This document shows, piece after piece, positions 1-64,000 of a stretch of 64,000 nt of DNA. The translations under genes were made by a program, and so were the position numbers. The stretch comes from an uncultured Acidobacteriota bacterium (GTDB taxonomy: Bacteria > Acidobacteriota > Thermoanaerobaculia > Multivoradales > UBA5704). The DNA lies in NCBI GenBank assembly GCA_963761805.1, contig CAVXIV010000003.1:89627-153626 (forward strand). The letters are read 5' to 3'. The notes beneath the pieces were generated by a model. The model saw only the letters and a list, made by a program, of their open reading frames with translations. It made no database searches and was not told the DNA's origin. How positions within the stretch are numbered: the first letter of the stretch is position 1; each line of letters opens with the position of its first letter.

Positions 1-19
1 GGCATGTACGCCTGAGGGC

Positions 20-1660
20 TCACCCCGCCGCCCGCTCCAGGATCCGCCCGAAGTCCGTCAGCGGCGGCAGGGTTCCGAACGCCCTGCCGCCGTCCCCGGC
101 GAGACGGCTGGCACAGAAGGCGTCGGCCACGTCCGCCGGGGCGTTCCGCAACAGGAGAGAGGCTTGCAGCGCCAGGGCCAGCCGCTCCACCAGGCGGCGG
201 GCGCGGGTCTCCAGATCGTCCAGGTTTTCCAGATTGGCCCGCAGCTCGTTCATATAGAGGTCGAGCCGGTGATCCGCGCCCCGGGCTTCCTGGATCTCCT
301 GGAACAGGGCGCCCAGCGAGTCGGGGGACTTCTGGAGGGCGCGCAGCACGTCCAGGCACTGCACGTTCCCCGAGCCTTCCCAGATCGAATTGAGCGGCGA
401 CTCGCGGTACAGGCGGGCCATCCCCCATTCCTCCACGTAGCCGTTGCCGCCCAGGCACTCCAGCGACTCGGCGGCGTGCACGGGGGCCCGCTTGCAGATC
501 CAGTACTTGAGGATGGCCGTGGCGAGGCGGCGGAACGGCGTCTCCGCCTCCGAATCGTAGGCGCGCGCGAGGCGCATCATCGCCACCGTCGCCGCCTCGG
601 ATTCGATCGCCAGGTCGGCCAGGACGTTGCGCATCAGCGGCTGATCGATCAGCAATTTCCCGAAGGCGCGGCGGTGGCGGGCGTGGTGGATCGCCCGCGC
701 CGTGCCGGCGCGCAGGCCGGCGGCGGAGCCGATCACGCAGTCGAGCCGCGTGTGCATCACCATCTCCAGGATCGTCGGCACGCCGCGCCCCTCTTCGCCC
801 ACGAGGCGCGCCCAGGCGGCGCGGAACTCCACCTCGCTGGAGGCGTTGGAGCGGTTGCCCAGCTTGTCCTTGAGGCGCTGGAGATGGAAACGGTTGCGCG
901 CGCCGTCCGGCGTGAAACGGGGGAGCAGGAAGCACGAGAGCCCGCCCGGCGCCTGCGCCAGGACCAGGAACGCGTCGCACATCGGCGCCGAGCAGAACCA
1001 CTTGTGGCCCGTGAGCTCGTATTCGCCGCCGCCGAGGGGACGCGCCTCGGTAGTGTTGGCCCGCACGTCCGAGCCGCCCTGCTTCTCGGTCATCGCCATG
1101 CCGCCGAGCGCGCCGGTCTTGCCGTCCGCCGGGATCAGGCGCGGATCGTAGACGGTCGACGTGAGGCGCGGCTCCCACTCCGCCGCCAGGTCGGGCTGGA
1201 GACGCAGGGCGGGGATGGCCGAGTAGGTCATGGAGAGCGGGCATCCCACGCCGGCCTCCACCTCGGCGAGCATGCGGAACATCGCCGCCCGGGCCACGTG
1301 GGCGCCCGGCCGCGGCTCGCGCCAGGGCATCCCGTGCAGCCCGTGCTCGACCCCCAGGGCCATGAGCGCGTGCCACGCGGGATGGAATTCGACCTCGTCG
1401 ATCCGTTCGCCGCGCGGGTCGTGGGTGCGGAGCCTGGGCGGGTTCTCGTTGGCCTCGAACCCCCACCGGATCGTCTCCCGCCGTCCCGCGGCCTCCCCGA
1501 ACCCCCGCGCCCGCTCCTCCGCCCACTCCGCTCCCTCGCGCCGCAGCGCCTCGACGAGGGCGGTGTCGGAGGTGAAGAGGTTGACGTCCTCGAAGGGAGG
1601 GGGCTGGTTGAGGACGGTGTGGGTGGCGTGGGCGACGGCGGTGTCGGCGAGGTGTTGCAT
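20..1660 (-). CDS. aidB: acyl-CoA dehydrogenase family protein, AidB-like
   Basis: 546-aa ORF. It is colinear by eye with E. coli AidB, with matching segments MTEKQGGSDV, HKWFCSAP, LKDKLGNRSNASSEVEF and YRESPLNSIWEGSGNVQCLDVLR. Confidence 0.85.
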   Translation of the reverse strand: MQHLADTAVAHATHTVLNQPPPFEDVNLFTSDTALVEALRREGAEWAEERARGFGEAAGRRETIRWGFEANENPPRLRTHDPRGERIDEVEFHPAWHALMALGVEHGLHGMPWREPRPGAHVARAAMFRMLAEVEAGVGCPLSMTYSAIPALRLQPDLAAEWEPRLTSTVYDPRLIPADGKTGALGGMAMTEKQGGSDVRANTTEARPLGGGEYELTGHKWFCSAPMCDAFLVLAQAPGGLSCFLLPRFTPDGARNRFHLQRLKDKLGNRSNASSEVEFRAAWARLVGEEGRGVPTILEMVMHTRLDCVIGSAAGLRAGTARAIHHARHRRAFGKLLIDQPLMRNVLADLAIESEAATVAMMRLARAYDSEAETPFRRLATAILKYWICKRAPVHAAESLECLGGNGYVEEWGMARLYRESPLNSIWEGSGNVQCLDVLRALQKSPDSLGALFQEIQEARGADHRLDLYMNELRANLENLDDLETRARRLVERLALALQASLLLRNAPADVADAFCASRLAGDGGRAFGTLPPLTDFGRILERAAG

Positions 1661-1804
1661 GGGGGTAAGGATACCTTCCCCTGGGACCGCCGGCGTCCCG
1701 CCGGCCTCTCTTCCTTAAAAGCTGATGAGCAGGCCGGCGGGACGCCGGCGGTCCCAGGGGGCCCGGGGCCTGATAATCTCTCCCTACACAACAGGAGACA
1801 TGCC

Positions 1805-2875
1805 GTGGCCATTCGTGAAGGCGCTTGGGATTGCCCCGCTTGCGGACGCAAGGGGAACCGTGGACCGGAGAAGTTTTGCGGCGGCTGTGGCAGCCCGCGC
1901 GGCCCGGAGGTGAAGTTCTACCTGCCGGAGGAGGCCGCCGAGGTGACCGACGCCGCGGCCCTCGAACTGGCCAAGACCGCTCCGGACTGGCACTGCCCCT
2001 ACTGCGACGCCGACAACCGCGACGCCAACGCCTTCTGCTCCGGTTGCGGCGCGCCCCGGGACGGCGCCGCCACCCGCCAGGTCGTCGAGCACCGCTTCGA
2101 CGCGCCTCCCCCGCCGCCGCCGCAACCCGTGAAGCCCCAGGAGCCGGGCAAGGGCGGCCTCCTCAAGAAGGGCTGCGCCATCGGCTGCCTGGGCCTCGTT
2201 CTCTTGTTCGGCCTCTTCTTCTGGCTGGGGCAGCCCAAGGCGAAGGACCTCACCGTCACCGGCCATCACTGGCTGCGCTCGATCCAGGTCGAAGAGCTGC
2301 GGCCGGTGCAGAAGCAGGCCTGGGAAGGCGAGCTCCCGAGCGGTGCCCGGACCCTCTCGAGCAGCCGCGAGGTCTTCCGCGTCAACAAGATCCAGACCGG
2401 TACCGAGACCCGCACCCGCACCGTCAGCGAGAGGGTCCAGACCGGCACCGAAAGGGTCCAGGTCGGCACCCGCGACCTCGGCAACGGCTACTTCGAGGAC
2501 GTCTACGAGGACCGTCCCGTCTACGAAACCCAAGAGCGGGAGGAGACCTACCAGGAGCCGGTCTACCGAGAGGAGCCCGTCTACCGCCAGCGCTACCGCT
2601 ACGAGGTCGACGAGTGGGTCCAGGACCGTGAAGCCAAGGCCGAGGGAGAGGATCTGTCGCCCGCCTGGCCCGATCCGGAGCTGGACGAGAACGAACGGGA
2701 GGGGGCGAAGAAGGAGGAGTACACCGTCCTCTTCCAGGACCCGGACGGCGAGTCCGCCCGCTACAAGGCGCCGGACGAGCAGACCTGGCGCGGCTTCGAG
2801 CCGGGGCGGACCTATCCAGGAAAGGTGAAGTCGGGCGGCGAAGTGGTGGAGATCGAAAACGCGCCGAAAAGGTAG
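1805..2875 (+). CDS. double zinc-ribbon membrane protein, function unknown
   Basis: GTG at 1805 lies 6 nt after AGGAGA (1793-1798). The protein has two CxxC..CxxC ribbons (CPACG..CGGCG and CPYCD..CSGCG), a Pro-rich linker, one TM helix (GCAIGCLGLVLLFGLFFWL) and an acidic Tyr/Glu-rich C-terminal region. The upstream part of ORF 164..2875 is the antisense shadow of aidB. Confidence 0.7.
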   Translation: MAIREGAWDCPACGRKGNRGPEKFCGGCGSPRGPEVKFYLPEEAAEVTDAAALELAKTAPDWHCPYCDADNRDANAFCSGCGAPRDGAATRQVVEHRFDAPPPPPPQPVKPQEPGKGGLLKKGCAIGCLGLVLLFGLFFWLGQPKAKDLTVTGHHWLRSIQVEELRPVQKQAWEGELPSGARTLSSSREVFRVNKIQTGTETRTRTVSERVQTGTERVQVGTRDLGNGYFEDVYEDRPVYETQEREETYQEPVYREEPVYRQRYRYEVDEWVQDREAKAEGEDLSPAWPDPELDENEREGAKKEEYTVLFQDPDGESARYKAPDEQTWRGFEPGRTYPGKVKSGGEVVEIENAPKR

Positions 2876-3473
2876 GAGGCGACCGCCCCGCCCGCGGTCG
2901 CCCGTTTCTGGCAGGAAAATCAGACTTCAATTGTCAAAGATCACGCGGGGAATCGGGATTGAACCCTGATTCCCCGGCCTCGTCCCCGAATATACGGACG
3001 GCCCCCGAGTCCGTCAATAATAATCTTGCCAAAAGCCCGTGGGATCTCGCCAAAAAGTCATTAAGTCGGACCAAAAGCTCTTTTGCTCCGGGCAAAAGAC
3101 CAATTGCCGAAGATAGTGGGTTTTTAGCGCGAGATTCCTCTTGCGCGCCGGACCGAAAGCTCTTTAGACTCCTTCCCGGTCGCATTGCCGCGAGGAAAAG
3201 ATCTTTATCAGTGACCGTGGAAGCTTTTCCGCGAGCAAAAGGGTATTACCTGCGGCCAAAAGAGTTTTTGGAACGGCCTGGGACTCATAGCTACGGGGAA
3301 GAGCTTCAGAACCGCGGCCGAAAAAGGAATAGCCGCGATCCCGAGGGGGAGCGCGGCGGGATCTTTGACAGACGAAGTACCTTTACGGGGCTCCCCGTCG
3401 TGGGCGGGGCGGGGGGCTCCGGATTTTTCTATGGGTGGGGAACGGTGCTGATAGGCGCCGTTCCGGGTTGATT

Positions 3474-3504
3474 CCGCCCCAGGTTGAAACCATGGGGCTA
3501 CCCA
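3474..3504. repeat. 29-nt palindromic element, left copy; its reverse complement recurs at 8636-8663
   Basis: ccgccccaggttgaaaccatggggctacc here matches ggtagccccaggtttcaacctggggcgg at 8636-8663 as its reverse complement, apart from a 2-nt indel. The core ccccagg..cctgggg can fold as a hairpin. Confidence 0.6.
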
Positions 3505-3572
3505 CGAATGTCCCTGAAGGGACGATCCAAACCAAACCTCCCGGCCATGGAGCATGCCATGGTCTCTGGGAC

Positions 3573-3784
3573 CGCCCGGAACGGGCGAAATTTGAATAGC
3601 CCGGCGCTTCAGCGCCGGGTAGGGGGGCCATCAAATTTCCATCCGCCCTGAATGGGCGGGACCCAACGGTTCAGCCAGCCGGAACGTCCGGTTCCGCCAC
3701 CTTCGGGGCGGGGATGGATAGGGGAGATCCCGTTGACCCGGCGCTAAAGCACCGGGCTATTCAGATTCCGCCCATTCTGGGCGG
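3573..3784. repeat. MITE-like composite repeat, left copy
   Basis: The unit is about 212 nt and is bounded by about 48-nt inverted repeats (ccgcccggaacgggcgaaatttgaatagcccggcgcttcagcgccggg at one end, cccggcgctaaagcaccgggctattcagattccgcccattctgggcgg at the other). It also has an internal hairpin ccgccctgaatgggcgg. The whole unit recurs in direct orientation at 8719-8932. Confidence 0.65.
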
Positions 3785-3805
3785 TCCAGGATGGGGCGAA
3801 ATTTC

Positions 3806-6800
3806 TCACGCCTTCGCCTGCACCCACGGCGGCACGGGCGGCAGATCGAAGAACGACGCGTCGTCCGGCAGCCGCAGACCGGGAACGAACTCATCGAGCT
3901 CGCCTACCTCGAACCGGCACAGGTTGATGGCATGCCAGAACCCGCCGGCGATCACGCCGCCGTATTTGTAGCGGCCATCCGGGGCGAAGGCGACCCAGCC
4001 CTCGGGGAGATGAACGAGAATGACGATGCAGCGGCCGGTGGCGACGTCCCAGAGGCGGACGGTGTTGTCGAAGGAGGCACTGGCAAGGGTGTTTCCCTCG
4101 GGGCTGAACACAACGCTTGAAACGCCCCCCTGGTGTCCTTGGAAAGCTTGGCTCTCTCGCCCGGAGGCGGTATCCCAAAGCCGCACGGTTTTGTCGTCGG
4201 ACGCGCTGGCGAGGGTGTTTCCCTCGGGGCTAAACACTACGCTATTGACGCCCTCCTGGTGTCCCTGGAAAGTTCGGACCTCCCGTCCGGAGGCGATCTC
4301 CCAAAGCCGCACGGTTTTGTCGTCGGATGCGCTGGCGAGGGTGTTTCCCTCGGGGCTAAACACCACGCTATAGACATGTCCTTCGTGTCGTTGGAAAGTC
4401 TGCATCTCTCGCCCGGAGGCAATGTCCCAAAGCCGCACGGTTTTGTCGTAGGAGGCGCTGGCGAGGTTCTTTCCGTTGGGGCTAAACGCCACGCTAGAGA
4501 CGCCCCCATGGTGTCCTTGGAAAGTCTGGATCTCTCGCCCCAAGGCAATGTCCCAAAGCCGCACGGTTTTGTCGTCGGATGCGCTGGCGAGGTTTTTTCC
4601 GTTGGGGCTAAACGCCACACTCCTTACGACGCTTTGGTGTCCTTGGAGAGCCCGGATCTCTTTCCCGGAGGCGGTGTCCCAGAGCCGGACGGTGTGGTCG
4701 TCGAAGGCGCTGGCGAGGGTATTTCCCTCAGGGTTAAATGCTACGCTCATAACCCAATCCTGGCGTACTTGGAAAGCCCGGATCTCTTGCCCGGACGCGA
4801 CATCCCAAAGATGTATAGTGTGGTCGTCGGATGCGCTGGCGAGGGTGTTTCCCTTGAGGGTAAAGGCCATGCTTCTGACGCCCCTTTCGTCTCCTTGGAA
4901 AACTCGGATCTCTCGCCCGGAGGCGATGTCCCAAAGACGCAGGGTGCTGTCGTTTGATGCGCTGGCGAGGGTGTTTCCGCCGGGGCTAAACGCCACGCTC
5001 CTCACATACCAGTAGTGTCCTCGGAAAGTCAGGATCTCTACCCCGGAGGCGGTGTCCCAAAGTCGGACGGTTTTGTCGTCAGATGCACTGGCGAGGATGT
5101 TTCCATTGGGACTGAACGTCACACTATTAACAGGAGCTAGGTGTCCTTGGAAATTCCGGATCTCTCGTCCGGAGGCGGTGTCCCAAAGCCGGACGGTTTT
5201 GTCGTCGGATGCGCTGGCGAGGGTATTTCCCTCGGGGCTAAACACTACGCTTCTGACCCAATCCTGGTGACCTCGGAAAGTCCGAATCTTTCGCCCGGAG
5301 GTGGTATCCCAAAGATGCACGGTGTTGTCGTAGGAGGTGCTGGCGAGGGTGTTTCCTGTGGGGCTAAACACCACGCTTAAAGAGCCTCCCAGGTGTCCTT
5401 GGAAAGCTCGGATCTCTCGTCCGGAGGCGGTGTCCCAAAGCCGGACGGTTTTGTCGTCGGATGCGCTGGCGAGGGTGTTTCCCTCGGGATTGAACACCAC
5501 GCTATTAACCCTCCCTAAGTGTCCTTGGAACGCCCGCATTTCTCGTCCGGAGGCGGTGTCCCAAAGCCGGACGGTTTTGTCATCGGATGCGCTGGCGAGG
5601 GTGTTTCCCTCGGGGCTAAACACCACGCTATTGACGGCTCCCTGGTGTCCTTGGAAAGCTCTGATCAGTTGTCCGCTGGAAGGATCCCAAAGCCGTATAA
5701 GGCCCCCTTCTGCGCTAGCCAGCAGGTCTCTTTTAGGATTCCAAGCCACGGCACTGGAAGGCGAGGAAAACAGGGTCATTCCTTCGGGTGCGTCAGGGAT
5801 TCGTAGAGCGGAGCCAAAGAAGTCGGCGGAGTCGGACTTTTCGTCGAGCGAGGCTCCTATCAGCTTTGCGCGCTCGAAAATCGCGTAACCGAGATCGGTT
5901 CCCCTAAGATCGGCCCCCAGGAGGCGTGCGCGAGTGAGATTGGCGTGCGCAAGGTCGGTTTGGCTTAGGTCGGCACGAGTGAGATCCGCGTCCCGGAGAT
6001 TGGCGTAAACGAGCCGTGCCCTGTGGAGACGGGTCCTGATCAACTTCGCGGAGCTTAGATTCGTTCGCTCCAGGTTCGCGTTTTCCAGATTCTGATCCGA
6101 GAGATCCTGGCCAGTGAGATTCTGGCCTGACAGATCTATGGCCTGATCAAGTTTTTCCTGAAGACGATCGAGGACCAGTAAAGCGTTTTTCTTGGGAATG
6201 TCATCGTTGCCCCGAGTCGTTTGGCGAGCCCAGGCAACGATGTTCTCTCTTCCGGTAAAGCTGGTCAGGAAATCGATCATCAGTAACGAGAGATCCTTCT
6301 CGCCCAGCAGGCTTGAGATGCCTTCCTTCTTGAGCCCCTCGGCTGCCGCCTGAGCCACGAGGAACTCCAGGATAGATTGGTGGAGGAAGGAAAAATTACC
6401 TTCGTCATCTCGGACGAGAAGAGTTCCAGAGCCTACCTGGAAAGCAGCAATCGCTTCATCGAAGACGCGATCGATTTTCTGGATCGCCTCGGCGGCATCC
6501 GCTTGGATCTCCTCCAGATTCACATAGCGATCCGTCTTCTGCCAGAGGCGAACGGCCAATAAGGTGACCGCGTTCCAGCGATCCTGCACGGAGAGGCCAG
6601 GAGGCGCTCCCTTGGGATGGACACGCTCAAATTCATGGACGAGCCAGCGCTCCAAGATGAGCCGGTAGAGCGTGGCCGCTGTAATTACTCCACCGGCAGC
6701 AGCCTCGCAGAGCTGCACCTCGGGAAGGTCGGCGATGAATCCCAGCATGCGGGGATTCTCGGAGAGCCCCAGGAGATCCTTGATGCTGTCAATCAGATTC

Positions 6801-8530
6801 AGCCTGGTGTCCGCTTCGGCTTCGCTCCCGCAGCGGTTGCCGAGGAAAGCACGGATCTGATCGCGGCTGAAGGTCTGGAGGATGCCGATTCTCGATCCTG
6901 AGATCAACTCGACTTCTTCGCCGAGCTTGGAACGGACCTGTTGGTCGGAAAGGAAGTGCTGACGGCGGCTGGTGACGACGATCTTGGCGTCACCCTGGGC
7001 GGCGGAGAGGAGGGTTTCGAAGTGCTCGGCGGCACGGTCGTACGTAACCCGCAAAGCAAGCTCGTCGAAGCCGTCGAAGAGGAGCACGATCCGGCCCTGC
7101 TCCAGCATGTAGCGGAATCTCTCGAAGCGGTAGCCCTCGGGTTCGTTCTGTCCGAAGTGCTGGCCGAGGAGCTGGGCCAGCGTACGGCCCTTTTCAAGGG
7201 ATCTCATCTGGAGGAGGATCGGGACCGGTCCCGATTCCAGGAGCCCCATGCGGCGCGCGAGCTCGTGCAGGAGGAAGGTCTTGCCCGTCCCGAAATCTCC
7301 CAGGATGACGGCGAAGCGCCGGTTGGGCGTGGAGAGCCACTCCTGAAGTTTCGCCAGGGCGTCCGGATGCTCTTCGTTCCGCTCCAGGGAGACCATCCGC
7401 TGGGTCACGTAGAGGCTGGGAGGGTAGAGCTTGTCCCGGGTCAGCTCTTCGGTCTGCCGGCGGAGATAGCCGCGGAAATCGATGAGGCCCATGTATTCGA
7501 TGAGGCTCATCAGGCGGACATCCCTGTTGCTGGCGACTTTCTGGAGGCCCTCCGGAGCCGGAGCGCCGCCGTAGATGAGATAGGAGATCATTCGGGGGTC
7601 GGCTGCGCGGAAGCCTTTATCGATCCGTTCGCGGAAGGCGTTCAGGTCTTCCAGAGAGACGTCATATTCGACGCCCGCGACCGGATAGTCCCGCACGATG
7701 TCTCCGTGCCGGACCGAGACCCGCAGGTAGTCCCAGAAGTCGCCTTCGCCCGAGATCCGCTCGATCTGCGCCGCGGGCTCCCGGAGACGGCAGACCCTCT
7801 CAACACGGGCGAGGAAGTCGTCCCGGATCTCGATAAAGGAGGGTTCGAGATCCTTTGAGGCCTTCGGCATGTAGTAGCCGCGGGTCCGTTTGGAAGAACG
7901 AACGGTGGTGGTCTCGATGACGGGCGCGGGCTCCGGTTCGGTGAAGGCGTTTGGAAATTTCTCGATGTCGAGAGGTGGGACAGCGGGTTCGAAAGGGGAG
8001 GATTCCGACGCGTCCACGATCCTCTTCGCGAAGGCGACGAGGAACTTTTGATAGGTGTCCTTCTGTTCGTCCAGACGCAGGAGGTATTGAAGCCCCTCGT
8101 TCCGGTAGGTCTCACCCAGATCGTCGAAGGAATATTGGATTTCGCGGAACTCCTTCGGGAGCGTCTCGAAGCTGGCGCCGAGGGGTTTCCAGAGGATGGG
8201 CAGGATGAGCTTGGGATTGGAGCCGTGAGAATCCAGGCGCGAGCGGAAGGCGGACCATTCCTTGCCGCAGTACTCGCTGTTGAAGAAGGAGCGGGAGTAG
8301 AGGGGAAGAAGGATCTGGCAGGTGGAGAGCGCCGAAGACAGCTCTTCGGGCCAACGGTCGCCGGTCTTGATTCCGTGGGTATCCCGGAAGCCTACGGGAT
8401 GGCTGGCTGAGAGGCCCATGAGGCCTCGGACTTCTTCGCGGATCTCCTGGAAGAAGCGGCCGAGGTGTTCGTCCGCGTCATTGCGGGCATAGCTGAAGAA
8501 GAAGATGGGACCGTCTTGTTTTAGGGTCAC
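3806..8530 (-). CDS. NLR-like STAND NTPase: TIR, unknown region, NACHT, pentapeptide repeats, 14 WD40 repeats
   Basis: 1574-aa ORF. Residues 7-140 form a TIR domain (FFFSYARND, SEYCGKEW with the conserved Glu). Walker A GDFGTGKT is at aa 411-418 and Walker B-like LLFDGFDE at aa 483-490 (NACHT). Residues about 798-895 carry roughly 19 pentapeptide repeats (ANLER/TNLSS/ADLTR and similar). Residues about 920-1530 form fourteen 42-aa WD40 units (GHxxxVxSVxFSPxGNTLASASDDKTVRLWD). Confidence 0.9.
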   Translation of the reverse strand: MTLKQDGPIFFFSYARNDADEHLGRFFQEIREEVRGLMGLSASHPVGFRDTHGIKTGDRWPEELSSALSTCQILLPLYSRSFFNSEYCGKEWSAFRSRLDSHGSNPKLILPILWKPLGASFETLPKEFREIQYSFDDLGETYRNEGLQYLLRLDEQKDTYQKFLVAFAKRIVDASESSPFEPAVPPLDIEKFPNAFTEPEPAPVIETTTVRSSKRTRGYYMPKASKDLEPSFIEIRDDFLARVERVCRLREPAAQIERISGEGDFWDYLRVSVRHGDIVRDYPVAGVEYDVSLEDLNAFRERIDKGFRAADPRMISYLIYGGAPAPEGLQKVASNRDVRLMSLIEYMGLIDFRGYLRRQTEELTRDKLYPPSLYVTQRMVSLERNEEHPDALAKLQEWLSTPNRRFAVILGDFGTGKTFLLHELARRMGLLESGPVPILLQMRSLEKGRTLAQLLGQHFGQNEPEGYRFERFRYMLEQGRIVLLFDGFDELALRVTYDRAAEHFETLLSAAQGDAKIVVTSRRQHFLSDQQVRSKLGEEVELISGSRIGILQTFSRDQIRAFLGNRCGSEAEADTRLNLIDSIKDLLGLSENPRMLGFIADLPEVQLCEAAAGGVITAATLYRLILERWLVHEFERVHPKGAPPGLSVQDRWNAVTLLAVRLWQKTDRYVNLEEIQADAAEAIQKIDRVFDEAIAAFQVGSGTLLVRDDEGNFSFLHQSILEFLVAQAAAEGLKKEGISSLLGEKDLSLLMIDFLTSFTGRENIVAWARQTTRGNDDIPKKNALLVLDRLQEKLDQAIDLSGQNLTGQDLSDQNLENANLERTNLSSAKLIRTRLHRARLVYANLRDADLTRADLSQTDLAHANLTRARLLGADLRGTDLGYAIFERAKLIGASLDEKSDSADFFGSALRIPDAPEGMTLFSSPSSAVAWNPKRDLLASAEGGLIRLWDPSSGQLIRAFQGHQGAVNSVVFSPEGNTLASASDDKTVRLWDTASGREMRAFQGHLGRVNSVVFNPEGNTLASASDDKTVRLWDTASGREIRAFQGHLGGSLSVVFSPTGNTLASTSYDNTVHLWDTTSGRKIRTFRGHQDWVRSVVFSPEGNTLASASDDKTVRLWDTASGREIRNFQGHLAPVNSVTFSPNGNILASASDDKTVRLWDTASGVEILTFRGHYWYVRSVAFSPGGNTLASASNDSTLRLWDIASGREIRVFQGDERGVRSMAFTLKGNTLASASDDHTIHLWDVASGQEIRAFQVRQDWVMSVAFNPEGNTLASAFDDHTVRLWDTASGKEIRALQGHQSVVRSVAFSPNGKNLASASDDKTVRLWDIALGREIQTFQGHHGGVSSVAFSPNGKNLASASYDKTVRLWDIASGREMQTFQRHEGHVYSVVFSPEGNTLASASDDKTVRLWEIASGREVRTFQGHQEGVNSVVFSPEGNTLASASDDKTVRLWDTASGRESQAFQGHQGGVSSVVFSPEGNTLASASFDNTVRLWDVATGRCIVILVHLPEGWVAFAPDGRYKYGGVIAGGFWHAINLCRFEVGELDEFVPGLRLPDDASFFDLPPVPPWVQAKA

Positions 8531-8635
8531 CTCGAAAAGTTAGCATCTGGAGGGCTGGGTTCCAAGGGGGCCGGCGCTCCGAGAGGGCCGGGAAGATTCC
8601 GGTCTGAGCCGTCCCGCCAGGGACAAGAGGCGGTA

Positions 8636-8663
8636 GCCCCAGGTTTCAACCTGGGGCGGGGAG
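8636..8663. repeat. 29-nt palindromic element, right copy (inverted relative to 3474-3504)
   Basis: ggtagccccaggtttcaacctggggcgg is the reverse complement of the element at 3474-3504. Confidence 0.6.
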
Positions 8664-8718
8664 GGCGGGGTGCCGCGCCGCCTCCGGACACCGCGCCTCC
8701 GGACGCCGGTCCCGGGAC

Positions 8719-8932
8719 CCGCCCGGAACGGGCGGAATTTGACTAGCCCGGCGCTTCAGCGCCGGGTAGGCGGTCCCCCCCAATTCTCATCCGCCCAGAA
8801 TGGGCGGGACCCAACCGTTCAGCCGGGTCGGACCGTCGTGTTCCGCCACCTTCGGGGTGGGGGATGGGGGGAGGGCGTCGGTGACCCGGCGCTGAAGCAC
8901 CGGGCTATTCAGATTCCGCCCATTCTGGGCGG
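8719..8932. repeat. MITE-like composite repeat, right copy (direct relative to 3573-3784)
   Basis: It has the same three sub-elements in the same order as 3573-3784: ccgcccggaacgggcggaatttgactagcccggcgcttcagcgccggg, then catccgcccagaatgggcgggacccaac, then cccggcgctgaagcaccgggctattcagattccgcccattctgggcgg. Identity to the left copy is roughly 85-90% by eye. Confidence 0.65.
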
Positions 8933-9125
8933 GCCTGAATGGGAGGGCGACGGTGTTCAGGCGGATGTGCCGGCCGGGGGCGGCGCGCCCTTCGAAGAGA
9001 CGCCTCGCCGTCCCCATGGCCTCCGCGAGGTGTCGTTGATCGTCTGAGGCGTCTCTACGGCCCTTCGGTGGAGGGGGGAGGTCATCGGATCGTTCTACGG
9101 CTCGGACCTCCTGTAGCATTCCTCC

Positions 9126-9878
9126 ATGCTCTGCCCCAAATGCCAGTTCGAGCAGGCGGACGGACCGGAGTGCGTCCGGTGCGGGGTGCTGTTCAGCCGG
9201 GTGGCCGAGGCGCAGGCGGCCGGCGGACGGATGTACAGGCCGGCGCCGGTCCGGGAAGAGCCGGAACCCACGGCGGCGGAAGAGTGGAAGGCGCTTTTGT
9301 TGGAGGAGGAAGACGCGCGGACCGATCCGGTGCGGTTCTGGGGACGGACGGCTCTCTACGCCATCCTCTTCCTGTGGAGCTGGCGGTTCCTGACGTCCTC
9401 GGTGGCGGAGAACTACGTGGGGGAGTCGTTCCTGCACTGGATCAACCTGCCGTTCCACGAGGCCGGCCACGTGCTGTTCGGGTTCCTCGGCGACTTCGTG
9501 CGGGCGCTGGGCGGGACGCTGGGGCAGCTCCTCATCCCGGCCATCTGCCTGGGGACGTTCCTGCTCAAGAACCGCGATCCGTTCGGCGCTTCGGTGGCGC
9601 TGTGGTGGCTGGCCGAGAACTTCATGGACATCGCTCCCTATATCGCCGACGCCCGGTCGGGACAGTTGCTACTTCTCGGCGGCGTCACCGGCCGGGACGT
9701 GCCCGGCTACCACGATTGGGAGAACGTGCTGGGGGACCTGAACCTCCTCCAGTACGACCAGACGCTGGGCGGTCTGTCGTACGCCTGCGGCCGGCTCCTG
9801 ATGCTCGCCGCCCTGGCCTGGGGCGGGTGGCTGCTGGTGCGCGAGCGGCGCCGTCTTGTGTCCAAGGAAAGCCTTTGA
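9126..9878 (+). CDS. zinc-ribbon membrane protein with an HExxH motif, putative membrane metalloprotease-like
   Basis: 250-aa ORF with an N-terminal CPKC..CVRCG ribbon, several TM helices, and HEAGH within LPFHEAGHVLFGF. Confidence 0.65.
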   Translation: MLCPKCQFEQADGPECVRCGVLFSRVAEAQAAGGRMYRPAPVREEPEPTAAEEWKALLLEEEDARTDPVRFWGRTALYAILFLWSWRFLTSSVAENYVGESFLHWINLPFHEAGHVLFGFLGDFVRALGGTLGQLLIPAICLGTFLLKNRDPFGASVALWWLAENFMDIAPYIADARSGQLLLLGGVTGRDVPGYHDWENVLGDLNLLQYDQTLGGLSYACGRLLMLAALAWGGWLLVRERRRLVSKESL

Positions 9879-10069
9879 AGAAGCTACTTCCGGACGCCCG
9901 TAGCGCCCGGGCGGTACACTGAACAGCACAGAAAAACTTGCAGTTTCGCTCGGACCGCTGATTTCACGCCTCTGCGCACGCTCTTCTAGAACGCTGCGGG
10001 ATGGGCTACGATACGGGCCGCGTCGCGTTTCTACCCATCTTTTACAAGGAGAGTCGAGGTCACACCGAT

Positions 10070-11545
10070 ATGACGGATGTCGTCCAGAAGTTCTGGGGGT
10101 TCTGCCACACGCTGCGGCATGACGGCATCGATTACGGCGATTACATCGAGCAGATCACATATCTGCTCTTCCTCAAGATGGCGGACGAGCGGAGCATCGA
10201 TCTGAGCCGGATGTCGGTGCCGGAGGAAGGGGAGGCGGTCATCGATTGCTCATGGCCGGCGCTGGCGGCGGAGTCGGGTGCGAAGCTGACGGCGCACTAC
10301 GCCGGCGTGCTGCGGACGCTGGGACGCCAGCCGGGTCTGCTGCGAGAGATCTTCGCGGGCGCGTTGTCGCGCTTCAACAATCCCGCGAATCTGAAGCGTC
10401 TGATCGATCTGATCGATGAGACGGAGTGGAGCGCGCTGGAGATCGACCTCAAGGCCGCCGTCTTCGAAGGCCTGCTGGAGAAGGCCGCGAGCGAAGGGAA
10501 GAAGGGCGCCGGGCAGTACTTCACGCCGCGCCGCCTGATCCAGAGCATCGTGCGCTGCGTGCAGCCGGACCCGCGCGGGGAAGCGGACTTCACGATCTGC
10601 GATCCGGCGTGCGGCACCGGCGGTTTCCTGGTGGTGGCCTACGAATGGCTGCTGGCCGCGAGCCGCGAGGACTCCCCCGGTCCCGAGGTGCTGGAGAAGG
10701 TGCGGCGCGGCACGTACTACGGCCAGGAGCTGGTGCCCCGGCCGCGGCGGCTGGCGCTCATGAACCTGTTCCTGCACGGCCTCGAGCCGGAGATCAAGCA
10801 GGGCGATTCGATCTACGACCTGCCGGAAGACCACAGGTTCGACGTGGTGCTGACCAATCCGCCGTTCGGCAACAAGGGCGCGAACCAGGTGCCGGACCGC
10901 GAGGACCTGATCGTCAAGACGTCCAACAAGCAGCTCAATTTCCTGCAGCACGTGGTGACGATGCTGAAGCCGGGCGGCCGCGCGGCGGTGATCGTTCCGG
11001 ACAACTGCCTTTTCGCCGATCAGGCCGGCGAGGTGTTCAAGCTGTTGACGCAGGAGTGCGATCTCCACACGGTGCTGCGGCTGCCCAACGGCACGTTCAC
11101 TCCGTACAGCGCCGGGACCAAGACGAACGTGGTCTTCTTCAAGAAAGGCGCGCCGACGGAGACCGTCTGGGTTTACGACGCGCGCACCAACGTGCCACGG
11201 ATCACCAAAAAGGACCGGCCGCTGACGCAGTCGCATCTCGCCGCGTTCGAGGTCTGCTACGGCATCGACCCGAACGGCAAGTCGCGGCGCTCGCCGGCCG
11301 ATTCGCTGGAGGAGCGCTGGCGGTCGTTTTCGATCGCCGAGGTCCGCGCCCGCGATTTCAAGATCGACGGTCTGAAGTGGCTCAAGGAAGAGTCACGCGA
11401 CGATGATCTGCCGGAACCCGAGGAGCTCGCGGAGGATGCCATCAATGAATTGGAGCGCGCAGTGGACGAATTGACGGCTGTGCTCGACTTGCTGGCGGAT
11501 GACGTAGAGCCGAGGCGCCCGCGCGTCCTCCCGGGTGGCGCGTGA
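10070..11545 (+). CDS. hsdM: Type I restriction-modification system DNA methyltransferase subunit
   Basis: The N-terminus MTDVVQKFWGFCHTLRHDGIDYGDYIEQITYLLFLKMADE parallels the EcoKI HsdM start. SAM motif I is DPACGTGGFL and catalytic motif IV is NPPFG. An alternative upstream start exists at 10001. Confidence 0.9.
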   Translation: MTDVVQKFWGFCHTLRHDGIDYGDYIEQITYLLFLKMADERSIDLSRMSVPEEGEAVIDCSWPALAAESGAKLTAHYAGVLRTLGRQPGLLREIFAGALSRFNNPANLKRLIDLIDETEWSALEIDLKAAVFEGLLEKAASEGKKGAGQYFTPRRLIQSIVRCVQPDPRGEADFTICDPACGTGGFLVVAYEWLLAASREDSPGPEVLEKVRRGTYYGQELVPRPRRLALMNLFLHGLEPEIKQGDSIYDLPEDHRFDVVLTNPPFGNKGANQVPDREDLIVKTSNKQLNFLQHVVTMLKPGGRAAVIVPDNCLFADQAGEVFKLLTQECDLHTVLRLPNGTFTPYSAGTKTNVVFFKKGAPTETVWVYDARTNVPRITKKDRPLTQSHLAAFEVCYGIDPNGKSRRSPADSLEERWRSFSIAEVRARDFKIDGLKWLKEESRDDDLPEPEELAEDAINELERAVDELTAVLDLLADDVEPRRPRVLPGGA

Positions 11546-13671
11546 GCACGGCGTTTTCCGATTGGGAGCTCGGACGCCGCGAAGGCGAGCTTCCCGACGG
11601 CTGGGCGACGACGACGCTCGGCGACATCGTCGTCCATCGCATCGGCGGCGAGTGGGGCGAGAGCCCGGAAACGGTGGCGGCGGACGATCCGGAGTACGTC
11701 CGGGTGCGCGTGATCCGCGGCACGCAGTTCCGGGACTGGGAGCGCGACAAGGGCTCGACGGCGGACGTGCGGGCGGTCAAGCGGTCGAAGCTGGCGAAGC
11801 GCCTGCTGGTCGAAGGGGACTTGGTGGTGGAGATCTCCGGCGGCGGGGCCAGCCAGCCGGTGGGCCGCACGTTGCTGATCGACGAGGAAGCGCTCCGCCG
11901 CGCCGGCATGCCGCTGATCTGCAGCAACTTCTGCCGTCTGGTGAGACTCCACCGCGAGGTCGATCCCGCGTACGTCCACCTGGTCCTTACGTTCCAGTAC
12001 CTGTGCGGCCGGTTCGACGAGTTGCAGACGCAGACGACGAACATCCGCAACCTGAATTTCGACGATTTCCTGGCGAACGTGATCCTGCCGTTGCCGCCGC
12101 TGGCGGAGCAGCGGCGGATCGTCGCGAAAGTCCGCAAGCTCCAGAAACCGGTGGGCACGGCTCGCAAGTGCCTCGCGAAGATGCCGGAGATCCTGCGGCG
12201 CTTCCGCCAGTCGGTGCTCGCCGCGGCGTTCGCGGGCCGGCTGACGGAGAGCTGGCGCGAAGGGCGCCCGCCGGCCGAGTCCCTGGAGGAGAAGCTGCGG
12301 CTGGCGTTCAAGACGCGCCGCGAGGCGTGGGAGATGGCGCGCGAGGAGGCGGAGGCTTTCGACCGCCGGGCGCCGCGCCGGCCGAAGAACCTGGAGCCCA
12401 CGCCGTGGGAGGCGCCGGAGCCGCTGGAGGAGCCGAAGACGCCGGACGGCTGGCTCCTCGTGGCGCTGCACGACGTGGTGCATCGCGCCCAGTACGGACT
12501 CTCCACCAAGGCGGACGCCAACGAGAAGACCGGTATCGCGATCCTGCGCATGGCGAACATCCAGGACGGCCGGATCGACACCTCGGATCTCAAATACATC
12601 CGGCGCAAGGGCCTGGACGTCCAGGGCTACATGGTGCGGCAGGGGGACATCCTGTTCAACCGCACGAACAGCCCGGAGCTGGTGGGCAAGGCCGCGGTGT
12701 TCGACGCCAGCCTCGAGGCGGTGTTCGCTTCCTACGTGGTGCGCGTGGAGTGCGACGAGCGGCTGATCGACAGCCGGTACCTGTGCTGGTGGATCAATTC
12801 GCCGTGGGGCCGGCGGTGGGCGCGCACGGTGCGCACGGAGAGCGTCAGCCAGTCGAACATCAACATTTCGCGGCTGGTGACGATGCCAGTGCCGTTCCCG
12901 CCCCTGGAGGAGCAGCGGCGGATCGTGGAGCGCATCGAGGCGTTTTTCGCCGACGCCGCGAGCGTCGAGGCGAAGGTGGCCTCGTCGGCGGAGCGGGCGG
13001 AGAAGCTGTGGATGACGATCCTGGTGCGGGCGCTGCGCGGTGAGCTGGTGCCGAACGAGGCGGAGATCTCCGGTCCCGAGGGCGGAGGCTTCGAGCCGGC
13101 GGCGGACCTGTTGGACCGGATCGTCGGGGAGCGGCTGGCTTCGCGGCCCGAGAGGATGGAAGCGGTGAGCCCGGAGGAGGGCGTCGCCGAGCCGATCCTG
13201 GCCGCCATCCGCCAGTCCTGCTGGGGCGCCGGCACGATGACCCGCGAGGAGCTGATCCGGAAGGTGGCGGTGCGGCTGGGCTGCCCGCGCTTCGGCAAGA
13301 GCATCCGGGCCCGGCTGGAGCGCCACGTGGAGGTGGCCCTGGCGCGGCGGATCGTGGAGGTCAAGGACGGCCTGCTGTGCGGCGCCACTCCGACCTTCGC
13401 GCGCTACGACTGGAACTTCCTGGTGCGGACGGTCCGCTCCCTGCTGAAGGACGGGGTGGAGCGCAACACCGGGGAGCTGATCAACGCCATGGCCGCCTAT
13501 CTGGGCTACGGGCAGGTCACCATGCCGATCCGCGAGCGCACGGAGCGGATCCTGACCTGGGCGTCCCAGAACGGGCTGGTGGAGATGCGGGAAGGGAAGG
13601 TCCAGCGCACCCCCGGGCTTCCCCCGGCCCCGCCTTTCCCCAACGATCCGGCGCGGCGGGGGCGGAAGTAG
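11542..13671 (+). CDS. hsdS: Type I restriction-modification specificity subunit with a C-terminal extension of about 200 aa
   Basis: The GTG start overlaps the hsdM stop (GTGA). There are two target-recognition halves, each followed by the conserved helix (LPLPPLAEQRRIVAKVRKL and VPFPPLEEQRRIVERIEAFF). The canonical HsdS ends near aa 505, and an extra helical region follows up to aa 709. Confidence 0.85.
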   Translation: MSTAFSDWELGRREGELPDGWATTTLGDIVVHRIGGEWGESPETVAADDPEYVRVRVIRGTQFRDWERDKGSTADVRAVKRSKLAKRLLVEGDLVVEISGGGASQPVGRTLLIDEEALRRAGMPLICSNFCRLVRLHREVDPAYVHLVLTFQYLCGRFDELQTQTTNIRNLNFDDFLANVILPLPPLAEQRRIVAKVRKLQKPVGTARKCLAKMPEILRRFRQSVLAAAFAGRLTESWREGRPPAESLEEKLRLAFKTRREAWEMAREEAEAFDRRAPRRPKNLEPTPWEAPEPLEEPKTPDGWLLVALHDVVHRAQYGLSTKADANEKTGIAILRMANIQDGRIDTSDLKYIRRKGLDVQGYMVRQGDILFNRTNSPELVGKAAVFDASLEAVFASYVVRVECDERLIDSRYLCWWINSPWGRRWARTVRTESVSQSNINISRLVTMPVPFPPLEEQRRIVERIEAFFADAASVEAKVASSAERAEKLWMTILVRALRGELVPNEAEISGPEGGGFEPAADLLDRIVGERLASRPERMEAVSPEEGVAEPILAAIRQSCWGAGTMTREELIRKVAVRLGCPRFGKSIRARLERHVEVALARRIVEVKDGLLCGATPTFARYDWNFLVRTVRSLLKDGVERNTGELINAMAAYLGYGQVTMPIRERTERILTWASQNGLVEMREGKVQRTPGLPPAPPFPNDPARRGRK

Positions 13672-13840
13672 GCCCTCACCTCCCGGCCTCCTCTCCCGAC
13701 CCCTCCCTCCCACCCACACCGGGAGAGGAGGAGAAGTTAGCCAAGAGAAAGGCACGGGGAAGCTTTCCTGACAAACCTTTCCCCCTCTCCCGGTGTGGGT
13801 GGGAGGGAGGGGTCGGGAGAGGGGGCCAGGGGGTGAGGGC
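13672..13840. repeat. inverted pair of GC-rich REP-like elements (R1/R2), a likely bidirectional terminator hairpin
   Basis: R1 (13672-13733) reads gccctcacctcccggcctcctctcccgacccctccctcccacccacaccgggagagg. R2 (13781-13840) is its reverse complement. The pair lies between the convergent hsdS and GNAT genes. Confidence 0.7.
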
Positions 13841-13852
13841 TCGGGCGGGGGC

Positions 13853-14308
13853 CTACTTCAGCCACTCGAACGTGTCGTAGTGCTCGCGGCTCATGCCGAG
13901 CTTCTCGTAGACCGCCTGCGCGGCGGTGTTCCGCTTGTCCACGTAGAGACGGATGCCCTTGAGATCCGGGTCGGCCTCGACGCGGCGGCGCAGGTGCTCG
14001 TAGAGGACGCGGTAGATCCCGCGGCCCCTCTCCTCGGGGATGACGTAGACGGACTGGATCCAGAGGATGACGCCGTTGCGCCAGTCGCTCCACTCGAAGG
14101 TGGTCATCAGGCAGCCGGCGACGCGGCCGTCGCGCTCGGCCACCCAGTAGGCGGCCTTGCGGGGATCGGCGAAGACGGCTTCGACGCCGGCCGTCACGGT
14201 GGCGAGGTCGAGCTCCAGGCCTTCGGTCTCCCGGGCCATGCGGCGCTGGAAGTCGACGAGGACCGCCGCGTCTTCGGGCCGGGCGGGGCGGACCACGGTA
14301 TCAGCCAA
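13853..14308 (-). CDS. GNAT family N-acetyltransferase
   Basis: 151-aa ORF with an acetyl-CoA binding-type segment IQSVYVIPEERGRGIYRVLYEHL and a GNAT-typical length. Confidence 0.85.
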   Translation of the reverse strand: MADTVVRPARPEDAAVLVDFQRRMARETEGLELDLATVTAGVEAVFADPRKAAYWVAERDGRVAGCLMTTFEWSDWRNGVILWIQSVYVIPEERGRGIYRVLYEHLRRRVEADPDLKGIRLYVDKRNTAAQAVYEKLGMSREHYDTFEWLK

Positions 14309-14567
14309 GGGGGGGCGTGTCCTCCGGGTGCAGAGCGGTCTGGAGACGGGCCTCGACTTCGGGCGCGAGCGGCGGGTCCGGGAGGGCGCGCACGGCCCGG
14401 ATGACGAGGCCGAGGTCGTGGAGCAGGCGGCGGCAGCCCTCGCAGCCGCGCAGATGCTCGCCGATCCGCTGCGAGCGGTCCTGACCCGACCAGCCTTCGA
14501 TGTACTCGGTCAGGTCCGCCAGGACCTCGCCGCAATGCAGGCCGGCGACGACCCGTTCATCGTCCAT
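14301..14567 (-). CDS. zf-HC2 type anti-sigma factor
   Basis: 88-aa ORF overlapping the upstream ECF sigma gene. It has an H-x3-C-x2-C motif (HLRGCEGC) plus an N-terminal HC pair. Confidence 0.7.
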   Translation of the reverse strand: MDDERVVAGLHCGEVLADLTEYIEGWSGQDRSQRIGEHLRGCEGCRRLLHDLGLVIRAVRALPDPPLAPEVEARLQTALHPEDTPPLG

Positions 14568-15126
14568 CGGCCTCTCCTTCCCTCAGCCTGGCGACCAGGC
14601 GCAGGCGGGCCCGGTGGAGGCGTGCCCGCACGGCGGCGTTGGTGAGGCCGGTCACGCGGGCGGCTTCGTCCGGCCCCAGCTTCTCGCGTTCGCGCAGGAT
14701 GAGGGCTTCGCGGTCCTCGGGCGCGAGCGCTGCCAGGGCCGCCTCCAGGCTCCGGGCGTCGACGGGCGGGCTGGCGGCTCCGTTGGGGCTGTTCCAGCCG
14801 GCGGCCCGGGCGAGGTCGCGCAGGGGCGTGGCGTCGGCCTCGCGGTCGCGGGGATGCCTCTGCCGGGCGGCGTTGTGGGCGAAGGCGAGGAGCCAGGAGC
14901 GGGCGGAGGGCTCGTCCCGGAAGCGGCCGGCGGCGCGCCGGGCGGCCTGGAAGGTGTCGCGGAGCACCTCTTCGGCGTCCGCGCCGTCGGGGAGCACGGC
15001 CCGCGCGTAGCGGTAGACCGCCGACTGGTGGCGATTCACCAGGCGATCGAACGCGGCGGCGTCGCCGGCCGTGAAACGGCGGAGCAACGTCTCGTCGCTG
15101 ATCCTCGGGTCGTCTGGATCGACCAT
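14557..15126 (-). CDS. ECF-type RNA polymerase sigma factor
   Basis: 189-aa ORF with a region 2 segment (FDRLVNRHQSAVYRYARAVL) and a region 4 HTH (EAARVTGLTNAAVRARLHRAR). Confidence 0.85.
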   Translation of the reverse strand: MVDPDDPRISDETLLRRFTAGDAAAFDRLVNRHQSAVYRYARAVLPDGADAEEVLRDTFQAARRAAGRFRDEPSARSWLLAFAHNAARQRHPRDREADATPLRDLARAAGWNSPNGAASPPVDARSLEAALAALAPEDREALILREREKLGPDEAARVTGLTNAAVRARLHRARLRLVARLREGEADGR

Positions 15127-15171
15127 GTCCTCCGTTCCTGCTGATTGGGACGGAAGACATCTTACACCGGA

Positions 15172-15232
15172 CCCTCACCCCCGGCCCCCTCTCCCGACCC
15201 CTCCCTCCCACCCACACCGGGAGAGGGGGAGG
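15172..15232. repeat. GC-rich REP-like element (R3), single copy
   Basis: ccctcacccccggccccctctcccgacccctccctcccacccacaccgggagaggggg belongs to the same family as R1. Confidence 0.65.
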
Positions 15233-15241
15233 AAAACCGCC

Positions 15242-16102
15242 TCAGAAAACGATCCGGCGGTAGCGGGCGAGCAGGATCGAGTAGGCGCCGAAGGCGATCA
15301 GGCCGAGGGCTACGATCGCGAGGAGCCAAGGGCCGTAGGGCTGGCTGGCGAGCGTCTCCAGCGCGCCGCCGAGGCCGCGGGCCTGGGACGGATCGAAGCG
15401 CAGGGCGGCCTGGACCAGGAACCAGCCGGACATCAGGAAGACGATGCCGCGGGCGATCAGGCCCAGCTTGCCGGTGTTGACCGCGAGGCGCTGCTCGTTG
15501 GCGTCCATCTCCTGAGTCTTGAAATGCTTCCGGAACTTCTCGGTCCAGCCGTTGTGGATCTGGTAGAAGCCCGAAATGATCACCGCCAGGCCGGCCAAGG
15601 CCACCAGCCAGCGGCCGAAGGGCTTGGTCATCAGCTCGGCCGTGAACCCCTGCTGACCGCCGCCCCCGGATCCCGCGCCGCCGGCGCCCGAAGCCATGCG
15701 GAAAGCGGCCAGCGCGAGACCGCCGTAGATCAGGCCGGAAGCGATCATGGCGCCGCGCTGGACCAGGCCCTTGGGATCGTGCCCCTTGTTCTCGGGGTCG
15801 AGGGCGCCCTGGAGGATCCTCCAGATGGCGTAGCCGAGCAGGCCGATGGCGAGCAGCCAGAGGAGCGCCGTGCTCTGCCGGGCGACGGTCTGGAGGGCGC
15901 CTTCGGTGTCGGTGACCTGTCCCCGGTTGCCGAAGGCCGCCTGCACCGCGAGAAGACCGACGATCGCGTAGACGGCCCCGCGCGCGGCATAGCCGAAACG
16001 GGCCAGCCACTCGATCCAGGGGCCGCGAACCGCGGCGCGCCCGGTGGCTTCCACCTGGCGCCCCGCGTTGGAAAGTGTGTTGGTTGGGGTAGAGCGTGCC
16101 AT
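15242..16102 (-). CDS. DUF1206-like integral membrane protein
   Basis: Start is taken at ATG 16102, preceded by AGGAGG. There are repeated paired TM helices with ARG(A/I)V(Y/F) motifs (YAARGAVYAIVGLLAV, LIARGIVFLMSGWFLV). The upstream part of ORF 15242..16192 lies in repeat R4. Confidence 0.7.
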   Translation of the reverse strand: MARSTPTNTLSNAGRQVEATGRAAVRGPWIEWLARFGYAARGAVYAIVGLLAVQAAFGNRGQVTDTEGALQTVARQSTALLWLLAIGLLGYAIWRILQGALDPENKGHDPKGLVQRGAMIASGLIYGGLALAAFRMASGAGGAGSGGGGQQGFTAELMTKPFGRWLVALAGLAVIISGFYQIHNGWTEKFRKHFKTQEMDANEQRLAVNTGKLGLIARGIVFLMSGWFLVQAALRFDPSQARGLGGALETLASQPYGPWLLAIVALGLIAFGAYSILLARYRRIVF

Positions 16103-16148
16103 CTCCGTACCTCCTGGGAGGACAGGGATGAGCAAGGGGCGTACCAGG

Positions 16149-16334
16149 GCCCTCACCTCCCCGGCCCTCCTCTCCCGACCCCTCCCTCCCACACCACACC
16201 GGGAGAGGAGGGAGAGGTTAGCGAAAAGAAGCGGCTCCTCGAAGGGCTCCAGGGTTGAGCTTCTCCAATCCCCCTCTCTCCCGGTGGGGGTGGGAGGGAG
16301 GGGTCGGGAGAGAGGGGGCAGGGGGAGTGAGGGC
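16149..16334. repeat. inverted pair of GC-rich REP-like elements (R4/R5)
   Basis: R4 (16149-16218) and R5 (16270-16334) are reverse complements from the same family as R1-R3. They sit immediately after the stop codon of the S9 peptidase gene. Confidence 0.7.
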
Positions 16335-18847
16335 CTACTTCAGATGGGTCTCGAACAGCTTGTAGATCCGCCGGTACTCGTCGAGCCAGCTCGTGGGCTG
16401 GACGAAGGTGTGATCCTCGACGGGGTAGATGGCCGTCTCGAAGCTCTCCTTCTTCAGCTCGATGAGCTTCTGCACCAGCCGGACCGTGTCCTGGAAGAAG
16501 ACGTTCTGGTCCAGCATGGGGGCGCAGATCAGCAGCGGCTTCTGGAGGCCGGCGGCGTACTCGATGGGCGAGCTCTTCTCGTAGGCCTCGGGGTCGATCT
16601 CCGGGCGGTTGAGGATGTTGGCGGTGTACTCCTCGTTGTAGTGCGCCCAGTCCGCCACCGGCCGCAGGGCCGCGCCGGCGGCGAAGAGGTCCGGCTGGCG
16701 GAAGAGGGCCATGAAGGTCATGAAGCCCCCATAGGAGCCGCCGTAGACGCCGACGCGCTGGGGATCGACGTTCTTGTTCTTCACCAGCCAGGCGACGCCG
16801 TCCTCCATGTCCTCGAGCTCCGGGGTGCCCATCTGGCGGTAGATGGCCGTCCGCCAGTCGCGGCCGTAGCCGGACGAGGCGCGGAAGTCCATGTCGATCA
16901 CCACGTAGCCCTGGCGCGTCAGCAGGGTGTGGAACATGAACTCGCGGAAGTAGCTCGACCAGCCGTAGTGGATGTTCTGCAGATAGCCGGCGCCGTGGAC
17001 GAACATCACGGCCGGATAGGTGCGCGCCGGATCGAAGTCCTTCGGCGTGTAGACCCGCGAGTAGATCGGCCCCGCGCCGTGGGTGGAGGGGACGGCGACG
17101 GTCTCGGGCATCGTCCAGTCCTGGGCCAGGAAGAATTCGGTGCGGGTCCGGGTGACCTGCCGCGCTTCGGCGTCCGGCCGGTTGGGCTGCACGAACAGCT
17201 CGTCGGGACGGTTGATGGAGGAGGCGGTGACGAGGAGCCGGTCCTCGTTCGGCGACAGCACCGGCTCGCCGACCAGGCCGCCGAAGCCGGTGAGCCGCTC
17301 GGCCTTGGCGGTGGCCACTGCGACGCGCCAGACGTCGTACTTGCCCGGATGCTCGCGGTTGGCGACGTAGTAGATGTGCTTGCCGTCCCAGCTCCGCACC
17401 GGGCGCGAGACCTCGTACCGGCCTTCGGGGGTCAGCGGCCGGATCTCCCCGGTGCGGCCGGAGAGCGCGTACAGCCGCGAGTAGCCGCTCTCCTCGGAGA
17501 GGAACCAGAGCGTCTCGTCGTCCGGCAGCCAGCCCATCTCGTTGAAGTCCCAGTTGATCCACGCGGCGTCGGTCAGCCGGTGGCGGGGCGTGAGCTTGGC
17601 GGTGGCGGTGTCGAAGGTGGCGATCCAGCGGTCCTTGTTGTCGCGGGCGCGGAGCTGCACGGCGAGCCTTTGGCCGTCCTCGGACCAGGAGACGTCGGAG
17701 ACTTCCATCGGACGGACCTGGGCGGGCTCTTCCTTCTTCTCTTCCGCCTTCGCCTCTTCGGGCTTGGCTTCGCCTTCAGCCTGGGGCTCGGCCGCGGCCT
17801 CGTCCTTCTTTTCTGCTCGTCCTTCTTCTTCATGGCCTCCTTGCGGACCTTGGCGGCCTCGCGGAGGGCCTTGAGGGGATCGTCCTTGGAGCCGGGGAGC
17901 ACGGCGAGGTCGAGGTCGTGGCGCTCGTGCTTCACGAGGTCGAGCAGGATCACGGAGTGGGGGACGGGCTTGTCGATGCCCACCTTGGAGCGGACGTCGC
18001 GGACCTCGATGTGGCCGCTCTCGGTCACCCACTGGGGGAGCCTGGCGCGCTTGCTCTCCTCGGACCATTTGGGCGCGGTGACCACCAGCAGCCAGTCGCC
18101 GGAGGGGGAGAGGGCGGCGCGCTCGATGACGGCGTCCTTGCCCAGGTACCAGGTCTGGGGCGTACGCGTGGGGTCGTCCTTGCGCAGGGCGAGGTCCTCT
18201 TCGCGTTCCTTCTTCTCCTTCTCCTGCCGCTGGCGGATGACGTCGAAGAAGCGCGTCTGCTGCTCCTGGAGCAGGGTGGGCTCGTCCTTGTCGGCGGGGT
18301 CCTTGTCGAGCACGAGCCGGGCGGGCTGGGAAGTGAGCCCGGTCTCCAGGTCGTAGACGAAGACGTCGTCGCCGGACCGGAAGGTGACGCGGCGGTTGTC
18401 GGCCAGGAAGCGCGGGTCGTCCTCGTCCCCGTCGGTGCGGGTCAGTTGCCGCACGGCGCCGGTCTTCAGGTCCTTGACGAAGACGTCGCCGTGGCGCTCA
18501 TAGACCTTGCGTTTGCGGTCGCGGCTGAGCACGCCGCGCGAGTCTTCCTTCACTCTCTGGGCGGGCTCGATCAGGACCGTCTTGCCGGTGGCGAGATCGA
18601 CGCGGTAGAGGTCCATCCGCTGGTTGCCGATCCCCTCGCGCTGGCGCTCGTAGTAGACCGACCGGCCGTCGTCCGACCAGTAGGGGTTCTGGGGCGGATT
18701 CCCGATCCAATCCGGGTCGGCCATGATCTGCTCGAGAGTCAGCGCGGAATCGTTGTCCGCGGCGAGCGCCGGAGCCGCGGCCAGCGGCAGGGCCAGCAGG
18801 AGGCAGAGGGCTCCGGCGGTGAAGCGGTGTCGTGCGTTCGGAGTCAT
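16335..18847 (-). CDS. S9 family serine peptidase (DPP-IV/prolyl oligopeptidase fold), exported, with one apparent frameshift
   Basis: The N-terminal ORF 17573..18847 has a signal peptide and propeller region. The C-terminal ORF 16335..18068 has GGSYGG (nucleophile elbow) and a catalytic domain. The two join if one A is added in the A4 run at 17809-17812 (KKKDEQKK/KDEAAAEPQ). Confidence 0.8.
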
Positions 18848-18856
18848 TCGTAATCC

Positions 18857-20281
18857 TTATCGAGTAGCCGTCTTCTTCGGAGCCGCGAACCTGTCGCGGA
18901 TCCACTTCGCCACCAGGTCGAGCATGGCGGGATCCATGGTGACCTCGCTGGCCGCGTATTCGGCCGGGCTGCCGGTCTTGGCGGGCTGGAAGAGGTGGTT
19001 GAGGCCGGGCAGGCGGCGGATGGTCACGTCCGGGTTGCCGGCCTCCTTCAGCGCCTTTTCGATCTCGGGGATGTTCTGGTCCGCGATCACCTGGAGGTCG
19101 AGCTCGCCGTTGACGACCAGCACCGGAACCTTGACCTTGCGCAGGGCCGGCCGCGGGTCGTAGTCGAGGAAGTAGCGGAACCAGTTGGAGGTCGCCCTCT
19201 TCACCTGTGCGTCGATCATGTCGTCGCCGCCGGCCTGCTCCTCCGGGCTCTGCAGGGCCAGAGCCTCCTTGCTGAGTTGCCGCAGCTTGGCATCGCGGAC
19301 GGCGGGGTCCTTTTCGGTGCGGATGAGCTCGAGGCTCTGGCGCATGATCGCGTCTTCGCGCTTGATGTTCTCCTCCGGCATCCCGCCGGCGCGGGAGATG
19401 CGCTCGCTCTGGAGGGAGAGGACCTCCGCGCCGGGGACGCCGGTGCCCGCGAGCATCACCACGAAGGCCACGTCCGTGGACTGGCTGGCGGCGAGCGGCC
19501 CCACCACCCCGCCCTCGCTATGGCCCACGAGGCCGACGCGGTCCGGGGCGATCTTCGCGTGCTTTTTGAGGAACCGTACGCCGGCCAGAGCATCCTGCGC
19601 GAAGTCGGCGGTGGTGGATTCGTCGACGCTGCCGGTCGAGCCGCCGACGCCGCGGTCGTCCACCCGCAGCACGGCGATGCCGTTGCGGGTCAGGTAATCG
19701 GAGAGCACCAGGAACGGCTTGTGGCCCAGGAGCGCCTCATCGCGGTCCTGCGGGCCGCTGCCGGTGATGAGCAGCGCGGCGGGGAAGGGGCCGGGGCCCT
19801 CCGGGATCGTGAGCGTGCCGGCGAGCTTGATGTCGCCGTTGGTGTAGGTGACCTCTTCGGAGATGTAGGGAAGCGGCGGCTTGGGCTCCTGCGGCTTGCG
19901 CGCCACCTCGACGGCCTCGCGGCCCAGGCGGAACGGCAGCGAGGCGCTCCCCTGCGTAAAGGTGCCGCGGATGGCGCCGTTCTCCAGCGTGCCGTCGAAG
20001 GTCGGCGCGCCGGGGATGTTCGCGATGGCGAAGCGCACCTTGGAGCCCTCGACCGTGATCCCCTCCAGGGGCAGGTCCTTGGCGCCTTGCTGCGGGATGT
20101 CGATGTCCCCTTTCCAGGCGCCGTTCTCCCAGGTCAGGTCGACCATGACCTGGAGCTTCATCGAGGGGAGCTCGATCTCGCCCTCCCAGTGGCCCGCCGC
20201 CGGGGAATCGGCGGCCTGGACGGCACTGGGGACAGTCATGGGGACGAGGATCAGCAGACAGAGAAGAAGGATGGAACGCAT
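18857..20281 (-). CDS. exported alpha/beta hydrolase
   Basis: ATG at 20281 follows GGAGG. The protein has a signal peptide MRSILLLCLLILVPMTVPSAVQA and a GHSEGG nucleophile elbow. The upstream part of ORF 18857..21136 is Arg/Pro-rich shadow. Confidence 0.8.
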   Translation of the reverse strand: MRSILLLCLLILVPMTVPSAVQAADSPAAGHWEGEIELPSMKLQVMVDLTWENGAWKGDIDIPQQGAKDLPLEGITVEGSKVRFAIANIPGAPTFDGTLENGAIRGTFTQGSASLPFRLGREAVEVARKPQEPKPPLPYISEEVTYTNGDIKLAGTLTIPEGPGPFPAALLITGSGPQDRDEALLGHKPFLVLSDYLTRNGIAVLRVDDRGVGGSTGSVDESTTADFAQDALAGVRFLKKHAKIAPDRVGLVGHSEGGVVGPLAASQSTDVAFVVMLAGTGVPGAEVLSLQSERISRAGGMPEENIKREDAIMRQSLELIRTEKDPAVRDAKLRQLSKEALALQSPEEQAGGDDMIDAQVKRATSNWFRYFLDYDPRPALRKVKVPVLVVNGELDLQVIADQNIPEIEKALKEAGNPDVTIRRLPGLNHLFQPAKTGSPAEYAASEVTMDPAMLDLVAKWIRDRFAAPKKTATR

Positions 20282-20295
20282 TTCGGTCCTCCGTA

Positions 20296-23130
20296 TCAGA
20301 CGGGAGAGGCCGCGGGCCGCCGGCGGAGCCAGAACAGGCCGCCGAGAGCCGCGAACAGGAGAACGCCGCCGGCCAGGGTCCAGGCCCAGACCGGCAGAGG
20401 GGGAAGGGCGGGACCCCGGCGGCCGCCGGGCAGGGGCACGGCGTCGCCGTCGCCGAGCACGACGATGCCGGCCCAGGCGGCGGCGGGAGCGCCCTCTTCG
20501 ATCAGCTCGCGCTGGGCGGCGTGGGCGCTGGCGGCCACGCTGAGGCCCCGGCCGAGATGGTCGTAGAAACGGTCGAAGAATTCGGCGGCCTCGTCGTCGC
20601 GGAGCTTCCAGAGGCTGGCGACCACGGTGTGGGCGCCGGCCTGGAAGAAGGCGCGGGCGAGGCTCATCACGCCCTCGCCGCGCAGCACCGCGCCGGTATT
20701 GGTGCTGCAAGCGGAGAGGACCACGGTGCGGCCTTTCAGGTAGAGGTCGACGATCTCGCGGATCTGGAGCAGGCCGTCCTCGGCGGCGTCGCCGGGGGCC
20801 AGCAGGACGCCCGACCGCTCGGGGTTGGCCTCGTCGGTGACGGCATGGGTGGCGAAGTGGAGCAGCGCGTACTCGTGCAGCGGGGCGTGCTTGAGGAAGG
20901 CCTCGGTAGCCTTCTCCCCCAGGCGCCGCACGCTGCCGCCGCCCATATGGCTCACCACGGAGCGGCTCTCCTGGCGGGCGAAGGGGAGGGCCCCCAGGCG
21001 GTCCGTGGAGGCGAAGACGGCGGCCGAGCGCTCCATGGACGCGAGCGCCGTCCGGCCGTTCCCGCTGCCGGGCGGCGGCGGGTCCGCGAAGACGAGCGCG
21101 GGCGTGCGGGGGGCGGACGGCTTGTCCTCCTTCCATTCCAGCCAGAGCGTGGCGGACGGCGCCTGGCTCAGCCTGTAGCGGGCGGCGAGGGGCCGCGCCT
21201 CCTTGGAAGCCCGCAGGGCGCCGAAGGGGAGCTGGTGCAGCACGTCGTCCGGGATCAGGATCAGCCGCTCGATGCCGGGCGGGAGACCTTCAAGCGCCGG
21301 CTCCAGGAGCTTCCGGTAAAGGGCGATGGAGGGGGTCACCTCGGAGCTGTCCCGCCGGTTGAAGGTACCGTTGAACAGACGGACGGCCGACCTCAGCTCT
21401 CCCCGGCCGGGCAGGCGGTAGGCGCGGGCGCCCTGGCGGGTGACCACGGTCAGCCAGGAGCCGCCGGAGAAGTCCTGCCAGGGGTCTTCCCAGGGCGCGA
21501 TCTGGAAGGAGAGCAGGGCCTCGTTGGCGGCGAGGGCCTGCCGCACCTCCGGGATTCCGGACAGAGGCCGCTGCTCCGCCAGAGGGGGGGCTGCGCGGGC
21601 GAGCTGGTTCTGGATCTCTGCCTCTTCAATCTCCAGGTCGTTGAGATGCCGGACCGCTTCGGTCCTCTCGGCCGCGGGGAGATCGGGGTTCATGAGCCGG
21701 CGCTGGACGCCCGAGAGCTCCTCCCGGACGGCGGCGCGGCGTTGACGCAAGGGCAAAGCCGCCTCCGGCAAGGCCTTGGCGGCTTCCAGCGTGTCCAGCA
21801 GGGTGCGGGCGCGCATCCGTTCCGCCACCAGGAAGGCGCTGCCGATCCCCTCGCGGTTGCCGGCGAGCGCCGCCTCGATCAGGCGTCCGGAGAGCCAGTA
21901 GTAGTCTTCGGACCAGGCGGCGAAGGCCCGGGCCTGGTTGGTGGAGCTCGCCTGGAGCTCGCGAAGGGTCTCGATGGCTTCAAGAGCCAGGCGCGAGTCC
22001 CGGACCACCAGCTTGTAGGGATCGCCCGCCGCCCAGCTCACCCGCATCCGCTCCCGCCAGGCGAAGGCCATGGACCAGTAGTCCTTGGCCTCGCGGGCCA
22101 GCTCCAGGGATTCGGCGATCGCCTTGCGGGCGCGGGGAGGGTCTGTCGAGGCGAAGTGCCGGGCGAGAGCGTTCAGGCAGTAGCTCCGGTCGCGCGCGGT
22201 GTCGGCCGCCTCCAGGCAGGCCTCCAGATGCCGGTAGGCCTCCTCGCCGCTCAGCAGCGTGCCCAATTGCCAGTGCGCTCTGGCCTGGATGCTACGGTAG
22301 TCCGCCGCGACGGCGGCTTCCAGGGTGGCGCGGGCGAGGCGGATCACTTCCTGCCGGCGCTCTTCTGTCGGGATCTCCGCCGCCTCGTCCAGGACAGCCC
22401 GGGACATACCATAGCGGGCCTCGGCTTCTCCCGAGCGGTCCCCCGCGGCCACCGCCAGCTCCACCGCGCGGCGGAAGGCTTCGTAGCCTTCCCGGGAGCG
22501 TCCCAGGTCGACGCTGATGTTGCCCAGCATGTTGAAGCTTTCCCGCTTCGTGTAGTAGTTGTCGCTCTCGACGGCGGTGACGGTGGCGCGCCGGAGCAGG
22601 AGGTAGACCTGCTCGAAGTCGCGGCCGACGCTCCAGAGATGGCGGGCCTTGAGGATCTGGGCCCGCGCGACCGCTTCGGGGTGGCTCGCGGCCTCCGCCG
22701 CTTTGAGCGCCAGATCCGCCTGGGCTCCCGCGTCGTCGACCCGGCCCGCATTGAACAACAGGCGGTGGAGGTTGGCCCGGGCCAGGACCTCGCCCCAGGC
22801 GTCCTTGCGGGCCACGAAACCCTTGACGGCGATGCGGAAGAGCGCCTCCGCGCGCTCCCGGTCCCCCAGCTCGAGGATGCCGAGGAACAAGCTGGGCCAC
22901 GGGCTCTCCGGGTGACGCGACAGCAATTGCCGGAAGCGCGCCGCGGTCTCTTCCGGCCGCTGGAGTCTCTCTCCCACCTTGTCGTAGCACCGGGTGGTGT
23001 CCTCGCTTTCCGGCTGGCTGGCGGCGAGCTTGTCGCACGCGGCGAAGTCGGCCGGCTCGGCGCCTCGGGCCCAGGAAGGGAAAGAAAGCGCCAGGATGAG
23101 GAGGAGGAGAGGAAGAGCCCGGAGCATCAC
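20296..23130 (-). CDS. TPR repeat plus CHAT (caspase-like) domain protein, with signal peptide and C-terminal TM anchor
   Basis: 944-aa ORF with a long N-terminal TPR-like helical region. The CHAT His/Cys dyad context is present (LLHFATHAV and VVLSACSTN). The C-terminus has a hydrophobic helix (WAWTLAGGVLLFAALGGLFWL). Confidence 0.85.
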   Translation of the reverse strand: MMLRALPLLLLILALSFPSWARGAEPADFAACDKLAASQPESEDTTRCYDKVGERLQRPEETAARFRQLLSRHPESPWPSLFLGILELGDRERAEALFRIAVKGFVARKDAWGEVLARANLHRLLFNAGRVDDAGAQADLALKAAEAASHPEAVARAQILKARHLWSVGRDFEQVYLLLRRATVTAVESDNYYTKRESFNMLGNISVDLGRSREGYEAFRRAVELAVAAGDRSGEAEARYGMSRAVLDEAAEIPTEERRQEVIRLARATLEAAVAADYRSIQARAHWQLGTLLSGEEAYRHLEACLEAADTARDRSYCLNALARHFASTDPPRARKAIAESLELAREAKDYWSMAFAWRERMRVSWAAGDPYKLVVRDSRLALEAIETLRELQASSTNQARAFAAWSEDYYWLSGRLIEAALAGNREGIGSAFLVAERMRARTLLDTLEAAKALPEAALPLRQRRAAVREELSGVQRRLMNPDLPAAERTEAVRHLNDLEIEEAEIQNQLARAAPPLAEQRPLSGIPEVRQALAANEALLSFQIAPWEDPWQDFSGGSWLTVVTRQGARAYRLPGRGELRSAVRLFNGTFNRRDSSEVTPSIALYRKLLEPALEGLPPGIERLILIPDDVLHQLPFGALRASKEARPLAARYRLSQAPSATLWLEWKEDKPSAPRTPALVFADPPPPGSGNGRTALASMERSAAVFASTDRLGALPFARQESRSVVSHMGGGSVRRLGEKATEAFLKHAPLHEYALLHFATHAVTDEANPERSGVLLAPGDAAEDGLLQIREIVDLYLKGRTVVLSACSTNTGAVLRGEGVMSLARAFFQAGAHTVVASLWKLRDDEAAEFFDRFYDHLGRGLSVAASAHAAQRELIEEGAPAAAWAGIVVLGDGDAVPLPGGRRGPALPPLPVWAWTLAGGVLLFAALGGLFWLRRRPAASPV

Positions 23131-23173
23131 CCGTGAAGTCTACCGCAGCGCGGCAACCGGAGTGGAAAGCGAA

Positions 23174-23195
23174 GGGCGGCTCCGGAGAGCCGCCC
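23174..23195 (-). terminator. stem-loop after the twin peptide genes
   Basis: gggcggctc-cgga-gagccgccc is a perfect 9-bp GC stem. On the minus strand it is followed by ttcgctttcc. Confidence 0.45.
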
Positions 23196-23231
23196 TGTGT
23201 CTCTATGCGAGGGAGGCGAGAACCTGGCTGA

Positions 23232-23351
23232 TCAGCCCTTCGGGGGCGGCGGATCGGTGCTCGGAGGCGAGGTGCAGCAGGCCGGATTGGGATCCTCGGT
23301 CTCCTTGGTCTTCACCTTCTCGATCTTGGCGTCCTTCACTTTATTGCTCAT
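23232..23351 (-). CDS. 39-aa peptide MSNKVKDAKIEKVKTKETEDPNPACCTSPPSTDPPPPKG (not in the ORF track)
   Basis: ATG follows GGAGAAccgatc. The last 15 codons match those of the neighbouring 42-aa ORF with only synonymous differences. Confidence 0.6.
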   Translation of the reverse strand: MSNKVKDAKIEKVKTKETEDPNPACCTSPPSTDPPPPKG

Positions 23352-23406
23352 GATCGGTTCTCCTATTGCGTCCGGTTGATCTCTGGGATCGGGTCAACGC
23401 CGGGGA

Positions 23407-23535
23407 TCAGCCCTTCGGCGGCGGAGGATCGGTGCTCGGAGGCGAAGTGCAGCAGGTCGGGTCGTTCTCGCTGGAGCCGTCCTTCGTCTCGATCGTCGGG
23501 GCCGGCAGCGTCTGGTTCTGGGTCTCGTCGCTCAT
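23407..23535 (-). CDS. 42-aa peptide MSDETQNQTLPAPTIETKDGSSENDPTCCTSPPSTDPPPPKG (not in the ORF track)
   Basis: ATG follows GGGAGAcccgaaa. It is a paralog of 23232..23351 with the identical C-terminal tail CCTSPPSTDPPPPKG. Confidence 0.6.
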   Translation of the reverse strand: MSDETQNQTLPAPTIETKDGSSENDPTCCTSPPSTDPPPPKG

Positions 23536-23661
23536 TTTCGGGTCTCCCTGTGGCTTCTAGTTTCGATTGGATTCAGGTTTCGTTCGGGTCTCAGGTGTCT
23601 CTCTCGTTGTCTTCCAGGAGGTAGAACGAAGCCGGCCTCCCGATCCCCTCACTTGTCCTCG

Positions 23662-23687
23662 ATACGTCGCCACGATTTTTTTGTTTC
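23662..23687 (-). promoter_or_regulatory. candidate ECF-type promoter upstream of the twin peptide genes
   Basis: The minus strand reads cGAAAC-N16-CGTAT, close to the ECF-type consensus (TGAAAC-N16-CGTA). It lies about 125 nt upstream of ATG 23535. Confidence 0.4.
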
Positions 23688-23736
23688 GCCCGGCGCTCAC
23701 CGTAAGTCGTTGAGTTACTTAGAGGAAAAGCGGCAA

Positions 23737-23767
23737 CCCCCTCGCCGGCGGCGGCCGGACGAGGGGG
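23737..23767 (-). terminator. stem-loop after the anti-sigma factor gene
   Basis: The minus strand reads ccccctcgtccggcc-gcc-gccggcgaggggg followed by ttgccgcttttcc. Confidence 0.5.
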
Positions 23768-23788
23768 CGGACGGAGAGCGGGAGCGGC

Positions 23789-24460
23789 TTATTTCAACGG
23801 AGTGGTGAAGGTCGGCGAGCTCCGGCGGGTACCGTCGGGGAAGACGGCGTCGACCTGCCACAGGAGCGGGGTCCCCGGCGCGAAGCCGGCGAGGTTGCCC
23901 GCGGGGATGCGGTACTCCGTGGCGGTCTGCCCCTGGGCGGTGGCGATCACCTGGAGGTCCTCGGTGCTCACCTGCACGTCGTAGGAGGTGGCGCCGGGGA
24001 CCGGGGTCCAGCGCAGCACGGCTCCCTGGCGGGCCAGCGCCTGACCCTCGGGGAGGAGCGAGCGCACTTCCGTCTGCTCGACGTTGCGGTAGGTGGACTC
24101 CCGCGGGCCGACGCCCGACTGGTAGACGCCCACCGCGATGAGCAGCCCGGCCGCGATGGCGGCGGCCGCCGCAAGGGGACGCCACTGGCCGAAGCGGCCG
24201 ACGATCACCTTGCCGGGGGCGGCGGTCGCCGTGCGGGACGCCTCGCGCTCGATCTCCGCCGCGAGCCGCCAGTCCTCGGCGCAGGCGGCGCAGGAGGCTG
24301 TGTGGTCCAGCACGTCCCGCATCTGCTGAGGCTGCAGCTCACCGCGGACGCCCGCCCAGATCGTCTCCGGGGCCGGGCAGGTCTCCGGCGCCGGCGCCGG
24401 TCCCGCCGGGGCCTGGAACGCGGCGCGGAGTCTCGCGAAGTTGGTGGTGTCGTCGGTCAT
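23789..24460 (-). CDS. membrane anti-sigma factor (zf-HC2) with a periplasmic Ig/FN3-like domain
   Basis: Start is taken at ATG 24460 after GGAGcgacc. The protein has H-x3-C-x2-C (HTASCAAC), one TM helix (AAAAIAAGLLIAVGV) and a beta-rich C-terminal domain. Confidence 0.7.
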   Translation of the reverse strand: MTDDTTNFARLRAAFQAPAGPAPAPETCPAPETIWAGVRGELQPQQMRDVLDHTASCAACAEDWRLAAEIEREASRTATAAPGKVIVGRFGQWRPLAAAAAIAAGLLIAVGVYQSGVGPRESTYRNVEQTEVRSLLPEGQALARQGAVLRWTPVPGATSYDVQVSTEDLQVIATAQGQTATEYRIPAGNLAGFAPGTPLLWQVDAVFPDGTRRSSPTFTTPLK

Positions 24461-24679
24461 GGTCGCTCCTCTCTTCCTACTCATCCAAAACGGAATTGAA
24501 GACTCAAAATCTCCTCGGTCCGCCTGGCGCCTCCCAACTTCCGGGGCTGCCTGCCGGACCTCTCCGCGAAGAAGAACGTATCGGCGGTGTAAATCCCCTC
24601 ACCCTTCGTGCGTATAGAAGAGATCGCCGGTGAGGGGCTGGGGCCGCATCCTTCGTTCTCCAGGTAGGAGGAGGATGCT

Positions 24680-24790
24680 ATGAAGATCAAGACGAAGACC
24701 ACGAAGATCGAGTTGCCCTGGGTCCTGGCCAGCCTGCCGCTGTTCGCGCTGTTCGGGTTCCTGCTGGCCGGCATGGTGGCGCGGTTCTAG
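24680..24790 (+). CDS. possible 36-aa single-TM protein MKIKTKTTKIELPWVLASLPLFALFGFLLAGMVARF
   Basis: A strong AGGAGGAGGA lies 5 nt upstream of the ATG. The peptide has a basic N-terminus followed by one hydrophobic helix. It lies antisense between the sigma and anti-sigma genes, and there is no further support. Confidence 0.35.
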   Translation: MKIKTKTTKIELPWVLASLPLFALFGFLLAGMVARF

Positions 24791-25371
24791 GCCTCGATCC
24801 CCTTCGAGGTGAGGCAGCCGCGCAGGTCGGCCATCCCCCGGTAGACCAGGTTTTCCGCCTTCTTGGCGGTCCAGCCCATGAGCTTGCCGATGTCCGGCAC
24901 GCTGTGCCCCTGGAGGTTGAGGGTCACGGCATGGCGGCGGGGCGCCACCATGAGGCCCAGGCAGTCGCGGATGGCCCGCCCGATCTCACGGCCGGCCGAG
25001 GCCCGCTCCGGGTCGGGGCCGGGCGCGGCGGGATCGTAGGAGACCGCCTCCTCCTTGTCGCTCTCGCTTTCGAGGGAGACCTCCTGGCGGCGGCGCAGGC
25101 GGCGGATCTCGTCGATCAGGGCGCTGTAGGCGGCCTTGCGGAGGTAGAAGGCGGTGAACTCGGCGGTGCCTTCCTTCTTCCTCTGGATCTCCATCACCCG
25201 CATCAGCGCCACCTGGACGAGGTCGTCGGCGCGGTCCCTCATCCAGTGCGGGCAGACGCGGTCCACCGCCCGCACGAGGTCGCGGTGGAGCTGCTCGTAG
25301 TCCGTTGAATACTCCCTGGGTTTCTTCCCTGTATCCGTGATCAAGATCCGCTCCGCCCGAAATCGGGCCAT
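24787..25371 (-). CDS. ECF-type RNA polymerase sigma factor
   Basis: 194-aa ORF with a region 2 segment (DDLVQVALMRVME) and a region 4 HTH (VPDIGKLMGWTAKKAENLVYRGMADLR). Confidence 0.85.
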   Translation of the reverse strand: MARFRAERILITDTGKKPREYSTDYEQLHRDLVRAVDRVCPHWMRDRADDLVQVALMRVMEIQRKKEGTAEFTAFYLRKAAYSALIDEIRRLRRRQEVSLESESDKEEAVSYDPAAPGPDPERASAGREIGRAIRDCLGLMVAPRRHAVTLNLQGHSVPDIGKLMGWTAKKAENLVYRGMADLRGCLTSKGIEA

Positions 25372-25611
25372 AGCGTACTACACGGTCCGCCCCGCTTCGC
25401 GCTGGGCGACGATCCCGCTCCGGGGCCTTTTTTCAAGCCGGAAAGACGGCCCCCTTCGAACCCTCGATGTTACAGCCGTGTGACAACTTGGCCATCCTTG
25501 TCACGAAGCTTGTCCCGAAATCACCTTGTGCGGCCACTTATATAGGCGACGTAGATTCAAATCTTTTCGCCGCGCATCGTAGTAGGCGGCATCTTATGGG
25601 GGGAGTTCAAG

Positions 25612-27276
25612 ATGAACCATAGCGGAAGCTTTGGCGGGGAAGTCAATTACGAGTACATCATCCTCGGCGCGGGGCCCGCGGGCTTGCAGATGGGCCATCA
25701 CCTCTCGCGCGCCGGACGCAGCTACCTCATCCTCGAAGCCGGCGAGACGCCCGGCAACTTCTTCCGGCAGTTCCCGCGCCACCGCACCCTGATCTCCAGC
25801 AACAAGGTCTACACGGGTTTCGAAGACCCGGAGGTCAACCTCCGCTTCGACTGGAACTCGCTCCTCGACGAGGACGGCAACGACAAGCTGCTGTTCAAGA
25901 ACTACAGCCGCAAGTACTTCGCGCCGGCGGACGAACTGGTCCGCTATCTCTCCGATTACGCCGACCACCACGAGCTCAACGTCCGCTGCGACACGCGGGT
26001 CCTGCGCATCGAGAAGCCTCGCGAGACCCAGTTCCGGCTCCTGGACGACCAGGGCAACGCCTACTCCTGCCGGCGCCTGATCGTGGCCACGGGGGTGAGC
26101 AAGCCCTACGTGCCGCAGATCCCGGGCATCGAGCAGTGCGAGAACTACTTCGACGTCTCGGTCGATCCGGAGGACTTCGCCAACCAGCGGGTGCTGGTCC
26201 TCGGCAAGGGCAACTCGGCCTTCGAGACGGCGGACAACCTGATCCCGACGACGGCGATGATCCACGTCGCCAGCCCCAGCCCGGTGAAGCTGGCCTGGAA
26301 GACCCACTACCTCGGGCACCTGCGGGCCGTCAACAACAACTTCCTCGACACCTACCAGCTCAAGACCCAGAACGCCGTGCTCGACTGCGTCATCGAGCGC
26401 ATCGAGCGCCGCGAGGGCGTGCTGGCGGTCTCCGTGCGCTACAGCCACGCCCATGGCGAGACCGAGGAGCTGATCTACGACCGGGTGATCGTCTGCACCG
26501 GCTTCCGCTTCGACGACTCGATCTTCGCCGAGGGTTGCCGGCCCGAGCTGGTCATCAACAACCGCTTCCCGGCGCAGACCTCCGAGTGGGAGTCGATCAA
26601 CGTGCCGGGCCTCTACTTCGCCGGCACGCTCATGCAGGCGAACGACTTCAAGAAGCACAACTCCGGCTTCATCCACGGCTTCCGCTACAACGTGCGGGCG
26701 CTCCACCGGATGCTGGAGAAGAAGCACCACCGCCGCGAGTGGCTGGCCAGCCGCGAGATCGAGGCGACGCCGGAGGGCCTGCTCGAGGCCGCCCTCGCCC
26801 GGGTCAACGGCAGCTCGGCCCTCTGGCAGCAGTCCGGCTTCCTCCACGACGTGATCGTGGTGGACGAGGACTGGGACCACGCCGTGTACTACGAGGAGAT
26901 GCCGCTCGCCTACATCCACGACTGCGAGATCGGCCAGAAGAGCCACTACTACACGATCACGCTGGAGCACGGGAAGATCGCGGGGGATCCATTCAACATC
27001 CCGCGCAACCCCGAGCCGGGCAAGGCGGACGAGAGCGTCTACCTGCACCCCGTGATCCGGCGCTGGTGCGGCCAGCAGCTCATCTCGGAGAAGCATCTCC
27101 TGGAAGACCTGTTCGGCGAGTGGAAGAAGGAAGAGGCCCACATCGCCCCGCTCCGCTACTTCTTCATGGAGCAGCTCCTGGAGACGGTCGACCTCCACGT
27201 CCACCTGAACCTGGAAGAGGACCAGTTCGAGATCGGCATGGGCGAGCCCCGGCGGCCGATGCTGCGGGCGGTCTGA
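25612..27276 (+). CDS. FAD/NAD(P)-binding oxidoreductase (flavin monooxygenase-like)
   Basis: 554-aa ORF with an N-terminal Rossmann GxGxxG (IILGAGPAGL) and a second dinucleotide motif (VLVLGKGNSAFE). Confidence 0.75.
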   Translation: MNHSGSFGGEVNYEYIILGAGPAGLQMGHHLSRAGRSYLILEAGETPGNFFRQFPRHRTLISSNKVYTGFEDPEVNLRFDWNSLLDEDGNDKLLFKNYSRKYFAPADELVRYLSDYADHHELNVRCDTRVLRIEKPRETQFRLLDDQGNAYSCRRLIVATGVSKPYVPQIPGIEQCENYFDVSVDPEDFANQRVLVLGKGNSAFETADNLIPTTAMIHVASPSPVKLAWKTHYLGHLRAVNNNFLDTYQLKTQNAVLDCVIERIERREGVLAVSVRYSHAHGETEELIYDRVIVCTGFRFDDSIFAEGCRPELVINNRFPAQTSEWESINVPGLYFAGTLMQANDFKKHNSGFIHGFRYNVRALHRMLEKKHHRREWLASREIEATPEGLLEAALARVNGSSALWQQSGFLHDVIVVDEDWDHAVYYEEMPLAYIHDCEIGQKSHYYTITLEHGKIAGDPFNIPRNPEPGKADESVYLHPVIRRWCGQQLISEKHLLEDLFGEWKKEEAHIAPLRYFFMEQLLETVDLHVHLNLEEDQFEIGMGEPRRPMLRAV

Positions 27277-27379
27277 GCGGCACCTTGTCTTTCCCGTGAA
27301 TCGCGGGTAGCGTCCCGACCGTGACGCTCGCCCCGGAAACAGCAAGCTCCGCGGAGACCCTGGCGCCGTCCCCGAGGCG

Positions 27380-30140
27380 GTGATGGAGGTGGTCCAGGGT
27401 CTCGCCCGGGAGCTGCAGCCGCAGCGCCAGTCCTGGCGCGCGCTCACTCTGGACGCGTCGCTGGAGCGGGACCTCGGGCTCGACAGCCTGGGCCGCGTCG
27501 AGCTGCTGGCCCGGATGGAGAGCGAGCTTCGGCGTCCGCCTCCCCGAGGACCTGCTGGGCTCGGCCGAGACCCCCCGCGACCTTCTCCAGGCCCTGCTCG
27601 CCGCCCGGCCCGGGGCCGCCGGCGCGCCGGAGATCCTGGAGCTGCCCGGGGAGGCCGCCGAGGCGGCGCCGGACCGGACCCGCACGCTGGTCGAGGTGCT
27701 GGAGTGGCACGCCCAGCGGCATGCCGACCGGCGGCACATCCTCTACTACCCGGGCGACGGCGATCCCGAGGAGCTGACCTACGGCGAGCTGCTCCGCCGC
27801 GCCCGGGCCGTGGCCGCCGGGCTCGCCCGGCTGGGCGTAGGGCGGGGCCAGGCGGTCGGCCTCATGCTGCCGACGGGCCTGGAGTACTTCGCCGCCTTCT
27901 TCGGCGCCCAGCTCGCGGGCGGCGTCCCCGTCCCGCTCTATCCCCCGGCCCGCAAGAGCCAGATCGAGGACCACCTCCGCCGCCAGGCCGGCATCCTCCA
28001 GACCGCCGGCGCCGAGGTGCTCGTCGCCTTCCCCGAGGTCCTCCCCCTGGCCCGCCTGCTCAGCGCCCAGCTTCCCGGAATCCGCAAGGTCGTCACCGTG
28101 GCCGAGCTCTCGGCTCCCGGGCGCGAGGAACGGCTCCACATCCCGGTCCGCGAGGAGGACGTGGCCTTCCTCCAGTTCACCTCCGGCAGCACGGGCAATC
28201 CCAAGGGAGTCGTCCTCACCCACGCCAACCTGCTGGCCAACCTGCGGTCGATCGGCAAAGGGGCGGAGATCCTCCCGGACGACGTGGTCGTGAGCTGGCT
28301 GCCGCTGTACCACGACATGGGACTGATCGGCTGCTGGATGGGGAGCCTCTATTTCGGCCTGCCGCTGGTCCTGATGTCGCCGCTGACCTTCCTCGCCCGG
28401 CCCTCGCGCTGGCTGTGGGCCATCCACCGCCACCGGGGGACGATCTCCGCCGCGCCCAACTTCGCCTACGAGCTGTGCGTGAGCCGGATCGCGGACGAGG
28501 AGATCGACGGGCTCGACCTCTCCTCCTGGCGCCTGGCCATGAACGGCGCCGAGCCGGTGAGCCCGGAGGCGGTGCGGCGCTTCATCGAGCGCTTCGAGCG
28601 CAACGGGTTCCGGCCGGGGGCCCTGTCTCCCGTCTATGGCCTCGCCGAGAACTCCCTGGCCCTGGCCTTCCCGCCCCTGGGCCGGCCGCCGCTCGTGGAC
28701 GCGATCCAGCGCGAGCCCTTCCAGGATGCGGGCCGGGCCGTGCCCGCCGCGCCGGACGATCCCCGCGCCCTGCGCTTCGTCTCCTGCGGGGTGCCGCTGG
28801 CGGACCACGAGATCCGCATCGTGGACGACGCCGGCCGCGAGGTGGAGGAGCGCCGGCAGGGGCGTCTGGAGTTCAAGGGCCCCTCGGCCACCAGCGGCTA
28901 CTTCCGCAACCCCGAAGCCACGGCGAAGCTCGTCCGCGGCGAGTGGCGGGACTCCGGCGACCTCGCCTACATCGCTGGCGGCGAGGTCTACATCACCGGC
29001 CGGGTCAAGGACGTCATCATCCGCGCCGGGCGCAACCTCTACCCCCACGAGTTGGAGGGGGCGGTGGGGGAGGTGCCCGGGGTGCGCAAGGGGTGCGTGG
29101 CCGTCTTCGGCAGCCCCGACCCGGCCACCGGCACCGAGCGCCTGGTGATCCTGGCCGAGACCCGCGAGCAGGACGGCGAGGCCCTGGAGCGGCTGCGCCA
29201 GGCGGTCCAGGACGTGGCCGTGGACCTGCTGGGCACGCCCGCCGACGACGTCGTCCTCGCTCCGCCGCACACCGTGCCCAAGACCTCCAGCGGCAAGATC
29301 CGCCGGGCTGCGAGCCGCGAGATCTACGAGTCGGGCCGGATCGGGAAGGGCGGCTCGGCCCTGGGGCTGCAGCTCGCCCGTCTCGCCGTCTCCGGCCTGT
29401 GGGCCCAGGCCGCCCGCTGGCTGCGTTCGGCGAGAGACGTCCTCTACGCCGTCTGGTTCTACCTGACGGTCTTCCTTCTGGCCCTGCCGATCTGGACGGT
29501 GGTCGTGGCCGCGCCGGGTCTCGCCCGGCGACGGCGGCTCGCCCGCGGCTCGGCCCGGCTGCTGCTGCGGTGCGCGGGCATCCCCGCCCGGGCCGAGGGC
29601 CTGGAGCATCTCGCGGGAGCGCGGCCGTGCGTCGTCGCCGCCAACCACCAGAGCTATCTCGACGGCTTCGTGCTGACCGCCCTGCTGCCGCCCGACTTCG
29701 CCTACGTGGTCAAGCGGGAGCTCGAGGCCCACTTCGTCCCCGGGACGCTGCTGCGGCGGCTGGGGACTCTCTTCGTGGAGCGTTTCGACGCCACCCAGGG
29801 AGCCGGAGAGACTCGCAAGGCCCTGGAGGCGGTGCAGGCCGGCGAGTCGCTGGTGATCTATCCCGAGGGGACCTTCCGGCGCTACCCCGGCCTCCTGCCG
29901 TTCCGCATGGGGACCTTCGCGGTGGCCGTGGACGCCGGGGTCCCCGTCGTGCCGGTGGCCCTACGGGGCACGCGCGGGATCTTCCGCGGCGACACCTTCT
30001 TTCCGCGCCGCGGCGAAATCTCCATGACCGTCCTGCCGCCGGTCTCTCCCGACGGCTCCGGATGGCACGCGGGCGTCCGGCTCCGGGACGCCGTCCGCGC
30101 CGCGATCCTCGAACGCTGCGGCGAGCCGGATCTGGCCTGA
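27380..30140 (+). CDS. ACP, fatty acyl-AMP ligase and lysophospholipid acyltransferase tri-domain fusion, with one apparent frameshift
   Basis: The ACP Ser motif LGLDSLGRVEL sits in the frame starting at 27380. The frame changes at about 27527 (ESE/FGVRLPEDLL). The adenylation motifs are FTSGSTGNPKGV and SGDLAY. TM helices follow, then the acyltransferase HX4D motif (NHQSYLD) and YPEGT. Confidence 0.8.
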
Positions 30141-31623
30141 ATGAACCTCCACGACCTCTTCGCCTGCCGCCGGGCGCCGGAGCGGACCGCTCTCCGCTTC
30201 GAGGGGAGGTCCCTCTCCTACGGCGAGCTGTTCGCGGACGCGGCCCGTCTCGCCGCCGGGCTGGCCGCCAGGGGGTTGCGGAAGGGGGACCGGGTGGCCT
30301 TCTTCCTGGGAAACCGGCCTGAATTTGTAACGGCGTACCTGGCGGTCCTCCAGGTCGGCGCGGTGATGGTCCCCATCAACCTCGCCTACCGCCGGCGCGA
30401 GATCGCCCACATGTTGACGGACGCCGAGCCCCGGCTCCTGCTGACGGAGAAGGCCCAGCTTCCCTGGCCTGGGAGAGCTGGCGGCGGACGAGCGCCGGAG
30501 CGTCGAGGAGGTGATCCTCGCCGAGGATCTCGCGGGCTGGCGGACCGGCGATTTCGTCCCGCCCCTCGTGGAAGGGAGCGATCTCGCCATGCTCCTCTAC
30601 ACCTCGGGAACCACCGGGAGGAGCAAGGGCGCCGAGATCACCCACGACAACGTCCTGGCGACCGTGACGGGTCTCCTCGCGGCCTGGGGCTGGGAGGGGA
30701 CCGACTCGCTCCTCCTCACCCTTCCTCTCTTCCACACGCACGGTCTGGTCGTGGGGCTCACCTGCGCCCTGGCGGCGGGGGCGGAGGTGCGTCTGCGTCC
30801 GCGGTTCGACGCCGCCGGAGCCGCCGGCGATCTGCTCGGCGGCCAGGTCACGCTGTTCTTCGGGGTCCCGACCATGTACGTCCGGCTGGTGGAGGAGCTG
30901 CGGTCCCGGGAGAAGCCGCTCGACTTCTCGCGCATGCGCCTCTTCTGCTCGGGGAGCGCTCCCCTGTCGCCGGAGACCTTCGGCGCCTTCCGCGAGCTGT
31001 CCGGCCACGACATCCTGGAGCGCTACGGCATGACCGAGACGGGGATGAACCTGAGCAATCCCTACGCGGGGCCGCGGCGGCCGGGAACGGTGGGAACGCC
31101 GCTGCCGGGCGTCTCGATCCGCATCGTGGACCGCGAGGGCCGGGACGTGGAGCCCGGCGGGGAAGGAGATCTCCTGGTCCGCGGCTCGAACGTCTTCTCC
31201 GGCTACTGGCGCGCTCCGGAGAAGACGGCGGAAAGCTTCGTCCACGACGCGCTGGGCCGGCGCTGGTTCCGCACCGGCGACCTGGCCCGGAAGGACCCGG
31301 AAACGGGCTACGTTGCTCTGCTCGGACGCAGCAGCGAGCTGATCCTCAGCGGCGGCTTCAACGTCTATCCCCGCGAGGTGGAGGAGGTGCTGACCTCCTT
31401 CCCCGGAGTCCGCGAGGCCGCGGTGGCCGGCCGTCCCCACCCGGAGTGGGGCGAGGTCCCCGCGGCCTGGATCGTCGCCGACGCACCCGTCGACCCCGAC
31501 GCGCTGATCGCCTTCTGCAAGTCCCAGATGGCCGGCTTCAAGGTGCCGCGGGAGATCCGGACCGTCGAAGCCCTGCCGCGCAACGCGCTGGGGAAGGTGC
31601 AGAAGCACCTGCTGCCTCGATAA
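30141..31623 (+). CDS. AMP-dependent acyl-CoA synthetase/ligase, with one apparent frameshift
   Basis: The N-terminal frame starts at 30141 and the C-terminal frame at 30511; they join near 30465. Motifs YTSGTTGRSKGA, YGMTETG, TGDLA and GKVQK are present. Confidence 0.8.
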
Positions 31624-31640
31624 CCTGGCCAGCCGCTTTT

Positions 31641-32492
31641 CTACCCCAGCTTCAGCAACGACAACACCAGCTCGACCACGATCAGCAGCACGATCGCGGA
31701 CTCCAGGAGGACGAGGCGGCGGTCGCGGGCGACGTCCAGCACCAGCTCCAGGGCTTCCTGGACGCCGCGGAGCTTGGATTCCAGCGCATGGTAGCGGTCC
31801 GTAAGGTCGAACTCCGCCCGCAGGTCGCCGTAGATGAGGTCCATCGCCGGGTCATCCCAGACCGCGTCGGGCTTGTCCAGGAGGTGAAGGACCGAGAGCA
31901 CCTCGCTGCGGGTGCCCACGGCCTCGCCGATGAAGCGGTGGAGGGGGCGGACCCGCAAGGGGACGGTGCCGCGGACCTCCAGGCGGGCCACCAGGTCGCC
32001 CGTGCGCTCGAAGAGCTTGTCGACGATCCGCTCGTAGTACTCCATGGCCGCGCTCTGGGCCACGGTCTGGGCCACGATGGCCGCCCGCGCGGCGGTCAGG
32101 CGGTCCACGGTGAGCGTCCCTTCCGCCAGGCCGATCTCCGCGCCCTCCTCTTCCCGGACCGCGAAGTCCTCGCGCACGATCTCGGCGGTGAGGTTCGGGC
32201 GGAGCTGGCGCAGGCGCCCCAGGAAGCTCTCGCGCCCTTCCCTGGGCACGTCCCGGAAGACCACGGCGCCGAAAGGATAGAGGAAGACCTCGCCGCCGCC
32301 GGGCAGGGCGAGGCGCAGATCGTGGACGCCTCCCCGGGCCTCGGGGATGGCGGCGCCCATTTCCTTGAGCGGGAGGTTCTCCACGAAGGCGACGGCGTCG
32401 AAGGTGTGGGCGCGGGCGGGCATGGCGGGCTGGCCTCCATCGGGCTGACCCCCATCATAACCGTGGGCCAGGGTGTAGACTTCGCCTGTCAC
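31641..32492 (-). CDS. RMD1/DUF155 family protein
   Basis: The ORF has a C-terminal TM helix and the overall DUF155 pattern. ATG at 32423, preceded by GGAGG, is a more likely start than GTG at 32492. Confidence 0.65.
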   Translation of the reverse strand: MTGEVYTLAHGYDGGQPDGGQPAMPARAHTFDAVAFVENLPLKEMGAAIPEARGGVHDLRLALPGGGEVFLYPFGAVVFRDVPREGRESFLGRLRQLRPNLTAEIVREDFAVREEEGAEIGLAEGTLTVDRLTAARAAIVAQTVAQSAAMEYYERIVDKLFERTGDLVARLEVRGTVPLRVRPLHRFIGEAVGTRSEVLSVLHLLDKPDAVWDDPAMDLIYGDLRAEFDLTDRYHALESKLRGVQEALELVLDVARDRRLVLLESAIVLLIVVELVLSLLKLG

Positions 32493-32511
32493 GTCAGGAG
32501 GAGGAACGCGC

Positions 32512-33945
32512 TTGGTCTCTCCGGAAGAAACCGACGAGATGCGGGAACCGCTCTCCGCCGTCGATCACGCCTGGTTGCGGATGGACGATCCGACCAACCT
32601 GATGATCATCAACGGCGTGCTGGTGCTGGACGAGCCGGTGGACCTCGAACGGATCAAGGCCCTCCTGCGGCGGCGCCTCCTGCCCATCCGCCGCTTCCGC
32701 CAGCACATCATCCACTACAAGGACGATCCCTACTGGGAGGAAGACCCGGAGTTCGAGCTCGACCAGCACGTCCATCGCCTGGAGCTGCCCGCCCCGGGCG
32801 ACGACAACGTCCTGGGGGAAGTCGTCAGCAGCCTGATGAGCGAGCCTCTCCCCCCGAAGCGGCCGCTCTGGAGCTTCCACCTCCTGGAGCGCTACAAGGG
32901 CGAGGGCTGCGTCCTGATGGCCCGCCTCCACCACTGCATCGGCGACGGCATGGCCCTCCTGCTGGTGCTGCTCTCGCTGACCGACCTGACGACGGGGAAG
33001 CCGGCCGGGCCCGATCCGGGCGACGATTTCGAGGACAGCCCCTTCACCGAGCTCTTCCGCAAGCCGCCCCGGGGCCTCGAGGCCGCCAGGCAGCTCGCCC
33101 AGCACGTCATGCCGGACGGCATGCGGCTGCTCGAGCAGACCGCCCAGGCGTTCAAGTCGATGAACGCGATGGTCACGGGCGTGGCCTCGACGACCGCCCT
33201 CGGACGTCTCGTGCTCCGCCCGTCCGATCCGGACACGATCTACAAGGGCCCCCTGGGCGTCCCCAAGCGGGTCGCCTGGTCGGACCCGTTGACGCTGGAG
33301 GAGGTCAAGGCGGTCGGCAAGGCGCTGAAGGGGACGGTCAACGACGTCCTGCTCTCTGCCATGACGGGCGGGCTGCGGCGCTACCTGGGTCACCGGGGGG
33401 AGAAGGCGAACGGCCTCAACTTCCGGGCCGCCATGCCGGTCAACCTGCGGTCGCTGGACGAGATGTCGGACCTGGGCAACCAGTTCGGCCTGATCTTCCT
33501 CTCGCTGCCGGTGGGGATCGAGGACCCGGTGGAGCGGCTGGCGGAGCTGCACCGGCGGTCGATGAGCCTGAAGCGCTCGGCCGAGCCCATCGTGGTCTAC
33601 AACATCCTCAAGCTGTTGGGGGTCAGCCCCGAGCTGGTGCAGAAGATCGTGGTGGACATCTTCGCCGCCAAGACCACGGCGGTGATGACCAACGTGCCGG
33701 GCCCCCGGGAGGTGCTCTACCTGGCGGGCAAGGCCATCAAGGAGATCTTCTTCTGGGTGCCGCAGTCGGGCCGGGTGGGGCTCGGCATCAGCATCTTCAG
33801 CTACGCCGGCCACGTCCGCATGGGGCTCGCCTCGGACGCCGGCCTGGTGCCCGACCCGGAGGTCATCGTGCGAGGTTTTCACGAGGAGTTCGAAGAGCTG
33901 CGGGCCCGGGCGGCGAAGAGGCCCCAGGGACACAGGCGCGCTTGA
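32512..33945 (+). CDS. wax ester synthase/diacylglycerol acyltransferase (WS/DGAT)
   Basis: The HHxxxDG active-site motif is present (ARLHHCIGDG). Length is 477 aa. TTG at 32512 follows AGGAGGAGG. Confidence 0.85.
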   Translation: MVSPEETDEMREPLSAVDHAWLRMDDPTNLMIINGVLVLDEPVDLERIKALLRRRLLPIRRFRQHIIHYKDDPYWEEDPEFELDQHVHRLELPAPGDDNVLGEVVSSLMSEPLPPKRPLWSFHLLERYKGEGCVLMARLHHCIGDGMALLLVLLSLTDLTTGKPAGPDPGDDFEDSPFTELFRKPPRGLEAARQLAQHVMPDGMRLLEQTAQAFKSMNAMVTGVASTTALGRLVLRPSDPDTIYKGPLGVPKRVAWSDPLTLEEVKAVGKALKGTVNDVLLSAMTGGLRRYLGHRGEKANGLNFRAAMPVNLRSLDEMSDLGNQFGLIFLSLPVGIEDPVERLAELHRRSMSLKRSAEPIVVYNILKLLGVSPELVQKIVVDIFAAKTTAVMTNVPGPREVLYLAGKAIKEIFFWVPQSGRVGLGISIFSYAGHVRMGLASDAGLVPDPEVIVRGFHEEFEELRARAAKRPQGHRRA

Positions 33946-35837
33946 TCGGCGAAACGGTCTCGCATTACCGCATCCTCGACCGCCTGGGCGGCGGCGGCAT
34001 GGGCGTCGTCTACAAGGCCCTGGACCTCAAGCTCGACCGGCTGGTGGCGCTGAAGTTCCTGACCTCCCAGCGCGGCGCTCCCGAGGACGAGAAGAAGCGC
34101 TTTCTCCGCGAAGCCCGCGCCGCCTCCTCTCTCGATCACCCCAACATCTGCACCCTCTACGAGATCGGCGAGACCGAGGACGGCGCCGTCTTCCTCGCCA
34201 TGGCCTTCTGCGAGGGCGAGACGCTCCGCGAGCGTCTGGACGGCGGCCGCCTGCCCGTCGCCGAGGCCGTGGAGATCGCCTGCCAGATCACCGCCGGCCT
34301 CGCCAGGGCTCACGAGCGCGGCATCGTCCACCGCGACGTCAAGCCGGCCAACGTGATCCTCACCCGGGACGGCATGGTAAAGATCGTGGACTTCGGCATC
34401 GCCCGGCTCGCCGGCCAGTCCCGCCTCACCCGGGTGGGCACGGCGATGGGGACGCTGTCCTACATGCCCCCCGAGCAGTTCCGGGGCGAGGCCGCCGATG
34501 CCCGCGCGGACGTCTGGTCCCTGGGCGTGGTGCTCTATGAGATGGTGACCGGCCGCCTCCCCTTCGAGGGCTCCGACGAGCGCGAGATCGTCCGCGGCAT
34601 CCTCCACCATCATCCGCCTTCCATGTCCTCCCTCCGCTCCGGCGTGCCGCCGGCCCTGGACAGGATCGTGGAAAGGGCGCTGAGCAAGCACCCGGACGAC
34701 CGCCCTCCGGACATGGAGCGAATGCGGGCGGATCTGCGGGACCTGACGCCGGGGCTGGATATCCCCCAAGGCGGAGACGACGGTGACCAGACCCTCCTGG
34801 AGCTGCCCGGTCCTCCGCCCCCTTCCGCGCCCGCGCTACCGGAGGTCCCGAGCGAGGGGCTGATCGGGCGGAAGATCGGTCCCTACCGCGTGCTCGAATA
34901 CCTCGGGGGCGGCGGCATGGGGGTGGTCTACCAGGCCGAGGACACCCGGCTCTCCCGCGTGGTGGCCCTCAAGTTCCTGCCGCCGGAGCTGACGCGGGAC
35001 CCGGACGCCAAGGCTCGCTTCATGCTGGAGGCCCGGGCGGCCTCGGCCCTGGACCATCCCAACCTGTGCACCATCCTGGAGCTGGGGGAGACCGCGGACG
35101 GCCGGCTCTACCTCGCCATGCCGCGCTACGACGGCGAGACCCTGCGCCGAAGGATCGAGCGCGGGCCGCTGCCGCTGGAGGAGACTCTGGAGATCGGCGA
35201 GCAGATCTCCCGCGGCCTCGCCAAGGCCCACCGCAACGGCATCGTCCACCGGGACCTGAAGCCGGCGAACGTAATGGTCACCGGCGACGGGGTGGTGAAG
35301 ATCCTGGACTTCGGCGTCGCCAAGCTGGCGGGCGCGGCGGCCATCTCCCGCACCGGTTCCTCCTCCGGCACACCCGCCTACATGGCGCCGGAGCAGGCCC
35401 GGGGGGAGACCGTGGACTTCCGGGCCGACCTCTGGTCTCTGGGCGTGGTCCTCTACGAGATGCTGGCGGGCCGCCGGCCGTTCCGGGGCGGGCACGAGCA
35501 GGCGGTGGTCCACTCGCTCCTCAACGCGAGCCCGGAGCCCCTCGACCGTCTCCGGCCGGACGTCCCGCCGGCGCTGGCGCGGCTGGTGGAGCGCCTGCTG
35601 GCGAAGTCCCCGGCGGACCGCTATCCCACTCTGGACGAGCCTCTGGCGATCCTGCGTGAGTTGCGGGGCCAGCCGGGCACTGGCACCCTCCGCCACTGCC
35701 TGCCGCGCCGCGGACGTTTCTGGTGGTGGGGCGTGGCTCTGACCGTGGCCGCGCTGGCGGGATGGGCGTTCTATCTCTCGTGCCGCGCGGTCGGACGGGG
35801 CCCCGGGGATCGCGCCGCTCCAGGTCCAGCCCGCTGA
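33942..35837 (+). CDS. tandem double Ser/Thr protein kinase with a TM helix (copy 1, truncated by frameshifts)
   Basis: The TTG start overlaps the WS/DGAT stop. There are two complete kinase domains ([25 protein letters not shown] and GGGGMGVVYQA..HRDLKPANV..DFGVA), then a TM helix WWWGVALTVAALAGWAFYL. The reading frame is lost near 35790. Confidence 0.85.
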   Translation: MIGETVSHYRILDRLGGGGMGVVYKALDLKLDRLVALKFLTSQRGAPEDEKKRFLREARAASSLDHPNICTLYEIGETEDGAVFLAMAFCEGETLRERLDGGRLPVAEAVEIACQITAGLARAHERGIVHRDVKPANVILTRDGMVKIVDFGIARLAGQSRLTRVGTAMGTLSYMPPEQFRGEAADARADVWSLGVVLYEMVTGRLPFEGSDEREIVRGILHHHPPSMSSLRSGVPPALDRIVERALSKHPDDRPPDMERMRADLRDLTPGLDIPQGGDDGDQTLLELPGPPPPSAPALPEVPSEGLIGRKIGPYRVLEYLGGGGMGVVYQAEDTRLSRVVALKFLPPELTRDPDAKARFMLEARAASALDHPNLCTILELGETADGRLYLAMPRYDGETLRRRIERGPLPLEETLEIGEQISRGLAKAHRNGIVHRDLKPANVMVTGDGVVKILDFGVAKLAGAAAISRTGSSSGTPAYMAPEQARGETVDFRADLWSLGVVLYEMLAGRRPFRGGHEQAVVHSLLNASPEPLDRLRPDVPPALARLVERLLAKSPADRYPTLDEPLAILRELRGQPGTGTLRHCLPRRGRFWWWGVALTVAALAGWAFYLSCRAVGRGPGDRAAPGPAR

Positions 35838-37460
35838 CCAACCAGGAAGGGCGGGAGTGGTTCCCGACCCTTTCGCCGGACGGAGACTTCTTCGCCTACG
35901 CCAAGGCCTCTCCCCGGGGAGATCTCGACATCTACCTCCAGAGGATCGGCGGCGGCAATCCCATCGACTCTCACGGTGGACTCCCCCGTGAATGACACCC
36001 ACCCGGCCTTCTCTCCGGACGGCCAGCGGATCGCTTTCCGCTCGGAGCGGGACGGCGGCGGCGATCTTCGTGATGGGCGCCACGGGCGAGTCGGTGCGTC
36101 GCGTCACGAATTTCGGCTACAACCCCGCGTGGTCGCCGGACGGCAAGGAGATCCTGGTGGCGACCGAAGGCGTCAACGATCCGCGGGTCCGGAGCCGGAT
36201 GAGCCAGATATGGCGGGTGGAGGTGGATGCCTGGACAGCGGCGGCTCGTGATCGCGACCGACGCCGTCCAGCCGAGCTGGTCGCCACGAGAAGAAGCGGA
36301 TCGCCTACTGGGGAGTGCGGTCGGGAGGCGCCCGCCGGGGACCTTTGGACGGCCCGGCGGATGGGGCCGGAGCCGTGCGGGTGACGGACGACTGCTTCCT
36401 GAACTGGAACCCTGTCTGGTCTCTGGACGGCCGCTATCTCTACTACGCCAGCGACCGGGGCGGCAGCATGAATCTCTGGCGCGTCGCGATCGATGAGGAA
36501 TCGGGACGGTCCAGAGCGAGATCCGGAGCCGATCACGACCCCGTCCCAGTGGAGCGGGTTCCTGAGCCTCGCCGCGGACGGCCGCCGCATCCTTTTCGCG
36601 ACCCTCGAGGGCAGGTCGAACCTGGAACGGGTGGATCTGGACCCCGGCGGCCCCTCGGTCATGGGCCCTCTAACCCCGATAACCCAAGGTTCACGGGATG
36701 TCCGCTATGGCCGGGTCTCTCCGGATGGCCGCTGGATCGTATTCTCTTCCGGACCTCGCCGCAGGAGGACCTGTTCATCGTCGGCACTGACGGTTCCGGG
36801 CTTCGCCAGCTTACCGACGACGCCCCGCGCGACCGCAATCCTGGATGGTCTCCGGACGGCAGGAAAATTCTTTTCTATTCGGATCGCGGCGGCCGCTACG
36901 AGGCCTGGACGATCGGACCGGATGGCGGCGGTCTCCAGCGGATAGCCCCGGCCCGGAGCGAGCCGGTCTTCTTTCCGATCTGGTCGCCGGACGGCCGCTG
37001 GCTTGCGTGCGGTCTCGGGTTCACGGGGCCGGCCCTGATCGATCTCAACCGGCCGGCGGAAAAACAGATCCCCGAACGGCTTCCCAATCCGCCGCAGGGC
37101 GGCCCGTTCTTCGCCTATTCGTGGTCGCCGGACGGCAAGCGCCTGACCGGCGGTGTCCGCAACGCCGGCCTCTTCGTCCTTTCCCTGCAGTCACGCCGTT
37201 ATGAGCGCCTGATCGACCACGGATTCTTACCCATATGGCTCCCTGATGGCCGTCATCTGCTCTACCTTTACGAAGGAAAAATTCTCGCCCTCGACAGCCG
37301 GACGAGGATCTCGCGCGATCTGCTCACGCCCGCTCCAGGGACCTACTTCACCGGGTTCGACGTGTCACCAGACGGCCGCGCGCTTTATGCCATCCGCGCT
37401 AACGATCAGGGAGACATCGGAATGGACCACCCTGCCGTGAGCGAACCACGAGTGTGCTAA
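35809..37460 (+). pseudogene. TolB/PD40 beta-propeller sensor region of kinase copy 1, broken by about 8 frameshifts
   Basis: Pieces in three frames are colinear with the intact paralog 41356..44925: PLTNQEGREWFPTLSPDG, NDTHPAFSPDGQRIAFRSERDGGG, IFVMGATGESVRRVTNFGYNPAWSPDGKEI, DAVQPSWSP, NWNPVWSLDGRYLYYASDRGGSMNLWRV and so on. Shifts are seen near 35790, 35830, 35965, 36062, 36228, 36285, 36500 and 36745. Confidence 0.7.
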
Positions 37461-37516
37461 CCTAACTTTCTTCTGTATTACATCTCATTTTGATCGGGGT
37501 CTTTCCCCGGGAGGTG

Positions 37517-37795
37517 ATGATGAGCTTCAAGTCTCGAGACCTTACGGTGAAGCTGTCAGGTACGGGAGAGGGAGGCTGCGGCGGTTGTACGCCGACCAAT
37601 CCGGGTTGCGGGAGTTGCACGAACACCCATCCCGGCTGCGGCCACTGCACCGCCCTCACCGGAGGGATTTGCCCAACTGTACGGACACGTGCGACGACCC
37701 GATGCACCGAACAGACGACGCAAGCCTTGGACGGCGCCGGTCTCGCGCTGTTGCGCCAGCAACTCCAGGAAGCCCTGGGAGCGGAGTTGCGCTGA
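37517..37795 (+). CDS. 92-aa Cys/Thr-rich precursor-like peptide (P1)
   Basis: GGAGG is followed by ATGATG. The N-terminus is MMSFKSRDLTVKLS. The middle has three PGCGxCT-type units, with 8 Cys and 15 Thr in total. The C-terminal helix is LALLRQQLQEALGAELR. A paralog lies at 45014..45250. The gene sits 26 nt upstream of the lyase ORF. Confidence 0.7.
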   Translation: MMSFKSRDLTVKLSGTGEGGCGGCTPTNPGCGSCTNTHPGCGHCTALTGGICPTVRTRATTRCTEQTTQALDGAGLALLRQQLQEALGAELR

Positions 37796-37821
37796 AGAGG
37801 CGCTGTCCGGCGAGGTCGTAG

Positions 37822-38967
37822 ATGGCTGGATTTCTCTCCCGTGACTTCCGAGCGAATCCTCTCTACAACCTCGTCCTGTTCGACCGCCTGCCCGCCGGGC
37901 AGCGCGAGGCGCTGGCGGAGCTTGCCCGCGAGCCTGGTTTCTACGGCGTGCTGCGGCCTCGCGGTGAATCGGGCCTGGGCGTCCGGTCGGTGGACCGCGA
38001 TACGGCTCTCCTTTTCCTGACCCTGCGTGAGCCGGGGCCGCTTCCCGGCTACACGCGCGGCATGCTGGGCGAGGCCGCCGGGCGGACCGTCGCCCGTCTG
38101 GTGGCCGACGGTATCCTGGAAGTGGCGGACGGCGACGCCTTCGTCTCGGGCGCCGCGGCCCTCCGCCTGCTGGGCGAAGGGACCGTGGAGCTGGGAGGCG
38201 GGCGGATCGCCGAGCTGTCCCTCGCCGCCCTTCGCCATGCCCAGGCCCTGCCGGTGGACGACGTCTCGCTCCTCTCCTGGAGCCTCTACGCCTTCAACCG
38301 CCGTCCGCTGACGCCGTTCTGGCGCCGGACGCTGCCCTCGGCGGAGGCCGTCGAGAGCCATCTCGGGATCGATCCCGGCGGACGCAACCGGGAGCGGCTC
38401 GACCGGAGTTGGGGCCGCCTCCCCATGGAGGGATGGCTGAGCTGGGGGACCCGGGGCCGCGACCGGGCGCCGTCGTCCTGGGCGGGCTCCACCTACAAGC
38501 TCTACGTGAGCCCGGCGCCGGAGGCCCTCGCGGAGTCGTTCGGCGCGGTTCTCGACGCCTTGGCGGACGCGCGGGCCTACCAGTTCAAGATCGGACCGGA
38601 CGCTCCGGGCCTGCTGCGCCCCGACAAGATCGTCGCCTACTTCCACGGCTTCGATCCCCTGGCCAACGCCGCCGCGGCCGTGGAGAGACGCCTCGGCGGG
38701 GTGCCGGCCCAGGGCGTCCCGTTCACCTCCGAGATCGGCGGCGACGGGCTGATCTCGTGGGGCGTCGATCCTCCCCGGGGCGAAAGCGCGGGAGAGCGCG
38801 AGAGCTGGCGGCTCTGGCTGGCGCGCCGCTTGGCCCGGGCGATCCTCGACGCCCGGCGCTCGGACGGGGGGGGCGAGCCCTGGCGCTTCGCCGTGGAGCG
38901 CCTGCGCCTCGAAGGTGTGGACCCCGCCACCTGGACCCCGGGCGCCCTGCTCTGGCGGGAGGCCTGA
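37822..38967 (+). CDS. putative HopA1/OspF-like phospho-Ser/Thr lyase domain protein
   Basis: 381-aa ORF. Its C-terminal half has STYKLYVSP and RPDKIVAYFHGF segments, which I recognise as resembling lyase domains of class III/IV lanthipeptide synthetases. This is by eye and needs HMM confirmation. The ORF ends at a TGA that is in frame with the next ORF. Confidence 0.55.
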   Translation: MAGFLSRDFRANPLYNLVLFDRLPAGQREALAELAREPGFYGVLRPRGESGLGVRSVDRDTALLFLTLREPGPLPGYTRGMLGEAAGRTVARLVADGILEVADGDAFVSGAAALRLLGEGTVELGGGRIAELSLAALRHAQALPVDDVSLLSWSLYAFNRRPLTPFWRRTLPSAEAVESHLGIDPGGRNRERLDRSWGRLPMEGWLSWGTRGRDRAPSSWAGSTYKLYVSPAPEALAESFGAVLDALADARAYQFKIGPDAPGLLRPDKIVAYFHGFDPLANAAAAVERRLGGVPAQGVPFTSEIGGDGLISWGVDPPRGESAGERESWRLWLARRLARAILDARRSDGGGEPWRFAVERLRLEGVDPATWTPGALLWREA

Positions 38968-38973
38968 AGCCCC

Positions 38974-41334
38974 TTGGCCGTCACCGATCCCCTGCTGCTG
39001 CTGCCCGACGCGGTCCTGGTCCCGGTCGCGGACCTGCCGGAGGCGGTGCGCGGCCGCTTCGAGCACGAGGAGGGGGACTTCGCCCTCACCCATCCCCGCC
39101 TGCGCGCTCCGTCGCGCATCCTCGACGCTCCGTCCGCCGAGCTGCTGGAGCAGTTCCGCACGCCGCGCACCATCGTCGAGGCGGTGATCCGCTACAGCCA
39201 GGCCCGGCAGGCCGATCCCGAGGCCACCCTGGAGGCGGCCTATCCTCTCTTGGAGCGGCTCCTCGCCACCGGCTTCCTGGTCCCGGAGGGCGCCGCCGGG
39301 GCCGGGGGCATCCTCCCTCTGTTGCGGCCGGGAGAGACGCTGGGCGGCTTCGAGGTGCGGGAGTGCGTGCAGGAGCTGGAGGACACCGACCTCTATCAAG
39401 GCCGGGGACCGGAGGGGGCGGTGGCGCTGAAGGTGGCGCGGCCCAGGGAGGATTCCCCGGGCCCCGCTTTCGATTGGGAAGCCGCGGTCCTGCGGCATCT
39501 GGGCGGCGCGCCGGCCCCGCGTCTCCTGGCGGTGGGGGAGGCCGAGGGGCGGAGCTACCTGATCCTCGAATGGTGTTCCGGCGTGGAAGCCGGAAGCGCG
39601 GCCTGGGAGCATCGGCGGCGGGGTCCCGGCGGCCGGCGGGCTCTCCTGGCGCTCTGCCGCGAGGTCAGCGCGGCGTACGCCCGTCTCCACGAGAGCGGCG
39701 TGCTCCATGGCGACGTCCATCCCCGCAACGTTTTGGTGGGAGGGGATGGGAGCGTCCGTCTCGTGGACTTCGGCTACGCCCGTTGGGATGAAGCCCCCCG
39801 GGATCTCTCCCGCCCGGGACGCGCCGGCGTCGCCTTCTTCTTCGAGCCCGAGTATGCGGCGGCGGTGCTGGCCGGCCAGCCTCCGCCAGAGGTCTCGGTC
39901 TCCGGCGAGCAGTACGCCGTGGCGGCTCTCCTTTACTTCCTGGTGGCCGGGGCCCACTACCGCGACTTCCTCCTGGAGAGGGACGCGATGCTGCGGCAGA
40001 TCGCCGGGGAGCCGCCTCTCCCCTTCGCGGACCGTGGCGTCGAGCCCTGGCCCGAGGTCGAGGAGATCCTGGCGCGGGCGCTCGCCAAGGATCCGGATCG
40101 ACGGTATCCGTCTCTGGCCGCTTTCGAAGCGGCCTTCGCCGCCGTTCGGGAGCCGGACTCGCCTGTGGAGGCTGCGACCCGGACTCCCGCCGCCGACGAG
40201 CTCCTGGCGCGGGTGTTGGCGCGCCTGGAGCCGGGCGGCGATCTCTACGAAGGCGGCATCCCGGAGCCGCCCCGGGCGTCGATCAACTACGGCTCCTCCG
40301 GGGTAGCCTGCGCGCTCTACCGCCTCGCCCAGACGCGAGAGTCCCCGGCCCTGCTCTCCCTGGCGGAGCTCTGGGCGGCCCGCGCCGTGGCCTCCGGGGA
40401 CGCAGACGAGAACTTCTACAGCTCGGAGAAGGGGCTGGAGCCGGAGGACATCGGACGGGTCTCGCCCTACCATACCGCCACCGGGTTGTTCTGCGCGCAG
40501 GCGCTGATCGCGCATGCCCAAAACCTCCCGGGCGTGCAGCGCCAGGCGGTGAGCACCTTCCTCCGGGCCGCCCGCCAGCCGTGCGAGAACCTGGACCTGA
40601 CCCTGGGCTGCTCGGGGGTGCTCCTGGCGGCCGCTTTCCTGCTGGATATCGAGAGCGAGCCGGTCCTGGCATCGCTGGGGGAACTGGGGGACGATCTCCT
40701 CGCCGGACTCTGGAATGAGATCGATCCGCTCCCTCCCATCTCGGAGGATCGGGAGCGTCCGGTCCTTGGGATGGCGCACGGCTGGGCCGGTTATGTCTAC
40801 GCCTCGCTCCAGTGGTGCCGGGCCGCCGGCCGCCCTCTGCCTCCGCGGCTCCGCGAGAGGCTCGACGAGTTGGGGGCCTGCGCCCGGCCCTGGGGACGGG
40901 GCCTGCGCTGGCGCTGGCATGGGGGCGAGAGCCGCTGGGGTCTGGGCTCCATGCCGGGCTGGTGCAACGGCAGCGCCGGTTACGTCTTCCTCTGGACGCT
41001 GGCGCACCGGATGCTGGGCGATCCGGCCTACGCGGCCCTGGCGGAAGGAGCGGCCTGGAACGCCTGGGAGGAGCCCAGCCGCAACGCCAGCCTCTGCTGC
41101 GGCCTCGCCGGCCGCGCCTACGCCCTTCTCAACCTCCACAAGCACGGCGGCGGTCCGGACTGGCTGGCGCGCGCTCGCGACCTCGCCGAGCGGGCGGCCC
41201 GGGAGACCTCCCGGCCGTCCGATCCTCCGCACAGCCTCTACAAGGGGGAGCTGGGGGTGGCGGTCCTTACCGCCGACCTCGCCCGGCCGGAGGCTGCGGC
41301 GATGCCGTTCTTCGAAGAGGAGGGGTGGGGCTGA
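38974..41334 (+). CDS. Ser/Thr kinase domain fused to a LanC-like lanthionine cyclase domain (CCG zinc-site variant)
   Basis: Kinase motifs are AVALKVAR, HGDVHPRNVLV and LVDFGYA. LanC motifs are GMAHGWAGY, PGWCNGSAGY and SLCCGLAGRAY. The start is TTG at 38974. Confidence 0.8.
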   Translation: MAVTDPLLLLPDAVLVPVADLPEAVRGRFEHEEGDFALTHPRLRAPSRILDAPSAELLEQFRTPRTIVEAVIRYSQARQADPEATLEAAYPLLERLLATGFLVPEGAAGAGGILPLLRPGETLGGFEVRECVQELEDTDLYQGRGPEGAVALKVARPREDSPGPAFDWEAAVLRHLGGAPAPRLLAVGEAEGRSYLILEWCSGVEAGSAAWEHRRRGPGGRRALLALCREVSAAYARLHESGVLHGDVHPRNVLVGGDGSVRLVDFGYARWDEAPRDLSRPGRAGVAFFFEPEYAAAVLAGQPPPEVSVSGEQYAVAALLYFLVAGAHYRDFLLERDAMLRQIAGEPPLPFADRGVEPWPEVEEILARALAKDPDRRYPSLAAFEAAFAAVREPDSPVEAATRTPAADELLARVLARLEPGGDLYEGGIPEPPRASINYGSSGVACALYRLAQTRESPALLSLAELWAARAVASGDADENFYSSEKGLEPEDIGRVSPYHTATGLFCAQALIAHAQNLPGVQRQAVSTFLRAARQPCENLDLTLGCSGVLLAAAFLLDIESEPVLASLGELGDDLLAGLWNEIDPLPPISEDRERPVLGMAHGWAGYVYASLQWCRAAGRPLPPRLRERLDELGACARPWGRGLRWRWHGGESRWGLGSMPGWCNGSAGYVFLWTLAHRMLGDPAYAALAEGAAWNAWEEPSRNASLCCGLAGRAYALLNLHKHGGGPDWLARARDLAERAARETSRPSDPPHSLYKGELGVAVLTADLARPEAAAMPFFEEEGWG

Positions 41335-41355
41335 GGGGGGCGCGCGTGAGGGGAG

Positions 41356-44925
<3,570 letters not shown>

Positions 44926-45013
44926 AATCATGAATTCGTCCGCATCTGGTACAATTTAGCTCATCGTCCAAGGACATTTGAGATTCGATACCGGGGCTCC
45001 GCCCCAGGAGGCG

Positions 45014-45250
45014 ATGATGAGTTTTCAATCGAAGGACCTGATGATCGACCTTTCCCCCGTCGCCCGGCCCGGGTTCGAGATGTGCGGCCAGGCCACCCGT
45101 GACTCGCAGGAGGGGGGAGATCCGGACAACGAGCTGGAGTGCGGCCAGGCCACCCGCGGCGGCGACGGCGACCCTACCGAGAGCGCCAGTTTCCATATGG
45201 CGGCCCTGCGCCGGCAGCTCCGCGACACGCTGGCTCTCGAAGCGCGTTGA
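45014..45250 (+). CDS. 78-aa paralog of precursor-like peptide P1 (P2)
   Basis: The GGAGG-ATGATG start context is the same as for P1. The N-terminus is MMSFQSKDLMIDLS. The middle carries two CGQATR units. The C-terminal helix is AALRRQLRDTLALEAR. Confidence 0.6.
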   Translation: MMSFQSKDLMIDLSPVARPGFEMCGQATRDSQEGGDPDNELECGQATRGGDGDPTESASFHMAALRRQLRDTLALEAR

Positions 45251-45636
45251 AGACGAAGTTTTTTTTCCGCTTCTCTCTGGCCGCCCTCGCCGGGGCGGCC
45301 ACGGTCCTTTCCGCCTGGGCGGCCCCGCCGGAGCCGTCCGGGTTCAAGCTCAAGGGCGACGCCAAGCGCGGCAAGCCGCTCTACGCCAGAAGCTGCGCCC
45401 TGTGCCACGGCGCCACAGGCGACGGCCACGGCACGCTGCCCATCAAGCCTCCGCCGGCCGACCTCAGGGCTGTGACGCCCAAACGGAGCGACTGGGAGCT
45501 CTACGTGGTGATCCGCGACGGCGGTCCGGCCCTGGGCCTTTCCCCGCGCATGCTCGGCTGGTCCAAGACCCTGTCCGATCAGGACATCCGCGATACGGCG
45601 GCCTACATCCGCTCCATCCCGCCGGTCAAGAAATAG
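45247..45636 (+). CDS. c-type cytochrome (monoheme)
   Basis: The protein has a signal-like N-terminus (FRFSLAALAGAATVLSAWA) and a CxxCH motif (CALCHG). The only in-frame start after the previous stop is TTG 45247, which overlaps the P2 stop codon. Confidence 0.7.
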   Translation: MKTKFFFRFSLAALAGAATVLSAWAAPPEPSGFKLKGDAKRGKPLYARSCALCHGATGDGHGTLPIKPPPADLRAVTPKRSDWELYVVIRDGGPALGLSPRMLGWSKTLSDQDIRDTAAYIRSIPPVKK

Positions 45637-45645
45637 GGCGGGATC

Positions 45646-47102
<1,457 letters not shown>

Positions 47103-47115
<13 letters not shown>

Positions 47116-47768
47116 GCCGCCTCGCCGTCCTGGTCTTCCTCGCCGCCGCCGCGCTGTCGGTGAAGACCGCCATCGACCTGACCGGCGACCGGGCGATGTT
47201 TCCCTCCTGGTTCGTGCCGGCGTTCGTGGCGGGGCTGGCGGCGCTCGTCGCGTACGCGGCTTTCGTGACTCTGGGGATCTGGAGAGCGTGCGCGACGGCC
47301 CGGCTGGCGGAGAACGGGCTGGTCTGGGCGCTCCTGCCGCTGTCCTTCGTCTGCACGTCGGCGGTGCACCAGTTCTATCCGTTCCGTCCTTCCGTCATCC
47401 AGGTCTGGGGCGGGCTCGATCAGGTCCTGCGGCTCAACCTGACGCTGACGGGCGCCGGATTCCTGGCGGCGGTCTCCCTGGCGCTGCTCTACAGGTCCGG
47501 TCTGCGGGAGCGGGCGGTTCTGGGGCTGCTCATTCTCGACCTGCTGCTGCTTGTCCCCAACGACGCCTGCGCGAACCCGTTCAACACCTGGTGGATCGAC
47601 GCGGTCGGGGCCTCGCCGCTGATGTTCGTCCCGGTCCTCTACGCCAGCCTCTTCGGGATCGCGGCCCTGCTCGGGGTCCATCCGCGGTGGAACACGGCCG
47701 CCCTCGCCGCCGCCTGTCTAGGTGTCACGCTCCTGGGCCTGGGACACATGACGCGGGTGATCTGGTGA
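47103..47768 (+). CDS. integral membrane protein, function unknown
   Basis: ATG at 47103 overlaps the end of the transporter gene. The 221-aa product has about 6 hydrophobic helices. Confidence 0.6.
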
Positions 47769-47817
47769 GCCGTTACATGTACAATCTACAACGTAGTCGC
47801 CGTTCCAGCCCTGATGT

Positions 47818-48913
47818 ATGCATGAACGCGTAGTCATCGTCGATGACGAGCCCGCCATCCGCGGGCTTCTCCAGGCGTATCTCTCCGCGCTGCCTCTCGA
47901 CGTTCGGGCCGCCCGGGACGGCGCCGAGGCTCTCGCCCTCGCCGCCGAGCCGCCGCTGCCCGCGCTGGTGATCTCAGACATCGAGATGCCCGGCATCTCC
48001 GGCGTCGAGCTCCTGCAACGCCTCAAGGAGCTCGACGAGACCATCCAGGTCGTGATGGTCACCGGCGTCCAGCACATGGACACCGTGCGCGAATGCGTCC
48101 GCGCCGGGGCGTACGACTACATCCTCAAACCCTTCGAGGGCGAGGACCTCCTCGCCACCGTCGAGCGGGCGGTCGAACGGGCGCGGCTGATCCGCCAGAA
48201 CGAGGCCTACCAGCACCACCTGGAACGGATGGTGATGGAGAAGACCGAGGAGATCCGCCAGACCCGCGACATCGCCCTCCTCACCCTGGCCCGCCTCGCC
48301 GAGTCGCGCGACAACGCCACCGGCCAGCACCTGGAGCGCATGGCCGAGTACAGCCGCTGCCTCGCCGGGGCCGCCAGCCGCGAGTCCAAACTACGCATCG
48401 ACGACGGGTTCGTCGACCATCTTTACAAGTCGAGCCCCCTGCACGACATCGGCAAGGTGGGCATCCCGGACTCCATCCTCCTCAAGCCCGGCCCCCTCGC
48501 GCCCGCCGAGGAGGCGGTCATGCGCCGGCACCCCACGATCGGCGGCGACACGCTGCGCGGCGTCATCGAGCGGTTTCGAGGGACATAGCTTCCTGCGAAT
48601 GGGTATGGAAATTGCTTACTCCCACCACGAGCGTTGGGACGGCTCAGGATATCCGCACGGGCTCACAGGAGATCGCATCCCCCTGTCTGCCCGCATCGTG
48701 GCCCTTGCGGACGCCTACGACACGATCACCAGCCGTCGTCCCTACAAACTGGCGTTTGATCACGAAGAGGCGGTCCGCAGGATCGCGCGCGATCGCGGCA
48801 CGCACTTCGACCCGGTGCTGGTGGAGGTGTTCCTCCGCCGCCACCGGGATTTCGCTGAGATCCGGGGACGGCTCGCGGACCTCGCGGTGGCAGGCAGACC
48901 AGGCGGCGCCTGA
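47818..48913 (+). CDS. response regulator receiver plus HD-GYP c-di-GMP phosphodiesterase, with one apparent frameshift
   Basis: The REC domain has DDEP..SDIEMPG..KP. HD is in LHDIGKVGIP. The frame is lost near 48575 (IERF/GHSFLRMGMEIA), and the protein continues as HHERWDGSGYPHGL in ORF 48599..48913. Confidence 0.85.
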
Positions 48914-48963
48914 AGCTCCTGCTCTACCGCGGCGTCGCCGTACCCGGACCGGGAGGGACCGGG

Positions 48964-51900
48964 ATGATCGCAGGGGAGTCGTTTCGGGAGCCGTCGGTTC
49001 TGGAGAGAGCCGCCCGCTGGGAGGCGGGGAAGTCCAATGAAGAGCGCCGCTCGCCCCGGCGCCGCACGCTCGCGGGCGTGCGCATCCTGGAAGGGCCGGA
49101 GCTCGGCGGCGGGCTGCTCGTCACCGACCTCTCGGCCGACGGCGCCTTTCTCCGTACCCCGGCCGCCGTGGCCCCGGACGTACGCCTCCGCCTGTCGCTG
49201 GAGATCCCCACCGATCCCCGCCCCATCCCCCTGACGGCCCGCGTCGTGCGCTCCTCGCCGGACGGCATCGGCGTCCGCTTCGAGGAGGTCTCGGCCCGCG
49301 ACCGTGCCCGCCTGCTGGCCCATGCCGGCTTCTACGAGATGGACGAGGCGATCGTCCGCGTCCAGCGGGCCCTGGGCGACCTGATCCCCGGCAACCTGCT
49401 GCCCCTGGGCGAGCCCTCGGAGATCGAGGCCATCCTGCGCGGCGCGGTGGAGAAGAAGCTGCCCATCACCGCCATCCTGCCGGGGCGCGGCTTCAAGCCG
49501 ATCCCCTGCCGGGCCGTGTCCTTCGGGAGCACCGCCCGCCACGGCGCCTCCCTGCGTCTGGACCTCGTGCCGCCGTCGCGGCCGCGGGTGCTCTACCTGG
49601 CCTTCTCGGACCCGCCGCTGTTCTATGCGTTCGAGGGGATCGCCCTGCTCGGGAGAGGGCCTGCTGGAGCTGATGGCGCCGGAGCGGATCTACCTCACCG
49701 AGCGGCGCACGCAGCGCCGCGCGCCGCCGCGCCGACGCCTACTGCGAGCTGTCGGCCCCCCACGCCCCCGAGGGCCGGCTGCGGCTGCCGGTGATGGACC
49801 TCGGGGAGGGCGGGGCCTCGGTCCGCCTGGAGCCCGCCACCGCCCTGGTGCCCGGCGTGCGCCTGCCGGCCTTCACGCTGGAGGTGGAAGGGGAGCGCCG
49901 GCCGGTGGCGGGCGCCACGGTGCGCTACCTCTCGGCCCTGGACGACGGCGCCCTGCGCGCCGGCCTCCGCTTCGAGGAAGGGGAGACGGAGCGGGACAGC
50001 TTCCGCGAGCTCAAGCGCCACACCGCGAGCGGCGGCCTCGCCACCCGGCTCTCCCGCACCGTCTCGATGCTCGGCGGCAAGGTGGCGAGCTTCGTCCGCC
50101 GGCCCGGCCGCAATGAAGAAGGCGGCATCGAGGTGGTGCGCTTCCGCAACAAGCGCGGCGACACCGTGGCCGGTATCCTCGACGCCAACTTCGACACCAG
50201 CGATCCCGCCATCCGGCCCGACGTGGCGGTGGTGATCGCCCCCGCGATCCTCAAGCGCAAGGAGGTCTTCGGCCTGCTGGCGCGCACGGTCCTCGACGAC
50301 CTCGACCGCGACGGCCGCAAGGTGGTGACCCTGCGCTTCGACGCCTCCCACATCGTGGGCGAGAGCACCATGAACCCCAAGCTGGTGGCCGAGGGGCGGC
50401 CCTACTACAACTGGACCTTCGGCCATCTGGGGGACGACATGGCGGCCTCCCTGCGCTATCTCCAGCGCCGGTTCCGGCCGGCCAAGCGGGCGCTGGTGAG
50501 CGTCTCGCTCTCGGCCATCCCGGCCCGCAAGGTGGCGGTGGAATGCATCGATGCGCCGGTCGACCTGTGGATCGCCCCCTACGGCTGCCCCGACGCCCAG
50601 GACGTGCTGCGCAACTACCTGGCGGGCCTCGACCTGTTCGAGGTCTACCGCCAGGGCGAAGGGCCGGAGACCATCCTCATCCACGGCCGGCCCATCCGCG
50701 GCGACGCCCTCTACGGGCAGGCCATGGAGGCGGGGCTCGCCTTCCTGGAGGACGGCCGGCGCGACCTCGCGCGCCTCCAGGCGCCGGTGGTCTGGATCCT
50801 CGGCACCTACGACTGCTGGGTGACCCGCTCGCGGGTGCGGGCCCTGTTGGACGCGCCGGGCGGCGGCGTGCGCGAGGTCTTCGAGTGCGCCACGGGCCAC
50901 GTGCTCAAGAGCGGGGCCGAGGCCATCGAGCTGTTCAAGCTGGTGGCCGAGTCGATGTCCAAGCACCTGTTCGGGGCGGACCGGCCGGCCCGTGAGCCCA
51001 ACCTCGCCCGCTTCGCCCGCCAGAGCGAATCCGAGTGGGGGCGCGTGCGCCGCCTGGAGCTGGCCGACGCCGAGGGCTTCTGGAAGGAGCACCTGTTCGG
51101 CGTCCAGGGGGACGACGTCGGCTACGACATCCTCCTCGACCACCCCGAGTACCCCCGTTTCCTGGCCCGCCAGGCCGAGCTGCTCGATCCCCGGCCGGGG
51201 GAGGACCTGGCGGACTTCGGGTGCGGCACCGGCAACTTCCTGCTCGCCATGCTGGACGCCTGCCGCGCGGCCGGCGGCGCGCCGGCCTCGCTCACCTTCC
51301 TGGACCTGGTGCCGGAGGCGATCGAGCGCACGCGCGAGAAGCTGCTCACCGATTGCGCCCTGCGCGGCCTGCCCGCGCCCGAGCACCGCGGCCTGGTGGC
51401 GGACCTGGAGGTCTCCCGCCTGGCGGTGATCGCCGACTTCCTGGCCGGCCGCCTGCACGGCGTCGAGGGCCTGGTCCACCGCGTCGAGGGGCTGCCGTTC
51501 GCCACCGCCCGCAAGCTCGCCGCGCGGCTACGGCCGCGAGCTGCACGCCATCCTCCGCGGCGACCCGGCGGACCCGGCCCGGGTGCGCGAGCTCTGCCCG
51601 ACCCTGGAGGACCGCGAGGTGGAGATCGCGCTGGAGATCAGCCGCGCCGCCCGCTTCCTGCAAGGCGGCGCGCTGCCGGAGGACCGCCTGCCCGGCGCGC
51701 CAGCGGACCCGGAGGCCTGCACGGCGCGCCACCTGCGCTTCCGCCACCTCCGCTTCGGCGAAGCCACGCCGCGGCTCCGGCTCGACCTGCCGGACGCTTC
51801 TTTCGACCGCATCGGCTCGTCGCTGGTCCTGCCGTACCTCTACGACCCGCTGGCGGCCCTGCGCGAGATGCACCGGCTGCTCAAGCCCGGCGGCACGCTG

Positions 51901-52198
51901 GTGGTCTCCTCCCTGCGGCCGAACTTCGACCCCTCCAAGCTCTACACCGAGGGGGCCGACATCCTGGCCCGGCAGGCGGAGGACGGCGATTCCCGGGCCG
52001 GCCGCAAGCTGGAGGCGCTGCGCCACTTCGCCAACATGGTCAGCCGCCTCATCGAGCTGGAGGAGGACGGCCGCTTCCGTTTCCTGGACTCCGGCGTCGC
52101 TGGAGGCCCTGATGGCCGAGGCGGGATTCTCGCGGGTCCACACGTTCCATGGTTTCGGATCGCCGCCCACGGCGATCCTCGTCCGCGCGGAGAAGTAG
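48964..52198 (+). pseudogene. PilZ, PilZ, hydrolase-like region and SAM-dependent methyltransferase multidomain gene, with about 4 frameshifts
   Basis: PilZ 1 has RRSPRRR..DLSADGAF. PilZ 2 has RRTQRR..DLGEGGASV. The methyltransferase has motif I (LADFGCGTGNF) and LKPGGTLVV. The C-terminal piece EALMAEAGFSRVHTFHGFGSPPTAILVRAEK is in a third frame. Frame changes lie near 49652, 49725, 51520 and 52090. Confidence 0.7.
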
Positions 52199-52204
52199 AA
52201 GCTG

Positions 52205-54797
52205 ATGAAGGTTGCATCGCCCCGGCTCCCTGGTTTCGAAGAGGCTTTCAACGTCGAAAGGCGGCGGCTTTTCGTCGAACGGTCGCGGTTCCTGCTCTGG
52301 TCCGCCCTCACCCTGTACCCGGCTTTCTGGCTCCTGGATCTCCTGGTGGCGCCGCAGAAGGCGATGCCGTTCCTGGCCATCCGCGCCGGCGTGGCCGGCG
52401 TCTACCTGCTGGGCCTGGCGGCGGTCTACTCGCGCTTCGCGGAACGCCTGGCCCAGCCGCTGGTCATGACCGGGGCGGTCGCCTCGGCGGTGGGCATCTC
52501 GCTGATGGCCGCCCAGCTCGGCGGGTTCGAAAGCCACTACTTCGCCGGCAACGTCATCGTCATCTTCGTCATCGGCGTCTTCATCCCCTGGGAGCTGCCC
52601 GCGGCGGCGGCGCTGTGCGCTCTCATCGTGCTCAGCTATACCGGGATCAATCTGGCCGATCACGGGCCGTCCCAGGCGATGATCGCCCCTCTGTTCTTCC
52701 TCACCGGGGCGTCGGTCTTCACCTGGCTGGCCTGCCTCTCCAACCGCCGGACCCGGCGGCGGGACCTCTCGCTGCGCCTGCGCCTGGAGAAGGCCAACGA
52801 GGAGCTGAAGGAGCTGGACGAGGCCAAGACCCGCTTCTTCGCCAACGTCAGCCACGAGCTGCGCACGCCCCTGACCCTGATGCTCGGCCCCCTGGAGACC
52901 CTGCTGACCTCGGACGACGACGACGACCGGCGCTCCCTGCTGGAGGCCATGGCCACCAACTCGCGGCGCCTGCTGCGCCAGGTCAACGCCCTGCTGGACG
53001 GCGCCAAGCTGGAGTCCGGCCGGCTGCGCCTGGAGCCCGCGCCGGGCAATCTGGGAAGGCTGCTGGCCGAGCTGGCCGCCTCTGCCGCTCCGCACGCCGA
53101 GGGGCGCGGCATCCGGCTGCTCACCGAGCGGCTGGACGAGGTCCCGGATTCCTCCTTCGACCCCCACAAGGCCGAGGTCATCGCCGCCAACCTGCTCTCC
53201 AACGCCCTCAAGTTCACCCCGCCGGCCGGCTGCGTGACCGTGCGCGCCGAGGCCGGGCAAGACTTCGTGGCCTTCGAGGTGGAGGACGACGGCCCGGGCA
53301 TCCCCGAAGGCGAGCTGGAGCGGATCTTCGAGCGCTTCCACCAGGTGGACGGCTCGGCCTCCCGCGAGTTCGGCGGCACCGGCCTCGGGCTCGCCCTGGC
53401 CCGCGAGCTGGCCCGCCTGCACGGCGGCAACGTCGGCGTGCGCAGCCGCCCCGGCGAGGGCTCGGTCTTCCGTGTCGAGCTGCCGCGCGACGTCCGCGGG
53501 GCCGCTTTCGAGCGCCGCCGCCAGCCCCGCCGCCGCGAGGACCAGCTCCTCCAGGCCCGCACCGACGCCCTGGCGGCCCGCGAGTACGCCCTGCGGTCGA
53601 TGCGCGAGACCCTGCTCGCCGACGTCGAGCTGCCGCGCACCGTCCGCGCGGCGCCGGCCCCCCCGCCCGAGGGCGCGCCCCTGCTGCTGCTGGTGGAGGA
53701 CAACGAGGACCTGCGCGGCTTCCTGGCCTCCCGCCTGCTCCCGCCGCTACCGCGTGGAGACGGCGGCGGACGGCGCCGCCGGGCTCGCGGCGGCCGGGCG
53801 CTGCCGTCCCGATCTGATCGTCACCGACGCCATGATGCCGGGCCTGGACGGCTTCGAGCTCTGCCGCCGCCTCAAGGCCGACCCCGCGTTCGCCTCGACC
53901 CCCGTCATCCTGCTCACCGCCCGGGCCGGGAGCGAGGCCGTGGCCGAGGGGCTCGACGCCGGGGCGGACGACTACGTGGTCAAGCCCTTCGCCCTGCGCG
54001 AGCTGGAGGCCCGCATCGCCGCCCACCTGCGCTCGCGCGAGATCGAGCGCCAGCTCCACGAGCGCGAGAGCCGCCTCGCCGCCATCGGCCAGATGACCAG
54101 CTCCGTGGTGCACGACCTGCGCAACCCGCTGACCCTGGTGAAGGGCTACGCCGACCTCGCCCACGCCCTCGCCGTGCGCGGCGGCGACGCCGCCACCATC
54201 GCCCGCGAGCTGGACATGGTGCGCAGCGAGTCCGACCGCCTGCGGCGGATGATCGAGGAGATCCTCGACTTCGCCCGCGGCGGCTCGCCCCGCCTCGACC
54301 TCCAGACCGTGTCCGCCGCCGGTTTCCTGGGCGGCGTCCTCCAGCCGCTGGCCGAGGACCTCCGCGAGCGGGGGATCGAGGCCGAGCTCGACCTGCGGCT
54401 GGACGCCGCGCTCCAGGTCAACCTCGACCGCGACCGCATCCAGCGCGTGCTGGAGAACCTGGTGACCAACGCCCGCGAGGCGCTGGCCTGCTGGGGCTTG
54501 CAGCGGCGGGTGGCGATCCGCGTCCGGACCGAGGGGGACTTCCTCGCGGTGCGGGTGGCGGACTCCGGCCCCGGCATCCCCGAGGAGGCCGCCGGCCACC
54601 TCTTCGAGCCCTTCGCCACCGGCAAGAAGCAGGGGACGGGCCTCGGGCTCGTCACCGTGCGCAACCTCGTGCTGGCGCACGGCGGCGACGTGCGGGTGGA
54701 GACCCGGTCCCCGGAGGGAGGCGCCGCGTTCACGGTCCTGCTCCCTCTGGCCGAGCGGGTGAAGGCCCGCACCCGGGCGCTGAAGGCCGCTTCCTGA
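52205..54797 (+). CDS. hybrid sensor histidine kinase (TM sensor, HisKA/HATPase, REC, second HisKA/HATPase), with one apparent frameshift
   Basis: The first H-box is FFANVSHELRTPL, with G-box GGTGLGLALA. The REC domain is LLLVEDNEDLR..DAMMPGLDG..KPF. The second H-box is VVHDLRNPL, with GTGLGLVTV. The frame changes near 53745. Confidence 0.85.
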
Positions 54798-54882
54798 CTC
54801 CCAGAGCGTTCGTACAGTCTCCCGGATCGCCCGTCCTTCCTCCCGGACCTCTCTACCCGGCTCCCCGGACGTCCTCCCCAAG

Positions 54883-55047
54883 GGGTAGAGCGCTCCGGCC
54901 AACGGGTAGGCCCCCTCCGGCCAACCGATAGAGCCTTCCGGCGAGCGGTTGGACCGCTCTACCCCCTCGGTGGAGCCCTCCACCCGGTGGGTAGAACCTT
55001 CCACCCGTTGGGACGGACCGCCCGGGCGTCGGGACGAACCGCCCGGC
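54883..55047. repeat. array of eight direct repeats of about 21 nt in the intergenic region upstream of 55099
   Basis: Units run from 54883 in this order: gggtagagcgctccggccaac, gggtaggccccctccggccaac, cgatagagccttccggcgagc, ggttggaccgctctaccccctc, ggtggagccctccaccc, ggtgggtagaaccttccaccc, gttgggacggaccgcccgggc, gtcgggacgaaccgcccggc. Confidence 0.6.
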
Positions 55048-55098
55048 TTTCCGGAAGAACGCTTCTTGTGTCTAACCTGTTGCTCAGGAGGTTCGGAC

Positions 55099-56854
55099 AT
55101 GAGAAGACTTTTTCTGCTCGCGTGGCTCGGGCTGTATCCCGCGGTCGCCGGGGCGTTGCAGGTCACGTTGCCGCTGGAGAAATACGAGGACCTGCGCGCC
55201 CGCGCCGGCGCCGGGGGGGAGGAGCCGGCGCCTCCCCCGGCGCCCTGGGCGCTGGAGTCCGCCGACTACGAGGTCAAGGCGGGACCGGAGAGCGCCCGGG
55301 TGGTCCAGACGCTGCGCTTCACCCTGTTCGACGACAAATGGCGGTCCCTCCCCCTGGGCGAGGCCGGCGCGTTCATCCGCGCCGACTTCCGGGGGCTGGA
55401 GGGGCGGGTGGACGTGGCCGGCGGGACCTGGGTCCTCCAGGCCCGGGGCCGCGGCGCCCATGAAGTGACCCTCGAATCCGCCGTGCCGGTCGTCCGCGAC
55501 GAGACCGCCACCCGGCCCACCTGGCGCTTCGGCCTGCGCTTCCCCGCCGCGGCGGTGGTGCGCGGCCGCATCGAGGCGCCCGCCGCCGTCGAGGAGGTCG
55601 AATCCGAGGGGCCGGGCCTGACCCGCCGCGCCCCGGAAGGCGGCTGGACGTTCGTGGCCCTGCCCAACGGCGAGGTCCGCTGGACCCTCTCCGGCCGCGC
55701 CACCCTGCCGCGCCGCGCCCTGCTGCCGCTGCGCTTCGAGGCGACCACGGCCACCGCCACGACCCTCTCCCGCACCCGCCTCCAGGCGCTCGGGTGGATC
55801 GAGGCCCGGGTGGCCCAGGGGCGGCTGGAGGCCCTGCGCGTGCCGGTCCCCGCCGGGCTCAAGGTGGTGACCGTCCGCGGCCCCGTGGCGGGATGGGACG
55901 CGAAGGAGGGAGCTTTGGTGATCACCCCGCTGGCGCCCGTGGAGGACAGGCTGGCGGTCGAGGTGGAGCTCACCGGCGAGCCGCGGGACGTCTTCGAGAC
56001 GCCGCTGCTGATCCCGGAAGGGAGCGTCCGCACGCTGACGCTCGCCAAGGCGGCGCTGCGGGGGGACGGACTGCTGACCCTCGCCGATCCCGGCGCGGCG
56101 CGCGGGGCGGAGGAGGGGGAGGCGGCGAAGCTCCCGGCCTCCCTCAAGGAGCGGGACGGCAAGCTCTTCGCCGTGGCCGACGTCCGCCGGCCGCCGCGCT
56201 GGGAGGCCGTGTGGGCCGAGAGCACGGAGGTGCTGGCGGCCCAGATCGACCGGCTGCTGGTGAACGTGGCGGTGGGGGAATCCGGCCGGGCGTCGTACCA
56301 GCTCTGGGCGGAAGTGAGGAATCGCGGCGCCCAGCAGCTCTCGCTGACCCTGCCCGCGGGCTTCGCGCTCGCGGCCGGCCACCGCGACGGCGCCGCCGTC
56401 ACGCCGGGGACCGACGGCAAGACCCTGTCCGTGCCTTTGCTGACCCAGCAGGCGCCGCAGGTCGTCCATCTCGACGGCGTCGTCCCTCTGACGCTGCCGC
56501 GGGACGGGAGCTTCGAGATCCCGATGCCTGCACTGTCGGTCCCGGCGGCTCGGGTCGAGGTCAGGGTGCTGCTGCCGGGAGGGCGCTCGTACTTCCTGGC
56601 CGAGCCGGCCCGGGCCGGGCACGTGGGTGCTCTCCCCCAGACGGCCGCCCGCCGGCCGGTTTCCGAGCTGTCCCGGCAGGTGAACGCCCAACTGACCGTC
56701 AACGCCGTGGCCGCGGCCTCCCAGGCTCGTCAGCTTCTACCCGCATCCTCCGGGGTTCATCTTCCTGGACGCGGCGTGGAGCGCCCTCTCGGCCACCCCC
56801 TCCCCCCTGGCGATCCGCGCCGAAGCGGAAAAGGAGAAATCCCCATGGTTCTGA
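55099..56854 (+). CDS. secreted protein of unknown function (paralog A), with an apparent frameshift near its 3' end
   Basis: ATG follows AGGAGG. The signal peptide is MRRLFLLAWLGLYPAVAGA. The C-terminal 40 aa (SFYPHPPGFIFLDAAWSALSATPSPLAIRAEAEKEKSPWF) are in another frame from about 56730. The stop overlaps the ATG of the next gene. Confidence 0.55.
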
Positions 56855-59150
56855 GAACGTGGCTGCTGCTCTTTGTGCTGGCCGTCTGCCGCGGAGGGGC
56901 CGCGGAGGCGCCGTCGCCGGGGGAGGTCACCCTTCCCCTCAAGGACTACCTGACGCTGGTCGAGACCGTCGAAAGGGTGGAGAAGGAGAGGAAGGACCGC
57001 GCGGAGCGCAGGGAGGCTCCCGTGGCCGAGGTCGTCGCCCAGCGTGTGCGGGTCTCGCTGAACGCGGACGACACGGCGGACGTGACCTCCGAGATGGAGG
57101 TCCTGGTGCAGGGAGCGCCGGAGAAGCCGGTGACGCTCCCGGTGACCGGCGTCCCCCGGCAGGCGGAGGTGAAGGGACCGGTCCGCCGCCCTGACCGCCG
57201 GGGCCAAGGCCGGCGAGTGGCTGCTGGTGGCTCCCGAGCCCGGCCGCTACGCCGTCCGCTTCGCCGGCCCCGTCGCCATGGAACGCCGGGGCGTCAGCCG
57301 GCTCGTCATGGCGCCGGTGGCGGCGCCCGTCTCGTTGACCGAGATCGAGCTGCCGGCCGATCTCGCCTGGAGCGCGCCGGGCTCCGTGATCGTGGAGGAC
57401 ACCGTGGAGGACCGGGTGGACGGCGCCCGCCGCACGGTGCGCCTCACGGCCAGGCGCGGGGAGAGCCCGGCCCTGGAGGTGCGGCGCAAGGTGGACGGCG
57501 GCGAGGCCGACCGTCTGCTGGCTCAGGCCCTGGTCCTCACCCTGGTGCAGCTCCAGCCCGACGGTCCCCGGCGGCACGACGTGGTGCTCTACGAGGTCTC
57601 GCGCGGCGGCCTCGGCGGCTTCACGGTCGATCTGCCCCCCGGACTGGTCGTCGATCAGGTGGGCACGGACGAAGGGGACGTCGTGCCGGCGGTGGAGGCC
57701 CGGCGGCTCACCGTGCACCGCCGCAAGCAGCTCCAGGGCGTGGGCTACCTGGTGCTGACCTCGACGCCCGCGCCCGGCGCCGAGCTGGCCCTGGAACCGG
57801 TGGTCCCCGACGTCGAGGTGCGGGCGCGCTTCCTGGCCCTCTCCTCCTCGGTGGCGGCGGAGGTGCGGCCCCTCCCCGAGCCGGCCTGGGACCGCGTCGA
57901 TCTGGACGACCTGCCGTCCTCGCTGCGCGACGCCCTGGGGCCGGTGGACCTGGCGGCGGCCTGGCGGCTGAACGGCGCGCCGTCCGGCCCCCGGGTCGCC
58001 GATCTCCCTGCTGCCGCCGGCCGCCGAGCCTGCCGGCCCTGGTGCGCCTGCGGGAGACCACGACGCTGATGACCGTGGACGGCACCCTCCTGCACCGGGA
58101 CCGCATCACCCTGCGGCCCAGCGGCCTCGGCTCGGCGCTGGACGTGGCGCTGCCGCCCGCGGCCCGGCTCTGGTCGGCCAAGGTGGACGAGCTGGCGGTG
58201 CGCCCGCTGGTGAGGGGCGGCGGCGCGATCTCCGTCCCGCTGGGGTTCGAGACGGGCAAGGACGTGGTGGTGGAGGTCGTGTCGGTGCTGGAGAAGGCGG
58301 TGCCGGCGGGACGGGCGGAGCTCGCCCTGGGCCTGCCGCGCATCGTCGCGCCGGTCCAGGAGCACCGCTGGCGTCTGCTGTTGCCGGACGGCCATCGGTA
58401 CCGGTTCCGCGAGGGCACCTTGCGGCCGGCGGCGGTGGGCGCAAGCCCTACTGGCCCAGGAGCGTCGGGATCCCAGAGCCATCTGGAGTCGATCCCGGGG
58501 TCCTGACGGATCGCATCACCGTCGGAGGCAACGAATCGGGTCAACAGACGATGTTTGTAGGCCCGGGAGGGAAGGGTCCTGCATGGGCACGGTCGTGGAC
58601 GAACAAGGGCTCGCGCTTCCCGGAGTTACGGTGACGCTGCAAGGGCCGTTCGCTCCGCTCGTTACAGGTCACGGACGCGCCTCGGGCTCTTCCGCTTCGT
58701 CGGCCTGTCCACGGGGACCTACAGGATCAAGGCGGAGCTGGAGGGGTTCAGCACCATCGATTTTCCCAACGTCCAGGTGTCCAAGGGTAGGACGACGAAC
58801 CTCGAGATGAGGCTCAGCGCCGCCGTCGAGGACGTCATCACCGTGACGGCCGAGACTCCGCTGCTCGACGAGCGGCGGACCGGCAACACGCAGACTTCGA
58901 CGTCAACGAAGGCGGGAGCGGCGGCGGCTCCCTGCGTTTCCACCGCAAGCCGAAGAAGCGGGAGGCGCCCGCCTACTCCGACTTCGAATCCTTCGAGGAA
59001 CAGGCGAACAGCCTCAAGGAGGGGCTGGTGGGAGGCGTGAAGCCGCTGCCGATCGCCATCCCGGAGTCCGGCAAGCTGCTGCTGCTGACCGGCGTGCTGC
59101 CGCCGCCGGAGATCGGGGTGACGCTGGAGGTGCGGGCGAAGAAAGATTAG
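56845..59150 (+). pseudogene. secreted paralog B with an inserted carboxypeptidase-regulatory-like domain, broken by at least 6 frameshifts
   Basis: The signal peptide is MVLRTWLLLFVLAVCRGGAA. The VTLPLKDY start parallels paralog A. Pieces lie in all three frames and include GTVVDEQGLALPGVTVTLQG, YRIKAELEGFSTIDFPNVQV, ITVTAETPLLD, and IPGVLTDRITVGGNESGQQ. The C-terminus PIAIPESGKLLLLTGVLPPPEIGVTLEVRAKKD parallels the paralog A tail. Confidence 0.5.
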
Positions 59151-61810
59151 GAGCGCGCCGCCAGCCAGGCCTCGATCCCGGCGAGGTCGCGCTTGCGGTG
59201 GGGCGCGTGGCGGAGCAGCCACTCGCGGGCCTCGCGGGCGAGCTCCAGGGCCTCGGCGCGGTCGCCGCCCGATTTCCAGAGGGTCTGGGCGAGCTGGAAG
59301 CGGGTGTCGGCGCTCTCCACCGTCTCCGTGCCCGCGGCCTGGAAGGCCGCCAGGGAGCGCCGGAGCGCCGCCGCTCCCTCGCCCGGACGGCCCTGGGCCA
59401 GCAGGATGCGCCCGTAGCCGGCCTCGGCCTCGGCCGTCCAGGGATGGTTCGGCCCCACGGACTTCGCCAGCAGCTCCCGGGCCGGCTGGTTGTGGTCCAG
59501 CGCCCATTGATACCGCCCCAGCCGGTACATGGCGTCCGCCACGATGAGGTACGACACGCCCAGGTCCGCCGGCGCGGTCTCGGGGTTCTGGCGATCGATG
59601 ATCAGACCGCGGCGGGCATGGGCCAGGGCCTCCTCGTTGCGGTCGAGAACCATCAGCAGCGACGCGAGGTTGCCGTGGGTGACCGCCACGCGGGGGTGGT
59701 CCGGTCCCAGGGCCCGCACCTCGATGGTGAGCGCGTCGGACTGGACCCGCAGAGCCTCCTCGTAGCGGCCCAGCCCTTCCAGGGCGAGCGCGAGGTTGCC
59801 GAGGCGGATCGCCACCGTCGGATGGTTGGGACCCAGCAGCCGGCGGGTCTGCTCCAGGGCGCGCTGGAAGGTGGCCAGGGCCTCGGCGTGGCGGCCGGCC
59901 TGGTAGTAGGCGGCGCCGATGCGGTTCAGGGTGCGGGAGACGTTGGGATGCTCCGGTCCCAGGGTCTTCCGGTAGATGGCGAGCGCCTGCCGCAGCAGGG
60001 CGAGGCCGCGCTCGTGCTCTCCCTGGAGATCGAGGACGGCGCCCAGGTGGCCCTTCAGGTCGGCGTCCATCTCCGGGTTCCCGGCCGGGCCGCCCAGGCG
60101 GGCCAGGCTCGCCTCGGCCAGGCGCGCCCAGCGGCGGGCCTCGTCGAACCGCTTGCGCTGGAAGCCCGAGATCCACACCAGGTCGGTCCAGATGCGGGCG
60201 GCGAGCGCGTCGTGGCGCCCGCGCTGGGCCGCGGCCAGCGCCTGGAACAGGGTCGCCTCGGCGGTCTCGGACTCCCCCAGGGCGTCCTCGGCCAGCGCCC
60301 GCGCGCGCAGCAGCTCCGCCTCCAGCGGCGGCCAGGCGGGCCGGGCGGCGATCCCGGCCGCGGCGGCGGCCCGGCTCGCCTCGTAGCGCCCCAGCGCCCG
60401 CAGCGAGGAGGCTTCCGCCAGCCGCCGGTTGAGCTGGTCGAGGGCGCGCCGGGCCGACTCGCCCTTGGGCGGCCGCACCGGCGCGGTCAGGGCGGCCGGG
60501 TCCGCGCACTCGTCCAGGCTGGGCAGCGCCAGGCTGGCCTGCGTCGCGCGCTCGACCACGGCGGGATCGCCGGTCGCGAAGAGCCGGGTCAGGGCCCGCA
60601 CCTCGCGCAGCCGCCGGTCCAGGCAGGCCATGCGCAGGTCGAGCAGCTCCGCCGACTGCTCGCCGCGCCGGTGGGTGGCCTCGCAGGCCTCCGTGCGCAT
60701 GGCGGTCCAGGCGCCGGTGTAGGCGTCCAGGGAGCGCTCCACGCTGCGCCAGGCGTCTTCGGCGTAAGGGCGGGTCGAAGCCTGGAAGGCGTTGTGGACC
60801 GCCTCCTTGCGGCGGGCATCCCAGACCCCGGCCAGCTTCCTGCCGGCGTCCAGGCACAGGCGGATCTCGCTCCGCTGGGCCGTGTAAAGGGCCGCCCCGC
60901 TCGCGGTCAGGACCAGGAGCACGGCCGCCGCCGCGGCGCGCCGCCGGATCTGGGCGGCGCGGTCCCGCCCGAGCTCGGCCAGCAGCGCGTCCATCGAGGG
61001 ATAGCGCGCTTCCGGGGCGGCGCTCAGGCCGCGGATGAGGATGCGCCGCACCCAGGAGGGGACGCGCGAGCGGGGGACCTCGCGCACCCGGGCCGCCAGC
61101 ACCTCGCGGAGCACGTCCGTCAAGGTGTCCCCCCCGAAGGGACGGATCCCGTAGAGGGACTCGAACAGCGCCACGCAGAAGGAGAACTGGTCCGCCCGGT
61201 GGTCGAAGGCGCGGCCCCGGGCCACCTCCGGGGCCATGTAGCGCGGCGTGCCCATCACCACCTCCGGCCGTTCCGCCACGGCCTCGTCGGCCGGGCGGGC
61301 GACGCCGAAGTCCACCACCCGCACGCGTCCGTCGTCGCCCAGCAGGACGTTGGACGGCTTGAAGTCGCGGTGGACGAGCCCCGCGGCGTGGGCCGCCGCG
61401 AGCCCCTGGCCCGCGGCCCGGTACACCGTGAGGATCTGGCGCCAGGTGGGTGTTTCGCGGGTCAGCCATTCGTCCAGCGACTCGCCCTGGACCATCTCCA
61501 TGGCCATGAACACGCGGTCCCCCACGGCCCCGGCGTCGTAGACGTGGATGACGTTGGGGTGGGAGAGGCGGGCCAGGGCCTGGGCCTCGCGCAGCAGCCG
61601 GGCCTGGCCGCGGTCCTCCCGCTCCCGGCCGGGGTGCAGGAGCTTCAGGGCCACCTTGCGGTCCAGCTCCGGGTCGTAGGCCGCGTAGACGACGCCCATG
61701 CCGCCACGGCCGAGCTCGTGGAGGATGAAGTAGCGCCCGAGCACCTCGCCCCGGCGCGGCGACGGCCTGGGGTGCGGCGACAGCGGAAGGGTTGGATCGT
61801 CCGCCTGCAT
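59147..61810 (-). CDS. Ser/Thr protein kinase with a TM segment and a long TPR repeat region
   Basis: 887-aa ORF with kinase motifs (GRGGMGVVYAA, HRDFKPSNVL, DFGVA), a hydrophobic segment AAAAAVLLVLTASGAALY, and many TPR-like helical pairs. Confidence 0.85.
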   Translation of the reverse strand: MQADDPTLPLSPHPRPSPRRGEVLGRYFILHELGRGGMGVVYAAYDPELDRKVALKLLHPGREREDRGQARLLREAQALARLSHPNVIHVYDAGAVGDRVFMAMEMVQGESLDEWLTRETPTWRQILTVYRAAGQGLAAAHAAGLVHRDFKPSNVLLGDDGRVRVVDFGVARPADEAVAERPEVVMGTPRYMAPEVARGRAFDHRADQFSFCVALFESLYGIRPFGGDTLTDVLREVLAARVREVPRSRVPSWVRRILIRGLSAAPEARYPSMDALLAELGRDRAAQIRRRAAAAAVLLVLTASGAALYTAQRSEIRLCLDAGRKLAGVWDARRKEAVHNAFQASTRPYAEDAWRSVERSLDAYTGAWTAMRTEACEATHRRGEQSAELLDLRMACLDRRLREVRALTRLFATGDPAVVERATQASLALPSLDECADPAALTAPVRPPKGESARRALDQLNRRLAEASSLRALGRYEASRAAAAAGIAARPAWPPLEAELLRARALAEDALGESETAEATLFQALAAAQRGRHDALAARIWTDLVWISGFQRKRFDEARRWARLAEASLARLGGPAGNPEMDADLKGHLGAVLDLQGEHERGLALLRQALAIYRKTLGPEHPNVSRTLNRIGAAYYQAGRHAEALATFQRALEQTRRLLGPNHPTVAIRLGNLALALEGLGRYEEALRVQSDALTIEVRALGPDHPRVAVTHGNLASLLMVLDRNEEALAHARRGLIIDRQNPETAPADLGVSYLIVADAMYRLGRYQWALDHNQPARELLAKSVGPNHPWTAEAEAGYGRILLAQGRPGEGAAALRRSLAAFQAAGTETVESADTRFQLAQTLWKSGGDRAEALELAREAREWLLRHAPHRKRDLAGIEAWLAARS

Positions 61811-61861
61811 AAGACGAAGGTTGTCCGCGAGAGACCGGCCTATTGTAAAGGAGAAGAGGCG

Positions 61862-61884
61862 GGCGGGACCGCGCAGGTCCCGCC
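61862..61884 (-). terminator. stem-loop after the S8 peptidase gene
   Basis: ggcgggacc-gcgca-ggtcccgcc is a 9-bp GC stem. On the minus strand it is followed by a pyrimidine-rich tract (cgcctcttctcctttacaat). Confidence 0.5.
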
Positions 61885-61907
61885 CGGGTGTTTCGGTGTG
61901 TTCCTGC

Positions 61908-64000
61908 CTAGCGGCAGGTCTTGGCGCCCGGCTTGCCCTTGCAGGAGAGGCCGGGGCAGCACTGGCTGTTCTGCGTGCAGGCCCCGCCCTGCGCCGTGCA
62001 GAGGTTGACGCAGGCGCCGGTGTTCAGCGTGCAGTTGGCGTTGCAGGTGAGGGTGCCGGAGTTGAAGCCGAAGGTCTGGCAGGTCTGGCCGCCCAGGTTG
62101 GAGCCGTCGCAGCCTTCGCCGGCTTCGAGGATGCCGTTGCCGCACACGGCCGGCTGGCTGGTGCCGCCGGTCGCCACCAGGGCGAACACCGCGTCGGCGG
62201 CGGCGGTATCCGGGTGGGCGTCCTGGTTGATCTCGGCCGCCCGCACCTCGACGGTCCAGGAGCCCGCGGCGGGGTTCTGGACGAACACGTTCTCGACCGT
62301 GTCCACCGTGTTGGCGCTGCCGCCCGCGGTGGACCAGTTGCCGGCGTTCAAGCCGTTGTTGCCCCAGTAGACCGTGCCCGCGGGGGAGGTCACCCGCAGG
62401 TTCAGGTCGTTGATCCGGTGCAGGGACGCGGAGGTCGTGCCCGGCGGGTCCGGATAGACCATGGTGACCTTGAGGTCCGCCGCTCCGGCGGGGACCACGA
62501 CCGTGTAGGTCGCCGCCTGGTTGAGCTGCAGCGGCGTGGACTCGTCCACCACCAGGCTGGCGGCGGCGCGCTCGCGGGCCAGCCGGGCGCTGGGACGGCC
62601 CCAGCCCTGGTGGGTGCGGGTCAGGTCGCTGGTCGTTCCCGTGAACGGGTACTGGACGGCGTTGTTGATCAGCAGCGCCTTGATGGTCGAGGCGTGCGGC
62701 TGGCGCTCGAACACGGTCGAGCCCTGCGGGTTGGTCCCCCAGACGTTCTCCGACCACATCTGGACCATCAGGCCGAGCACGCCGGCCACCTCGGGCGTCG
62801 CGGCCGAGGTGCCGCCGAAGCCGGTGGTGTAGGCGTTGCCGGAGTTGGTGGTGAAGATGCTGTCGTACCAGTAGTGTACGTCCGGCTTGAGGCGGCCGTC
62901 CGCCGCCGGGCCGATGGAGGCGCCGCTGTTCCAGCGGTCGTCGGTGGTGGACGCGGTGTTGAAGTGATAGACGCCGCCGACGCTGATGACGTTCTTCGCC
63001 CAGGCCTGCGGCCGGCTGCTCTGGGTGCCGGCGTTGGACTGCGACTGGGCGATGGCGATGTCCAGCCGCCAGATGATGTCGTCCATCTCGCTGGAGATGC
63101 TGCCGTAGGCCGTGGTCAGGGCGTTGCCCCAGGAGTTGCTCTGGAAGGAGGCGAAGTAGGGCGAGCCCTTCAACCGCTGGGTGTGCGCGAAGCGGTCGGT
63201 GAGGAAGTCGTAGTCGGCGGAGATGCCCTGGGCGCCGCAGACGAGCTGGCCGAGGCCCTGGGCGTTGCCGTCGCCGTCCCGGTTGCCGTTGCCGAAGACG
63301 ATGCCGTAGGTGCTGGTGCCGTGGCTCGCCGACGTGTTGGAGCCGTGCAGGATGACGCCGTCGAAGTCCTGGTGGGTGCTCTCGAACCCGCCGTCGAGGA
63401 CCTCGCCGCGCACGCCCTGGCCGCAGGTGCCGAAGTTGGTCTCGAGGAAGTTGGCGCCGGTGTCGCCGCGCACCAGGTCCATGTCGTTCTCGGGGACGCT
63501 CCAGCGGTCGACCCACAGCACGTCGTCATGGGCGGCGAGGCGGCGGAGCTGGCCGCGGTTGACCACCAGCTCGATGACGTGGCCGCTGGGCGTGTTGGCG
63601 GCGACGCCGGCGCCGTCCGCCTGGGCGGCCTGGCGGATGCGCTCCTTGCCTTCGGTGCCCCACTCGAAGGCCATGACCCGCACGCGGAATTCCGCCGGTC
63701 CGCCCTCGGCCTGGACCCAGTCCCGCAGCTCCGGCTCCAGCCGGTGCGCCGGGTGGTAGGGCTCGACGCGCTCGACGAAGTCGAGGCCCGCCACGGTATG
63801 CGCCAGCCCGGGGCTCATGCGGACGATGTGGGCGTTGAACGGGAAGTAGTTGAGGACCTCGACGCCGAGGTCCTGAAGGGCGGCGCGCCACTCGGGGAGG
63901 CTGAGGGTGCGGAACTGCACCAGGAACAGCCGTCCTTCGGCGGACTGGGCGAGGCCCGGGGGAACGGCCGGGGCCTGGGAGCCGGGCTCGACGGCGCCGG
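61908..64000 (-). CDS. S8 (subtilisin-like) serine peptidase with a C-terminal Cys-rich repeat and a knottin-like tail, 5' end beyond the window
   Basis: Catalytic context motifs are HGTSTYG and GFGGTSAATPEVAG. The frame stays open upstream to position 64000. The C-terminus is CGNGILEAGEGCDGSNLGGQTCQTFGFNSGTLTCNANCTLNTGAC followed by CTAQGGACTQNSQCCPGLSCKGKPGAKTC. Confidence 0.85.
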   Translation of the reverse strand, partial: GAVEPGSQAPAVPPGLAQSAEGRLFLVQFRTLSLPEWRAALQDLGVEVLNYFPFNAHIVRMSPGLAHTVAGLDFVERVEPYHPAHRLEPELRDWVQAEGGPAEFRVRVMAFEWGTEGKERIRQAAQADGAGVAANTPSGHVIELVVNRGQLRRLAAHDDVLWVDRWSVPENDMDLVRGDTGANFLETNFGTCGQGVRGEVLDGGFESTHQDFDGVILHGSNTSASHGTSTYGIVFGNGNRDGDGNAQGLGQLVCGAQGISADYDFLTDRFAHTQRLKGSPYFASFQSNSWGNALTTAYGSISSEMDDIIWRLDIAIAQSQSNAGTQSSRPQAWAKNVISVGGVYHFNTASTTDDRWNSGASIGPAADGRLKPDVHYWYDSIFTTNSGNAYTTGFGGTSAATPEVAGVLGLMVQMWSENVWGTNPQGSTVFERQPHASTIKALLINNAVQYPFTGTTSDLTRTHQGWGRPSARLARERAAASLVVDESTPLQLNQAATYTVVVPAGAADLKVTMVYPDPPGTTSASLHRINDLNLRVTSPAGTVYWGNNGLNAGNWSTAGGSANTVDTVENVFVQNPAAGSWTVEVRAAEINQDAHPDTAAADAVFALVATGGTSQPAVCGNGILEAGEGCDGSNLGGQTCQTFGFNSGTLTCNANCTLNTGACVNLCTAQGGACTQNSQCCPGLSCKGKPGAKTCR

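What the first reader, a model, noticed from the sequence alone, without database searches (positions are those of the whole stretch)
3806..8530. Five-module TIR-NACHT-pentapeptide-WD40 protein, a candidate single-gene immune sensor with an unusual pentapeptide insert
The sequence shows these modules in order. First, a TIR domain with the S-x-Y-C-x-x-E context (SEYCGKEW) that holds the catalytic Glu in NAD-cleaving TIRs. Second, an unassigned region of about 170 aa (aa 230-400). Third, a NACHT P-loop NTPase (GDFGTGKT, LLFDGFDE). Fourth, about 100 aa of pentapeptide repeats. Fifth, 14 WD40 blades, enough for two 7-bladed propellers. From established knowledge, bacterial NACHT/STAND proteins with N-terminal effectors and C-terminal repeat sensors act in anti-phage defence, and TIR effectors deplete NAD or make signalling nucleotides. 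The unusual part is a pentapeptide beta-helix, the DNA-mimicking fold of the Qnr/MfpA type, between the NTPase and the propellers. The gene also sits in a foreign-GC island next to a Type I M/S pair. I infer an abortive-infection-type sensor. The pentapeptide module may act as a spacer or as a decoy surface.
Basis: partly seen in the sequence, partly recalled or inferred. Interest (0 to 1): 0.75.

Follow-up and report, generated by a model that had tools for sequence, protein, structure and literature searches.

The report
Bacterial NLR-like TIR-NACHT-WD40 sensor gene
This is an intact single gene for a bacterial relative of animal NOD-like immune receptors, with a TIR enzyme domain at one end and a 14-blade WD40 sensor at the other; it belongs to a large, already catalogued but experimentally untested family in which the "unusual" pentapeptide segment is a standard part.

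Summary
Window 3806-8530 (-) is a 1,574-aa ORF with a TIR domain (E91 at the catalytic Glu position), a NACHT NTPase (Walker A K417; Walker B DGFDE), exactly 20 pentapeptide repeats and 14 WD40 units of 42 aa. The "unassigned" region aa 236-352 is Pfam NA-iREase3, a NACHT-associated inactive restriction-endonuclease domain. A conserved 78-aa C-terminal tail was missed.

The pentapeptide segment is not unusual. The chassis iREase3-NACHT-pentapeptide-WD40-tail recurs in 117 of the 120 best homologues and in at least 454 loci of species-representative genomes, with swapped N-terminal effectors (TIR, metallophosphatase, PNP_UDP, CHAT, SEFIR). The segment is about 100 aa and near neutral, so it looks like a rigid spacer, not a DNA mimic.

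The host is a Thermoanaerobaculia bacterium. The gene sits at the same locus, beside the Type I M/S pair, in a relative. It is mosaic: its 5' half matches that orthologue and its 3' end matches a paralogue.

The most likely function is a single-chain, NLR-type abortive-infection sensor that activates a TIR NADase. This is inferred, not shown. Verdict: a new member of a known kind, of modest interest.

The parts
3806..8530 (-). Whole gene: 1,574-aa TIR / NA-iREase3 / NACHT / pentapeptide / 14xWD40 / C-tail protein (stop codon at 3806-3808)
   Evidence: ORF list and translation. An identical protein, P0001, is in public data. Against the orthologue, omega is 0.15 over aa 1-925.
8003..8509 (-). 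TIR domain, FxsC-type subfamily, aa 8-176. The putative catalytic Glu E91 is the codon at 8258-8260.
   Evidence: NCBIfam FxsC_Nterm 153.5 bits (cutoff 130); Pfam TIR_2 E 5e-11. E86/C88/G89/K90/E91 are invariant in 7 FxsC-type relatives. E91 aligns with the Glu of flax L6 'WCLMEL' and of BtpA/TcpB.
7475..7825 (-). NA-iREase3 domain (NACHT-associated inactive restriction-endonuclease fold), aa 236-352
   Evidence: Pfam PF22739, E 5.9e-31, full-length match 1-118/118. The AF2 model gives pLDDT 84-90 with alpha-beta-beta-beta-alpha-beta topology. The domain is present in 120/120 homologues.
6191..7330 (-). NACHT NTPase module with winged-helix and helical extension, aa 401-780. Walker A GDFGTGKT is at 7277-7300. 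Walker B LLFDGFDE is at 7061-7084. The invariant F715-x-H717-x-S719 motif lies in the WHD.
   Evidence: Pfam NACHT 36 bits (cutoff 26.7). G411/G414/G416/K417 and L483-E490 are invariant in A1. The best Foldseek PDB matches are NOD2 5irm (E 5e-14), NLRP3 and NAIP5.
5846..6145 (-). Pentapeptide-repeat beta-helix: 20 pentapeptides (5 coils), aa 796-895
   Evidence: Pfam Pentapeptide E 2e-35. The register, net charge -1 and family median length of 100 aa come. The models give pLDDT 85-96.
4043..5806 (-). 14 WD40 units of 42 aa (aa 909-1496), predicted to form two 7-bladed propellers. Unit 1 is degenerate; units 2-14 are 78% identical in DNA and 69% in protein.
   Evidence: TRF finds period 126 with 13.0 copies. 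The unit table and entropy are; unit identities are. The AF2 model has mean pLDDT 80.5. The best PDB match is 2ymu, a 'highly repetitive propeller', at E 6e-63 and 47% identity.
3809..4042 (-). Conserved C-terminal tail, aa 1497-1574. It has no Pfam family and is predicted as short beta-strands.
   Evidence: No Pfam hit at E<=1. The tail is detected in about 90 of the 120 homologues. A search of 1.84 billion representatives finds 511 clusters, always at the C-terminus. pLDDT is 50-69.
3560..3810 (.). Downstream copy of a ~235-bp palindromic (long hairpin) repeat that abuts the stop codon
   Evidence: Inverted arms of 76 nt. It is 85% identical to the upstream copy. The RNA fold has dG -159.7 kcal/mol, z -12.3.
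8708..8950 (.). Upstream copy of the same palindromic repeat, 178 nt upstream of the GTG start, in direct orientation to the downstream copy
   Evidence: It is absent at this place in the syntenic relative L038.
10001..13671 (+). Neighbouring Type I restriction-modification M (10001-11545) and S (11542-13671) genes. No R subunit was found among the ORFs scanned.
   Evidence: Pfam N6_Mtase/HsdM_N and Methylase_S. PADLOC MTase_I E 2.4e-157 and Specificity_I E 8e-71. The pair is syntenic in L038.

Best explanation
The gene encodes a single-chain bacterial NLR-related (bNACHT) immune sensor. The proposed mechanism has five steps.

1. At rest, the ADP-bound NACHT module keeps the protein monomeric and the TIR domain inactive.
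2. The C-terminal sensor cassette binds a trigger, either a phage protein or a perturbed host protein, on the variable top faces of the propellers. The cassette consists of a fixed-length pentapeptide beta-helix used as a rigid stalk, a flexible ~30-aa linker, two 7-bladed WD40 propellers and a small conserved tail.
3. Binding releases autoinhibition, and nucleotide exchange drives NACHT oligomerisation.
4. The clustered TIR domains form composite active sites around E91 and cleave NAD+.
5. NAD+ loss stops growth or kills the infected cell (abortive infection).

Shown here:
- All domains are present.
- The catalytic and NTPase residues are retained and invariant.
- The gene is under purifying selection.
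- The chassis is conserved while the effectors are swapped.
- Variability is concentrated at predicted ligand-contact positions of the blades.
- The sensor end of the gene is recombinant.
- Defence genes lie in the neighbourhood.

Inferred by analogy with characterised NLRs, bNACHT proteins and TIR NADases: the ligand, oligomerisation, NADase activity and the phage phenotype.
For: - Domain calls pass curated cutoffs.
- The NACHT-specific Walker B signature D[GAS]hDE is present as D486-G-F-D-E490, and Walker A K417 is invariant in 15 diverse relatives (the signature is defined in bioRxiv 10.1101/2022.07.19.500537).
- The modelled core matches NOD2, NLRP3 and NAIP5.
- E91 is invariant and aligns with the catalytic Glu of L6 and BtpA.
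- Omega against the orthologue is 0.15 over aa 1-925 and 0.05 in the NBD, so the gene is functional.
- Homologues keep iREase3-NACHT-Pp-WD40-tail but carry TIR_2, Metallophos, PNP_UDP_1, TIR+Metallophos, CHAT, SEFIR or HTH at the N-terminus. Kibby et al. list these same effector classes for bacterial NACHT proteins.
- WD40 variability peaks at unit positions 13-15, 17, 33 and 35. pN there is 0.47 against 0.13 elsewhere.
- The propeller region resembles the solved 14-blade, two-propeller WRAP domain 2ymu at 47% identity (PMC9218822).
- Neighbours are a Type I M/S pair here and a PADLOC PDC-S27 candidate at the same spot in the relative.
- No conserved partner gene appears across loci, which fits a single-gene system.
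Against: - There are no experimental data for any member of this clade. The bNACHT proteins tested by Kibby et al. were enterobacterial proteins, and it was not checked whether any of them carries the Pp-WD40 sensor.
- PADLOC v2 has no model that calls this protein. The only hits are a WD40-driven one and a weak mad8. NCBIfam antiphage NACHT models EruA and HyoA score 21-29 bits against cutoffs of 1000-1200.
- The TIR domain was modelled poorly, with pLDDT about 45-60, so active-site geometry is unverified.
- Omega at the WD40 hot positions is 0.6, not above 1, so positive selection is not demonstrated.
- Gene neighbourhoods of relatives are mostly housekeeping genes.
- The family is enriched in Myxococcota and Actinomycetota, which is equally compatible with self/non-self or developmental cell-death roles.
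Confidence: 0.6

Rival explanations
1. The NLR chassis is the same, but the trigger is not phage. The protein would mediate kin or self/non-self discrimination, or programmed cell death in a social or developmental context, like the fungal HET-E/HET-D NACHT-WD40 incompatibility proteins.
For: - The family is concentrated in Sorangium (up to three paralogues among the 80 loci kept in a single genome), Micromonospora, Actinomadura and Streptosporangium.
- The WD40 arrays are internally repetitive, vary at a few positions and show inter-paralogue exchange. This is the pattern described for the fungal nwd genes (PMC4986451).
- PNP_UDP-NACHT-repeat architectures are shared with fungal NLRs.
Against: - The host here is a Thermoanaerobaculia bacterium with no known multicellular habit.
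- The gene lies next to restriction-modification genes and, in the relative, a defence candidate.
- Bacterial NACHT proteins that have been tested protect against phage.
Confidence: 0.12
2. The TIR domain does not deplete NAD+. Instead it makes a signalling nucleotide (cADPR isomer or His-ADPR type) that switches on a separately encoded effector, as in Thoeris.
For: - The catalytic Glu is shared by NAD-depleting and signal-producing TIRs.
- There is a weak NCBIfam hit to Thoeris type III ThcB4 (E 0.0017).
- A CHAT (caspase-like) protein lies about 12 kb away here and about 6 kb from a homologue in another genome.
Against: - No ThsA-like or other conserved partner is adjacent in any of the four loci inspected.
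- In sister proteins the TIR position is taken by direct-acting enzymes such as CHAT, PNP_UDP and Metallophos. This argues that the N-terminal module is itself the terminal effector.
Confidence: 0.12
3. The protein is a non-immune regulatory STAND NTPase or scaffold. Alternatively it is a component of the FxSxx-COOH peptide-maturation system, as the NCBI name 'TIR-like protein FxsC' suggests.
For: - The NCBIfam FxsC_Nterm model matches above its cutoff.
- Public annotation names relatives 'TIR-like protein FxsC'.
- Many bacterial STANDs are transcription regulators (Kaur et al. 2020).
Against: - The FxsC model is a domain-level model that covers only aa 8-176.
- No radical-SAM or Fxs partner appeared among the roughly 35 window ORFs scanned.
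- There is no DNA-binding output domain.
- Effector swapping with CHAT, PNP and Metallophos is typical of conflict systems, not of regulators.
Confidence: 0.08
4. The gene is a decaying or non-functional relic of a horizontally acquired element.
For: - Atypical GC3 of 0.72 against 0.87-0.94 in the neighbours.
- Palindromic repeats flank the gene.
- Highly repetitive bacterial propellers are often found disrupted (PMC9218822).
Against: - The reading frame is intact over 4.7 kb.
- Omega is 0.15, with 0.05 in the NBD.
- All catalytic motifs are intact.
Confidence: 0.03

Closest known systems
Bacterial NACHT (bNACHT / NLR-related) anti-phage proteins, Kibby et al. (bioRxiv 10.1101/2022.07.19.500537; Cell 2023)
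   Same: - Central NACHT module with the D[GAS]hDE Walker B signature.
- Tripartite layout with an N-terminal enzymatic effector (TIR is listed) and a C-terminal 'antigen-receptor type' repeat sensor.
- That survey explicitly lists pentapeptide repeats, beta-propellers and catalytically inactive REase domains as modules, and a 'hybrid' class with a small extra C-terminal domain.
- Pfam NA-iREase3 is named as a NACHT-associated domain.
   Different: - The members tested experimentally were enterobacterial proteins. No member of the iREase3-NACHT-Pp-WD40-tail clade has a reported phenotype, trigger or structure.
- PADLOC and NCBIfam antiphage NACHT models do not call this protein.
Fungal NACHT-WD40 NLRs (Podospora nwd family: HET-E, HET-D, HET-R)
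   Same: - NACHT plus C-terminal WD40 arrays with high internal repeat conservation.
- Variability confined to a few surface positions per repeat.
- Repeat-number variation and exchange of repeats between paralogues.
- Variable N-terminal effectors, including PNP_UDP (PMC4986451).
   Different: - Fungal repeats are about 85% identical in protein; here they are 69%.
- Positive selection is not demonstrated here (omega 0.6).
- The fungal proteins lack the iREase3 domain, the pentapeptide helix and the C-tail.
- The fungal role is allorecognition.
WRAP propellers (Npun_R6612 of Nostoc punctiforme, PDB 2YMU)
   Same: - 14 near-identical WD40 blades at the C-terminus of a bacterial STAND NTPase, folding into two separate 7-bladed propellers (PMC9218822).
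- It is the best structural match to this model, at E 6e-63 and 47% identity.
   Different: - In Nostoc, the WRAP protein and a TIR-STAND protein are two genes of an operon. Here TIR and propellers are in one chain.
- The blades here are older: dS between blades is about 0.4, whereas the Nostoc blades have no synonymous differences.
Plant TIR-NLRs (ROQ1, RPP1) and bacterial TIR NADases (AbTIR, BtpA/TcpB)
   Same: - TIR domain with the S-x-x-C-x-x-E catalytic helix. E91 aligns with the L6/BtpA Glu.
- The logic is that NTPase-driven oligomerisation activates a TIR NADase (established knowledge for ROQ1/RPP1).
   Different: - The NTPase is NACHT, not NB-ARC.
- The sensor is WD40, not LRR.
- The TIR belongs to the FxsC-like subfamily.
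- The activity is untested.
Apaf-1 and bacterial Apaf-1-like STANDs
   Same: - A STAND NTPase followed by two WD40 propellers that could clamp a protein ligand. Apaf-1 is among the fold matches.
- WD40 sensors in defence STANDs are noted in Nature 2026, PMC13581612.
   Different: - Apaf-1 is an AP-ATPase (NB-ARC) with 7+8 blades and a CARD adaptor.
- It has no pentapeptide helix and no TIR.
Qnr / MfpA pentapeptide-repeat DNA mimics
   Same: A(D/N)LXX repeats forming a right-handed quadrilateral beta-helix.
   Different: - Equivalog models score 20-27 bits against cutoffs of 240-500.
- The segment here is only 5 coils and near neutral (net -1; family median 0), and it is embedded in a 1,574-aa chain.
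- Qnr and MfpA are free-standing, dimeric and strongly anionic (established knowledge, Hegde et al. 2005).

Membership tests
NACHT clade of STAND NTPases (bNACHT) | P-loop NTPase with Walker A GxxxxGK[ST] | tested here: met
   GDFGTGKT is at aa 411-418. G411, G414, G416 and K417 are invariant in the 15-sequence alignment A1.
NACHT clade of STAND NTPases (bNACHT) | Walker B signature D[GAS]hDE, as defined in Kibby et al. | tested here: met
   D486-G487-F488-D489-E490 are all invariant in A1.
NACHT clade of STAND NTPases (bNACHT) | Curated HMM match and NLR-like fold including the winged-helix extension | tested here: met
   Pfam NACHT scores 36 bits against a cutoff of 26.7. The best Foldseek hits are NOD2, NLRP3 and NAIP5 at E 5e-14 to 1e-7. 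The invariant F715-x-H717-x-S719-xx-E722 motif resembles the NLR WHD 'FxHxSxQE' motif; that resemblance is from memory and was not structurally verified.
NACHT clade of STAND NTPases (bNACHT) | Protection against phage, dependent on the NTPase and the effector | not testable with these tools
   Needs heterologous expression and phage challenge.
Catalytic TIR (NADase) domains | TIR fold / HMM | tested here: met
   TIR_2 scores 43.5 bits (cutoff 28) and FxsC_Nterm 153.5 bits (cutoff 130). The profile matches the L6, BtpA, AT1G72930 and ROQ1 TIRs in the PDB. The AF2 model of this domain is low-confidence.
Catalytic TIR (NADase) domains | Conserved catalytic glutamate in the alphaC helix | tested here: met
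   E91 is invariant in 7 FxsC-type relatives. It aligns with the Glu of L6 'WCLMEL' and BtpA 'PAREL', and with the Glu of canonical TIR_2 sister proteins.
Catalytic TIR (NADase) domains | NAD+ cleavage activity | not testable with these tools
   Needs a biochemical assay.
NA-iREase3 (NACHT-associated inactive REase) | HMM match and REase-like alpha-beta-beta-beta-alpha-beta core | tested here: met
   PF22739 scores 108 bits (cutoff 27) with full profile coverage. The model topology is H239-250, E255-259, E268-275, E278-287, H293-308, E316-320, with pLDDT 84-90.
NA-iREase3 (NACHT-associated inactive REase) | Loss of the PD-(D/E)xK catalytic residues | tested here: inconclusive
   The invariant columns in aa 236-352 of A1 are only F299, S316, A333 and D351. 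There is no invariant acidic or Lys column in the beta2-beta3 region, aa 255-290. No superposition on an active REase was possible, and a PDB sequence search found nothing.
Qnr/MfpA-type DNA-mimicking pentapeptide proteins | Pentapeptide beta-helix | tested here: met
   PF00805 matches at E 2e-35. There are 20 repeats in register. Model pLDDT is 85-96.
Qnr/MfpA-type DNA-mimicking pentapeptide proteins | Family-specific HMM score; a strongly anionic, B-DNA-sized surface | tested here: not met
   Qnr and MfpA models score 19-27 bits against cutoffs of 240-500. Net charge is -1 over 105 aa, the family median is 0, and the segment has only 5 coils.
WRAP-type highly repetitive WD40 double propeller | Blade-to-blade identity above 60%; 14 blades forming two 7-bladed propellers at the C-terminus of a STAND protein (PMC9218822) | tested here: met
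   Mean identity of units 2-14 is 69%. There are 14 units of 42 aa. The best PDB match is 2ymu at 47% identity. The model has two propeller blocks.
FxSxx-COOH system (FxsC) | Full-length FxsC and linkage to the fxsA peptide and fxsB radical-SAM genes | tested here: not met
   Only the N-terminal domain model matches, at aa 8-176. None of the window ORFs scanned is a radical-SAM protein. Not every small ORF was scanned.
Known defence systems in PADLOC v2 / NCBIfam antiphage NACHT equivalogs (EruA, HyoA) | Model match at system level | tested here: not met
   PADLOC gives only HEAT-ARM_XIII (driven by WD40) and mad8 at E 1.5e-4. EruA scores 29 bits and HyoA 21 bits against cutoffs of 1000-1200.
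Type I restriction-modification (neighbour) | HsdM, HsdS and HsdR together | tested here: inconclusive
   M and S are present. No R subunit was found among the large ORFs scanned across the window.

The most novel reading that the evidence does not exclude
The pentapeptide-WD40-tail unit may be a portable, recombining sensor cassette. On this reading, bacteria diversify NLR specificity by exchanging it between paralogous NLR genes through gene conversion, as the fungal nwd genes do, and by grafting it onto non-STAND outputs. Three observations point this way.

- The window's gene is a chimera. Against the orthologue, dS is 0.22 at the TIR end, close to the 0.13-0.14 of the flanking genes, and rises to about 2 in the pentapeptide region. 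Against a paralogue in the relative's genome, dS is 0.31 and protein identity 95% in the tail.
- The same cassette is found fused to Ser/Thr kinases, TIR+kinase and PNP_UDP without any NACHT.
- The gene is bracketed by two direct copies of a 235-bp palindromic repeat. An end module of that repeat also lies 40 nt upstream of the paralogue, so the repeat might promote such exchange.
Probability: 0.3. Interest if true: 0.55.

Novelty: new member of a known kind. Interest (0 to 1): 0.3.

Why it matters
If it is active, this protein would be a convenient entry point to a very large, untested clade of bacterial NLRs: at least 454 loci in species-representative genomes, with several paralogues per Sorangium genome. 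The clade combines, in one chain, the TIR effector of plant TNLs, the NACHT of animal NLRs and the double propeller of Apaf-1.

The fixed 5-coil pentapeptide stalk and the conserved tail are structural features of its sensor with no assigned role.

The mosaic pattern suggests that sensor specificity is diversified by recombination between paralogues. That would extend to bacteria a mechanism so far documented in fungal NLRs.

None of this changes the basic classification. The finding is an ordinary family member rather than a new kind of system.

Tried and rejected
- Exact look-up of the window's protein on public contigs found nothing on record. The organism was instead inferred from synteny with L038.
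- A word-index search with the C-tail returned only short gene fragments from broken assemblies. The exhaustive HMMER search was needed.
- A PDB sequence search with the iREase segment gave no hit even at E 10.
- An Rfam scan of the whole window found no family, so the palindromic elements match no known RNA family.
- I tested whether the palindrome's 24-nt core is NLR-associated. It occurs in at least 120 metagenome contigs, but none of those loci encodes this family. It is therefore a generic REP/MITE-like module, not a family-specific signal.
- Literature searches for 'NA-iREase', 'FxsC' and 'EruA/HyoA' found nothing usable.
- DNA mimicry by the pentapeptide helix was rejected on charge, length and HMM scores.
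- A recent island insertion was rejected because the locus is syntenic in a relative.
- Positive selection on the WD40 hot positions is not claimed, because omega is 0.6.
- ORF 8939-9922 is treated as non-coding, because omega against L038 is 1.0 and it has no Pfam hit.


Full report
**1. Observation.**
Window 3806-8530 on the minus strand is one uninterrupted ORF of 1,574 codons with a GTG start. The N-terminus MTLKQ[DE]GPIFFFSYAR is shared with two relatives, so the start is probably correct.

The full-length Pfam scan is swamped by WD40 models. Scanned in pieces, the protein gives these matches:

| Module | Residues | Model and score |
|---|---|---|
| TIR | aa 10-118 | Pfam TIR_2, 43.5 bits (cutoff 28) |
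| TIR, FxsC type | aa 8-176 | NCBIfam FxsC_Nterm, 153.5 bits (cutoff 130) |
| NA-iREase3 | aa 236-352 | Pfam PF22739, 108 bits (cutoff 27) |
| NACHT | aa 407-556 | Pfam PF05729, 36 bits (cutoff 26.7) |
| Pentapeptide | within aa 796-895 | Pfam PF00805, E 2e-35 |

The pentapeptide stretch is exactly 20 units in register, aa 796-895. The WD40 region is 14 units of exactly 42 aa, aa 909-1496. At the DNA level it is a 126-nt tandem array of 13.0 copies with 78% matches, preceded by one degenerate unit. After the last blade comes a 78-aa tail, aa 1497-1574, that has no Pfam match.

**2. Structure.**
An AlphaFold2 model of aa 1-905, built with 15 relatives, has mean pLDDT 71.7.
- The iREase3 domain is confident (pLDDT 84-90) and has alpha-beta-beta-beta-alpha-beta topology.
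- The pentapeptide beta-helix is very confident (pLDDT 85-96).
- The TIR domain is poorly modelled.
- Foldseek against the PDB returns NOD2 (5irm, E 5e-14), NLRP3 and NAIP5 as the best matches.

A second model of aa 781-1574 has mean pLDDT 80.5.
- It shows the beta-helix at aa 798-896, then a disordered linker at aa 897-926.
- Two blocks of propeller strands follow, with a confidence dip near aa 1220-1260.
- The tail forms short beta-strands at pLDDT 50-69.

The best PDB match of the second model is 2ymu, "a highly repetitive propeller structure", at E 6e-63 and 47% identity. That entry is the Nostoc WRAP domain, whose 14 blades form two separate 7-bladed propellers at the C-terminus of a STAND ATPase (PMC9218822). 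All other top matches are tandem double propellers, including Apaf-1.

**3. Catalytic features.**
In an alignment of 15 diverse relatives (A1), the Walker A residues G411, G414, G416 and K417 and the whole Walker B block L483-E490 are invariant. D486-G-F-D-E490 fits the D[GAS]hDE signature that Kibby et al. use to separate NACHT from other STANDs. F715-x-H717-x-S719 in the winged-helix region is also invariant.

In the FxsC-type TIR subgroup, E86, C88, G89, K90 and E91 are invariant. A profile of that subgroup aligns ...CGKE... with flax L6 ...WCLME... and with BtpA/TcpB ...PARE..., the glutamate position that is catalytic in TIR NADases by established knowledge. Canonical TIR_2 sister proteins place a Glu in the same column.

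Within the iREase3 domain only F299, S316, A333 and D351 are invariant, and there is no conserved acidic/Lys pair in the beta2-beta3 region. That is consistent with an inactive nuclease but does not prove it.

**4. Is the pentapeptide module unusual? No.**
A search with aa 1-923 found 354 proteins at E<=1e-10. I checked the best 120 with phmmer, using segments of the query:
- iREase3 and NACHT are present in 120/120.
- The pentapeptide segment is present in 117/120.
- The C-tail is present in about 90. The rest are mostly truncated at contig ends.
- The FxsC-type TIR is present in only eight.

The N-terminal module is swapped while the chassis is kept. Sister proteins carry canonical TIR_2, calcineurin-like metallophosphatase, PNP_UDP_1, TIR+metallophosphatase, CHAT, SEFIR/TIR or an HTH. 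All of these join at the same conserved helix, DDFLxRVxxVCRLRE.

They come from Sorangium (up to three paralogues per genome among the 80 loci kept), Thermoanaerobaculia, Micromonospora, Actinomadura, Streptosporangium, Nonomuraea and Streptomyces, with single examples from Planctomycetota, Armatimonadota, Bacteroidota, Verrucomicrobiales and Thiotrichales.

Kibby et al. already list pentapeptide repeats, beta-propellers, inactive REase, TIR, PNPase, calcineurin-like phosphoesterases and caspases as modules of bacterial NACHT proteins. They also describe a "hybrid" class that has a small extra C-terminal domain after the repeats. The architecture is therefore catalogued. I found no report of an experiment on this clade.

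**5. What the pentapeptide helix probably does.**
Its length is nearly constant in the family (median 100 aa, or 5 coils). It is electrically near neutral: -1 here, family median 0, range -6 to +6. Qnr and MfpA models score 19-27 bits against cutoffs of 240-500. This argues against DNA mimicry and for a rigid spacer of fixed geometry between the NACHT helical domain and the flexibly linked propellers.

The helix also travels with the sensor rather than with the NTPase. An exhaustive HMMER search with the tail found 511 clusters, always at the C-terminus. Of the 64 long proteins among them:
- 56 carry iREase3-NACHT-Pp.
- 5 carry Pp-WD40-tail with no detectable NACHT. Pfam scans of three of these showed a Ser/Thr kinase, TIR+kinase and PNP_UDP at the N-terminus.
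- 1 has an AAA ATPase with WD40-tail.

Sensors shared between STAND and non-STAND defence proteins are a known theme, for example Avs7 and Dsr1 (PMC13581612).

**6. The WD40 sensor.**
Units 2-14 are 69% identical in protein, above the 60% threshold that Pereira and Lupas use for "highly repetitive" propellers. Variability is concentrated at unit positions 13, 14, 15 and 17 (just after GH) and at 33 and 35 (the S-x-D-x-T turn), with entropy 1.35-2.65 bits. From my knowledge of WD40 structure these are top-face, ligand-contact positions.

Non-synonymous divergence at these six codons is 0.47, against 0.13 at the other 36. However, omega is 0.6, so positive selection is not demonstrated.

In the family, 14 units is the mode (55 of 92 full-length proteins), then 7-8 units (13) and 3 units (8). 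Some members have near-identical blades, with lag-42 identity of 0.81-0.86.

**7. Genomic setting.**
The flanks at window 9099-17692 are 92.5-94.7% identical to contig DASVAS010000063.1 of Thermoanaerobaculia bacterium SMAG_U1959 (L038). The same gene sits there, next to the same Type I M and S genes. The window is therefore from a close relative of that Acidobacteriota MAG, and the gene is not a recent insertion.

Its composition is nevertheless atypical. GC is 0.60 and GC3 is 0.72 (0.66 in the Pp/WD part), against GC3 0.87-0.94 in the neighbours.

HsdM and HsdS are confirmed by PADLOC at E 2.4e-157 and 8e-71. No HsdR was found among the ORFs scanned.

Between the R-M genes and the NLR gene, the relative carries a 505-aa ATPase_2/DUF234 gene that matches PADLOC candidate PDC-S27 at E 1.5e-54. 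In the window that gene is absent, and a 525-bp stretch replaces it. The locus therefore behaves like a small variable defence hotspot.

The neighbourhoods of three other family members share no conserved partner gene. That fits a single-gene system.

**8. Mosaic evolution.**
Synonymous divergence was measured against two genes of the same related genome: the orthologue P0002 in L038, and the paralogue P0003 on contig DASVAS010000018.1, locus L204. P0002 ends inside the WD40 array at a contig end, so its tail is unknown.

| Region | dS vs orthologue P0002 | dS vs paralogue P0003 |
|---|---|---|
| Flanking HsdM / HsdS | 0.14 / 0.13 | - |
| TIR | 0.22 | 0.98 |
| iREase3 | 0.31 | 1.43 |
| NBD | 0.54 | 1.16 |
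| WHD/helical | 1.09 | 1.66 |
| Pentapeptide | 1.96 | 0.97 |
| Last two blades + tail | - | 0.45 |
| Tail alone | - | 0.31 |

Protein identity shows the same crossover:

| Compared with | TIR | NBD | Pentapeptide | Tail |
|---|---|---|---|---|
| Orthologue P0002 | 0.90 | 0.94 | 0.70 | not available (contig end) |
| Paralogue P0003 | 0.50 | 0.66 | 0.79 | 0.95 |

The gene is therefore a recombinant. Its 5' half follows the orthologous locus and its 3' end follows a paralogue. This resembles the inter-paralogue repeat exchange described for the fungal nwd genes (PMC4986451). Formal recombination tests were not run.

**9. Flanking repeats (side observation).**
Two direct copies of a ~235-bp palindromic element bracket the gene, at 3560-3810 (abutting the stop codon) and 8708-8950.
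- The copies are 85% identical to each other.
- Each folds into a long hairpin, with dG -160 kcal/mol and z -12.
- Its core motif occurs nowhere else in the 64 kb: 8 strand matches against 0.18 expected.
- The element is absent from L038.
- A 57-nt end module lies 40 nt upstream of the paralogue in L204.
- The 24-nt core is common in soil and peat metagenomes, in at least 120 contigs. None of those loci encodes this family, and Rfam has no model for it.

It is most simply a REP/MITE-like element. Whether it helps cassette exchange is open.

**10. Mechanism and verdict.**
The best-supported reading (confidence 0.6) is a single-chain NLR-type abortive-infection sensor. Trigger binding on the variable faces of the double propeller would relieve autoinhibition and drive NACHT oligomerisation. 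Proximity would then activate the TIR NADase through E91.

The domains, the motifs, purifying selection (omega 0.15 overall and 0.05 in the NBD), effector swapping and the defence context are shown. The ligand, oligomerisation, NADase activity and the phage phenotype are inferred.

The rivals are allorecognition or social cell death (0.12), a signalling TIR with a remote effector (0.12), a non-immune or FxsC role (0.08) and a decaying relic (0.03).

The finding is real but ordinary. It is a new member of a known, catalogued, experimentally untested clade. The feature that made it look special, the pentapeptide insert, is a family constant.

Noticed in passing
window 3560-3810 and 8708-8950: Two direct copies (85% identical) of a ~235-bp palindromic, hairpin-forming element bracket the NLR gene exactly. 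The core motif CCCGGCGCTTCAGCGCCGGG occurs nowhere else in the 64-kb window. No Rfam family matches. The 24-nt core is common in soil and peat metagenomes but is not linked to NLR genes there.
   Followed up: partly
L204 5908-5964 (contig DASVAS010000018.1 of Thermoanaerobaculia SMAG_U1959): A 57-nt end module of the same palindromic element (93-95% identical) lies about 40 nt upstream of the paralogous NLR gene P0003.
   Followed up: partly
window 8574-9098 versus L038 8482-9955: The syntenic relative carries a 505-aa ATPase_2/DUF234 gene between the R-M genes and the NLR gene; it matches PADLOC defence candidate PDC-S27 at E 1.5e-54. In the window this gene is replaced by 525 bp that contain the palindromic element.
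   Followed up: partly
window 10001-13671: The Type I R-M methylase and specificity genes have no detectable restriction (HsdR) subunit among the ORFs scanned. The S protein is unusually long (709 aa), and PADLOC specificity models cover only aa ~15-537.
   Followed up: partly
window 8939-9922 (+): A 327-aa ORF between the NLR gene and hsdM has no Pfam hit, and its dN/dS against the relative is about 1.0. It is probably not a real coding sequence in this frame.
   Followed up: partly
window 20296-23130 (-): A 944-aa protein with a C-terminal CHAT (caspase-like) domain (E 3.5e-58) lies about 12 kb from the NLR gene. A CHAT protein also lies about 6 kb downstream of homologue P0009 in another genome (L201 20444-22711).
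   Followed up: no
window 30141-35837 (+) and 41356-44925 (+): Two very large proteins each carry two Ser/Thr kinase domains. One also has PD40 beta-propeller repeats, and the other has an N-terminal AMP-binding fragment.
   Followed up: no
proteins P0167, P0217, P0220, P0187: The pentapeptide-WD40-tail cassette also occurs without any NACHT, fused to TIR+Ser/Thr kinase (P0167), a Ser/Thr kinase alone (P0217) or PNP_UDP (P0220). P0187 has an AAA ATPase with WD40-tail.
   Followed up: partly
L038 10001-13366 and proteins P0121-P0157: The orthologue's contig ends inside the WD40 array. Dozens of public 'proteins' of 60-150 aa are just the last blade plus the tail. The repeats routinely break metagenome assemblies, so repeat counts in databases are unreliable.
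   Followed up: no
window 16335-21136 (-): A run of S9/S15-type serine peptidase genes with PD40 propeller repeats follows the defence genes. This marks the return to ordinary high-GC3 host genes.
   Followed up: no

What the first reader, a model, noticed from the sequence alone, without database searches (positions are those of the whole stretch)
3940..5770. WD40 blades are near-identical at the DNA level with an exact 126-nt period and localised variable positions
The string gagggtgtttccctcggggctaaacac(c/t)acgct recurs at 4211, 4337, 5219, 5345, 5471 and 5597, or close variants of it do. All of these offsets are exact multiples of 126 nt. At the protein level the blades share SV(V/A)FSP(E/N)GNTLASASDDKTVRLWD(T/I)ASGREI. 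Differences cluster in the 3-4 residues after the leading GH (QGA, LGR, QDW, LAP, YWY, ERG, QSV, HGG, EGH, QEG) and at a few other sites. Fungal NLRs with highly internally conserved WD40 repeats show this pattern. There it reflects repeat shuffling or concerted evolution with diversification of the ligand-binding surface. Here it suggests a rapidly evolving recognition surface. It also makes this region prone to assembly collapse.
Basis: partly seen in the sequence, partly recalled or inferred. Interest (0 to 1): 0.6.

Follow-up and report, generated by a model that had tools for sequence, protein, structure and literature searches.

The report
Repeated WD40 blades, bacterial NLR sensor
The repeat is the sensor end of a bacterial immune-receptor-like (NLR-type) gene: 14 WD40 blades copied from one 126-nt unit and since diverged to about 77% DNA identity, a moderately aged example of an already described phenomenon.

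Summary
The periodicity is real. Window 4013-5776 (minus strand) holds 14 WD40 blades of exactly 126 nt with no indels, inside one 1574-aa ORF (3806-8530). "Near-identical" is overstated: blades 2-14 average 77% nt and 68% aa identity (maximum 88% nt), and blade 1 is about 40%. The protein is TIR / inactive-REase / NACHT / pentapeptide / WD40, an NLR-like STAND NTPase next to type I R-M genes. AlphaFold2 gives a confident double propeller, closest to Nostoc WRAP (2YMU). Variation is concentrated in the top-face d-a and b-c loops and the outer strand d; strands b and c are nearly invariant. dN/dS does not exceed 1. Blade distances fit a star tree (R2 0.86), so one amplification followed by divergence fits better than ongoing shuffling. 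DNA-level kinship is real (74% identical codons at identical residues versus 43% expected). The array falls just below both published "highly repetitive" thresholds. The only ortholog stops after four blades, and its blades show no positional orthology. Synonymous divergence jumps threefold at codon ~489, which suggests the sensor half was exchanged by recombination. Verdict: a new member of a known kind.

The parts
3806..8530 (-). Whole gene: 1574-aa NLR-like STAND NTPase (GTG start, stop at 3806-3808)
   Evidence: ORF list and translation. The same start and 83% identity in ortholog P0001.
8003..8509 (-). N-terminal TIR-like effector domain (aa 8-176)
   Evidence: Pfam TIR_2, 40.6 bits against cut-off 28. 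NCBIfam FxsC_Nterm, 154 bits against cut-off 130. Catalytic competence was not tested, and no solved relative was found by sequence.
7475..7825 (-). NACHT-associated inactive restriction-endonuclease domain (aa 236-352)
   Evidence: Pfam PF22739 NA-iREase3, E 4e-30, 105 bits.
6848..7351 (-). NACHT NTPase core (aa 394-561), with GDFGTGKT (Walker A) and LLFDGFDE (Walker B)
   Evidence: Pfam NACHT, 34.1 bits against cut-off 26.7, with weaker nSTAND1 and NPHP3_N hits. Motifs read from the translation.
7050..7080 (-). Approximate recombination breakpoint (codon ~489) where synonymous divergence from the ortholog jumps
   Evidence: Maximum chi-square 90.3 at codon 489. The synonymous-difference rate is 0.16 on the 5' side and 0.47 on the 3' side, permutation p <= 0.001. 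GC3 falls from about 0.8 to about 0.6 after codon 600 in both genes. dS by domain is.
5837..6187 (-). Pentapeptide-repeat region (aa ~782-898) between the NACHT module and the propellers
   Evidence: Pfam Pentapeptide, 95 bits, 5 stretches. NCBIfam pentapeptide families hit below their cut-offs.
5651..5776 (-). WD40 blade 1 (aa 919-960): divergent edge blade, about 40% nt identical to the others, conserved across family members
   Evidence: (75% nt identical to the ortholog's blade 1).
4139..5650 (-). WD40 blades 2-13: twelve 126-nt units that form the similar core of the array
4013..4138 (-). WD40 blade 14 (aa 1465-1506): most divergent of the similar blades (64-73% nt), the 3' edge of the array
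   Evidence: It has the longest star-tree branch, 0.267.
3809..4012 (-). C-terminal tail (aa 1507-1574): a 15th, non-repeat four-stranded blade (aa ~1511-1541), then a low-confidence (pLDDT < 50), probably disordered end. Conserved in the family.
   Evidence: The AF2 model has 60 strands, which makes 15 blades, and pLDDT below 50 for the last 48 residues. The tail is 66-76% identical to distant family members.

Best explanation
The 126-nt repeat encodes the sensor of a single-gene, NLR-like STAND immune receptor of a Thermoanaerobaculia-like bacterium. The domain order is TIR effector, inactive REase, NACHT NTPase, pentapeptide beta-helix, then 14 WD40 blades plus one non-repeat closing blade, folding as a 7+8 double beta-propeller.

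Origin of the array (inferred from sequence). One 42-codon blade was amplified in tandem between an older first blade and an older C-terminal blade. The copies then diverged to about 77% nt identity. Strands b and c and the DHSW-type scaffold were held constant. Substitutions accumulated in the d-a loop (positions 3-5 and 7), the b-c loop (23, 25) and the exposed strand d. A few later local events followed: the adjacent pair 10/11, and the QDW motif shared by blades 5 and 9. Relatives made their own arrays independently. The whole sensor half (from about codon 489 onward) has a different history from the effector half and was probably exchanged by homologous recombination.

Function (inferred by analogy, not shown here). 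A foreign or stress-related protein binds the variable top face of the propellers. This releases autoinhibition, and the NACHT module oligomerises with bound nucleotide. The clustered TIR domains then consume or convert NAD+ and stop the infected cell.
For: Architecture: Pfam and NCBIfam hits above their cut-offs for TIR_2/FxsC_Nterm, NA-iREase3, NACHT, Pentapeptide and WD40.

Fold: AF2 mean pLDDT is 87.6 with 15 four-stranded blades and a confidence dip at the blade 7/8 junction. The best structural and sequence match is 2YMU, the STAND-linked 14-blade WRAP propeller of Nostoc, followed by Apaf-1.

Common descent of the blades at DNA level: period exactly 126 nt with no indels. The identical-codon fraction at identical residues is 0.744, against 0.425 expected from the gene's own codon usage and 0.569 against the ortholog's blades.

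Burst plus divergence: a star tree explains 86% of the distance variance. There is no decay of similarity with blade distance. Only pairs 10/11 and 5/9 are clearly closer than the star expectation.

Surface-biased variation: entropy is 1.71 in the d-a loop, 0.97 in the b-c loop and 1.19 in strand d, against 0.30 in strands b and c. Top loops versus the rest give Mann-Whitney p = 0.0098.

Lineage-specific arrays: each relative has a private scaffold, and the nearest blade lies in the same protein for 13/14 blades here, 7/7 in P0068 and P0117, and 6/7 in P0043. First blades are conserved across proteins.

Sensor exchange: dS is 0.13 in the flanking hsdM/hsdS genes, 0.23-0.28 in TIR and iREase, and 1.2-1.6 in the helical, pentapeptide and blade-1 regions, with dN/dS 0.05-0.24 throughout. 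The breakpoint test gives chi-square 90, p <= 0.001, together with a GC3 step.

Context: the gene lies next to type I R-M genes in a locus whose content differs from the sister genome. Family members swap TIR, PNP_UDP and metallophosphoesterase heads on the same NACHT-pentapeptide-WD40 body, as described for bacterial NACHT proteins (bioRxiv 10.1101/2022.07.19.500537).
Against: No experiment or characterised close homolog ties this protein to defence. PADLOC finds no system model, and NCBIfam antiphage NACHT models score far below their cut-offs. TIR catalytic residues were not verified.

A single burst cannot be cleanly separated from old concerted evolution. A Sawyer-type run test is significant (p = 0.0005), and 54% of informative site pairs are incompatible. 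Both could reflect conversion, although clustering of the hypervariable codons confounds the run test.

Only one ortholog exists and it is truncated, so the lack of positional orthology could partly reflect decay in that copy.

The dS step is inferred from one pair of sequences, and no donor allele was found.

Confidence: 0.65

Rival explanations
1. Ongoing concerted evolution as in the fungal HNWD genes (HET-E, HET-D, HET-R). Blades are continually reshuffled by unequal crossing-over and gene conversion, while positive selection diversifies four or so contact residues per blade. This would be the first reader's reading.
For: The edge blades (1 and 14) are the most divergent, as expected when unequal exchange homogenises the interior. 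Relatives have private scaffolds. Similarity does not decay with blade distance. Long shared tracts exist: 68 nt between blades 3 and 5, and 49 nt between blades 2 and 12, with a run test p = 0.0005. Non-adjacent blades 5 and 9 share QDW at hypervariable positions. The ortholog has a different blade count. The literature proposes this regime for bacterial NLR repeats (bioRxiv 10.1101/2020.01.06.895854).
Against: No pair of blades is closer than 0.25 at third positions, and mean dS is 0.49, so nothing has been homogenised recently. The PHI test is not significant (p = 0.6, 0.6 and 0.08). The star tree fits well. dN/dS is at most 1 even at sites chosen for being variable. Identity is below the 85% fungal criterion. 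No second WD40 gene is present in the window to exchange with. No closer alleles were found.
Confidence: 0.22
2. The blades are ancient and are kept similar only by strong purifying selection on a very stable scaffold with dense DHSW hydrogen-bond tetrads, without recent duplication or exchange.
For: Hu et al. 2017 (PMC5587647) found a minority of such cases and linked high repetitiveness to stability. dN/dS in the scaffold codons is low, 0.30.
Against: Synonymous sites are far from saturated (dS about 0.49). Identical codons are used at 74% of identical residues against 43% expected from codon usage. The period is exact with no indels. Relatives carry different private scaffolds.
Confidence: 0.05
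3. Assembly artefact: the array is a collapsed or chimeric reconstruction of a repeat, and its blade number and order are not real.
For: In the family, 25 of 63 blade-bearing hits end inside the array at a contig end, and 28 have four or fewer blades plus an intact tail. The ortholog's contig ends 111 nt after its array.
Against: All 14 units are in frame with no stop. With the tail blade they give 15 blades that fold confidently as 7+8. The longest exact inter-blade tract is 68 nt, and every blade is unique.
Confidence: 0.04

Closest known systems
[quoted passage not shown] 2019, PMC6805158; Pereira & Lupas 2022, PMC9218822, both citing Dunin-Horkawicz et al. 2014)
   Same: It is a C-terminal array of 14 similar 42-residue WD40 blades on a STAND NTPase, folding as two propellers. 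It is the best sequence and fold match. It is associated with TIR and with proposed prokaryotic innate immunity. Relatives have disrupted or truncated arrays, as the ortholog does here.
   Different: WRAP blades are practically identical, with 13 nonsynonymous and no synonymous changes. Here identity is 77% nt with dS about 0.49. In WRAP the TIR sits on a neighbouring STAND protein; here it is fused. This protein also has iREase and pentapeptide modules and a NACHT-type NTPase.
Fungal HNWD/NWD NLRs (HET-E, HET-D, HET-R of Podospora) with highly internally conserved WD repeats (PMC4986451)
   Same: The layout is NACHT plus WD40 with unusually similar 42-aa repeats. The variable residues lie in loops of the interaction face, and repeat number differs between alleles or orthologs.
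   Different: Fungal repeats are about 85% or more identical, with documented repeat-number polymorphism, exchange between paralogs and positive selection at four positions. Here identity is lower, no paralog or allele series is available, and omega does not exceed 1.
Bacterial NACHT (bNACHT) antiphage proteins (Kibby et al., bioRxiv 10.1101/2022.07.19.500537) and defence-associated STANDs with Apaf-1-like WD40 sensors (PMC13581612)
   Same: The organisation is tripartite: effector, NACHT, repeat sensor. The effector set (TIR, PNPase, calcineurin-like phosphoesterase) and the sensor types (beta-propeller, pentapeptide) match the family recovered here.
   Different: None of the experimentally tested bNACHT proteins is a close homolog. 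PADLOC and NCBIfam antiphage models do not reach threshold.
Moderately and highly repetitive prokaryotic WD40 proteins (Hu et al. 2017, PMC5587647)
   Same: This is the same class of observation: prokaryotic WD40 proteins whose blades are much more alike than usual, with low inter-repeat dS taken to mean young duplications.
   Different: By their measure this protein scores 0.64, which is 'moderately repetitive' and not HR (>= 0.70).

Membership tests
NLR-like STAND NTPase (bacterial NACHT protein) | NACHT-type P-loop NTPase domain with Walker A and Walker B motifs | tested here: met
   Pfam NACHT scores 34.1 bits against cut-off 26.7. GDFGTGKT and LLFDGFDE motifs are present.
NLR-like STAND NTPase (bacterial NACHT protein) | Tripartite layout: N-terminal effector, central NTPase, C-terminal repeat sensor | tested here: met
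   TIR_2/FxsC_Nterm at aa 8-176, NACHT at aa 394-561, pentapeptide plus WD40 from aa 782 to 1541.
NLR-like STAND NTPase (bacterial NACHT protein) | Ligand-triggered, nucleotide-dependent oligomerisation and a defence phenotype | not testable with these tools
   This needs biochemistry and phage assays. PADLOC has no matching system model.
Highly Repetitive WD40 (Hu et al. 2017) | At least 6 of 8 contiguous repeats with all pairwise identities >= 0.70 | tested here: not met
   The best value is 0.64, which puts it in the 'moderately repetitive' class (>= 0.40).
Fungal-type highly internally conserved NLR repeats (Dyrka et al. 2014) | More than 85% identity between repeats over at least 100 aa | tested here: not met
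   The best 100-aa shifted self-identity is 0.84 (blades 2-4 against 12-14), which is borderline.
Fungal-type highly internally conserved NLR repeats (Dyrka et al. 2014) | Positive selection at a few positions on the interaction surface | tested here: inconclusive
   Variation is enriched in the top loops (p = 0.0098). Pooled dN/dS is 0.60 at the sites chosen beforehand and 0.99 at sites chosen afterwards. No codon model that allows for recombination was run.
Fungal-type highly internally conserved NLR repeats (Dyrka et al. 2014) | Repeat-number polymorphism and shuffling among alleles or paralogs | tested here: inconclusive
   There is only one ortholog. It has 4 blades and then a stop at a contig end, with no positional orthology. 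No closer alleles were found, and there is no paralog in the window.
WRAP-like recently amplified propellers (Lupas group) | Tandem WD40 blades derived from one blade, on a STAND protein, forming closed propellers | tested here: met
   Exact 126-nt period, shared codons, confident AF2 double propeller, and 2YMU as the best match.
WRAP-like recently amplified propellers (Lupas group) | Very recent amplification: near-identity and few or no synonymous differences | tested here: not met
   Identity is 77% nt, dS is about 0.49, and the minimum third-position distance is 0.25.
TIR NADase effector | TIR fold with a catalytic glutamate and NAD+ cleavage | not tested
   Domain models pass their cut-offs. 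An SEYCGKEW motif resembles the S-x-W-C-x-x-E region from memory only. No solved relative was available for alignment.

The most novel reading that the evidence does not exclude
The bacterial NLR sensor may be modular at two scales, and both may be exchanged in nature. First, the whole sensor half (post-NACHT helices, pentapeptide repeats and propellers) appears to have been swapped by recombination just after Walker B between otherwise near-identical genomes. This would act like an allelic 'sensor cassette' on a constant effector/NTPase head. Second, blade number in the family falls into three classes (3, 7 or 13-14 repeats). With the closing tail blade, which was modelled only for this protein, these would be 4, 8 and about 15 blades. 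The 4-blade forms (including one from an isolate genome, Beggiatoa alba) might complete an 8-bladed propeller only in trans on oligomerisation. The top-face triplets after GH would then be the specificity code.
Probability: 0.2. Interest if true: 0.55.

Novelty: new member of a known kind. Interest (0 to 1): 0.3.

Why it matters
This is a clean, intact 15-blade example of a STAND/NLR-type receptor from an Acidobacteriota (Thermoanaerobaculia) lineage, a group not highlighted for such arrays in the surveys consulted here. Its repeat array is old enough to show where substitutions accumulate after a blade amplification: the top-face loops and the outer strand. It therefore sits between the just-amplified WRAP propeller and ordinary, fully diverged WD40 domains. 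The comparison with the sister genome adds a testable point: the sensor half evolves by replacement (dS step at codon ~489) while the effector half and flanking genes stay nearly identical. None of this changes current understanding. It supports published ideas about rapid turnover of bacterial NLR sensors.

Tried and rejected
1. Exact-product look-up of the window protein found nothing on record.
2. The metagenome scan with the N-terminal 917 aa found only distant TIR-domain relatives and no alleles. The genome scan gave one true ortholog.
3. PADLOC gave no defence-system model, only a WD40-driven hit and a weak mad8 hit.
4. The PHI test for recombination among blades was not significant. The Sawyer-type run test was significant but judged confounded by the clustering of hypervariable codons, so it was not used as proof of gene conversion.
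5. I looked for 7-blade periodicity (duplication of a whole propeller) and for decay of similarity with distance. Neither was present.
6. I looked among 120 family members for a donor of the sensor half. The ortholog remains the nearest for every segment.
7. A search with the WD40 region found only generic multi-WD40 proteins at 34-57% identity, with no shared near-identical blades elsewhere.
8. A PDB sequence search with the TIR region gave only noise.
9. There are no tRNA genes, and no transposase or integrase was seen among the ORFs scanned near the gene, so no mobile-element boundary was identified.
Full report
**1. What is at the coordinates**

The window is about 70% G+C, falling to 59-60% across 4-8 kb. 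One long minus-strand ORF, 3806-8530 (1574 aa, GTG start), covers the finding. Tandem Repeats Finder reports one array at 4035-5666: period 126, 13.0 copies, 78% matches, 0% indels, score 1692. An independent repeat search gives 12 in-register copies, all spaced exactly 126 nt.

Counted against the fixed 33-mer with C at the c/t position, it has 2-3 mismatches at 5219, 5345 and 5471, and 3 at 4085 and 4967. It has 5-6 mismatches at 4463, 4589, 4715 and 4841. Every offset is a multiple of 126.

In protein register the array is 14 units of 42 aa (aa 919-1506, window 4013-5776).

**2. How similar the blades are**

Blades 2-14 average 77% nt identity (range 64-88%) and 68% aa identity. Blade 1 is about 40% nt identical to the rest, and blade 14 is the outlier among the similar ones. 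"Near-identical" is therefore an overstatement.

The DNA-level relatedness is nevertheless real. At positions where two blades have the same residue they use the same codon 74.4% of the time. The gene's own codon usage predicts 42.5%, and the figure against the ortholog's blades is 56.9%. Pooled Nei-Gojobori dS among blades is 0.49.

The array misses both published thresholds. By the Hu et al. 2017 definition (PMC5587647) the internal identity is 0.64, which is "moderately repetitive" and below their 0.70 cut-off for "highly repetitive". The best 100-aa self-identity is 0.84, just under the 85% criterion used for fungal NLRs (PMC4986451).

The longest exact tract shared by two blades is 68 nt. 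That is shorter than a typical short read (my estimate), so assembly collapse is not a serious concern here.

**3. What the gene is**

Pfam and NCBIfam give the following domains:

- TIR_2 / FxsC_Nterm, aa 8-176
- NA-iREase3, aa 236-352
- NACHT, aa ~394-561, with Walker A GDFGTGKT and Walker B LLFDGFDE
- pentapeptide repeats, aa ~782-898
- WD40 repeats

AlphaFold2 on aa 905-1574, with a 33-sequence alignment, gives mean pLDDT 87.6. The model has 60 strands, which makes 15 four-stranded blades: the 14 repeats plus a non-repeat blade at aa ~1511-1541. Confidence dips at the blade 7/8 junction, which implies a 7+8 double propeller. The C-terminal end has low confidence and is probably disordered.

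The best match in the PDB, by sequence (E 7e-173) and by fold (E 1e-58, 46% identity), is 2YMU. This is the "highly repetitive propeller" WRAP of Nostoc punctiforme, itself the C-terminus of a STAND ATPase. Apaf-1 also matches.

The gene is thus an NLR-like STAND receptor. Its architecture matches the bacterial NACHT classes with TIR, PNPase or phosphoesterase effectors and beta-propeller or pentapeptide sensors described by Kibby et al. (bioRxiv 10.1101/2022.07.19.500537).

**4. Where the variation sits**

From the model's DSSP, with the G of GH as position 1 of the 42-aa unit:

| Element | Positions | Face (textbook WD40 topology) |
|---|---|---|
| d-a loop | 1-5 | top |
| strand a | 6-11 | |
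| a-b loop | 12-16 | bottom |
| strand b | 17-22 | |
| b-c loop | 23-25 | top |
| strand c | 26-31 | |
| c-d loop | 32-36 | bottom |
| strand d | 37-42 | outer rim |

Mean residue entropy is 1.71 in the d-a loop, 0.97 in the b-c loop and 1.19 in the outer strand d. It is 0.30 in strands b and c. Top loops versus the rest give Mann-Whitney p = 0.0098. Positions 3, 4, 5, 7, 23 and 25 hold 33% of all pairwise differences against 14% expected, and strand d holds 22%.

However, the same positions are also the undetermined ones in the consensus of 32 unrelated multi-WD40 proteins. They are simply the free positions of this WD40 type.

dN/dS is 0.45 overall, 0.60 at the six top-face codons chosen beforehand, and 0.99 at codons picked for being variable. 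There is no evidence for omega above 1.

**5. How the array arose**

A star tree explains 86% of the variance in pairwise distance. Branches are short for blades 2, 3, 5, 11 and 13 and long for 4, 6, 8, 9 and 14. Only the adjacent pair 10/11 and the pair 5/9 (which share QDW) are robustly closer than the star expectation. Similarity does not decay with blade distance, and there is no offset-7 signal.

A run-length test is significant (p = 0.0005). It is confounded by the clustering of the hypervariable codons, and the PHI test is not significant.

The closest pair of blades still differs by 0.25 at third positions. That is more than the dS of 0.13 between this genome and its sister in the flanking genes, so nothing has been homogenised recently.

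The simplest reading is one amplification from a single blade followed by divergence and a few local events. This is the model the Lupas group proposes for WD40 propellers (PMC9218822, PMC6805158). Continuing fungal-style shuffling fits less well.

**6. Relatives**

A search with aa 201-917 finds 244 proteins at E below 1e-10. They share the iREase-NACHT-pentapeptide(-WD40) body and carry TIR, PNP_UDP or metallophosphoesterase heads.

Among those with repetitive arrays, each has a private blade scaffold...GEHLHTLE in P0068...GARRHTLK in P0043...GDHRRTLE in P0004, and ...GREIRAFQ here. A blade's nearest neighbour lies in the same protein for 13/14 blades (window), 7/7 (P0068 and P0117) and 6/7 (P0043). 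The first blade is divergent within each protein but conserved between proteins. Entropy profiles correlate (Spearman 0.52, p = 4e-4). The C-terminal tail is 66-76% identical even to distant members.

Blade renewal is therefore a recurring, lineage-specific process in this family, confined between fixed edge blades. This is already stated in general terms for bacterial NLRs (bioRxiv 10.1101/2020.01.06.895854; PMC5587647; PMC9218822).

**7. The ortholog and the locus**

Only one true ortholog was found, in a Thermoanaerobaculia MAG contig (L001/P0001). The flanking genes (hsdM, hsdS and others) are 92.5-94.7% nt identical, but the NLR gene is only 82.8% identical.

The ortholog stops after four blades (...RLRNIPSSCIEKTV*), 111 nt before the contig end. 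The sequence after the stop has no significant match in the window (only 11-12-nt chance matches). Its blades 2-4 are only 54-63% alike. Its blade 2 is no closer to the window's blade 2 (75%) than to blades 3, 5, 12 (75%) or 13 (78%), so there is no positional orthology.

Synonymous divergence is strongly non-uniform:

| Region | dS |
|---|---|
| Flanks (hsdM, hsdS) | 0.13 |
| TIR / iREase | 0.23-0.28 |
| NACHT | 0.54 |
| Post-NACHT helices, pentapeptide, blade 1 | 1.2-1.6 |

dN/dS is 0.05-0.24 throughout. A maximum chi-square scan places the change at codon ~489 (window ~7065): the synonymous-difference rate is 0.16 on the 5' side and 0.47 on the 3' side, chi-square 90, p <= 0.001. GC3 also steps from about 0.8 to about 0.6 in both genes. 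The best explanation is recombinational replacement of the sensor half in one lineage. No donor was found.

The gene is compositionally atypical, with GC3 0.72 against 0.87-0.94 in its neighbours. The sister genome carries an extra ATPase_2/DUF234 gene immediately upstream that the window lacks.

**8. Mechanism**

Shown here: the architecture, the fold, the common descent of the blades, the surface-biased variation and the mosaic history.

Inferred by analogy with NLRs, Apaf-1 and bNACHT proteins: ligand binding on the propeller top face, NTP-dependent oligomerisation, TIR activation and growth arrest. Nothing here tests function. PADLOC and NCBIfam antiphage models do not reach threshold, and TIR catalytic residues were not verified.

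**9. Verdict**

It is not supported on near-identity, on ongoing shuffling, on positive selection, or on a high risk of assembly collapse at this locus. This is a new, moderately aged member of a known kind (STAND-linked amplified WD40 propellers). The synonymous-divergence step, pointing to sensor-half exchange, is the most interesting by-product.

Noticed in passing
window 3806-8530 versus L001 10001-13255; breakpoint near window 7065: Synonymous divergence between the gene and its only ortholog jumps about threefold at codon ~489, just after Walker B. dS is 0.23-0.28 on the 5' side and 1.2-1.6 on the 3' side, against 0.13 in the flanks. GC3 steps from about 0.8 to about 0.6. This suggests the sensor half was replaced by recombination.
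   Followed up: partly
L001 12751-13366: The ortholog's WD40 array ends in a stop codon after four blades, with a one-codon deletion in blade 3. The contig ends 111 nt later, and the sequence after the stop has no significant match in the window. This could be a truncation, an insertion or an assembly break; it is unresolved.
   Followed up: partly
L001 8437-9954; window 8574-9098: The sister genome has a 505-aa ATPase_2 + DUF234 gene directly upstream of the NLR gene. The window has only about 525 nt of unalignable sequence there, so gene content varies at this spot.
   Followed up: partly
window 10001-13671: Type I restriction-modification genes hsdM (10001-11545) and hsdS (11542-13671) lie next to the NLR gene. 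No hsdR was recognised among the neighbouring ORFs that were scanned.
   Followed up: partly
window 20296-23130 (-): A 944-aa protein with a C-terminal CHAT (caspase-like protease) domain lies beyond two S9/S15-type peptidase genes (16335-18068 and 18857-21136).
   Followed up: no
family proteins (e.g. P0075 Beggiatoa alba, P0011): Twenty-eight relatives have only 1-4 detected blades followed by the intact conserved C-terminal tail. One is from an isolate genome, and its two inner blades are too different to have been collapsed. Seven-blade and 13-14-blade forms also exist. If the tail adds one closing blade, as in the window's model, the totals would be about 4, 8 and 15 blades.
   Followed up: partly
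window 3806-8530: The gene's GC3 (0.72, and 0.67 in the WD40 part) is far below that of its neighbours (hsdM 0.87, hsdS 0.94, the aidB-like gene 0.93). This is consistent with foreign origin of the gene.
   Followed up: partly
window 2420-2470 and 8679-8708: There are two small tandem repeats, with periods of 21 nt (2.4 copies) and 15 nt (2 copies). The second lies in the region just upstream of the NLR start codon.
   Followed up: no
window 1661-3805: About 2.1 kb between the aidB-like gene (20-1660, minus strand) and the NLR stop codon has no Pfam-recognisable ORF among the seven tested, and its G+C (0.64 for 2001-4000) is lower than the window's typical ~0.70.
   Followed up: partly

Follow-up and report, generated by a model that had tools for sequence, protein, structure and literature searches.

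An ECF sigma factor, a zinc-binding anti-sigma factor, small Pro-rich peptides, and a TPR-CHAT protease form an arrangement that recurs far beyond chance, while the association of this set with the two hydrolase genes that lie beside it does not. In the window, as we call the whole 64,000-nucleotide stretch analyzed here, ORF reading placed all seven co-directional ORFs on the minus strand (16335 to 25371), in agreement with the initial annotation. The unit of sigma, anti-sigma, peptide, and CHAT has so far been undescribed. We consider it best read as the Myxococcus DdvA/DdvS system in split form, that is, as a four-part envelope signaling module of sigma, ZAS anti-sigma, peptides, and tethered TPR-CHAT, in which the peptides would be the principal product under sigma control and probably a partner of CHAT; we give this reading a probability of roughly 55%.

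The domain identities proposed in the initial annotation were borne out by profile scores and by the ZAS motif. In a profile search, the ECF (group 4) sigma factor (194 aa; 24787 to 25371, minus strand) scored 51.4 bits on TIGR02937 (cut-off, 42.9) and slightly under the cut-offs of Pfam Sigma70_r2 and r4_2. Gene callers favor a TTG start at 25344 for this gene, giving 185 aa instead of 194 aa. The single-pass ZAS anti-sigma factor (231 aa; 23789 to 24484, minus strand), whose start is likely the ATG at 24460, reached 19.5 bits on Pfam zf-HC2, under the 22.2 cut-off; its zinc motif, C-x23-H-x3-C-x2-C, was read directly, and the Cys and His residues are invariant across 22 homologues. Its predicted order is a cytoplasmic zinc motif, a transmembrane helix, and a small extracytoplasmic domain of about 100 aa. 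Homologues with 26 to 67% identity accompany CHAT across phyla. The anti-sigma gene is followed by a terminator-like hairpin (23731 to 23747, minus strand) with CTTTTCC, and a longer stem, CCCCCTCG...CGAGGGGG, is also readable there.

The TPR-CHAT caspase-like cysteine protease (944 aa; 20296 to 23130, minus strand) matched Pfam CHAT with 197.8 bits (E = 3.5e-58). It consists of an N-terminal signal peptide, a TPR superhelix of about 450 aa, the CHAT domain, and a C-terminal transmembrane helix with RRR, the signal peptide and the terminal helix with RRR having been read from the sequence. The protease is predicted to be secreted and held at the membrane by its C-terminal helix, facing the extracytoplasmic side. 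The catalytic residues, His762 and Cys808, do not vary among 26 homologues, in which conserved Cys pairs are also present, and the 213 CHAT homologues found come predominantly from Thermoanaerobaculia. In an AF2 model, the TPR part reached a pLDDT of about 90 and the CHAT core was poor and unreliable; a Foldseek search with this model returned LGN/Pins peptide-binding TPR as the best matches. Sequence comparison with DdvA and with other solved CHAT structures detected no similarity.

Two peptides are encoded between these genes: peptide 1 (42 aa, MSDETQNQTLPAPTIETKDGSSENDPTCCTSPPSTDPPPPKG; 23407 to 23535, minus strand) and peptide 2 (39 aa, MSNKVKDAKIEKVKTKETEDPNPACCTSPPSTDPPPPKG; 23232 to 23351, minus strand), both preceded by canonical Shine-Dalgarno (SD) sites (AGGGAGA and AGGAGA, respectively). 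They have a common tail, CCTSPPSTDPPPPKG, which contains an adjacent Cys pair that the initial annotation had left out. A protein identical to peptide 1 is present in the database; peptide 2 is 97% conserved, although unannotated, in the close relative L001 and has related entries (P0124 and P0125). The conserved unit carries one or two such SD-preceded peptide genes per locus, encoding 38 to 53 aa. The family as a whole comprises about 129 stand-alone clusters of 35 to 81 aa, all of them unannotated and none with a Pfam domain or an informative name; by-eye comparison seemingly paired many of these clusters with the contig of a CHAT match. Conservation is limited to the last 12 to 15 residues, a C-terminal tail of the form [CC or GD]-x-x-P-[P/G]...D-P-[G/P]-P..., and the N-terminus varies freely. 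The tail type follows the CHAT tree, codon differences peak at third positions, and the peptides of the window's lineage are the most proline rich of the family (PPPP).

A strict automatic rule, requiring a small ORF with an SD site and a Pro-rich tail, placed such an ORF ahead of CHAT in 31 of 62 CHAT-anchored loci versus 1 of 602 control windows; when loci were read by eye, it was present in nearly all of those with a CHAT identity of at least 48%. Of the 53 CHAT loci with enough flank to judge, 38 have sigma and anti-sigma genes ahead of CHAT in the same orientation. Among the conserved loci, which include non-Acidobacteriota MAGs, CHAT identities range from 33 to 91%. Neighbor clustering yielded sigma, anti-sigma, and a convergent enolase-family gene, and no others, as widely conserved neighbors. 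The order sigma, anti-sigma, peptide, CHAT was seen in three of four independent context look-ups, one of the three (L087) being fragmented. The unit also varies: the small ORF and CHAT are tandemly duplicated in L082; sigma, anti-sigma, and CHAT occur without the peptide in distant loci (L051, L054, L066, L074, and L075); peptide and CHAT occur without a nearby sigma gene (L009, L011, L014, and L023); and L084 has sigma, anti-sigma, and peptide without CHAT. Genome comparison has shown the four parts to be kept together, mainly in Thermoanaerobaculia, and to recur in many soil Acidobacteria. Searches from both directions bore out the co-occurrence of peptide homologues with CHAT and ECF genes. 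The fallback offered in the initial annotation, namely, neighboring genes with no common function, fits the alpha/beta hydrolase and S9 peptidase genes as well as those flanking the cluster, but it is highly improbable for the four core parts, which recur in dozens of species-level genomes with their order, promoter motifs, and terminator kept.

The stem-loop and tract that the initial annotation had placed between peptide 2 and CHAT were found at 23174 to 23195 on the minus strand (GGGCGGCTC-TCCG-GAGCCGCCC followed by TTCGCTTTCC; about −23 kcal/mol including flanks). There, the hairpin had been counted against a link between the peptides and CHAT. Of the 35 peptide entries checked, however, 33 have a strong GC hairpin with a T-tract between the peptide gene and CHAT, and because of this conservation we regard it as part of the design and not as a boundary. 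The equivalent hairpins (−17 to −33 kcal/mol) have differing stem sequences and T-rich tails and start 9 to 33 nt past the peptide stop, 16 to 33 nt in most loci. The hairpin in the window is an intrinsic-terminator-like element and is probably leaky. One reading of this layout is that the peptide is a functionless product and that slow translation or termination at its Pro/Gly/Asp-rich C-terminus sets passage through the terminator into CHAT. The restriction of conservation to the tail and the closeness of the terminator are compatible with such a role, as are the many tails that hold PPP, APP, PPD, or DPP, which are known slow translation motifs, and the unusually conserved nucleotide sequence of the tail, rare GAT codon included. 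We nevertheless regard this as unlikely: at its usual distance the hairpin is out of reach of a stop-bound ribosome, not every tail has Pro-Pro (CCTVPGGGDPGPGGPTG is one without it), conservation extends to residues other than proline (CC or GD, D, G, and K), and the stop codon and the frame relative to CHAT differ among loci. The two tandem peptide genes of the window and the retention of a peptide without CHAT in L084 also argue against it.

Putative ECF-type promoter motifs, P1 and P2, precede the peptides. P1 (GAAAC-N16-CGTA; 23663 to 23687, minus strand) has 2 matches in the 64-kb window versus 0.12 expected. Of 35 peptide entries, 26 carry it at a fixed distance (122 to 167 nt) ahead of the peptide ATG; it is essentially missing upstream of sigma genes. 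P2 (TGAGGGGAT-N12-TTCGTT; 23625 to 23651, minus strand) lies 116 nt upstream of the peptide 1 ATG. Both of its blocks are invariant, and their spacing is fixed, in 25 loci, and a search for RNA pairing or RNA structure behind P2 gave no support. On the 64-kb window, the P2 position weight matrix (PWM) gave three hits in total, every one inside the cluster, with a score of 42.2 for the copy before peptide 1. A second, P2-like motif (GGTGAGGGGATTTACACCGCCGATACGTTC; 24567 to 24607, minus strand; PWM score, 26.2) lies about 110 to 120 nt before the anti-sigma start, and strict P2 matches occur 113 to 149 nt before the anti-sigma ATG in L005, L006, L016, L019, L021, L022, and L056. P2 precedes peptide/CHAT units even in loci without a nearby sigma gene; neither P1 nor P2 was found in the upstream region of the sigma gene itself.

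Downstream of CHAT lie a predicted secreted alpha/beta hydrolase (S15/S33/S9-like, with S15/S33/EstD-like matches; 18857 to 20281, minus strand) and a predicted secreted DPP-IV-like S9 serine peptidase (16335 to 18847, minus strand; Peptidase_S9, 162 bits, with DPPIV_N). The narrow gaps reported initially were reproduced, with 14 nt between the CHAT stop (20296) and the hydrolase ATG (20281) and 9 nt between the hydrolase stop (18857) and the S9 ATG (18847), and signal-peptide-like N-termini were read by eye on all three enzymes. The S9 peptidase, however, had been taken as one gene, and its ORF is split (17573 to 18847 and 16335 to 18068) by a frameshift near 17810 in a Lys/Glu-rich linker; the window has 2 nt more than L001, whose S9 gene is intact (841 aa). 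Taken in full, the maturation model of the initial annotation would have CHAT, the hydrolase, and the S9 peptidase jointly cut or cyclize the two peptides, controlled by the ECF switch, to yield a mature product that is secreted. PCY1 and POPB are prolyl-oligopeptidase (S9) macrocyclases of RiPP pathways, and here too an S9-family enzyme adjoins small Pro-containing peptides, but it is of the DPP-IV/Dpp5 type, predicted secreted, frameshifted, and not conserved with the peptides. In favor of such a pathway, the three genes are nearly contiguous with no terminator in between, the hydrolase matches the X-Pro dipeptidyl-peptidase S15, the S9 enzyme has a DPP-IV-type propeller, and the peptides of this lineage are the richest in proline. 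In addition, the hydrolase(-S9) genes of L088 and L099, the two nearest relatives of the hydrolase, have a P1-like GAAAC-N16-CGTA ahead of them, and L019 has a P2 motif ahead of a gene for a secreted S33-type hydrolase. We consider it quite unlikely all the same. Among 79 loci, the hydrolase and S9 genes follow CHAT in a single 91%-identical relative (L001/L017), and a convergent enolase-superfamily gene follows CHAT in 30 other loci. CHAT, sigma, anti-sigma, or peptide genes were found at 0 of 63 hydrolase-anchored metagenome loci, one of which (L088) has the hydrolase-S9 pair but no CHAT. Secretion is predicted for all three enzymes, whereas the peptides are hydrophilic and carry no export signal, as had been noted initially; what is conserved in them is a tail and not a leader, and neighbor clustering of the loci found no conserved maturase or exporter. 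The two enzymes were rejected as core parts because they are not conserved with CHAT and S9 is frameshifted; judged by their distribution, they are lineage-specific passengers and recent operon additions. The hydrolase is predicted to be transcribed together with CHAT in the window's lineage, where the hydrolases may have a locally acquired role, since the gaps to CHAT are only 14 and 9 nt. The initial observation was thus partly confirmed and its interpretation partly supported: the peptides, CHAT, and the ECF sigma/anti-sigma pair stand as a module, and the roles given to the hydrolase and S9 do not.

Several known systems resemble the four-part unit. In the RseA/DegS/RseP pathway, the sigma-E anti-sigma RseA spans the membrane once, and its outer domain is cleaved by DegS, a periplasmic protease tethered to the membrane and switched on by C-terminal peptide motifs; DegS belongs to the PDZ serine proteases and responds to the C-termini of outer membrane proteins. 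A single-pass anti-sigma and a membrane-tethered periplasmic protease are shared, but the candidate protease here is of the caspase family with TPR and the candidate peptide is operon encoded. In separase-securin, a small disordered protein acts as a pseudosubstrate that lies along the helical domain and in the active site of a TPR-like-plus-CHAT-type protease and controls it. That pair likewise joins such a protease to a small protein but is eukaryotic and cytoplasmic/nuclear, and peptide-CHAT binding here is hypothetical. The closest parallel is DdvA of Myxococcus, an anti-sigma factor with a periplasmic TPR-CHAT proposed to be its own site-1 protease; the authors of that work encountered DdvA-like fusions in Myxococcota and in one Comamonas but nowhere else (PMC11506125). 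Common to both are an ECF sigma, a zinc-binding N-terminal anti-sigma domain, one transmembrane helix, and a TPR-CHAT with a His-Cys dyad outside the cytoplasm (predicted here), for which a site-1-type role is proposed. In contrast to DdvA/DdvS, here one gene encodes the anti-sigma (231 aa, with a small ectodomain) and another the TPR-CHAT (944 aa, with a signal peptide and a C-terminal anchor of its own), with one or two peptide genes and a terminator between them; there is no CBASS or CRISPR regulon and no detectable sequence similarity, and the unit belongs mainly to Thermoanaerobaculia. Type III-E craspase pairs a TPR-CHAT protease, Csx29, with a sigma inhibitor, Csx30, that it cleaves, and is linked to the ECF-like CASP-sigma (PMC10028731). 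Craspase thus features a TPR-CHAT protease tied genetically and functionally to an ECF-type sigma through inhibitor cleavage, but it is cytoplasmic, RNA guided (Cas7-11), and CRISPR linked, and Csx30 is a 565-aa protein rather than a 40-aa peptide. The Csx29 model gave 34 bits on the window CHAT (cut-off, 300), and no cas genes were noted among the ORFs read around the cluster.

In the split DdvA/DdvS reading, an envelope signal would lead the tethered CHAT to act on or with the outer domain of the anti-sigma, by site-1-type cleavage or sensing, and sigma would be freed. Free sigma would then drive high-level transcription of the peptide genes, low-level transcription of CHAT via terminator read-through and, as negative feedback, transcription of the anti-sigma gene; in the window's lineage, the two secreted hydrolases would be carried on the CHAT read-through transcript. 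In this reading, the peptides are most likely a direct partner of TPR-CHAT, as a ligand, pseudosubstrate, or substrate. Both CHAT and the sensor domain of the anti-sigma have a predicted extracytoplasmic location and the peptides have no export signal, so direct contact would require some export route.

The gap of about 300 nt between sigma and anti-sigma carries promoter-like motifs on both strands and, on the plus strand and antisense to the cluster, a 36-aa membrane ORF (MKIKTKTTKIELPWVLASLPLFALFGFLLAGMVARF; 24680 to 24790) with an SD site, GGAGGAGGA, and a P2-type motif 49 nt upstream. This ORF is found solely in the window's own lineage (94% identity in L001) and is called as a gene on one Logan contig; it is uncertain whether it is part of the system. 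The antisense motif (TGAGGGGCTGGGGCCGCATCCTTCGTT; 24631 to 24657, plus strand), which points to the 36-aa ORF and the 3′ end of sigma, matches the strict P2 pattern with a PWM score of 22.9 versus a shuffle maximum of 14.8, and antisense P2 copies occupy the equivalent gap in L006, L007, L016, L019, L039, L048, and L056.

The seven ORFs of the cluster are co-directional on the minus strand, in agreement with the initial annotation. The first encodes an ECF (group 4) sigma factor (positions 24787 to 25371, minus strand), which scored 51.4 bits against TIGR02937 (cut-off, 42.9) and fell slightly under the Pfam cut-offs for Sigma70_r2 (23.7 versus 24) and r4_2 (22.9 versus 25.7). Approximately 300 nt, with no overlap, separate it from the anti-sigma gene (23789 to 24484, minus strand). 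We used an N-terminal C/H-x23-26-H-x3-C-x2-C motif as the criterion for a ZAS anti-sigma factor and found it in the window protein as C-x23-H-x3-C-x2-C; direct reading places it at Cys36 and His60-x3-Cys64-x2-Cys67, residues that were invariant in 22 homologues. The score against Pfam zf-HC2 was 19.5 (cut-off, 22.2). A hydrophobic helix (WRPLAAAAAIAAGLLIAVGVY) and then a C-terminal domain of about 100 amino acids were recognized by eye.

The TPR-CHAT protein (944 amino acids; 20296 to 23130, minus strand) matched Pfam CHAT with an E value of 3.5e-58 (PF12770, 197.8 bits, residues 603 to 894), and its catalytic dyad, His762 (HFATHA) and Cys808 (LSACS), was invariant in 26 sequences. The N terminus is short and signal-peptide-like, conserved Cys pairs are present, and a C-terminal transmembrane helix is followed by RRR. 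These features should place the protein at the inner membrane's outer face, next to the ectodomain of the anti-sigma factor. When similarity to the periplasmic domain of the anti-sigma factor DdvA was sought, the PDB sequences matched by a profile search were all TPR proteins, and TPR proteins also dominated a Foldseek search with an AF2 model, in which a craspase TPR-CHAT entry appeared at rank 46. Residues 670 to 845 of this model had a pLDDT of about 30, and fold-level claims for the CHAT protein were dropped because the model is too poor in the catalytic half.

A CHAT profile built from 26 homologues recovered 79 species-level genome loci at 33 to 91% identity. When these were searched with the window proteins using tblastn, sigma and anti-sigma genes were found co-directional and upstream of CHAT in 38 of the 53 loci with enough flanking sequence, including MAGs labelled Myxococcaceae, Deltaproteobacteria, Steroidobacteraceae, and Eisenbacteria. 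When all flanking ORFs were clustered without supervision, the sigma factor was recovered in 50 loci and the anti-sigma factor in 50 loci, and no maturase or exporter proved conserved. A convergent enolase-superfamily gene directly follows CHAT in 30 loci and is absent from the window. The close relative L001 says little on function when taken alone, since it is 91% identical and fully syntenic.

Between the anti-sigma and CHAT genes lie two small minus-strand genes with canonical Shine-Dalgarno sites, encoding peptide 1 (42 amino acids; 23407 to 23535) and peptide 2 (39 amino acids; 23232 to 23351). Their initial description as Pro-rich twins holds in that both end in the common tail CCTSPPSTDPPPPKG, but it omitted the adjacent Cys pair within it. 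The peptides and CHAT match Thermoanaerobaculia (Acidobacteriota) MAGs, and in almost every Thermoanaerobaculia locus an ORF of 38 to 53 amino acids, preceded by a Shine-Dalgarno site, lies between anti-sigma and CHAT. Family members combine a variable, hydrophilic N terminus with a tail of the form [CC or GD]-[T/A/V]-x-P-[P/G]-...-D-P-G-P-... (for example, CCTAPPDTDPGPIKP, GDAPPDPDPGPIKG, and CCTVPGGGDPGPGGPTG), and where tails differ, they do so mainly at third codon positions. Under a strict automatic rule, 31 of 62 loci contained a peptide-type ORF, compared with 1 of 602 control windows; the misses among close relatives were mostly variants that the rule leaves out.

Profile searching with the peptides produced 129 clusters, all of them stand-alone proteins of 35 to 81 amino acids with no Pfam domain or informative name, and by eye many sit on contigs equal in size to those with CHAT matches. 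With the four closest peptides as queries, HMMER matched only 5 of 1.84 billion representatives in a full scan. No known family in Pfam or NCBIfam matched the peptides or the longer small ORFs of distant loci, and no PADLOC family covered the peptides. Peptide tail type tracks the CHAT tree. Judged by their sequences, the peptides are a real family.

Four further peptide contexts were examined. Two have the order sigma, anti-sigma, peptide, CHAT, and a third has the same order in fragmented form. The fourth, L084 (JGI Ga0597068_0000076, 4381 to 8627), carries sigma, anti-sigma, and peptide genes with a convergent GH57 gene in place of CHAT, an order repeated on a second contig from a different sample; the peptide can thus persist without an adjacent CHAT. 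At L082 (JGI Ga0207681_10000052, 4352 to 12120), sigma, anti-sigma, peptide, and CHAT are followed by small genes of 58 and 57 amino acids and a second CHAT, a tandem duplication of the small-ORF-plus-CHAT unit. Directly upstream of the L082 sigma gene are genes for an ABC exporter, an Asp/Arg hydroxylase, a sulfotransferase, and a 2OG oxygenase. Before more distant CHAT paralogues stand small ORFs of other kinds, which likewise end in DPP/DPG-type tails, and in the most distant loci the anti-sigma gene abuts CHAT and there is no peptide.

Several other accounts of the peptides were discarded. Derivation from the anti-sigma N terminus (PDxxCCTxP versus PDPxSCPxPE) was not significant, with hhalign aligning that stretch at an E value of 0.19 and a probability of 0.3%, and the correspondence of the tail to the CHAT segment ADPP[L/M/P]PG, as a mimic, was weak and inconsistent. 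Stop-codon read-through, selenocysteine, and a peptide-CHAT fusion were ruled out because the stops (TGA, TAG, and TAA) and frames differ between loci. A RiPP cluster was rejected: flanking conservation is limited to sigma, anti-sigma, CHAT, and the convergent enolase-family gene, and the peptides matched no RiPP precursor family in NCBIfam or Pfam. The tail nucleotides GAT CCG GGC CCG ATC AAG are almost invariant in L003 to L025 though the CHAT proteins there are about 60% identical; they include the Asp codon GAT, presumably rare at about 70% GC, and the tail may be constrained at the nucleotide level.

Two promoter-like motifs precede peptide 1. The upstream motif, P1 (GAAAC-N16-CGTA; 23663 to 23687, minus strand), is of the classical ECF type. 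In 26 of the 35 peptide entries it is found 122 to 167 nt before the ATG; regions upstream of sigma genes essentially lack it. A second match in the window (10007 to 10031) was treated as chance because it falls within the beginning of a type I methyltransferase gene and no plausible ORF follows it. The other motif, P2 (TGAGGGGAT-N12-TTCGTT; 23625 to 23651, minus strand), is invariant and fixed in spacing in 25 aligned leaders and occurs upstream of peptide/CHAT units even without a nearby sigma gene. It recurs in the sigma/anti-sigma gap, about 110 to 150 nt upstream of the anti-sigma start, often together with an antisense copy. In the window, a P2 matrix scored higher than the shuffle maximum at exactly three sites: before peptide 1, before the anti-sigma gene, and, antisense, before a plus-strand ORF of 36 amino acids. 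No RNA element was found in the 5' leader with Rfam, RNAalifold gave no pairs on the 25 leaders, and a hand-picked stem around TTCGTT paired in 48.7% of cells versus 46.9% in shuffles. The P2 blocks thus have no support as an RNA helix, and we read them as a promoter. Sigma-dependent promoters would then drive the peptides, CHAT (here together with two extra hydrolases), and the anti-sigma gene.

Elsewhere, P2 precedes a secreted S33/TAP-like hydrolase gene (L019, 389 to 415), a fatty-acyl-AMP-ligase-type gene (L022, 5908 to 5934), and a second family of small ORFs (..VTVxYSVTPEENYAGPP..) that lies downstream of CHAT (L010, 12758; L012, 12743), so the P2 regulon may extend beyond the peptide/CHAT unit. 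The plus-strand membrane ORF of 36 amino acids (MKIKTKTTKIELPWVLASLPLFALFGFLLAGMVARF; 24680 to 24790) lies between sigma and anti-sigma with a strong Shine-Dalgarno site and the P2-type motif at 24631 to 24657 (plus strand). In L001 it is 94% conserved, and a Logan contig carries it as a called gene; it was ruled out as a general component because it was found in the window lineage only. Other loci keep the antisense P2 copy in the same gap without this ORF, so there may be an RNA antisense to the 3' end of sigma.

The initial annotation took a hairpin at 23174 to 23195 as a point against linkage of the peptides to CHAT. The hairpin is real, but a strong GC hairpin with a T-rich tail follows the last peptide gene in nearly every locus, with differing stem sequences, and is therefore a conserved design feature between peptide and CHAT. 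In the window, CHAT starts about 45 nt after it, and we infer that the hairpin gives high peptide and low CHAT expression. Such an arrangement might be read as a pure leader-peptide attenuator, in which the small ORFs would serve no other role. This explanation is weakened by the position of the hairpins, which begin 9 to 33 nt past the peptide stop and mostly at least 16 nt from it, by tails that lack Pro-Pro, by the conservation of non-proline residues, by tandem peptide genes, and by retention of the peptide in L084 without CHAT; the 5' leader showed no conserved pairing.

Downstream of CHAT, the reported gaps of 14 nt and 9 nt follow from the coordinates of the alpha/beta hydrolase gene (18857 to 20281, minus strand; assigned by domain match) and the S9/DPP-IV-type peptidase gene (16335 to 18847, minus strand; S9 domain, 162 bits, GGSYGG). 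The latter had been taken as one gene, but it is split by a frameshift near 17810, in a Lys/Glu-rich low-complexity linker, into ORFs that overlap at 17573 to 18068; the catalytic GxSxG domain is present and the frame is not intact. Relative to L001, where the gene encodes an intact 841 amino acids, the window has 2 extra nt, which points to misassembly at an A-rich run or else to recent pseudogene formation. The initial annotation proposed checking neighbourhood conservation, and this bore out the association of the peptide with CHAT and the sigma/anti-sigma pair but not with the two hydrolases: among the CHAT-anchored loci (tblastn), these adjoin CHAT in L001 and L017 only. A hydrolase-anchored metagenome scan gave 63 loci (31 to 71% identity), none with CHAT, sigma, anti-sigma, or peptide, and the hydrolase-S9 pair was kept only in L088, without CHAT. 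By sequence comparison, both hydrolases appear as passengers. Simple adjacency, which had been left as a possibility, is excluded for sigma, anti-sigma, peptide, and CHAT and describes the hydrolases.

It had also been proposed that CHAT, the alpha/beta hydrolase, and S9 together process the peptides in a maturation or signalling module under an ECF switch. Tight gene spacing, the Pro-specific enzyme families, and ECF-type motifs before hydrolase genes in L088, L099, and L019 lend this a little support, but it is weakened by the S9 frameshift and by the lack of conservation of the hydrolases with the core; taken by themselves, the short distances between genes misled here. The nearest two metagenomic relatives carry GAAAC-N16-CGTA about 75 to 110 nt upstream of the alpha/beta hydrolase gene (L088, 4014 to 4038; L099, 1604 to 1628), which is only a hint that the hydrolases are likewise ECF regulated, since about one chance match is expected in the 461 kb searched. 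A REP-like element, CTCTCCCGACCCCTCCCTCCCAC, occurs five times without any mismatch (13691 to 13713, 13799 to 13821, 15189 to 15211, 16170 to 16192, and 16290 to 16312), always in intergenic sequence and inside palindromic units of 50 to 75 nt. Within the 64 kb it is confined to the stretch directly past the S9 gene and to the surroundings of the DUF1206, second-sigma, and GNAT genes. These repeats flanking the hydrolase block fit a local rearrangement. Directly downstream of the cluster, and arranged identically in L001, are minus-strand genes for the second ECF sigma factor (14557 to 15126), a short zf-HC2 anti-sigma factor (14301 to 14567), and a GNAT acetyltransferase (13853 to 14308).

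Two precedents lead us to infer that the locus would act as a split DdvA-like switch. In Myxococcus xanthus DdvA/DdvS, the closest precedent, a ZAS anti-sigma factor is fused to a periplasmic TPR-CHAT region, proposed to be its own site-1 protease (PMC11506125), and the craspase TPR-CHAT protease Csx29 cleaves the sigma inhibitor Csx30 (PMC10028731), a further instance of an ECF-like sigma factor gated by such a protease. Whereas the DdvA type joins ZAS, transmembrane helix, and TPR-CHAT in one polypeptide, the window encodes the anti-sigma factor and CHAT in separate genes, set apart by two peptide genes and a terminator. The DdvA type controls an anti-phage defence island; the window operon contains no CBASS or CRISPR genes, and defence-system membership was rejected because PADLOC was negative save for a weak BovA-like match on the CHAT region alone (E value, 8e-6). 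The window CHAT scored 34.4 bits against the Csx29 equivalog NF041237 (cut-off, 300). Csx29 is also marked by an association with Cas7-11, and there were no cas genes among the ORFs read around the cluster. The literature that we searched, with incomplete coverage, described neither an ECF module with a separate CHAT protein nor these peptides, but the fused DdvA type only, given as restricted to Myxococcota and one Comamonas.

Within such a switch, we favor the peptides as direct partners of the TPR-CHAT protein. Four observations point this way: conservation up to the free C terminus, co-duplication with CHAT, expression upstream of the terminator, as expected of a substrate or ligand relative to an enzyme, and the modelled TPR region, which in Foldseek resembled the LGN/Pins peptide-binding TPR superhelix. 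The peptides carry no export signal, which either counts against a CHAT partnership or implies an unknown export route. More specifically, they could be dedicated partners of an extracytoplasmic caspase-family protease, as securin-like pseudosubstrate inhibitors, as TPR ligands whose conserved free C terminus is recognized, or as pro-signals cut at the conserved Asp-Pro, and in any of these roles they would close a self-contained proteolytic peptide feedback loop together with sigma, anti-sigma, and CHAT; we give this a chance of roughly one in four. If true, an ECF sigma factor would be gated in a manner not described before, and leaderless peptides would have to cross the membrane by an export route that is new.

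Few bacterial signalling devices are as common as ECF sigma/anti-sigma pairs, and to our knowledge the trigger and site-1 protease are not known for most such pairs; DdvA is the sole studied TPR-CHAT case that we know of, with signal and substrate still lacking. Here, an anti-sigma factor, a protease, and a candidate peptide partner are encoded by three small genes in many genomes. Because the genes are separate, the interactions of CHAT with the anti-sigma ectodomain, of CHAT with the peptide, and of sigma with P1 and P2 can each be tested with recombinant parts. The peptides add an unannotated small-protein family of about 130 clusters, and the sharp promoter motif offers a means of mapping the regulon across Thermoanaerobaculia, a class abundant in soil and represented among our matches by MAG and metagenome sequences only. 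Divergent from the sigma gene is a gene for an FAD-dependent oxidoreductase (Pyr_redox_3 type; 25612 to 27276, plus strand), syntenic in at least 13 Thermoanaerobaculia loci; its adjacency to the sigma gene probably reflects local synteny.

Follow-up and report, generated by a model that had tools for sequence, protein, structure and literature searches.

Judged from their sequences, the two tandem small genes that we call pepA and pepB are real, translated genes, and the family to which they belong is an undescribed one of acidic, intrinsically disordered proteins of 35-60 residues (disorder being read here from composition). Within the Thermoanaerobaculia, their pairing with a downstream gene for a TPR-CHAT protease appears to be obligate in both directions of search, save for two distant sigma/anti-sigma/CHAT triads (L062 and L066). 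We suggest, giving the idea roughly even chances, that family members serve as dedicated partners of secreted TPR-CHAT proteases in what would be, by analogy, a split circuit of the DdvS-DdvA type; the peptides are the likely missing regulator or ligand of this signalling protease.

Two small genes and their relatives

The features discussed are as follows, in coordinates of the window (the whole stretch of 64,000 nucleotides that was analysed):

23407-23535, minus strand: pepA, 42 aa, MSDETQNQTLPAPTIETKDGSSENDPTCCTSPPSTDPPPPKG; identical to database protein P0001
23232-23351, minus strand: pepB, 39 aa, MSNKVKDAKIEKVKTKETEDPNPACCTSPPSTDPPPPKG; its orthologue in L001 was left uncalled as a gene there
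20296..23130, minus strand: TPR-CHAT protease, 944 aa; Sec-type signal peptide, about nine TPR-like repeats, CHAT caspase-like domain, and a C-terminal TM helix followed by RRR
23136..23143, minus strand: -10-like motif of the CHAT gene, GTAGACTT (TAGACT), 5-6 nt before the start codon; no RBS
23173..23196, minus strand: intrinsic terminator of the peptide unit, AGGGCGGCTC-TCCG-GAGCCGCCCT followed by TCGCTTTCC; 10-bp GC stem
23536..23618, minus strand: 5' leader, purine/A-rich and unstructured, containing the RBS GGGAGA (23543-23548)
23625..23650, minus strand: P2 promoter-like motif of pepA, GAGGGGATCGGGAGGCCGGCTTCGTT, beginning 115 nt before the pepA ATG
23663..23687, minus strand: P1 promoter-like motif, GAAAC-N16-CGTA, a classical ECF-type -35/-10 pair; at the same position in about 30 loci
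23731..23747, minus strand: terminator-like hairpin 3' of the anti-sigma gene, CGGCGAGGGGGTTGCCG followed by CTTTTCCTCT
23789..24484, minus strand: anti-sigma factor, 231 aa; a zinc-binding ZAS motif (C...HxxxCxxC) at the N-terminus, a single TM helix, and about 110 aa of periplasmic domain
24575..24600, minus strand: P2 promoter-like motif of the anti-sigma gene, GAGGGGATTTACACCGCCGATACGTT, about 90 nt upstream of its start
24632..24657, plus strand: P2 promoter-like motif directed at the 36-aa ORF, GAGGGGCTGGGGCCGCATCCTTCGTT; back-to-back with the minus-strand P2, 31 nt apart
24680..24790, plus strand: 36-aa single-TM small ORF, MKIKTKTTKIELPWVLASLPLFALFGFLLAGMVARF, preceded by GGAGGAGGA; convergent with the sigma gene
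24787..25371, minus strand: ECF sigma factor gene, 194 aa; Pfam Sigma70_r2 and Sigma70_r4_2

The original prediction had placed two tandem peptide genes with a common 15-residue tail at this point; both were located, on the minus strand, at exactly its coordinates, and their C-termini share the identical tail CCTSPPSTDPPPPKG. Nucleotide similarity between the two runs from about 6 nt 5' of the Cys codons to 2 nt past the stop, and the last 15 codons differ at three sites, all of them third positions (ACT/ACC, CCT/CCG and CCG/CCC) and all synonymous. Since 26% of the possible single substitutions in the 15-codon tail are synonymous, three out of three would be expected by chance with P = 0.017. 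The purifying selection on a translated product that had been read from this pattern is borne out among relatives, where third positions vary the most: across 18 gap-free tails, summed entropy is 9.6 at third codon positions as against 7.2 at first and 4.7 at second positions. Each ATG has the anticipated purine-rich RBS at a spacing of 7 nt, GGGAGA for pepA (23548-23543) and AGGAGA, at a site of its own, for pepB (23364-23359); and in 45 ORFs the frame, the AGGAGA RBS and the ATG are kept although ORF length varies, with indels that are of whole codons and so preserve the frame. Gene calls in the source assemblies include pepA and omit pepB. Both the tandem duplication and the DPPPP variant of the tail are recent, and restricted to the lineage of the window.

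More than 100 relatives were found, all of them in Thermoanaerobaculia and either annotated as hypothetical or left uncalled (73 of 73 database relatives carry the label ‘hypothetical’). The family core can be written as [CC or GD]-x-x-P-[PG]-x(1-4)-D-[PG]-G-P-x(2-5)-stop. Emphasis had been put on Cys-Cys in the original prediction; about a third of members lack this pair and have Gly-Asp in its place (L007, L008, L009, L013, L026, L027, L029, L058 and many database members). A search with the 15-residue tail, with tabulation of the neighbouring genes, had been put forward as one check on these genes, and it recovered in-frame relatives consistently upstream of a CHAT gene. Run against 5371 small ORFs from the six frames of 748 kb (the window and 79 loci), a tail HMM gave 20 matches at E<1e-4, each the ORF immediately 5' of a CHAT gene and none elsewhere, with a single frame and a single position matched per locus; as a DNA pattern, the tail was found at 14 metagenome sites, 13 of which are peptide ORFs, and all 13 of these have a CHAT gene 90-220 nt downstream.

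The N-terminal halves are rich in T (19%), D (11%), P (11%) and K (8.7%) and poor in R (0.9%) and L (2.2%), where Arg makes up 10.6% of the CHAT protein and 24% of the other two reading frames; a composition so strongly non-genomic points to compositional selection, for example avoidance of Arg. As had been said of the two window copies, the peptides lack a signal sequence, and no hydrophobic N-terminal segment or recognisable export signal was found in more than 100 family sequences. They also lie outside described families, as anticipated, with no match in Pfam, NCBIfam or PADLOC, and the literature on CHAT with ECF sigma factors, on periplasmic TPR-CHAT and on sigma factors of Thermoanaerobaculia yielded DdvA and Craspase only, with no such small proteins described. 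A fusion (‘Rosetta stone’) search, using HMMER against 1.84 billion representatives, returned no fusion to CHAT, to an anti-sigma factor or to an exported protein; all 42 of its 42 matches are free-standing proteins of 38-59 aa.

The sigma factor locus and its TPR-CHAT protease

Synteny, as assessed by tblastn over 79 loci, leaves three conserved neighbours among about 65 related loci, namely the ECF sigma factor, the ZAS anti-sigma factor and the TPR-CHAT protease. In about 40 loci the anti-sigma gene has a sigma orthologue (43-96% identity) upstream of it; the matches to Sigma70_r2, Sigma70_r4_2 and zf-HC2 fall just under the Pfam gathering cut-offs (zf-HC2, in the anti-sigma factor, at E = 0.0011). 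Across 26 orthologues the anti-sigma factor retains both its CHCC residues and its TM segment, and its true start is probably the ATG at 24460, behind GAGGAG (the L001 gene call is of 224 aa); its periplasmic domain is possibly Fn3-like, with a weak PDB match to an Fn3-like protein. The CHAT domain of the protease is matched by Pfam at E = 3.5e-58, and H758, H762 and C808 are invariant across 18 CHAT orthologues; we infer the residues of the His-Cys dyad from their position. Foldseek, given an AF2 model of the protein, returned the TPR of LGN, the TPR-CHAT of Craspase (7y8t_B), separase (9hvy) and DdvA (8rw5); the TM-scores are low, reflecting the poor confidence with which the CHAT part was modelled. 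The best TPR matches were to LGN/Pins, which wrap extended disordered peptides, and the CHAT profile, when searched against PDB sequences, also matched the LGN/Pins TPR and nothing else.

P1 and P2 are promoter-like motifs of ECF type, as judged from their sequence and arrangement. Here P2 reads GAGGGGAT-N14-TTCGTT, its -35 part being without the usual AAC; the 26-nt form occurs three times within the 64-kb window, always at the peptide/sigma locus. Each peptide gene looks like a transcription unit of its own, comprising P1/P2, an unstructured leader, a strong AGGAGA RBS, the ORF and a covarying terminator. The leader has an MFE of -3.8 kcal/mol versus -12.8 +/- 3.1 for shuffles (z about +2.9); no consensus structure was found among 41 loci, nor any anti-terminator or alternative RNA structure in the 5' leader. 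The hairpin that follows pepB, with its TCCG loop and T-rich tail, was rightly named a terminator: a GC stem of at least 9 bp lies 8-40 nt past the stop codon in 37 of 43 loci, with compensatory changes at 9 of 11 pairs. In 35 of 43 loci a TA[GCA]ACT stands no more than about 10 nt from the CHAT start codon, and mostly 6-7 nt from it; this -10-like motif so close to the start, together with the lack of an RBS, suggests that the gene has its own -10-only promoter of leaderless type. The ECF-type promoters, and the apparently obligate pairing with the TPR-CHAT gene downstream, are context that the original prediction had missed.

Family ORFs sit 90-220 nt upstream of the TPR-CHAT gene, which itself usually lies behind the genes for the ECF sigma factor and the ZAS anti-sigma factor. 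All loci with a CHAT protein of at least 50% identity carry P2 and the small ORF, as do 52 of the 65 loci overall; counted by itself, P2 is present upstream of that ORF in 53 of 65. Second CHAT paralogues come with a P2 motif and a small-ORF class of their own, and CHAT paralogues with no sigma/anti-sigma pair within 4 kb still have the peptide; both observations argue for a specific relationship between peptide and CHAT over one between peptide and anti-sigma factor. The two distant triads (35-36% identity; L062 and L066) have no peptide gene, which makes the peptide an accessory and not a core part.

A model for the peptides and its alternatives

The DdvS-DdvA system of Myxococcus xanthus consists of an ECF sigma factor and a ZAS anti-sigma factor with a periplasmic TPR-CHAT (PMC11506125, PMC6061681); DdvA is the fusion of the latter two and a proposed site-1 protease, CHAT-dependent cleavage of the anti-sigma factor having been proposed only (PMC11506125). 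In common with it, our locus has an ECF sigma factor with a single-pass CHCC/ZAS anti-sigma factor, an extracytoplasmic TPR-CHAT that is large, keeps its His/Cys pair intact and is a proposed sensor and site-1 protease, and promoter or promoter-like sequences of ECF type with CGT at -10 (GTAA-N16-CGT in Myxococcus; GAAAC-N16-CGTA and P2 here). It differs in that its TPR-CHAT is separate and secreted, with its own promoter, signal peptide and C-terminal anchor, whereas that of DdvA is fused to the anti-sigma factor; in that its local regulon would be made up of the anti-sigma gene, a small RNA or TM ORF and the peptide gene, and not of CBASS/CRISPR; and in the peptide itself, no small protein having been described for DdvA.

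Putting these points together, we propose for the locus a split form of the Myxococcus arrangement. The periplasmic TPR-CHAT would serve as both sensor and site-1 protease for the membrane anti-sigma factor, such that the freed sigma factor could transcribe the anti-sigma and peptide genes from P2; the C-terminal tail of the peptide (P-P-D-x-D-P-G-P, near the free C-terminus) would then bind the cognate TPR-CHAT in trans, with the TPR groove or the active site as candidate binding sites. There, the peptide might act in a securin-like manner, as pseudosubstrate, substrate or ligand, and so close a feedback loop. A more specific form of this proposal, which we offer as a tentative and somewhat doubtful one, is that the peptide is a sigma-induced cognate ligand of the periplasmic site-1 protease, private to each paralogue: either a ‘securin’ pseudosubstrate that re-locks the protease, or a self-made signal at the TPR groove that gives an autoinducing ECF circuit. 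The TPR-CHAT lies outside the cytoplasm, as does the sensing domain of the anti-sigma factor, but the peptides have no recognisable export signal, so direct contact needs either a novel export route or an encounter before the protease is exported; either version of the ligand proposal, if true, requires a novel export route for signal-less hydrophilic peptides in Acidobacteria.

Other systems offer partial precedents. In type III-E Craspase, the ECF sigma factor RpoE is under the control of Csx30, itself cleaved by the TPR-CHAT protease Csx29 (PMC10028731). Our model matches Craspase TPR-CHAT chains by fold, and here too (for the window, by analogy) proteolysis of a sigma-binding protein would link a TPR-CHAT protease to an ECF sigma factor. 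Craspase, however, is cytoplasmic, RNA-guided and CRISPR-associated, whereas the CHAT protein of the window is secreted, Cas genes are absent and the partner is a disordered peptide of about 40 aa. Separase and securin of eukaryotes likewise combine a helical-repeat, caspase-like protease with a small disordered partner, a pseudosubstrate in securin and proposedly here, but there is no sequence relationship, and securin is of about 200 aa and cytoplasmic or nuclear. The Rap-Phr/RRNPP systems of Firmicutes pair a TPR receptor with an adjacent cognate peptide gene, in many paralogous cassettes and often under an alternative sigma promoter; the window resembles them in having a TPR protein beside a small peptide gene, and in paralogous cassettes that each have their own peptide. 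Phr, though, has a Sec signal and is re-imported to a cytoplasmic receptor, whereas the window peptide is signal-less and the receptor-like protein is an extracytoplasmic protease.

The lack of an export signal would also suit peptides that never touch the periplasmic protease, acting instead within the cytoplasm, either to regulate the ECF sigma pathway or as one of its outputs, with the adjacency to CHAT reflecting co-regulation only; possible targets would include the anti-sigma factor (at its zinc-binding domain, or by way of the Clp-mediated degradation of its fragment), the sigma factor and the site-2 protease. The ECF-like promoters common to the peptide and anti-sigma genes fit such a role, as does a loose likeness between the anti-sigma N-terminus at its first zinc ligand (PDPxSCPxPE) and the PDGSCCTAPPD of the peptide. 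We consider it unlikely all the same, given that each CHAT paralogue class has a peptide class of its own, that the peptide is kept where sigma and anti-sigma genes are missing within 4 kb, and that the absence of Cys-Cys from a third of members means zinc or redox mimicry is not general. A different possibility is that the ORFs are cis-acting leader or arrest peptides, with ribosomes stalled on the Pro-rich tail controlling read-through of the terminator into CHAT. XPPD, DPP and PPP are EF-P-dependent stall motifs, and many tails carry motifs of the XPPD/DPP type; as in SecM, MifM, TnaC and ApdA/ApdP, a short ORF with a variable N-terminus and a conserved, Pro/Gly-rich C-terminus of about 15 residues (12-16 here) lies 5' of a gene for an envelope protein, and the terminator follows 8-40 nt past the stop codon. 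In the closely alignable tails, moreover, the Asp of DPGP is always encoded by GAT (18 of 18), and it is so in 24 of 33 when all peptides are taken, although the neighbouring genes favour GAC over GAT by 61:5; this hints that the nucleotide sequence or its translation is under some further constraint. We nonetheless hold this to be improbable. A stop-to-hairpin distance that ranges over 8-40 nt gives no fixed geometry between ribosome and hairpin, no anti-terminator structure was found in a leader that looks to be selected for being unstructured, and CHAT is preceded, about 7 nt 5' of its start, by a conserved -10 motif of its own and has no RBS to unmask; unlike the known arrest systems, the window has a terminator and a leaderless promoter between ORF and CHAT, and no RBS-masking structure. 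PP is absent from some tails (e.g. CCRAPGDPDGGPDT and CCVPKDPGGPDT), the compositional constraint on the N-terminus (avoidance of Arg) is unneeded in a leader peptide, and a tandem duplication of a leader would be hard to rationalise.

The original prediction saw in a variable leader with a Cys/Ser/Thr/Pro core the layout of either a RiPP precursor or a secreted signalling peptide, and of these it is the RiPP part that found no support; a secreted signalling peptide is conceivable, though no export signal is present. Precursors that are enzyme-modified and then exported would agree with the small size of the peptides, with the Cys-Cys-Thr-Ser motif of the window copies and their tandem arrangement, and with a short unit, predicted to be strongly expressed, that ends in a terminator, like many precursor genes. 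Against this, neither YcaO, radical-SAM, Lan or other tailoring enzymes (of which the first three had been reported absent next to the genes) nor a transporter are conserved across the 65 loci, the S15/S9 peptidases are confined to the window and L001, the modifiable Cys-Cys is Gly-Asp in many members, no NCBIfam or Pfam precursor family was matched, and the only enzyme next to the peptide is located in the periplasm, whereas the peptide itself carries no signal for export; a RiPP is thus very improbable in our estimation. Scarcely credible is a non-coding origin of the conservation, in an RNA element or repeat such as a small RNA seed or structure. The short unit ending in a terminator does resemble a small RNA, GAT is invariant in the closely alignable tails, and a GATC-containing sequence recurs in both tail and P2; but substitutions are skewed to synonymous sites, frame, RBS and ATG survive whole-codon indels, the tail HMM is confined to one frame and one position per locus, Rfam gave nothing above noise over 22900-24000, and the leader has no consensus structure.

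Wider setting and other features of the locus

The coupling of periplasmic TPR-CHAT proteins to ECF sigma factors has been recognised only recently, through DdvA. The peptide family provides a concrete and synthesisable candidate for what activates or restrains them, with a conserved tail of about 15 residues, encoded beside the protease and apparently sigma-induced; it also represents a class of small genes, in abundant soil Acidobacteria, that gene callers have largely overlooked. The locus itself has a compact regulatory design that is repeated for each paralogue: promoters of ECF type, arranged in tandem, stand before an unstructured leader, and a strong terminator is followed by a gene that is leaderless.

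Two proline-specific peptidases, S15 (18857-20270) and S9/DPP-IV (16335-18847), were considered as processing enzymes and rejected, being present solely in the window and L001/L019; a divergent FAD oxidoreductase (25612-27276) was similarly set aside as a partner and treated as synteny, as it is found in only about 15 closely related loci. The 36-aa TM ORF is confined to the window and its close relative L019/L001. We also rejected a reading of P2 as an RNA element instead of a promoter, on the grounds that back-to-back copies stand 31 nt apart, too close for other promoters to fit, and that P2 followed by about 90 nt and a terminator stands alone; in other loci a terminator comes 70-110 nt after P2, and this separate unit is suggestive of a small RNA.

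Small-protein genes upstream of TPR-CHAT

We propose a new, previously unrecognised component of the ECF sigma / anti-sigma / TPR-CHAT module: a small protein apparently driven by sigma-type promoters, of which no description was found in Pfam, NCBIfam, PADLOC or the literature, as anticipated for its tail by the original prediction. In the window the minus-strand gene order is ECF sigma, anti-sigma, terminator-like hairpin, pepA, pepB, terminator, TPR-CHAT (a caspase-like protease).

Features of the peptide locus (window coordinates)
24787-25371, minus: ECF sigma factor
24632-24790, plus: P2 motif, GGAGGAGGA RBS and 36-aa single-TM ORF MKIKTKTTKIELPWVLASLPLFALFGFLLAGMVARF, located in the sigma/anti-sigma spacer and converging on the sigma gene
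23789-24484, minus: anti-sigma factor, single-pass, zinc motif C...HxxxCxxC
Between the anti-sigma gene and pepA, minus: terminator-like hairpin
23407-23535, minus: pepA, 42 aa
23232-23351, minus: pepB, 39 aa
23173-23196, minus: hairpin/terminator after pepB (10-bp GC stem, tetraloop, T-rich tail)
23136-23143, minus: TA[GCA]ACT element before the TPR-CHAT start codon
Directly downstream, minus: TPR-CHAT protein, 944 aa (Sec-type signal peptide, long TPR region, CHAT caspase-like domain, C-terminal TM helix followed by RRR)

The two tandem ORFs, their identical tail and the hairpin beyond them are all as originally described. Each ATG is preceded at 7 nt by a purine-rich RBS (GGGAGA or AGGAGA), and the last 15 codons of both genes encode CCTSPPSTDPPPPKG, with three differences, every one third-position and synonymous (P = 0.017 for 3/3 by chance, 26% of single substitutions in the tail stretch being synonymous). 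Nucleotide similarity forms a sharp block of ~53 nt, its 3' limit 2 nt past the stop codon; the N-terminal halves, reported earlier as diverged, are unrelated.

Both the tandem pair and the tail variant DPPPPKG are particular to the window's lineage. Its closest relative, the Thermoanaerobaculia MAG GCA_036376245.1 (CHAT 91% identical), has both peptides, the gene call there covering pepA only, and a related JGI metagenome contig (L002, 513-638) carries a single ORF joining the pepA N-terminus to the pepB middle (…TVETK/ETEDPNP/TCC…), a chimera that indicates recombination or deletion between tandem copies.

Coding evidence and distribution of the family

Across 18 gap-free tails, summed entropy is highest at the third codon position (9.6, against 7.2 at the first and 4.7 at the second), indels among family members keep the reading frame, and AGGAGA lies 5-8 nt ahead of the ATG in every ORF; this supports the earlier proposal that the ORFs are translated. 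The same codon evidence contradicts the suggestion that the conserved stretch is a non-coding element, which we regard as barely credible: the 5' leader has no consensus structure in 41 loci, and Rfam gave no match at the peptide locus. The leader is purine-rich and far less structured than shuffled sequence (-3.8 versus -12.8 +/- 3.1 kcal/mol). Composition in the N-terminal halves departs strongly from that of the genome, with much Thr (19%), Pro (11%), Asp (11%) and Lys (8.7%), little Leu (2.2%), few aromatics (0.7%) and almost no Arg (0.9%, where the CHAT protein has 10.6% and the two remaining frames of this DNA 24%); the bias suggests selection for a polypeptide that is disordered, acidic and free of Arg. 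Within the D-P-G/P-P motif (window 23253-23255 and 23428-23430), Asp is encoded by GAT in 18/18 closely alignable tails and 24/33 overall; GAC:GAT is 61:5 in neighbouring long genes, and the peptide ORFs are in general richer in GAT.

Using the CHAT alignment as anchor, 77 loci were retrieved from species-representative genomes. Wherever CHAT identity to the window's protein reaches 50%, a same-strand ORF of 35-60 aa lies directly upstream of the gene; overall this holds at 52/65 loci. Members share a hydrophilic, variable N-terminal part and a conserved tail (e.g. DCCTAPPDTDPGPIKP, GGDAPPDPDPGPIKG, CCTVPGGGDPGPGGPTG, CCRAPGDPDGGPDT) with the core [CC or GD]-x-x-P-[PG]-x(1-4)-D-[PG]-G-P, then 2-5 residues and the stop; since either CC or GD is allowed, the Cys-Cys pair is not a family invariant. 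At more distant CHAT paralogues this position is occupied by other small proteins (57-120 aa), whose tails are related (e.g. ...FCVTPPxDPxxGPP, ...YSVTPEENYAGPPG); where CHAT paralogues lie in tandem, each is accompanied by one. Yet more distant sigma/anti-sigma/CHAT triads (35-36% identity; e.g. Acidobacteria bacterium Mor1) are without the small ORF, and the small protein is thus a later accessory.

Searches with the tail, as originally suggested, recovered relatives in this same setting. When all 5371 small ORFs in the six frames of 748 kb were searched with a tail HMM, the only position matched was the one upstream of CHAT. A degenerate DNA pattern found 14 metagenome sites: 13 are peptide ORFs, each with a TPR-CHAT gene 90-220 nt downstream, and at the remaining one there is no ORF. 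Among 5.8 billion proteins a profile search identified 73 members, each annotated ‘hypothetical’ and none with a Pfam domain; in 1.84 billion representatives an exhaustive HMMER search gave 42 matches (38-59 aa, aligned end to end), with no fusion to another protein among them.

At some loci (L012 6733-10130; L031 6750-9859; also L014, L025, L062 and L073) a second module sits directly 3' of the first CHAT gene, comprising a P2 motif, a different small ORF (e.g. ...GYEVTVAYSVTPEENYAGPPGNVVPPNTNS) and a second TPR-CHAT paralogue. At three distant CHAT loci (L049 3551-, L055 3454- and L072 about 3413-3856) the peptide position is taken by proteins of 105-120 aa with a conserved KRWRGIE(I/F)GFKLR region and the tail ...FC(V/L)TPPxDPxxGPP; these may be an ancestral, longer form of the family.

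Promoter-like motifs and transcription units

Two motifs are conserved upstream of the peptide ORF: P1, GAAAC-N16-CGTA, a classical ECF-type -35/-10 pair, and, 38 nt downstream and starting about 115 nt ahead of the ATG, the nearly invariant P2, GAGGGGATC-N13-TTCGTT. In 674 kb of loci there are about 110 copies of the 26-nt P2 motif, against a handful expected by chance, and the three in the 64-kb window are all at the peptide locus: before pepA, before the anti-sigma gene, and back-to-back with the latter on the opposite strand. The 36-aa ORF that follows this last copy is confined to the window's lineage; elsewhere the spacer copy, sometimes replaced by a P1-type motif, leads after 70-110 nt to a strong terminator, suggesting a small RNA there. 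This putative RNA unit and the sigma gene have a bidirectional terminator in common. Both the back-to-back arrangement and the stand-alone units speak for P1 and P2 as promoters, and we infer that P2 is probably read by the neighbouring ECF sigma factor, because such systems usually autoregulate.

Downstream, at 37/43 loci, the stop codon is followed after 8-40 nt by a GC stem (9 bp or more, median 13 bp) with a T tract, the RNAalifold consensus having compensatory changes in 9/11 pairs. At 35/43 loci the CHAT start codon has TA[GCA]ACT no more than about 10 nt ahead of it (mostly 6-7 nt) and no RBS, which suggests a leaderless CHAT mRNA made from its own -10-type promoter; a short conserved element, CCGC-nnn-GCGG, often stands just ahead of the hexamer. 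The peptide gene, with promoter-like motifs and a terminator of its own and a separate promoter-like element for CHAT, thus forms a self-contained unit, set between the anti-sigma and CHAT genes and apparently designed for strong expression.

A possible role at the TPR-CHAT protein

Taken together, these observations suggest an action in trans of the peptide on the cognate TPR-CHAT: the two co-occur (throughout the loci with closer CHATs), every CHAT paralogue is paired with a peptide class of its own, and what is conserved is a short motif close to a free C-terminus. The tail would be the acting part, within a sigma-driven feedback loop, and the peptide could serve as a ligand, a substrate or, like securin, a pseudosubstrate. 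The CHAT domain is clear (Pfam E = 3.5e-58); in the AF2 model the TPR part is confident (pLDDT about 90) and the CHAT part weak, and with this model Foldseek gave full-length matches to Craspase TPR-CHAT, separase and DdvA. The best TPR matches are LGN/Pins, proteins that wrap around extended disordered peptides.

Topology is the main obstacle, since the protease is extracytoplasmic whereas no export signal was found in more than 100 peptide sequences, extending the earlier remark that pepA and pepB have no signal sequence. A purely cytoplasmic role within the sigma/anti-sigma circuit accounts more poorly for the paralogue-specific pairing with CHAT, and we consider it rather unlikely. Less probable again are cis-acting arrest or leader peptides, which would suit the conserved Pro-rich tail and the GAT preference at the Asp codon, but which sit badly with a variable stop-to-hairpin distance, the lack of an RNA switch, the independent leaderless promoter of CHAT, a PP that is not invariant and a constrained N-terminal composition. 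The original suggestion of RiPP precursors is not supported and seems very improbable, given that no tailoring enzyme or transporter is conserved at the loci and that the Cys-Cys pair is dispensable.

The closest characterised system to the window locus is Myxococcus DdvS-DdvA, an ECF sigma with a ZAS (zinc-binding) anti-sigma bearing a large periplasmic TPR-CHAT domain, proposed to be both signal sensor and site-1 protease ahead of RseP (PMC11506125); DdvS promoters read GTAA-N16-CGT (PMC6061681). The window locus looks like a split version, with a short anti-sigma and a separate secreted, membrane-anchored TPR-CHAT.

Within CHAT, residues about 677-690 (window about 21070-21100) form a conserved PALALADPPLPGG segment similar to the peptide tail. 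It reads ADPPPPG in the window's lineage and in L030, where DPPPP or DPPP occurs in the peptides; L005 does not fit this pattern, and the likeness may be mimicry or a coincidence of low-complexity sequences. The anti-sigma N-terminus around the first zinc ligand (APDPxSCPxPET; window about 24340-24400) loosely resembles the peptide segment TPDGSCCTAPPD. Elsewhere in the window, an S9/DPP-IV-type peptidase (16335-18847, minus) lies in two overlapping frames split near 17810, while the orthologue at the related locus L001 is intact (841 aa); the split is a frameshift, reflecting either a pseudogene or an assembly error.
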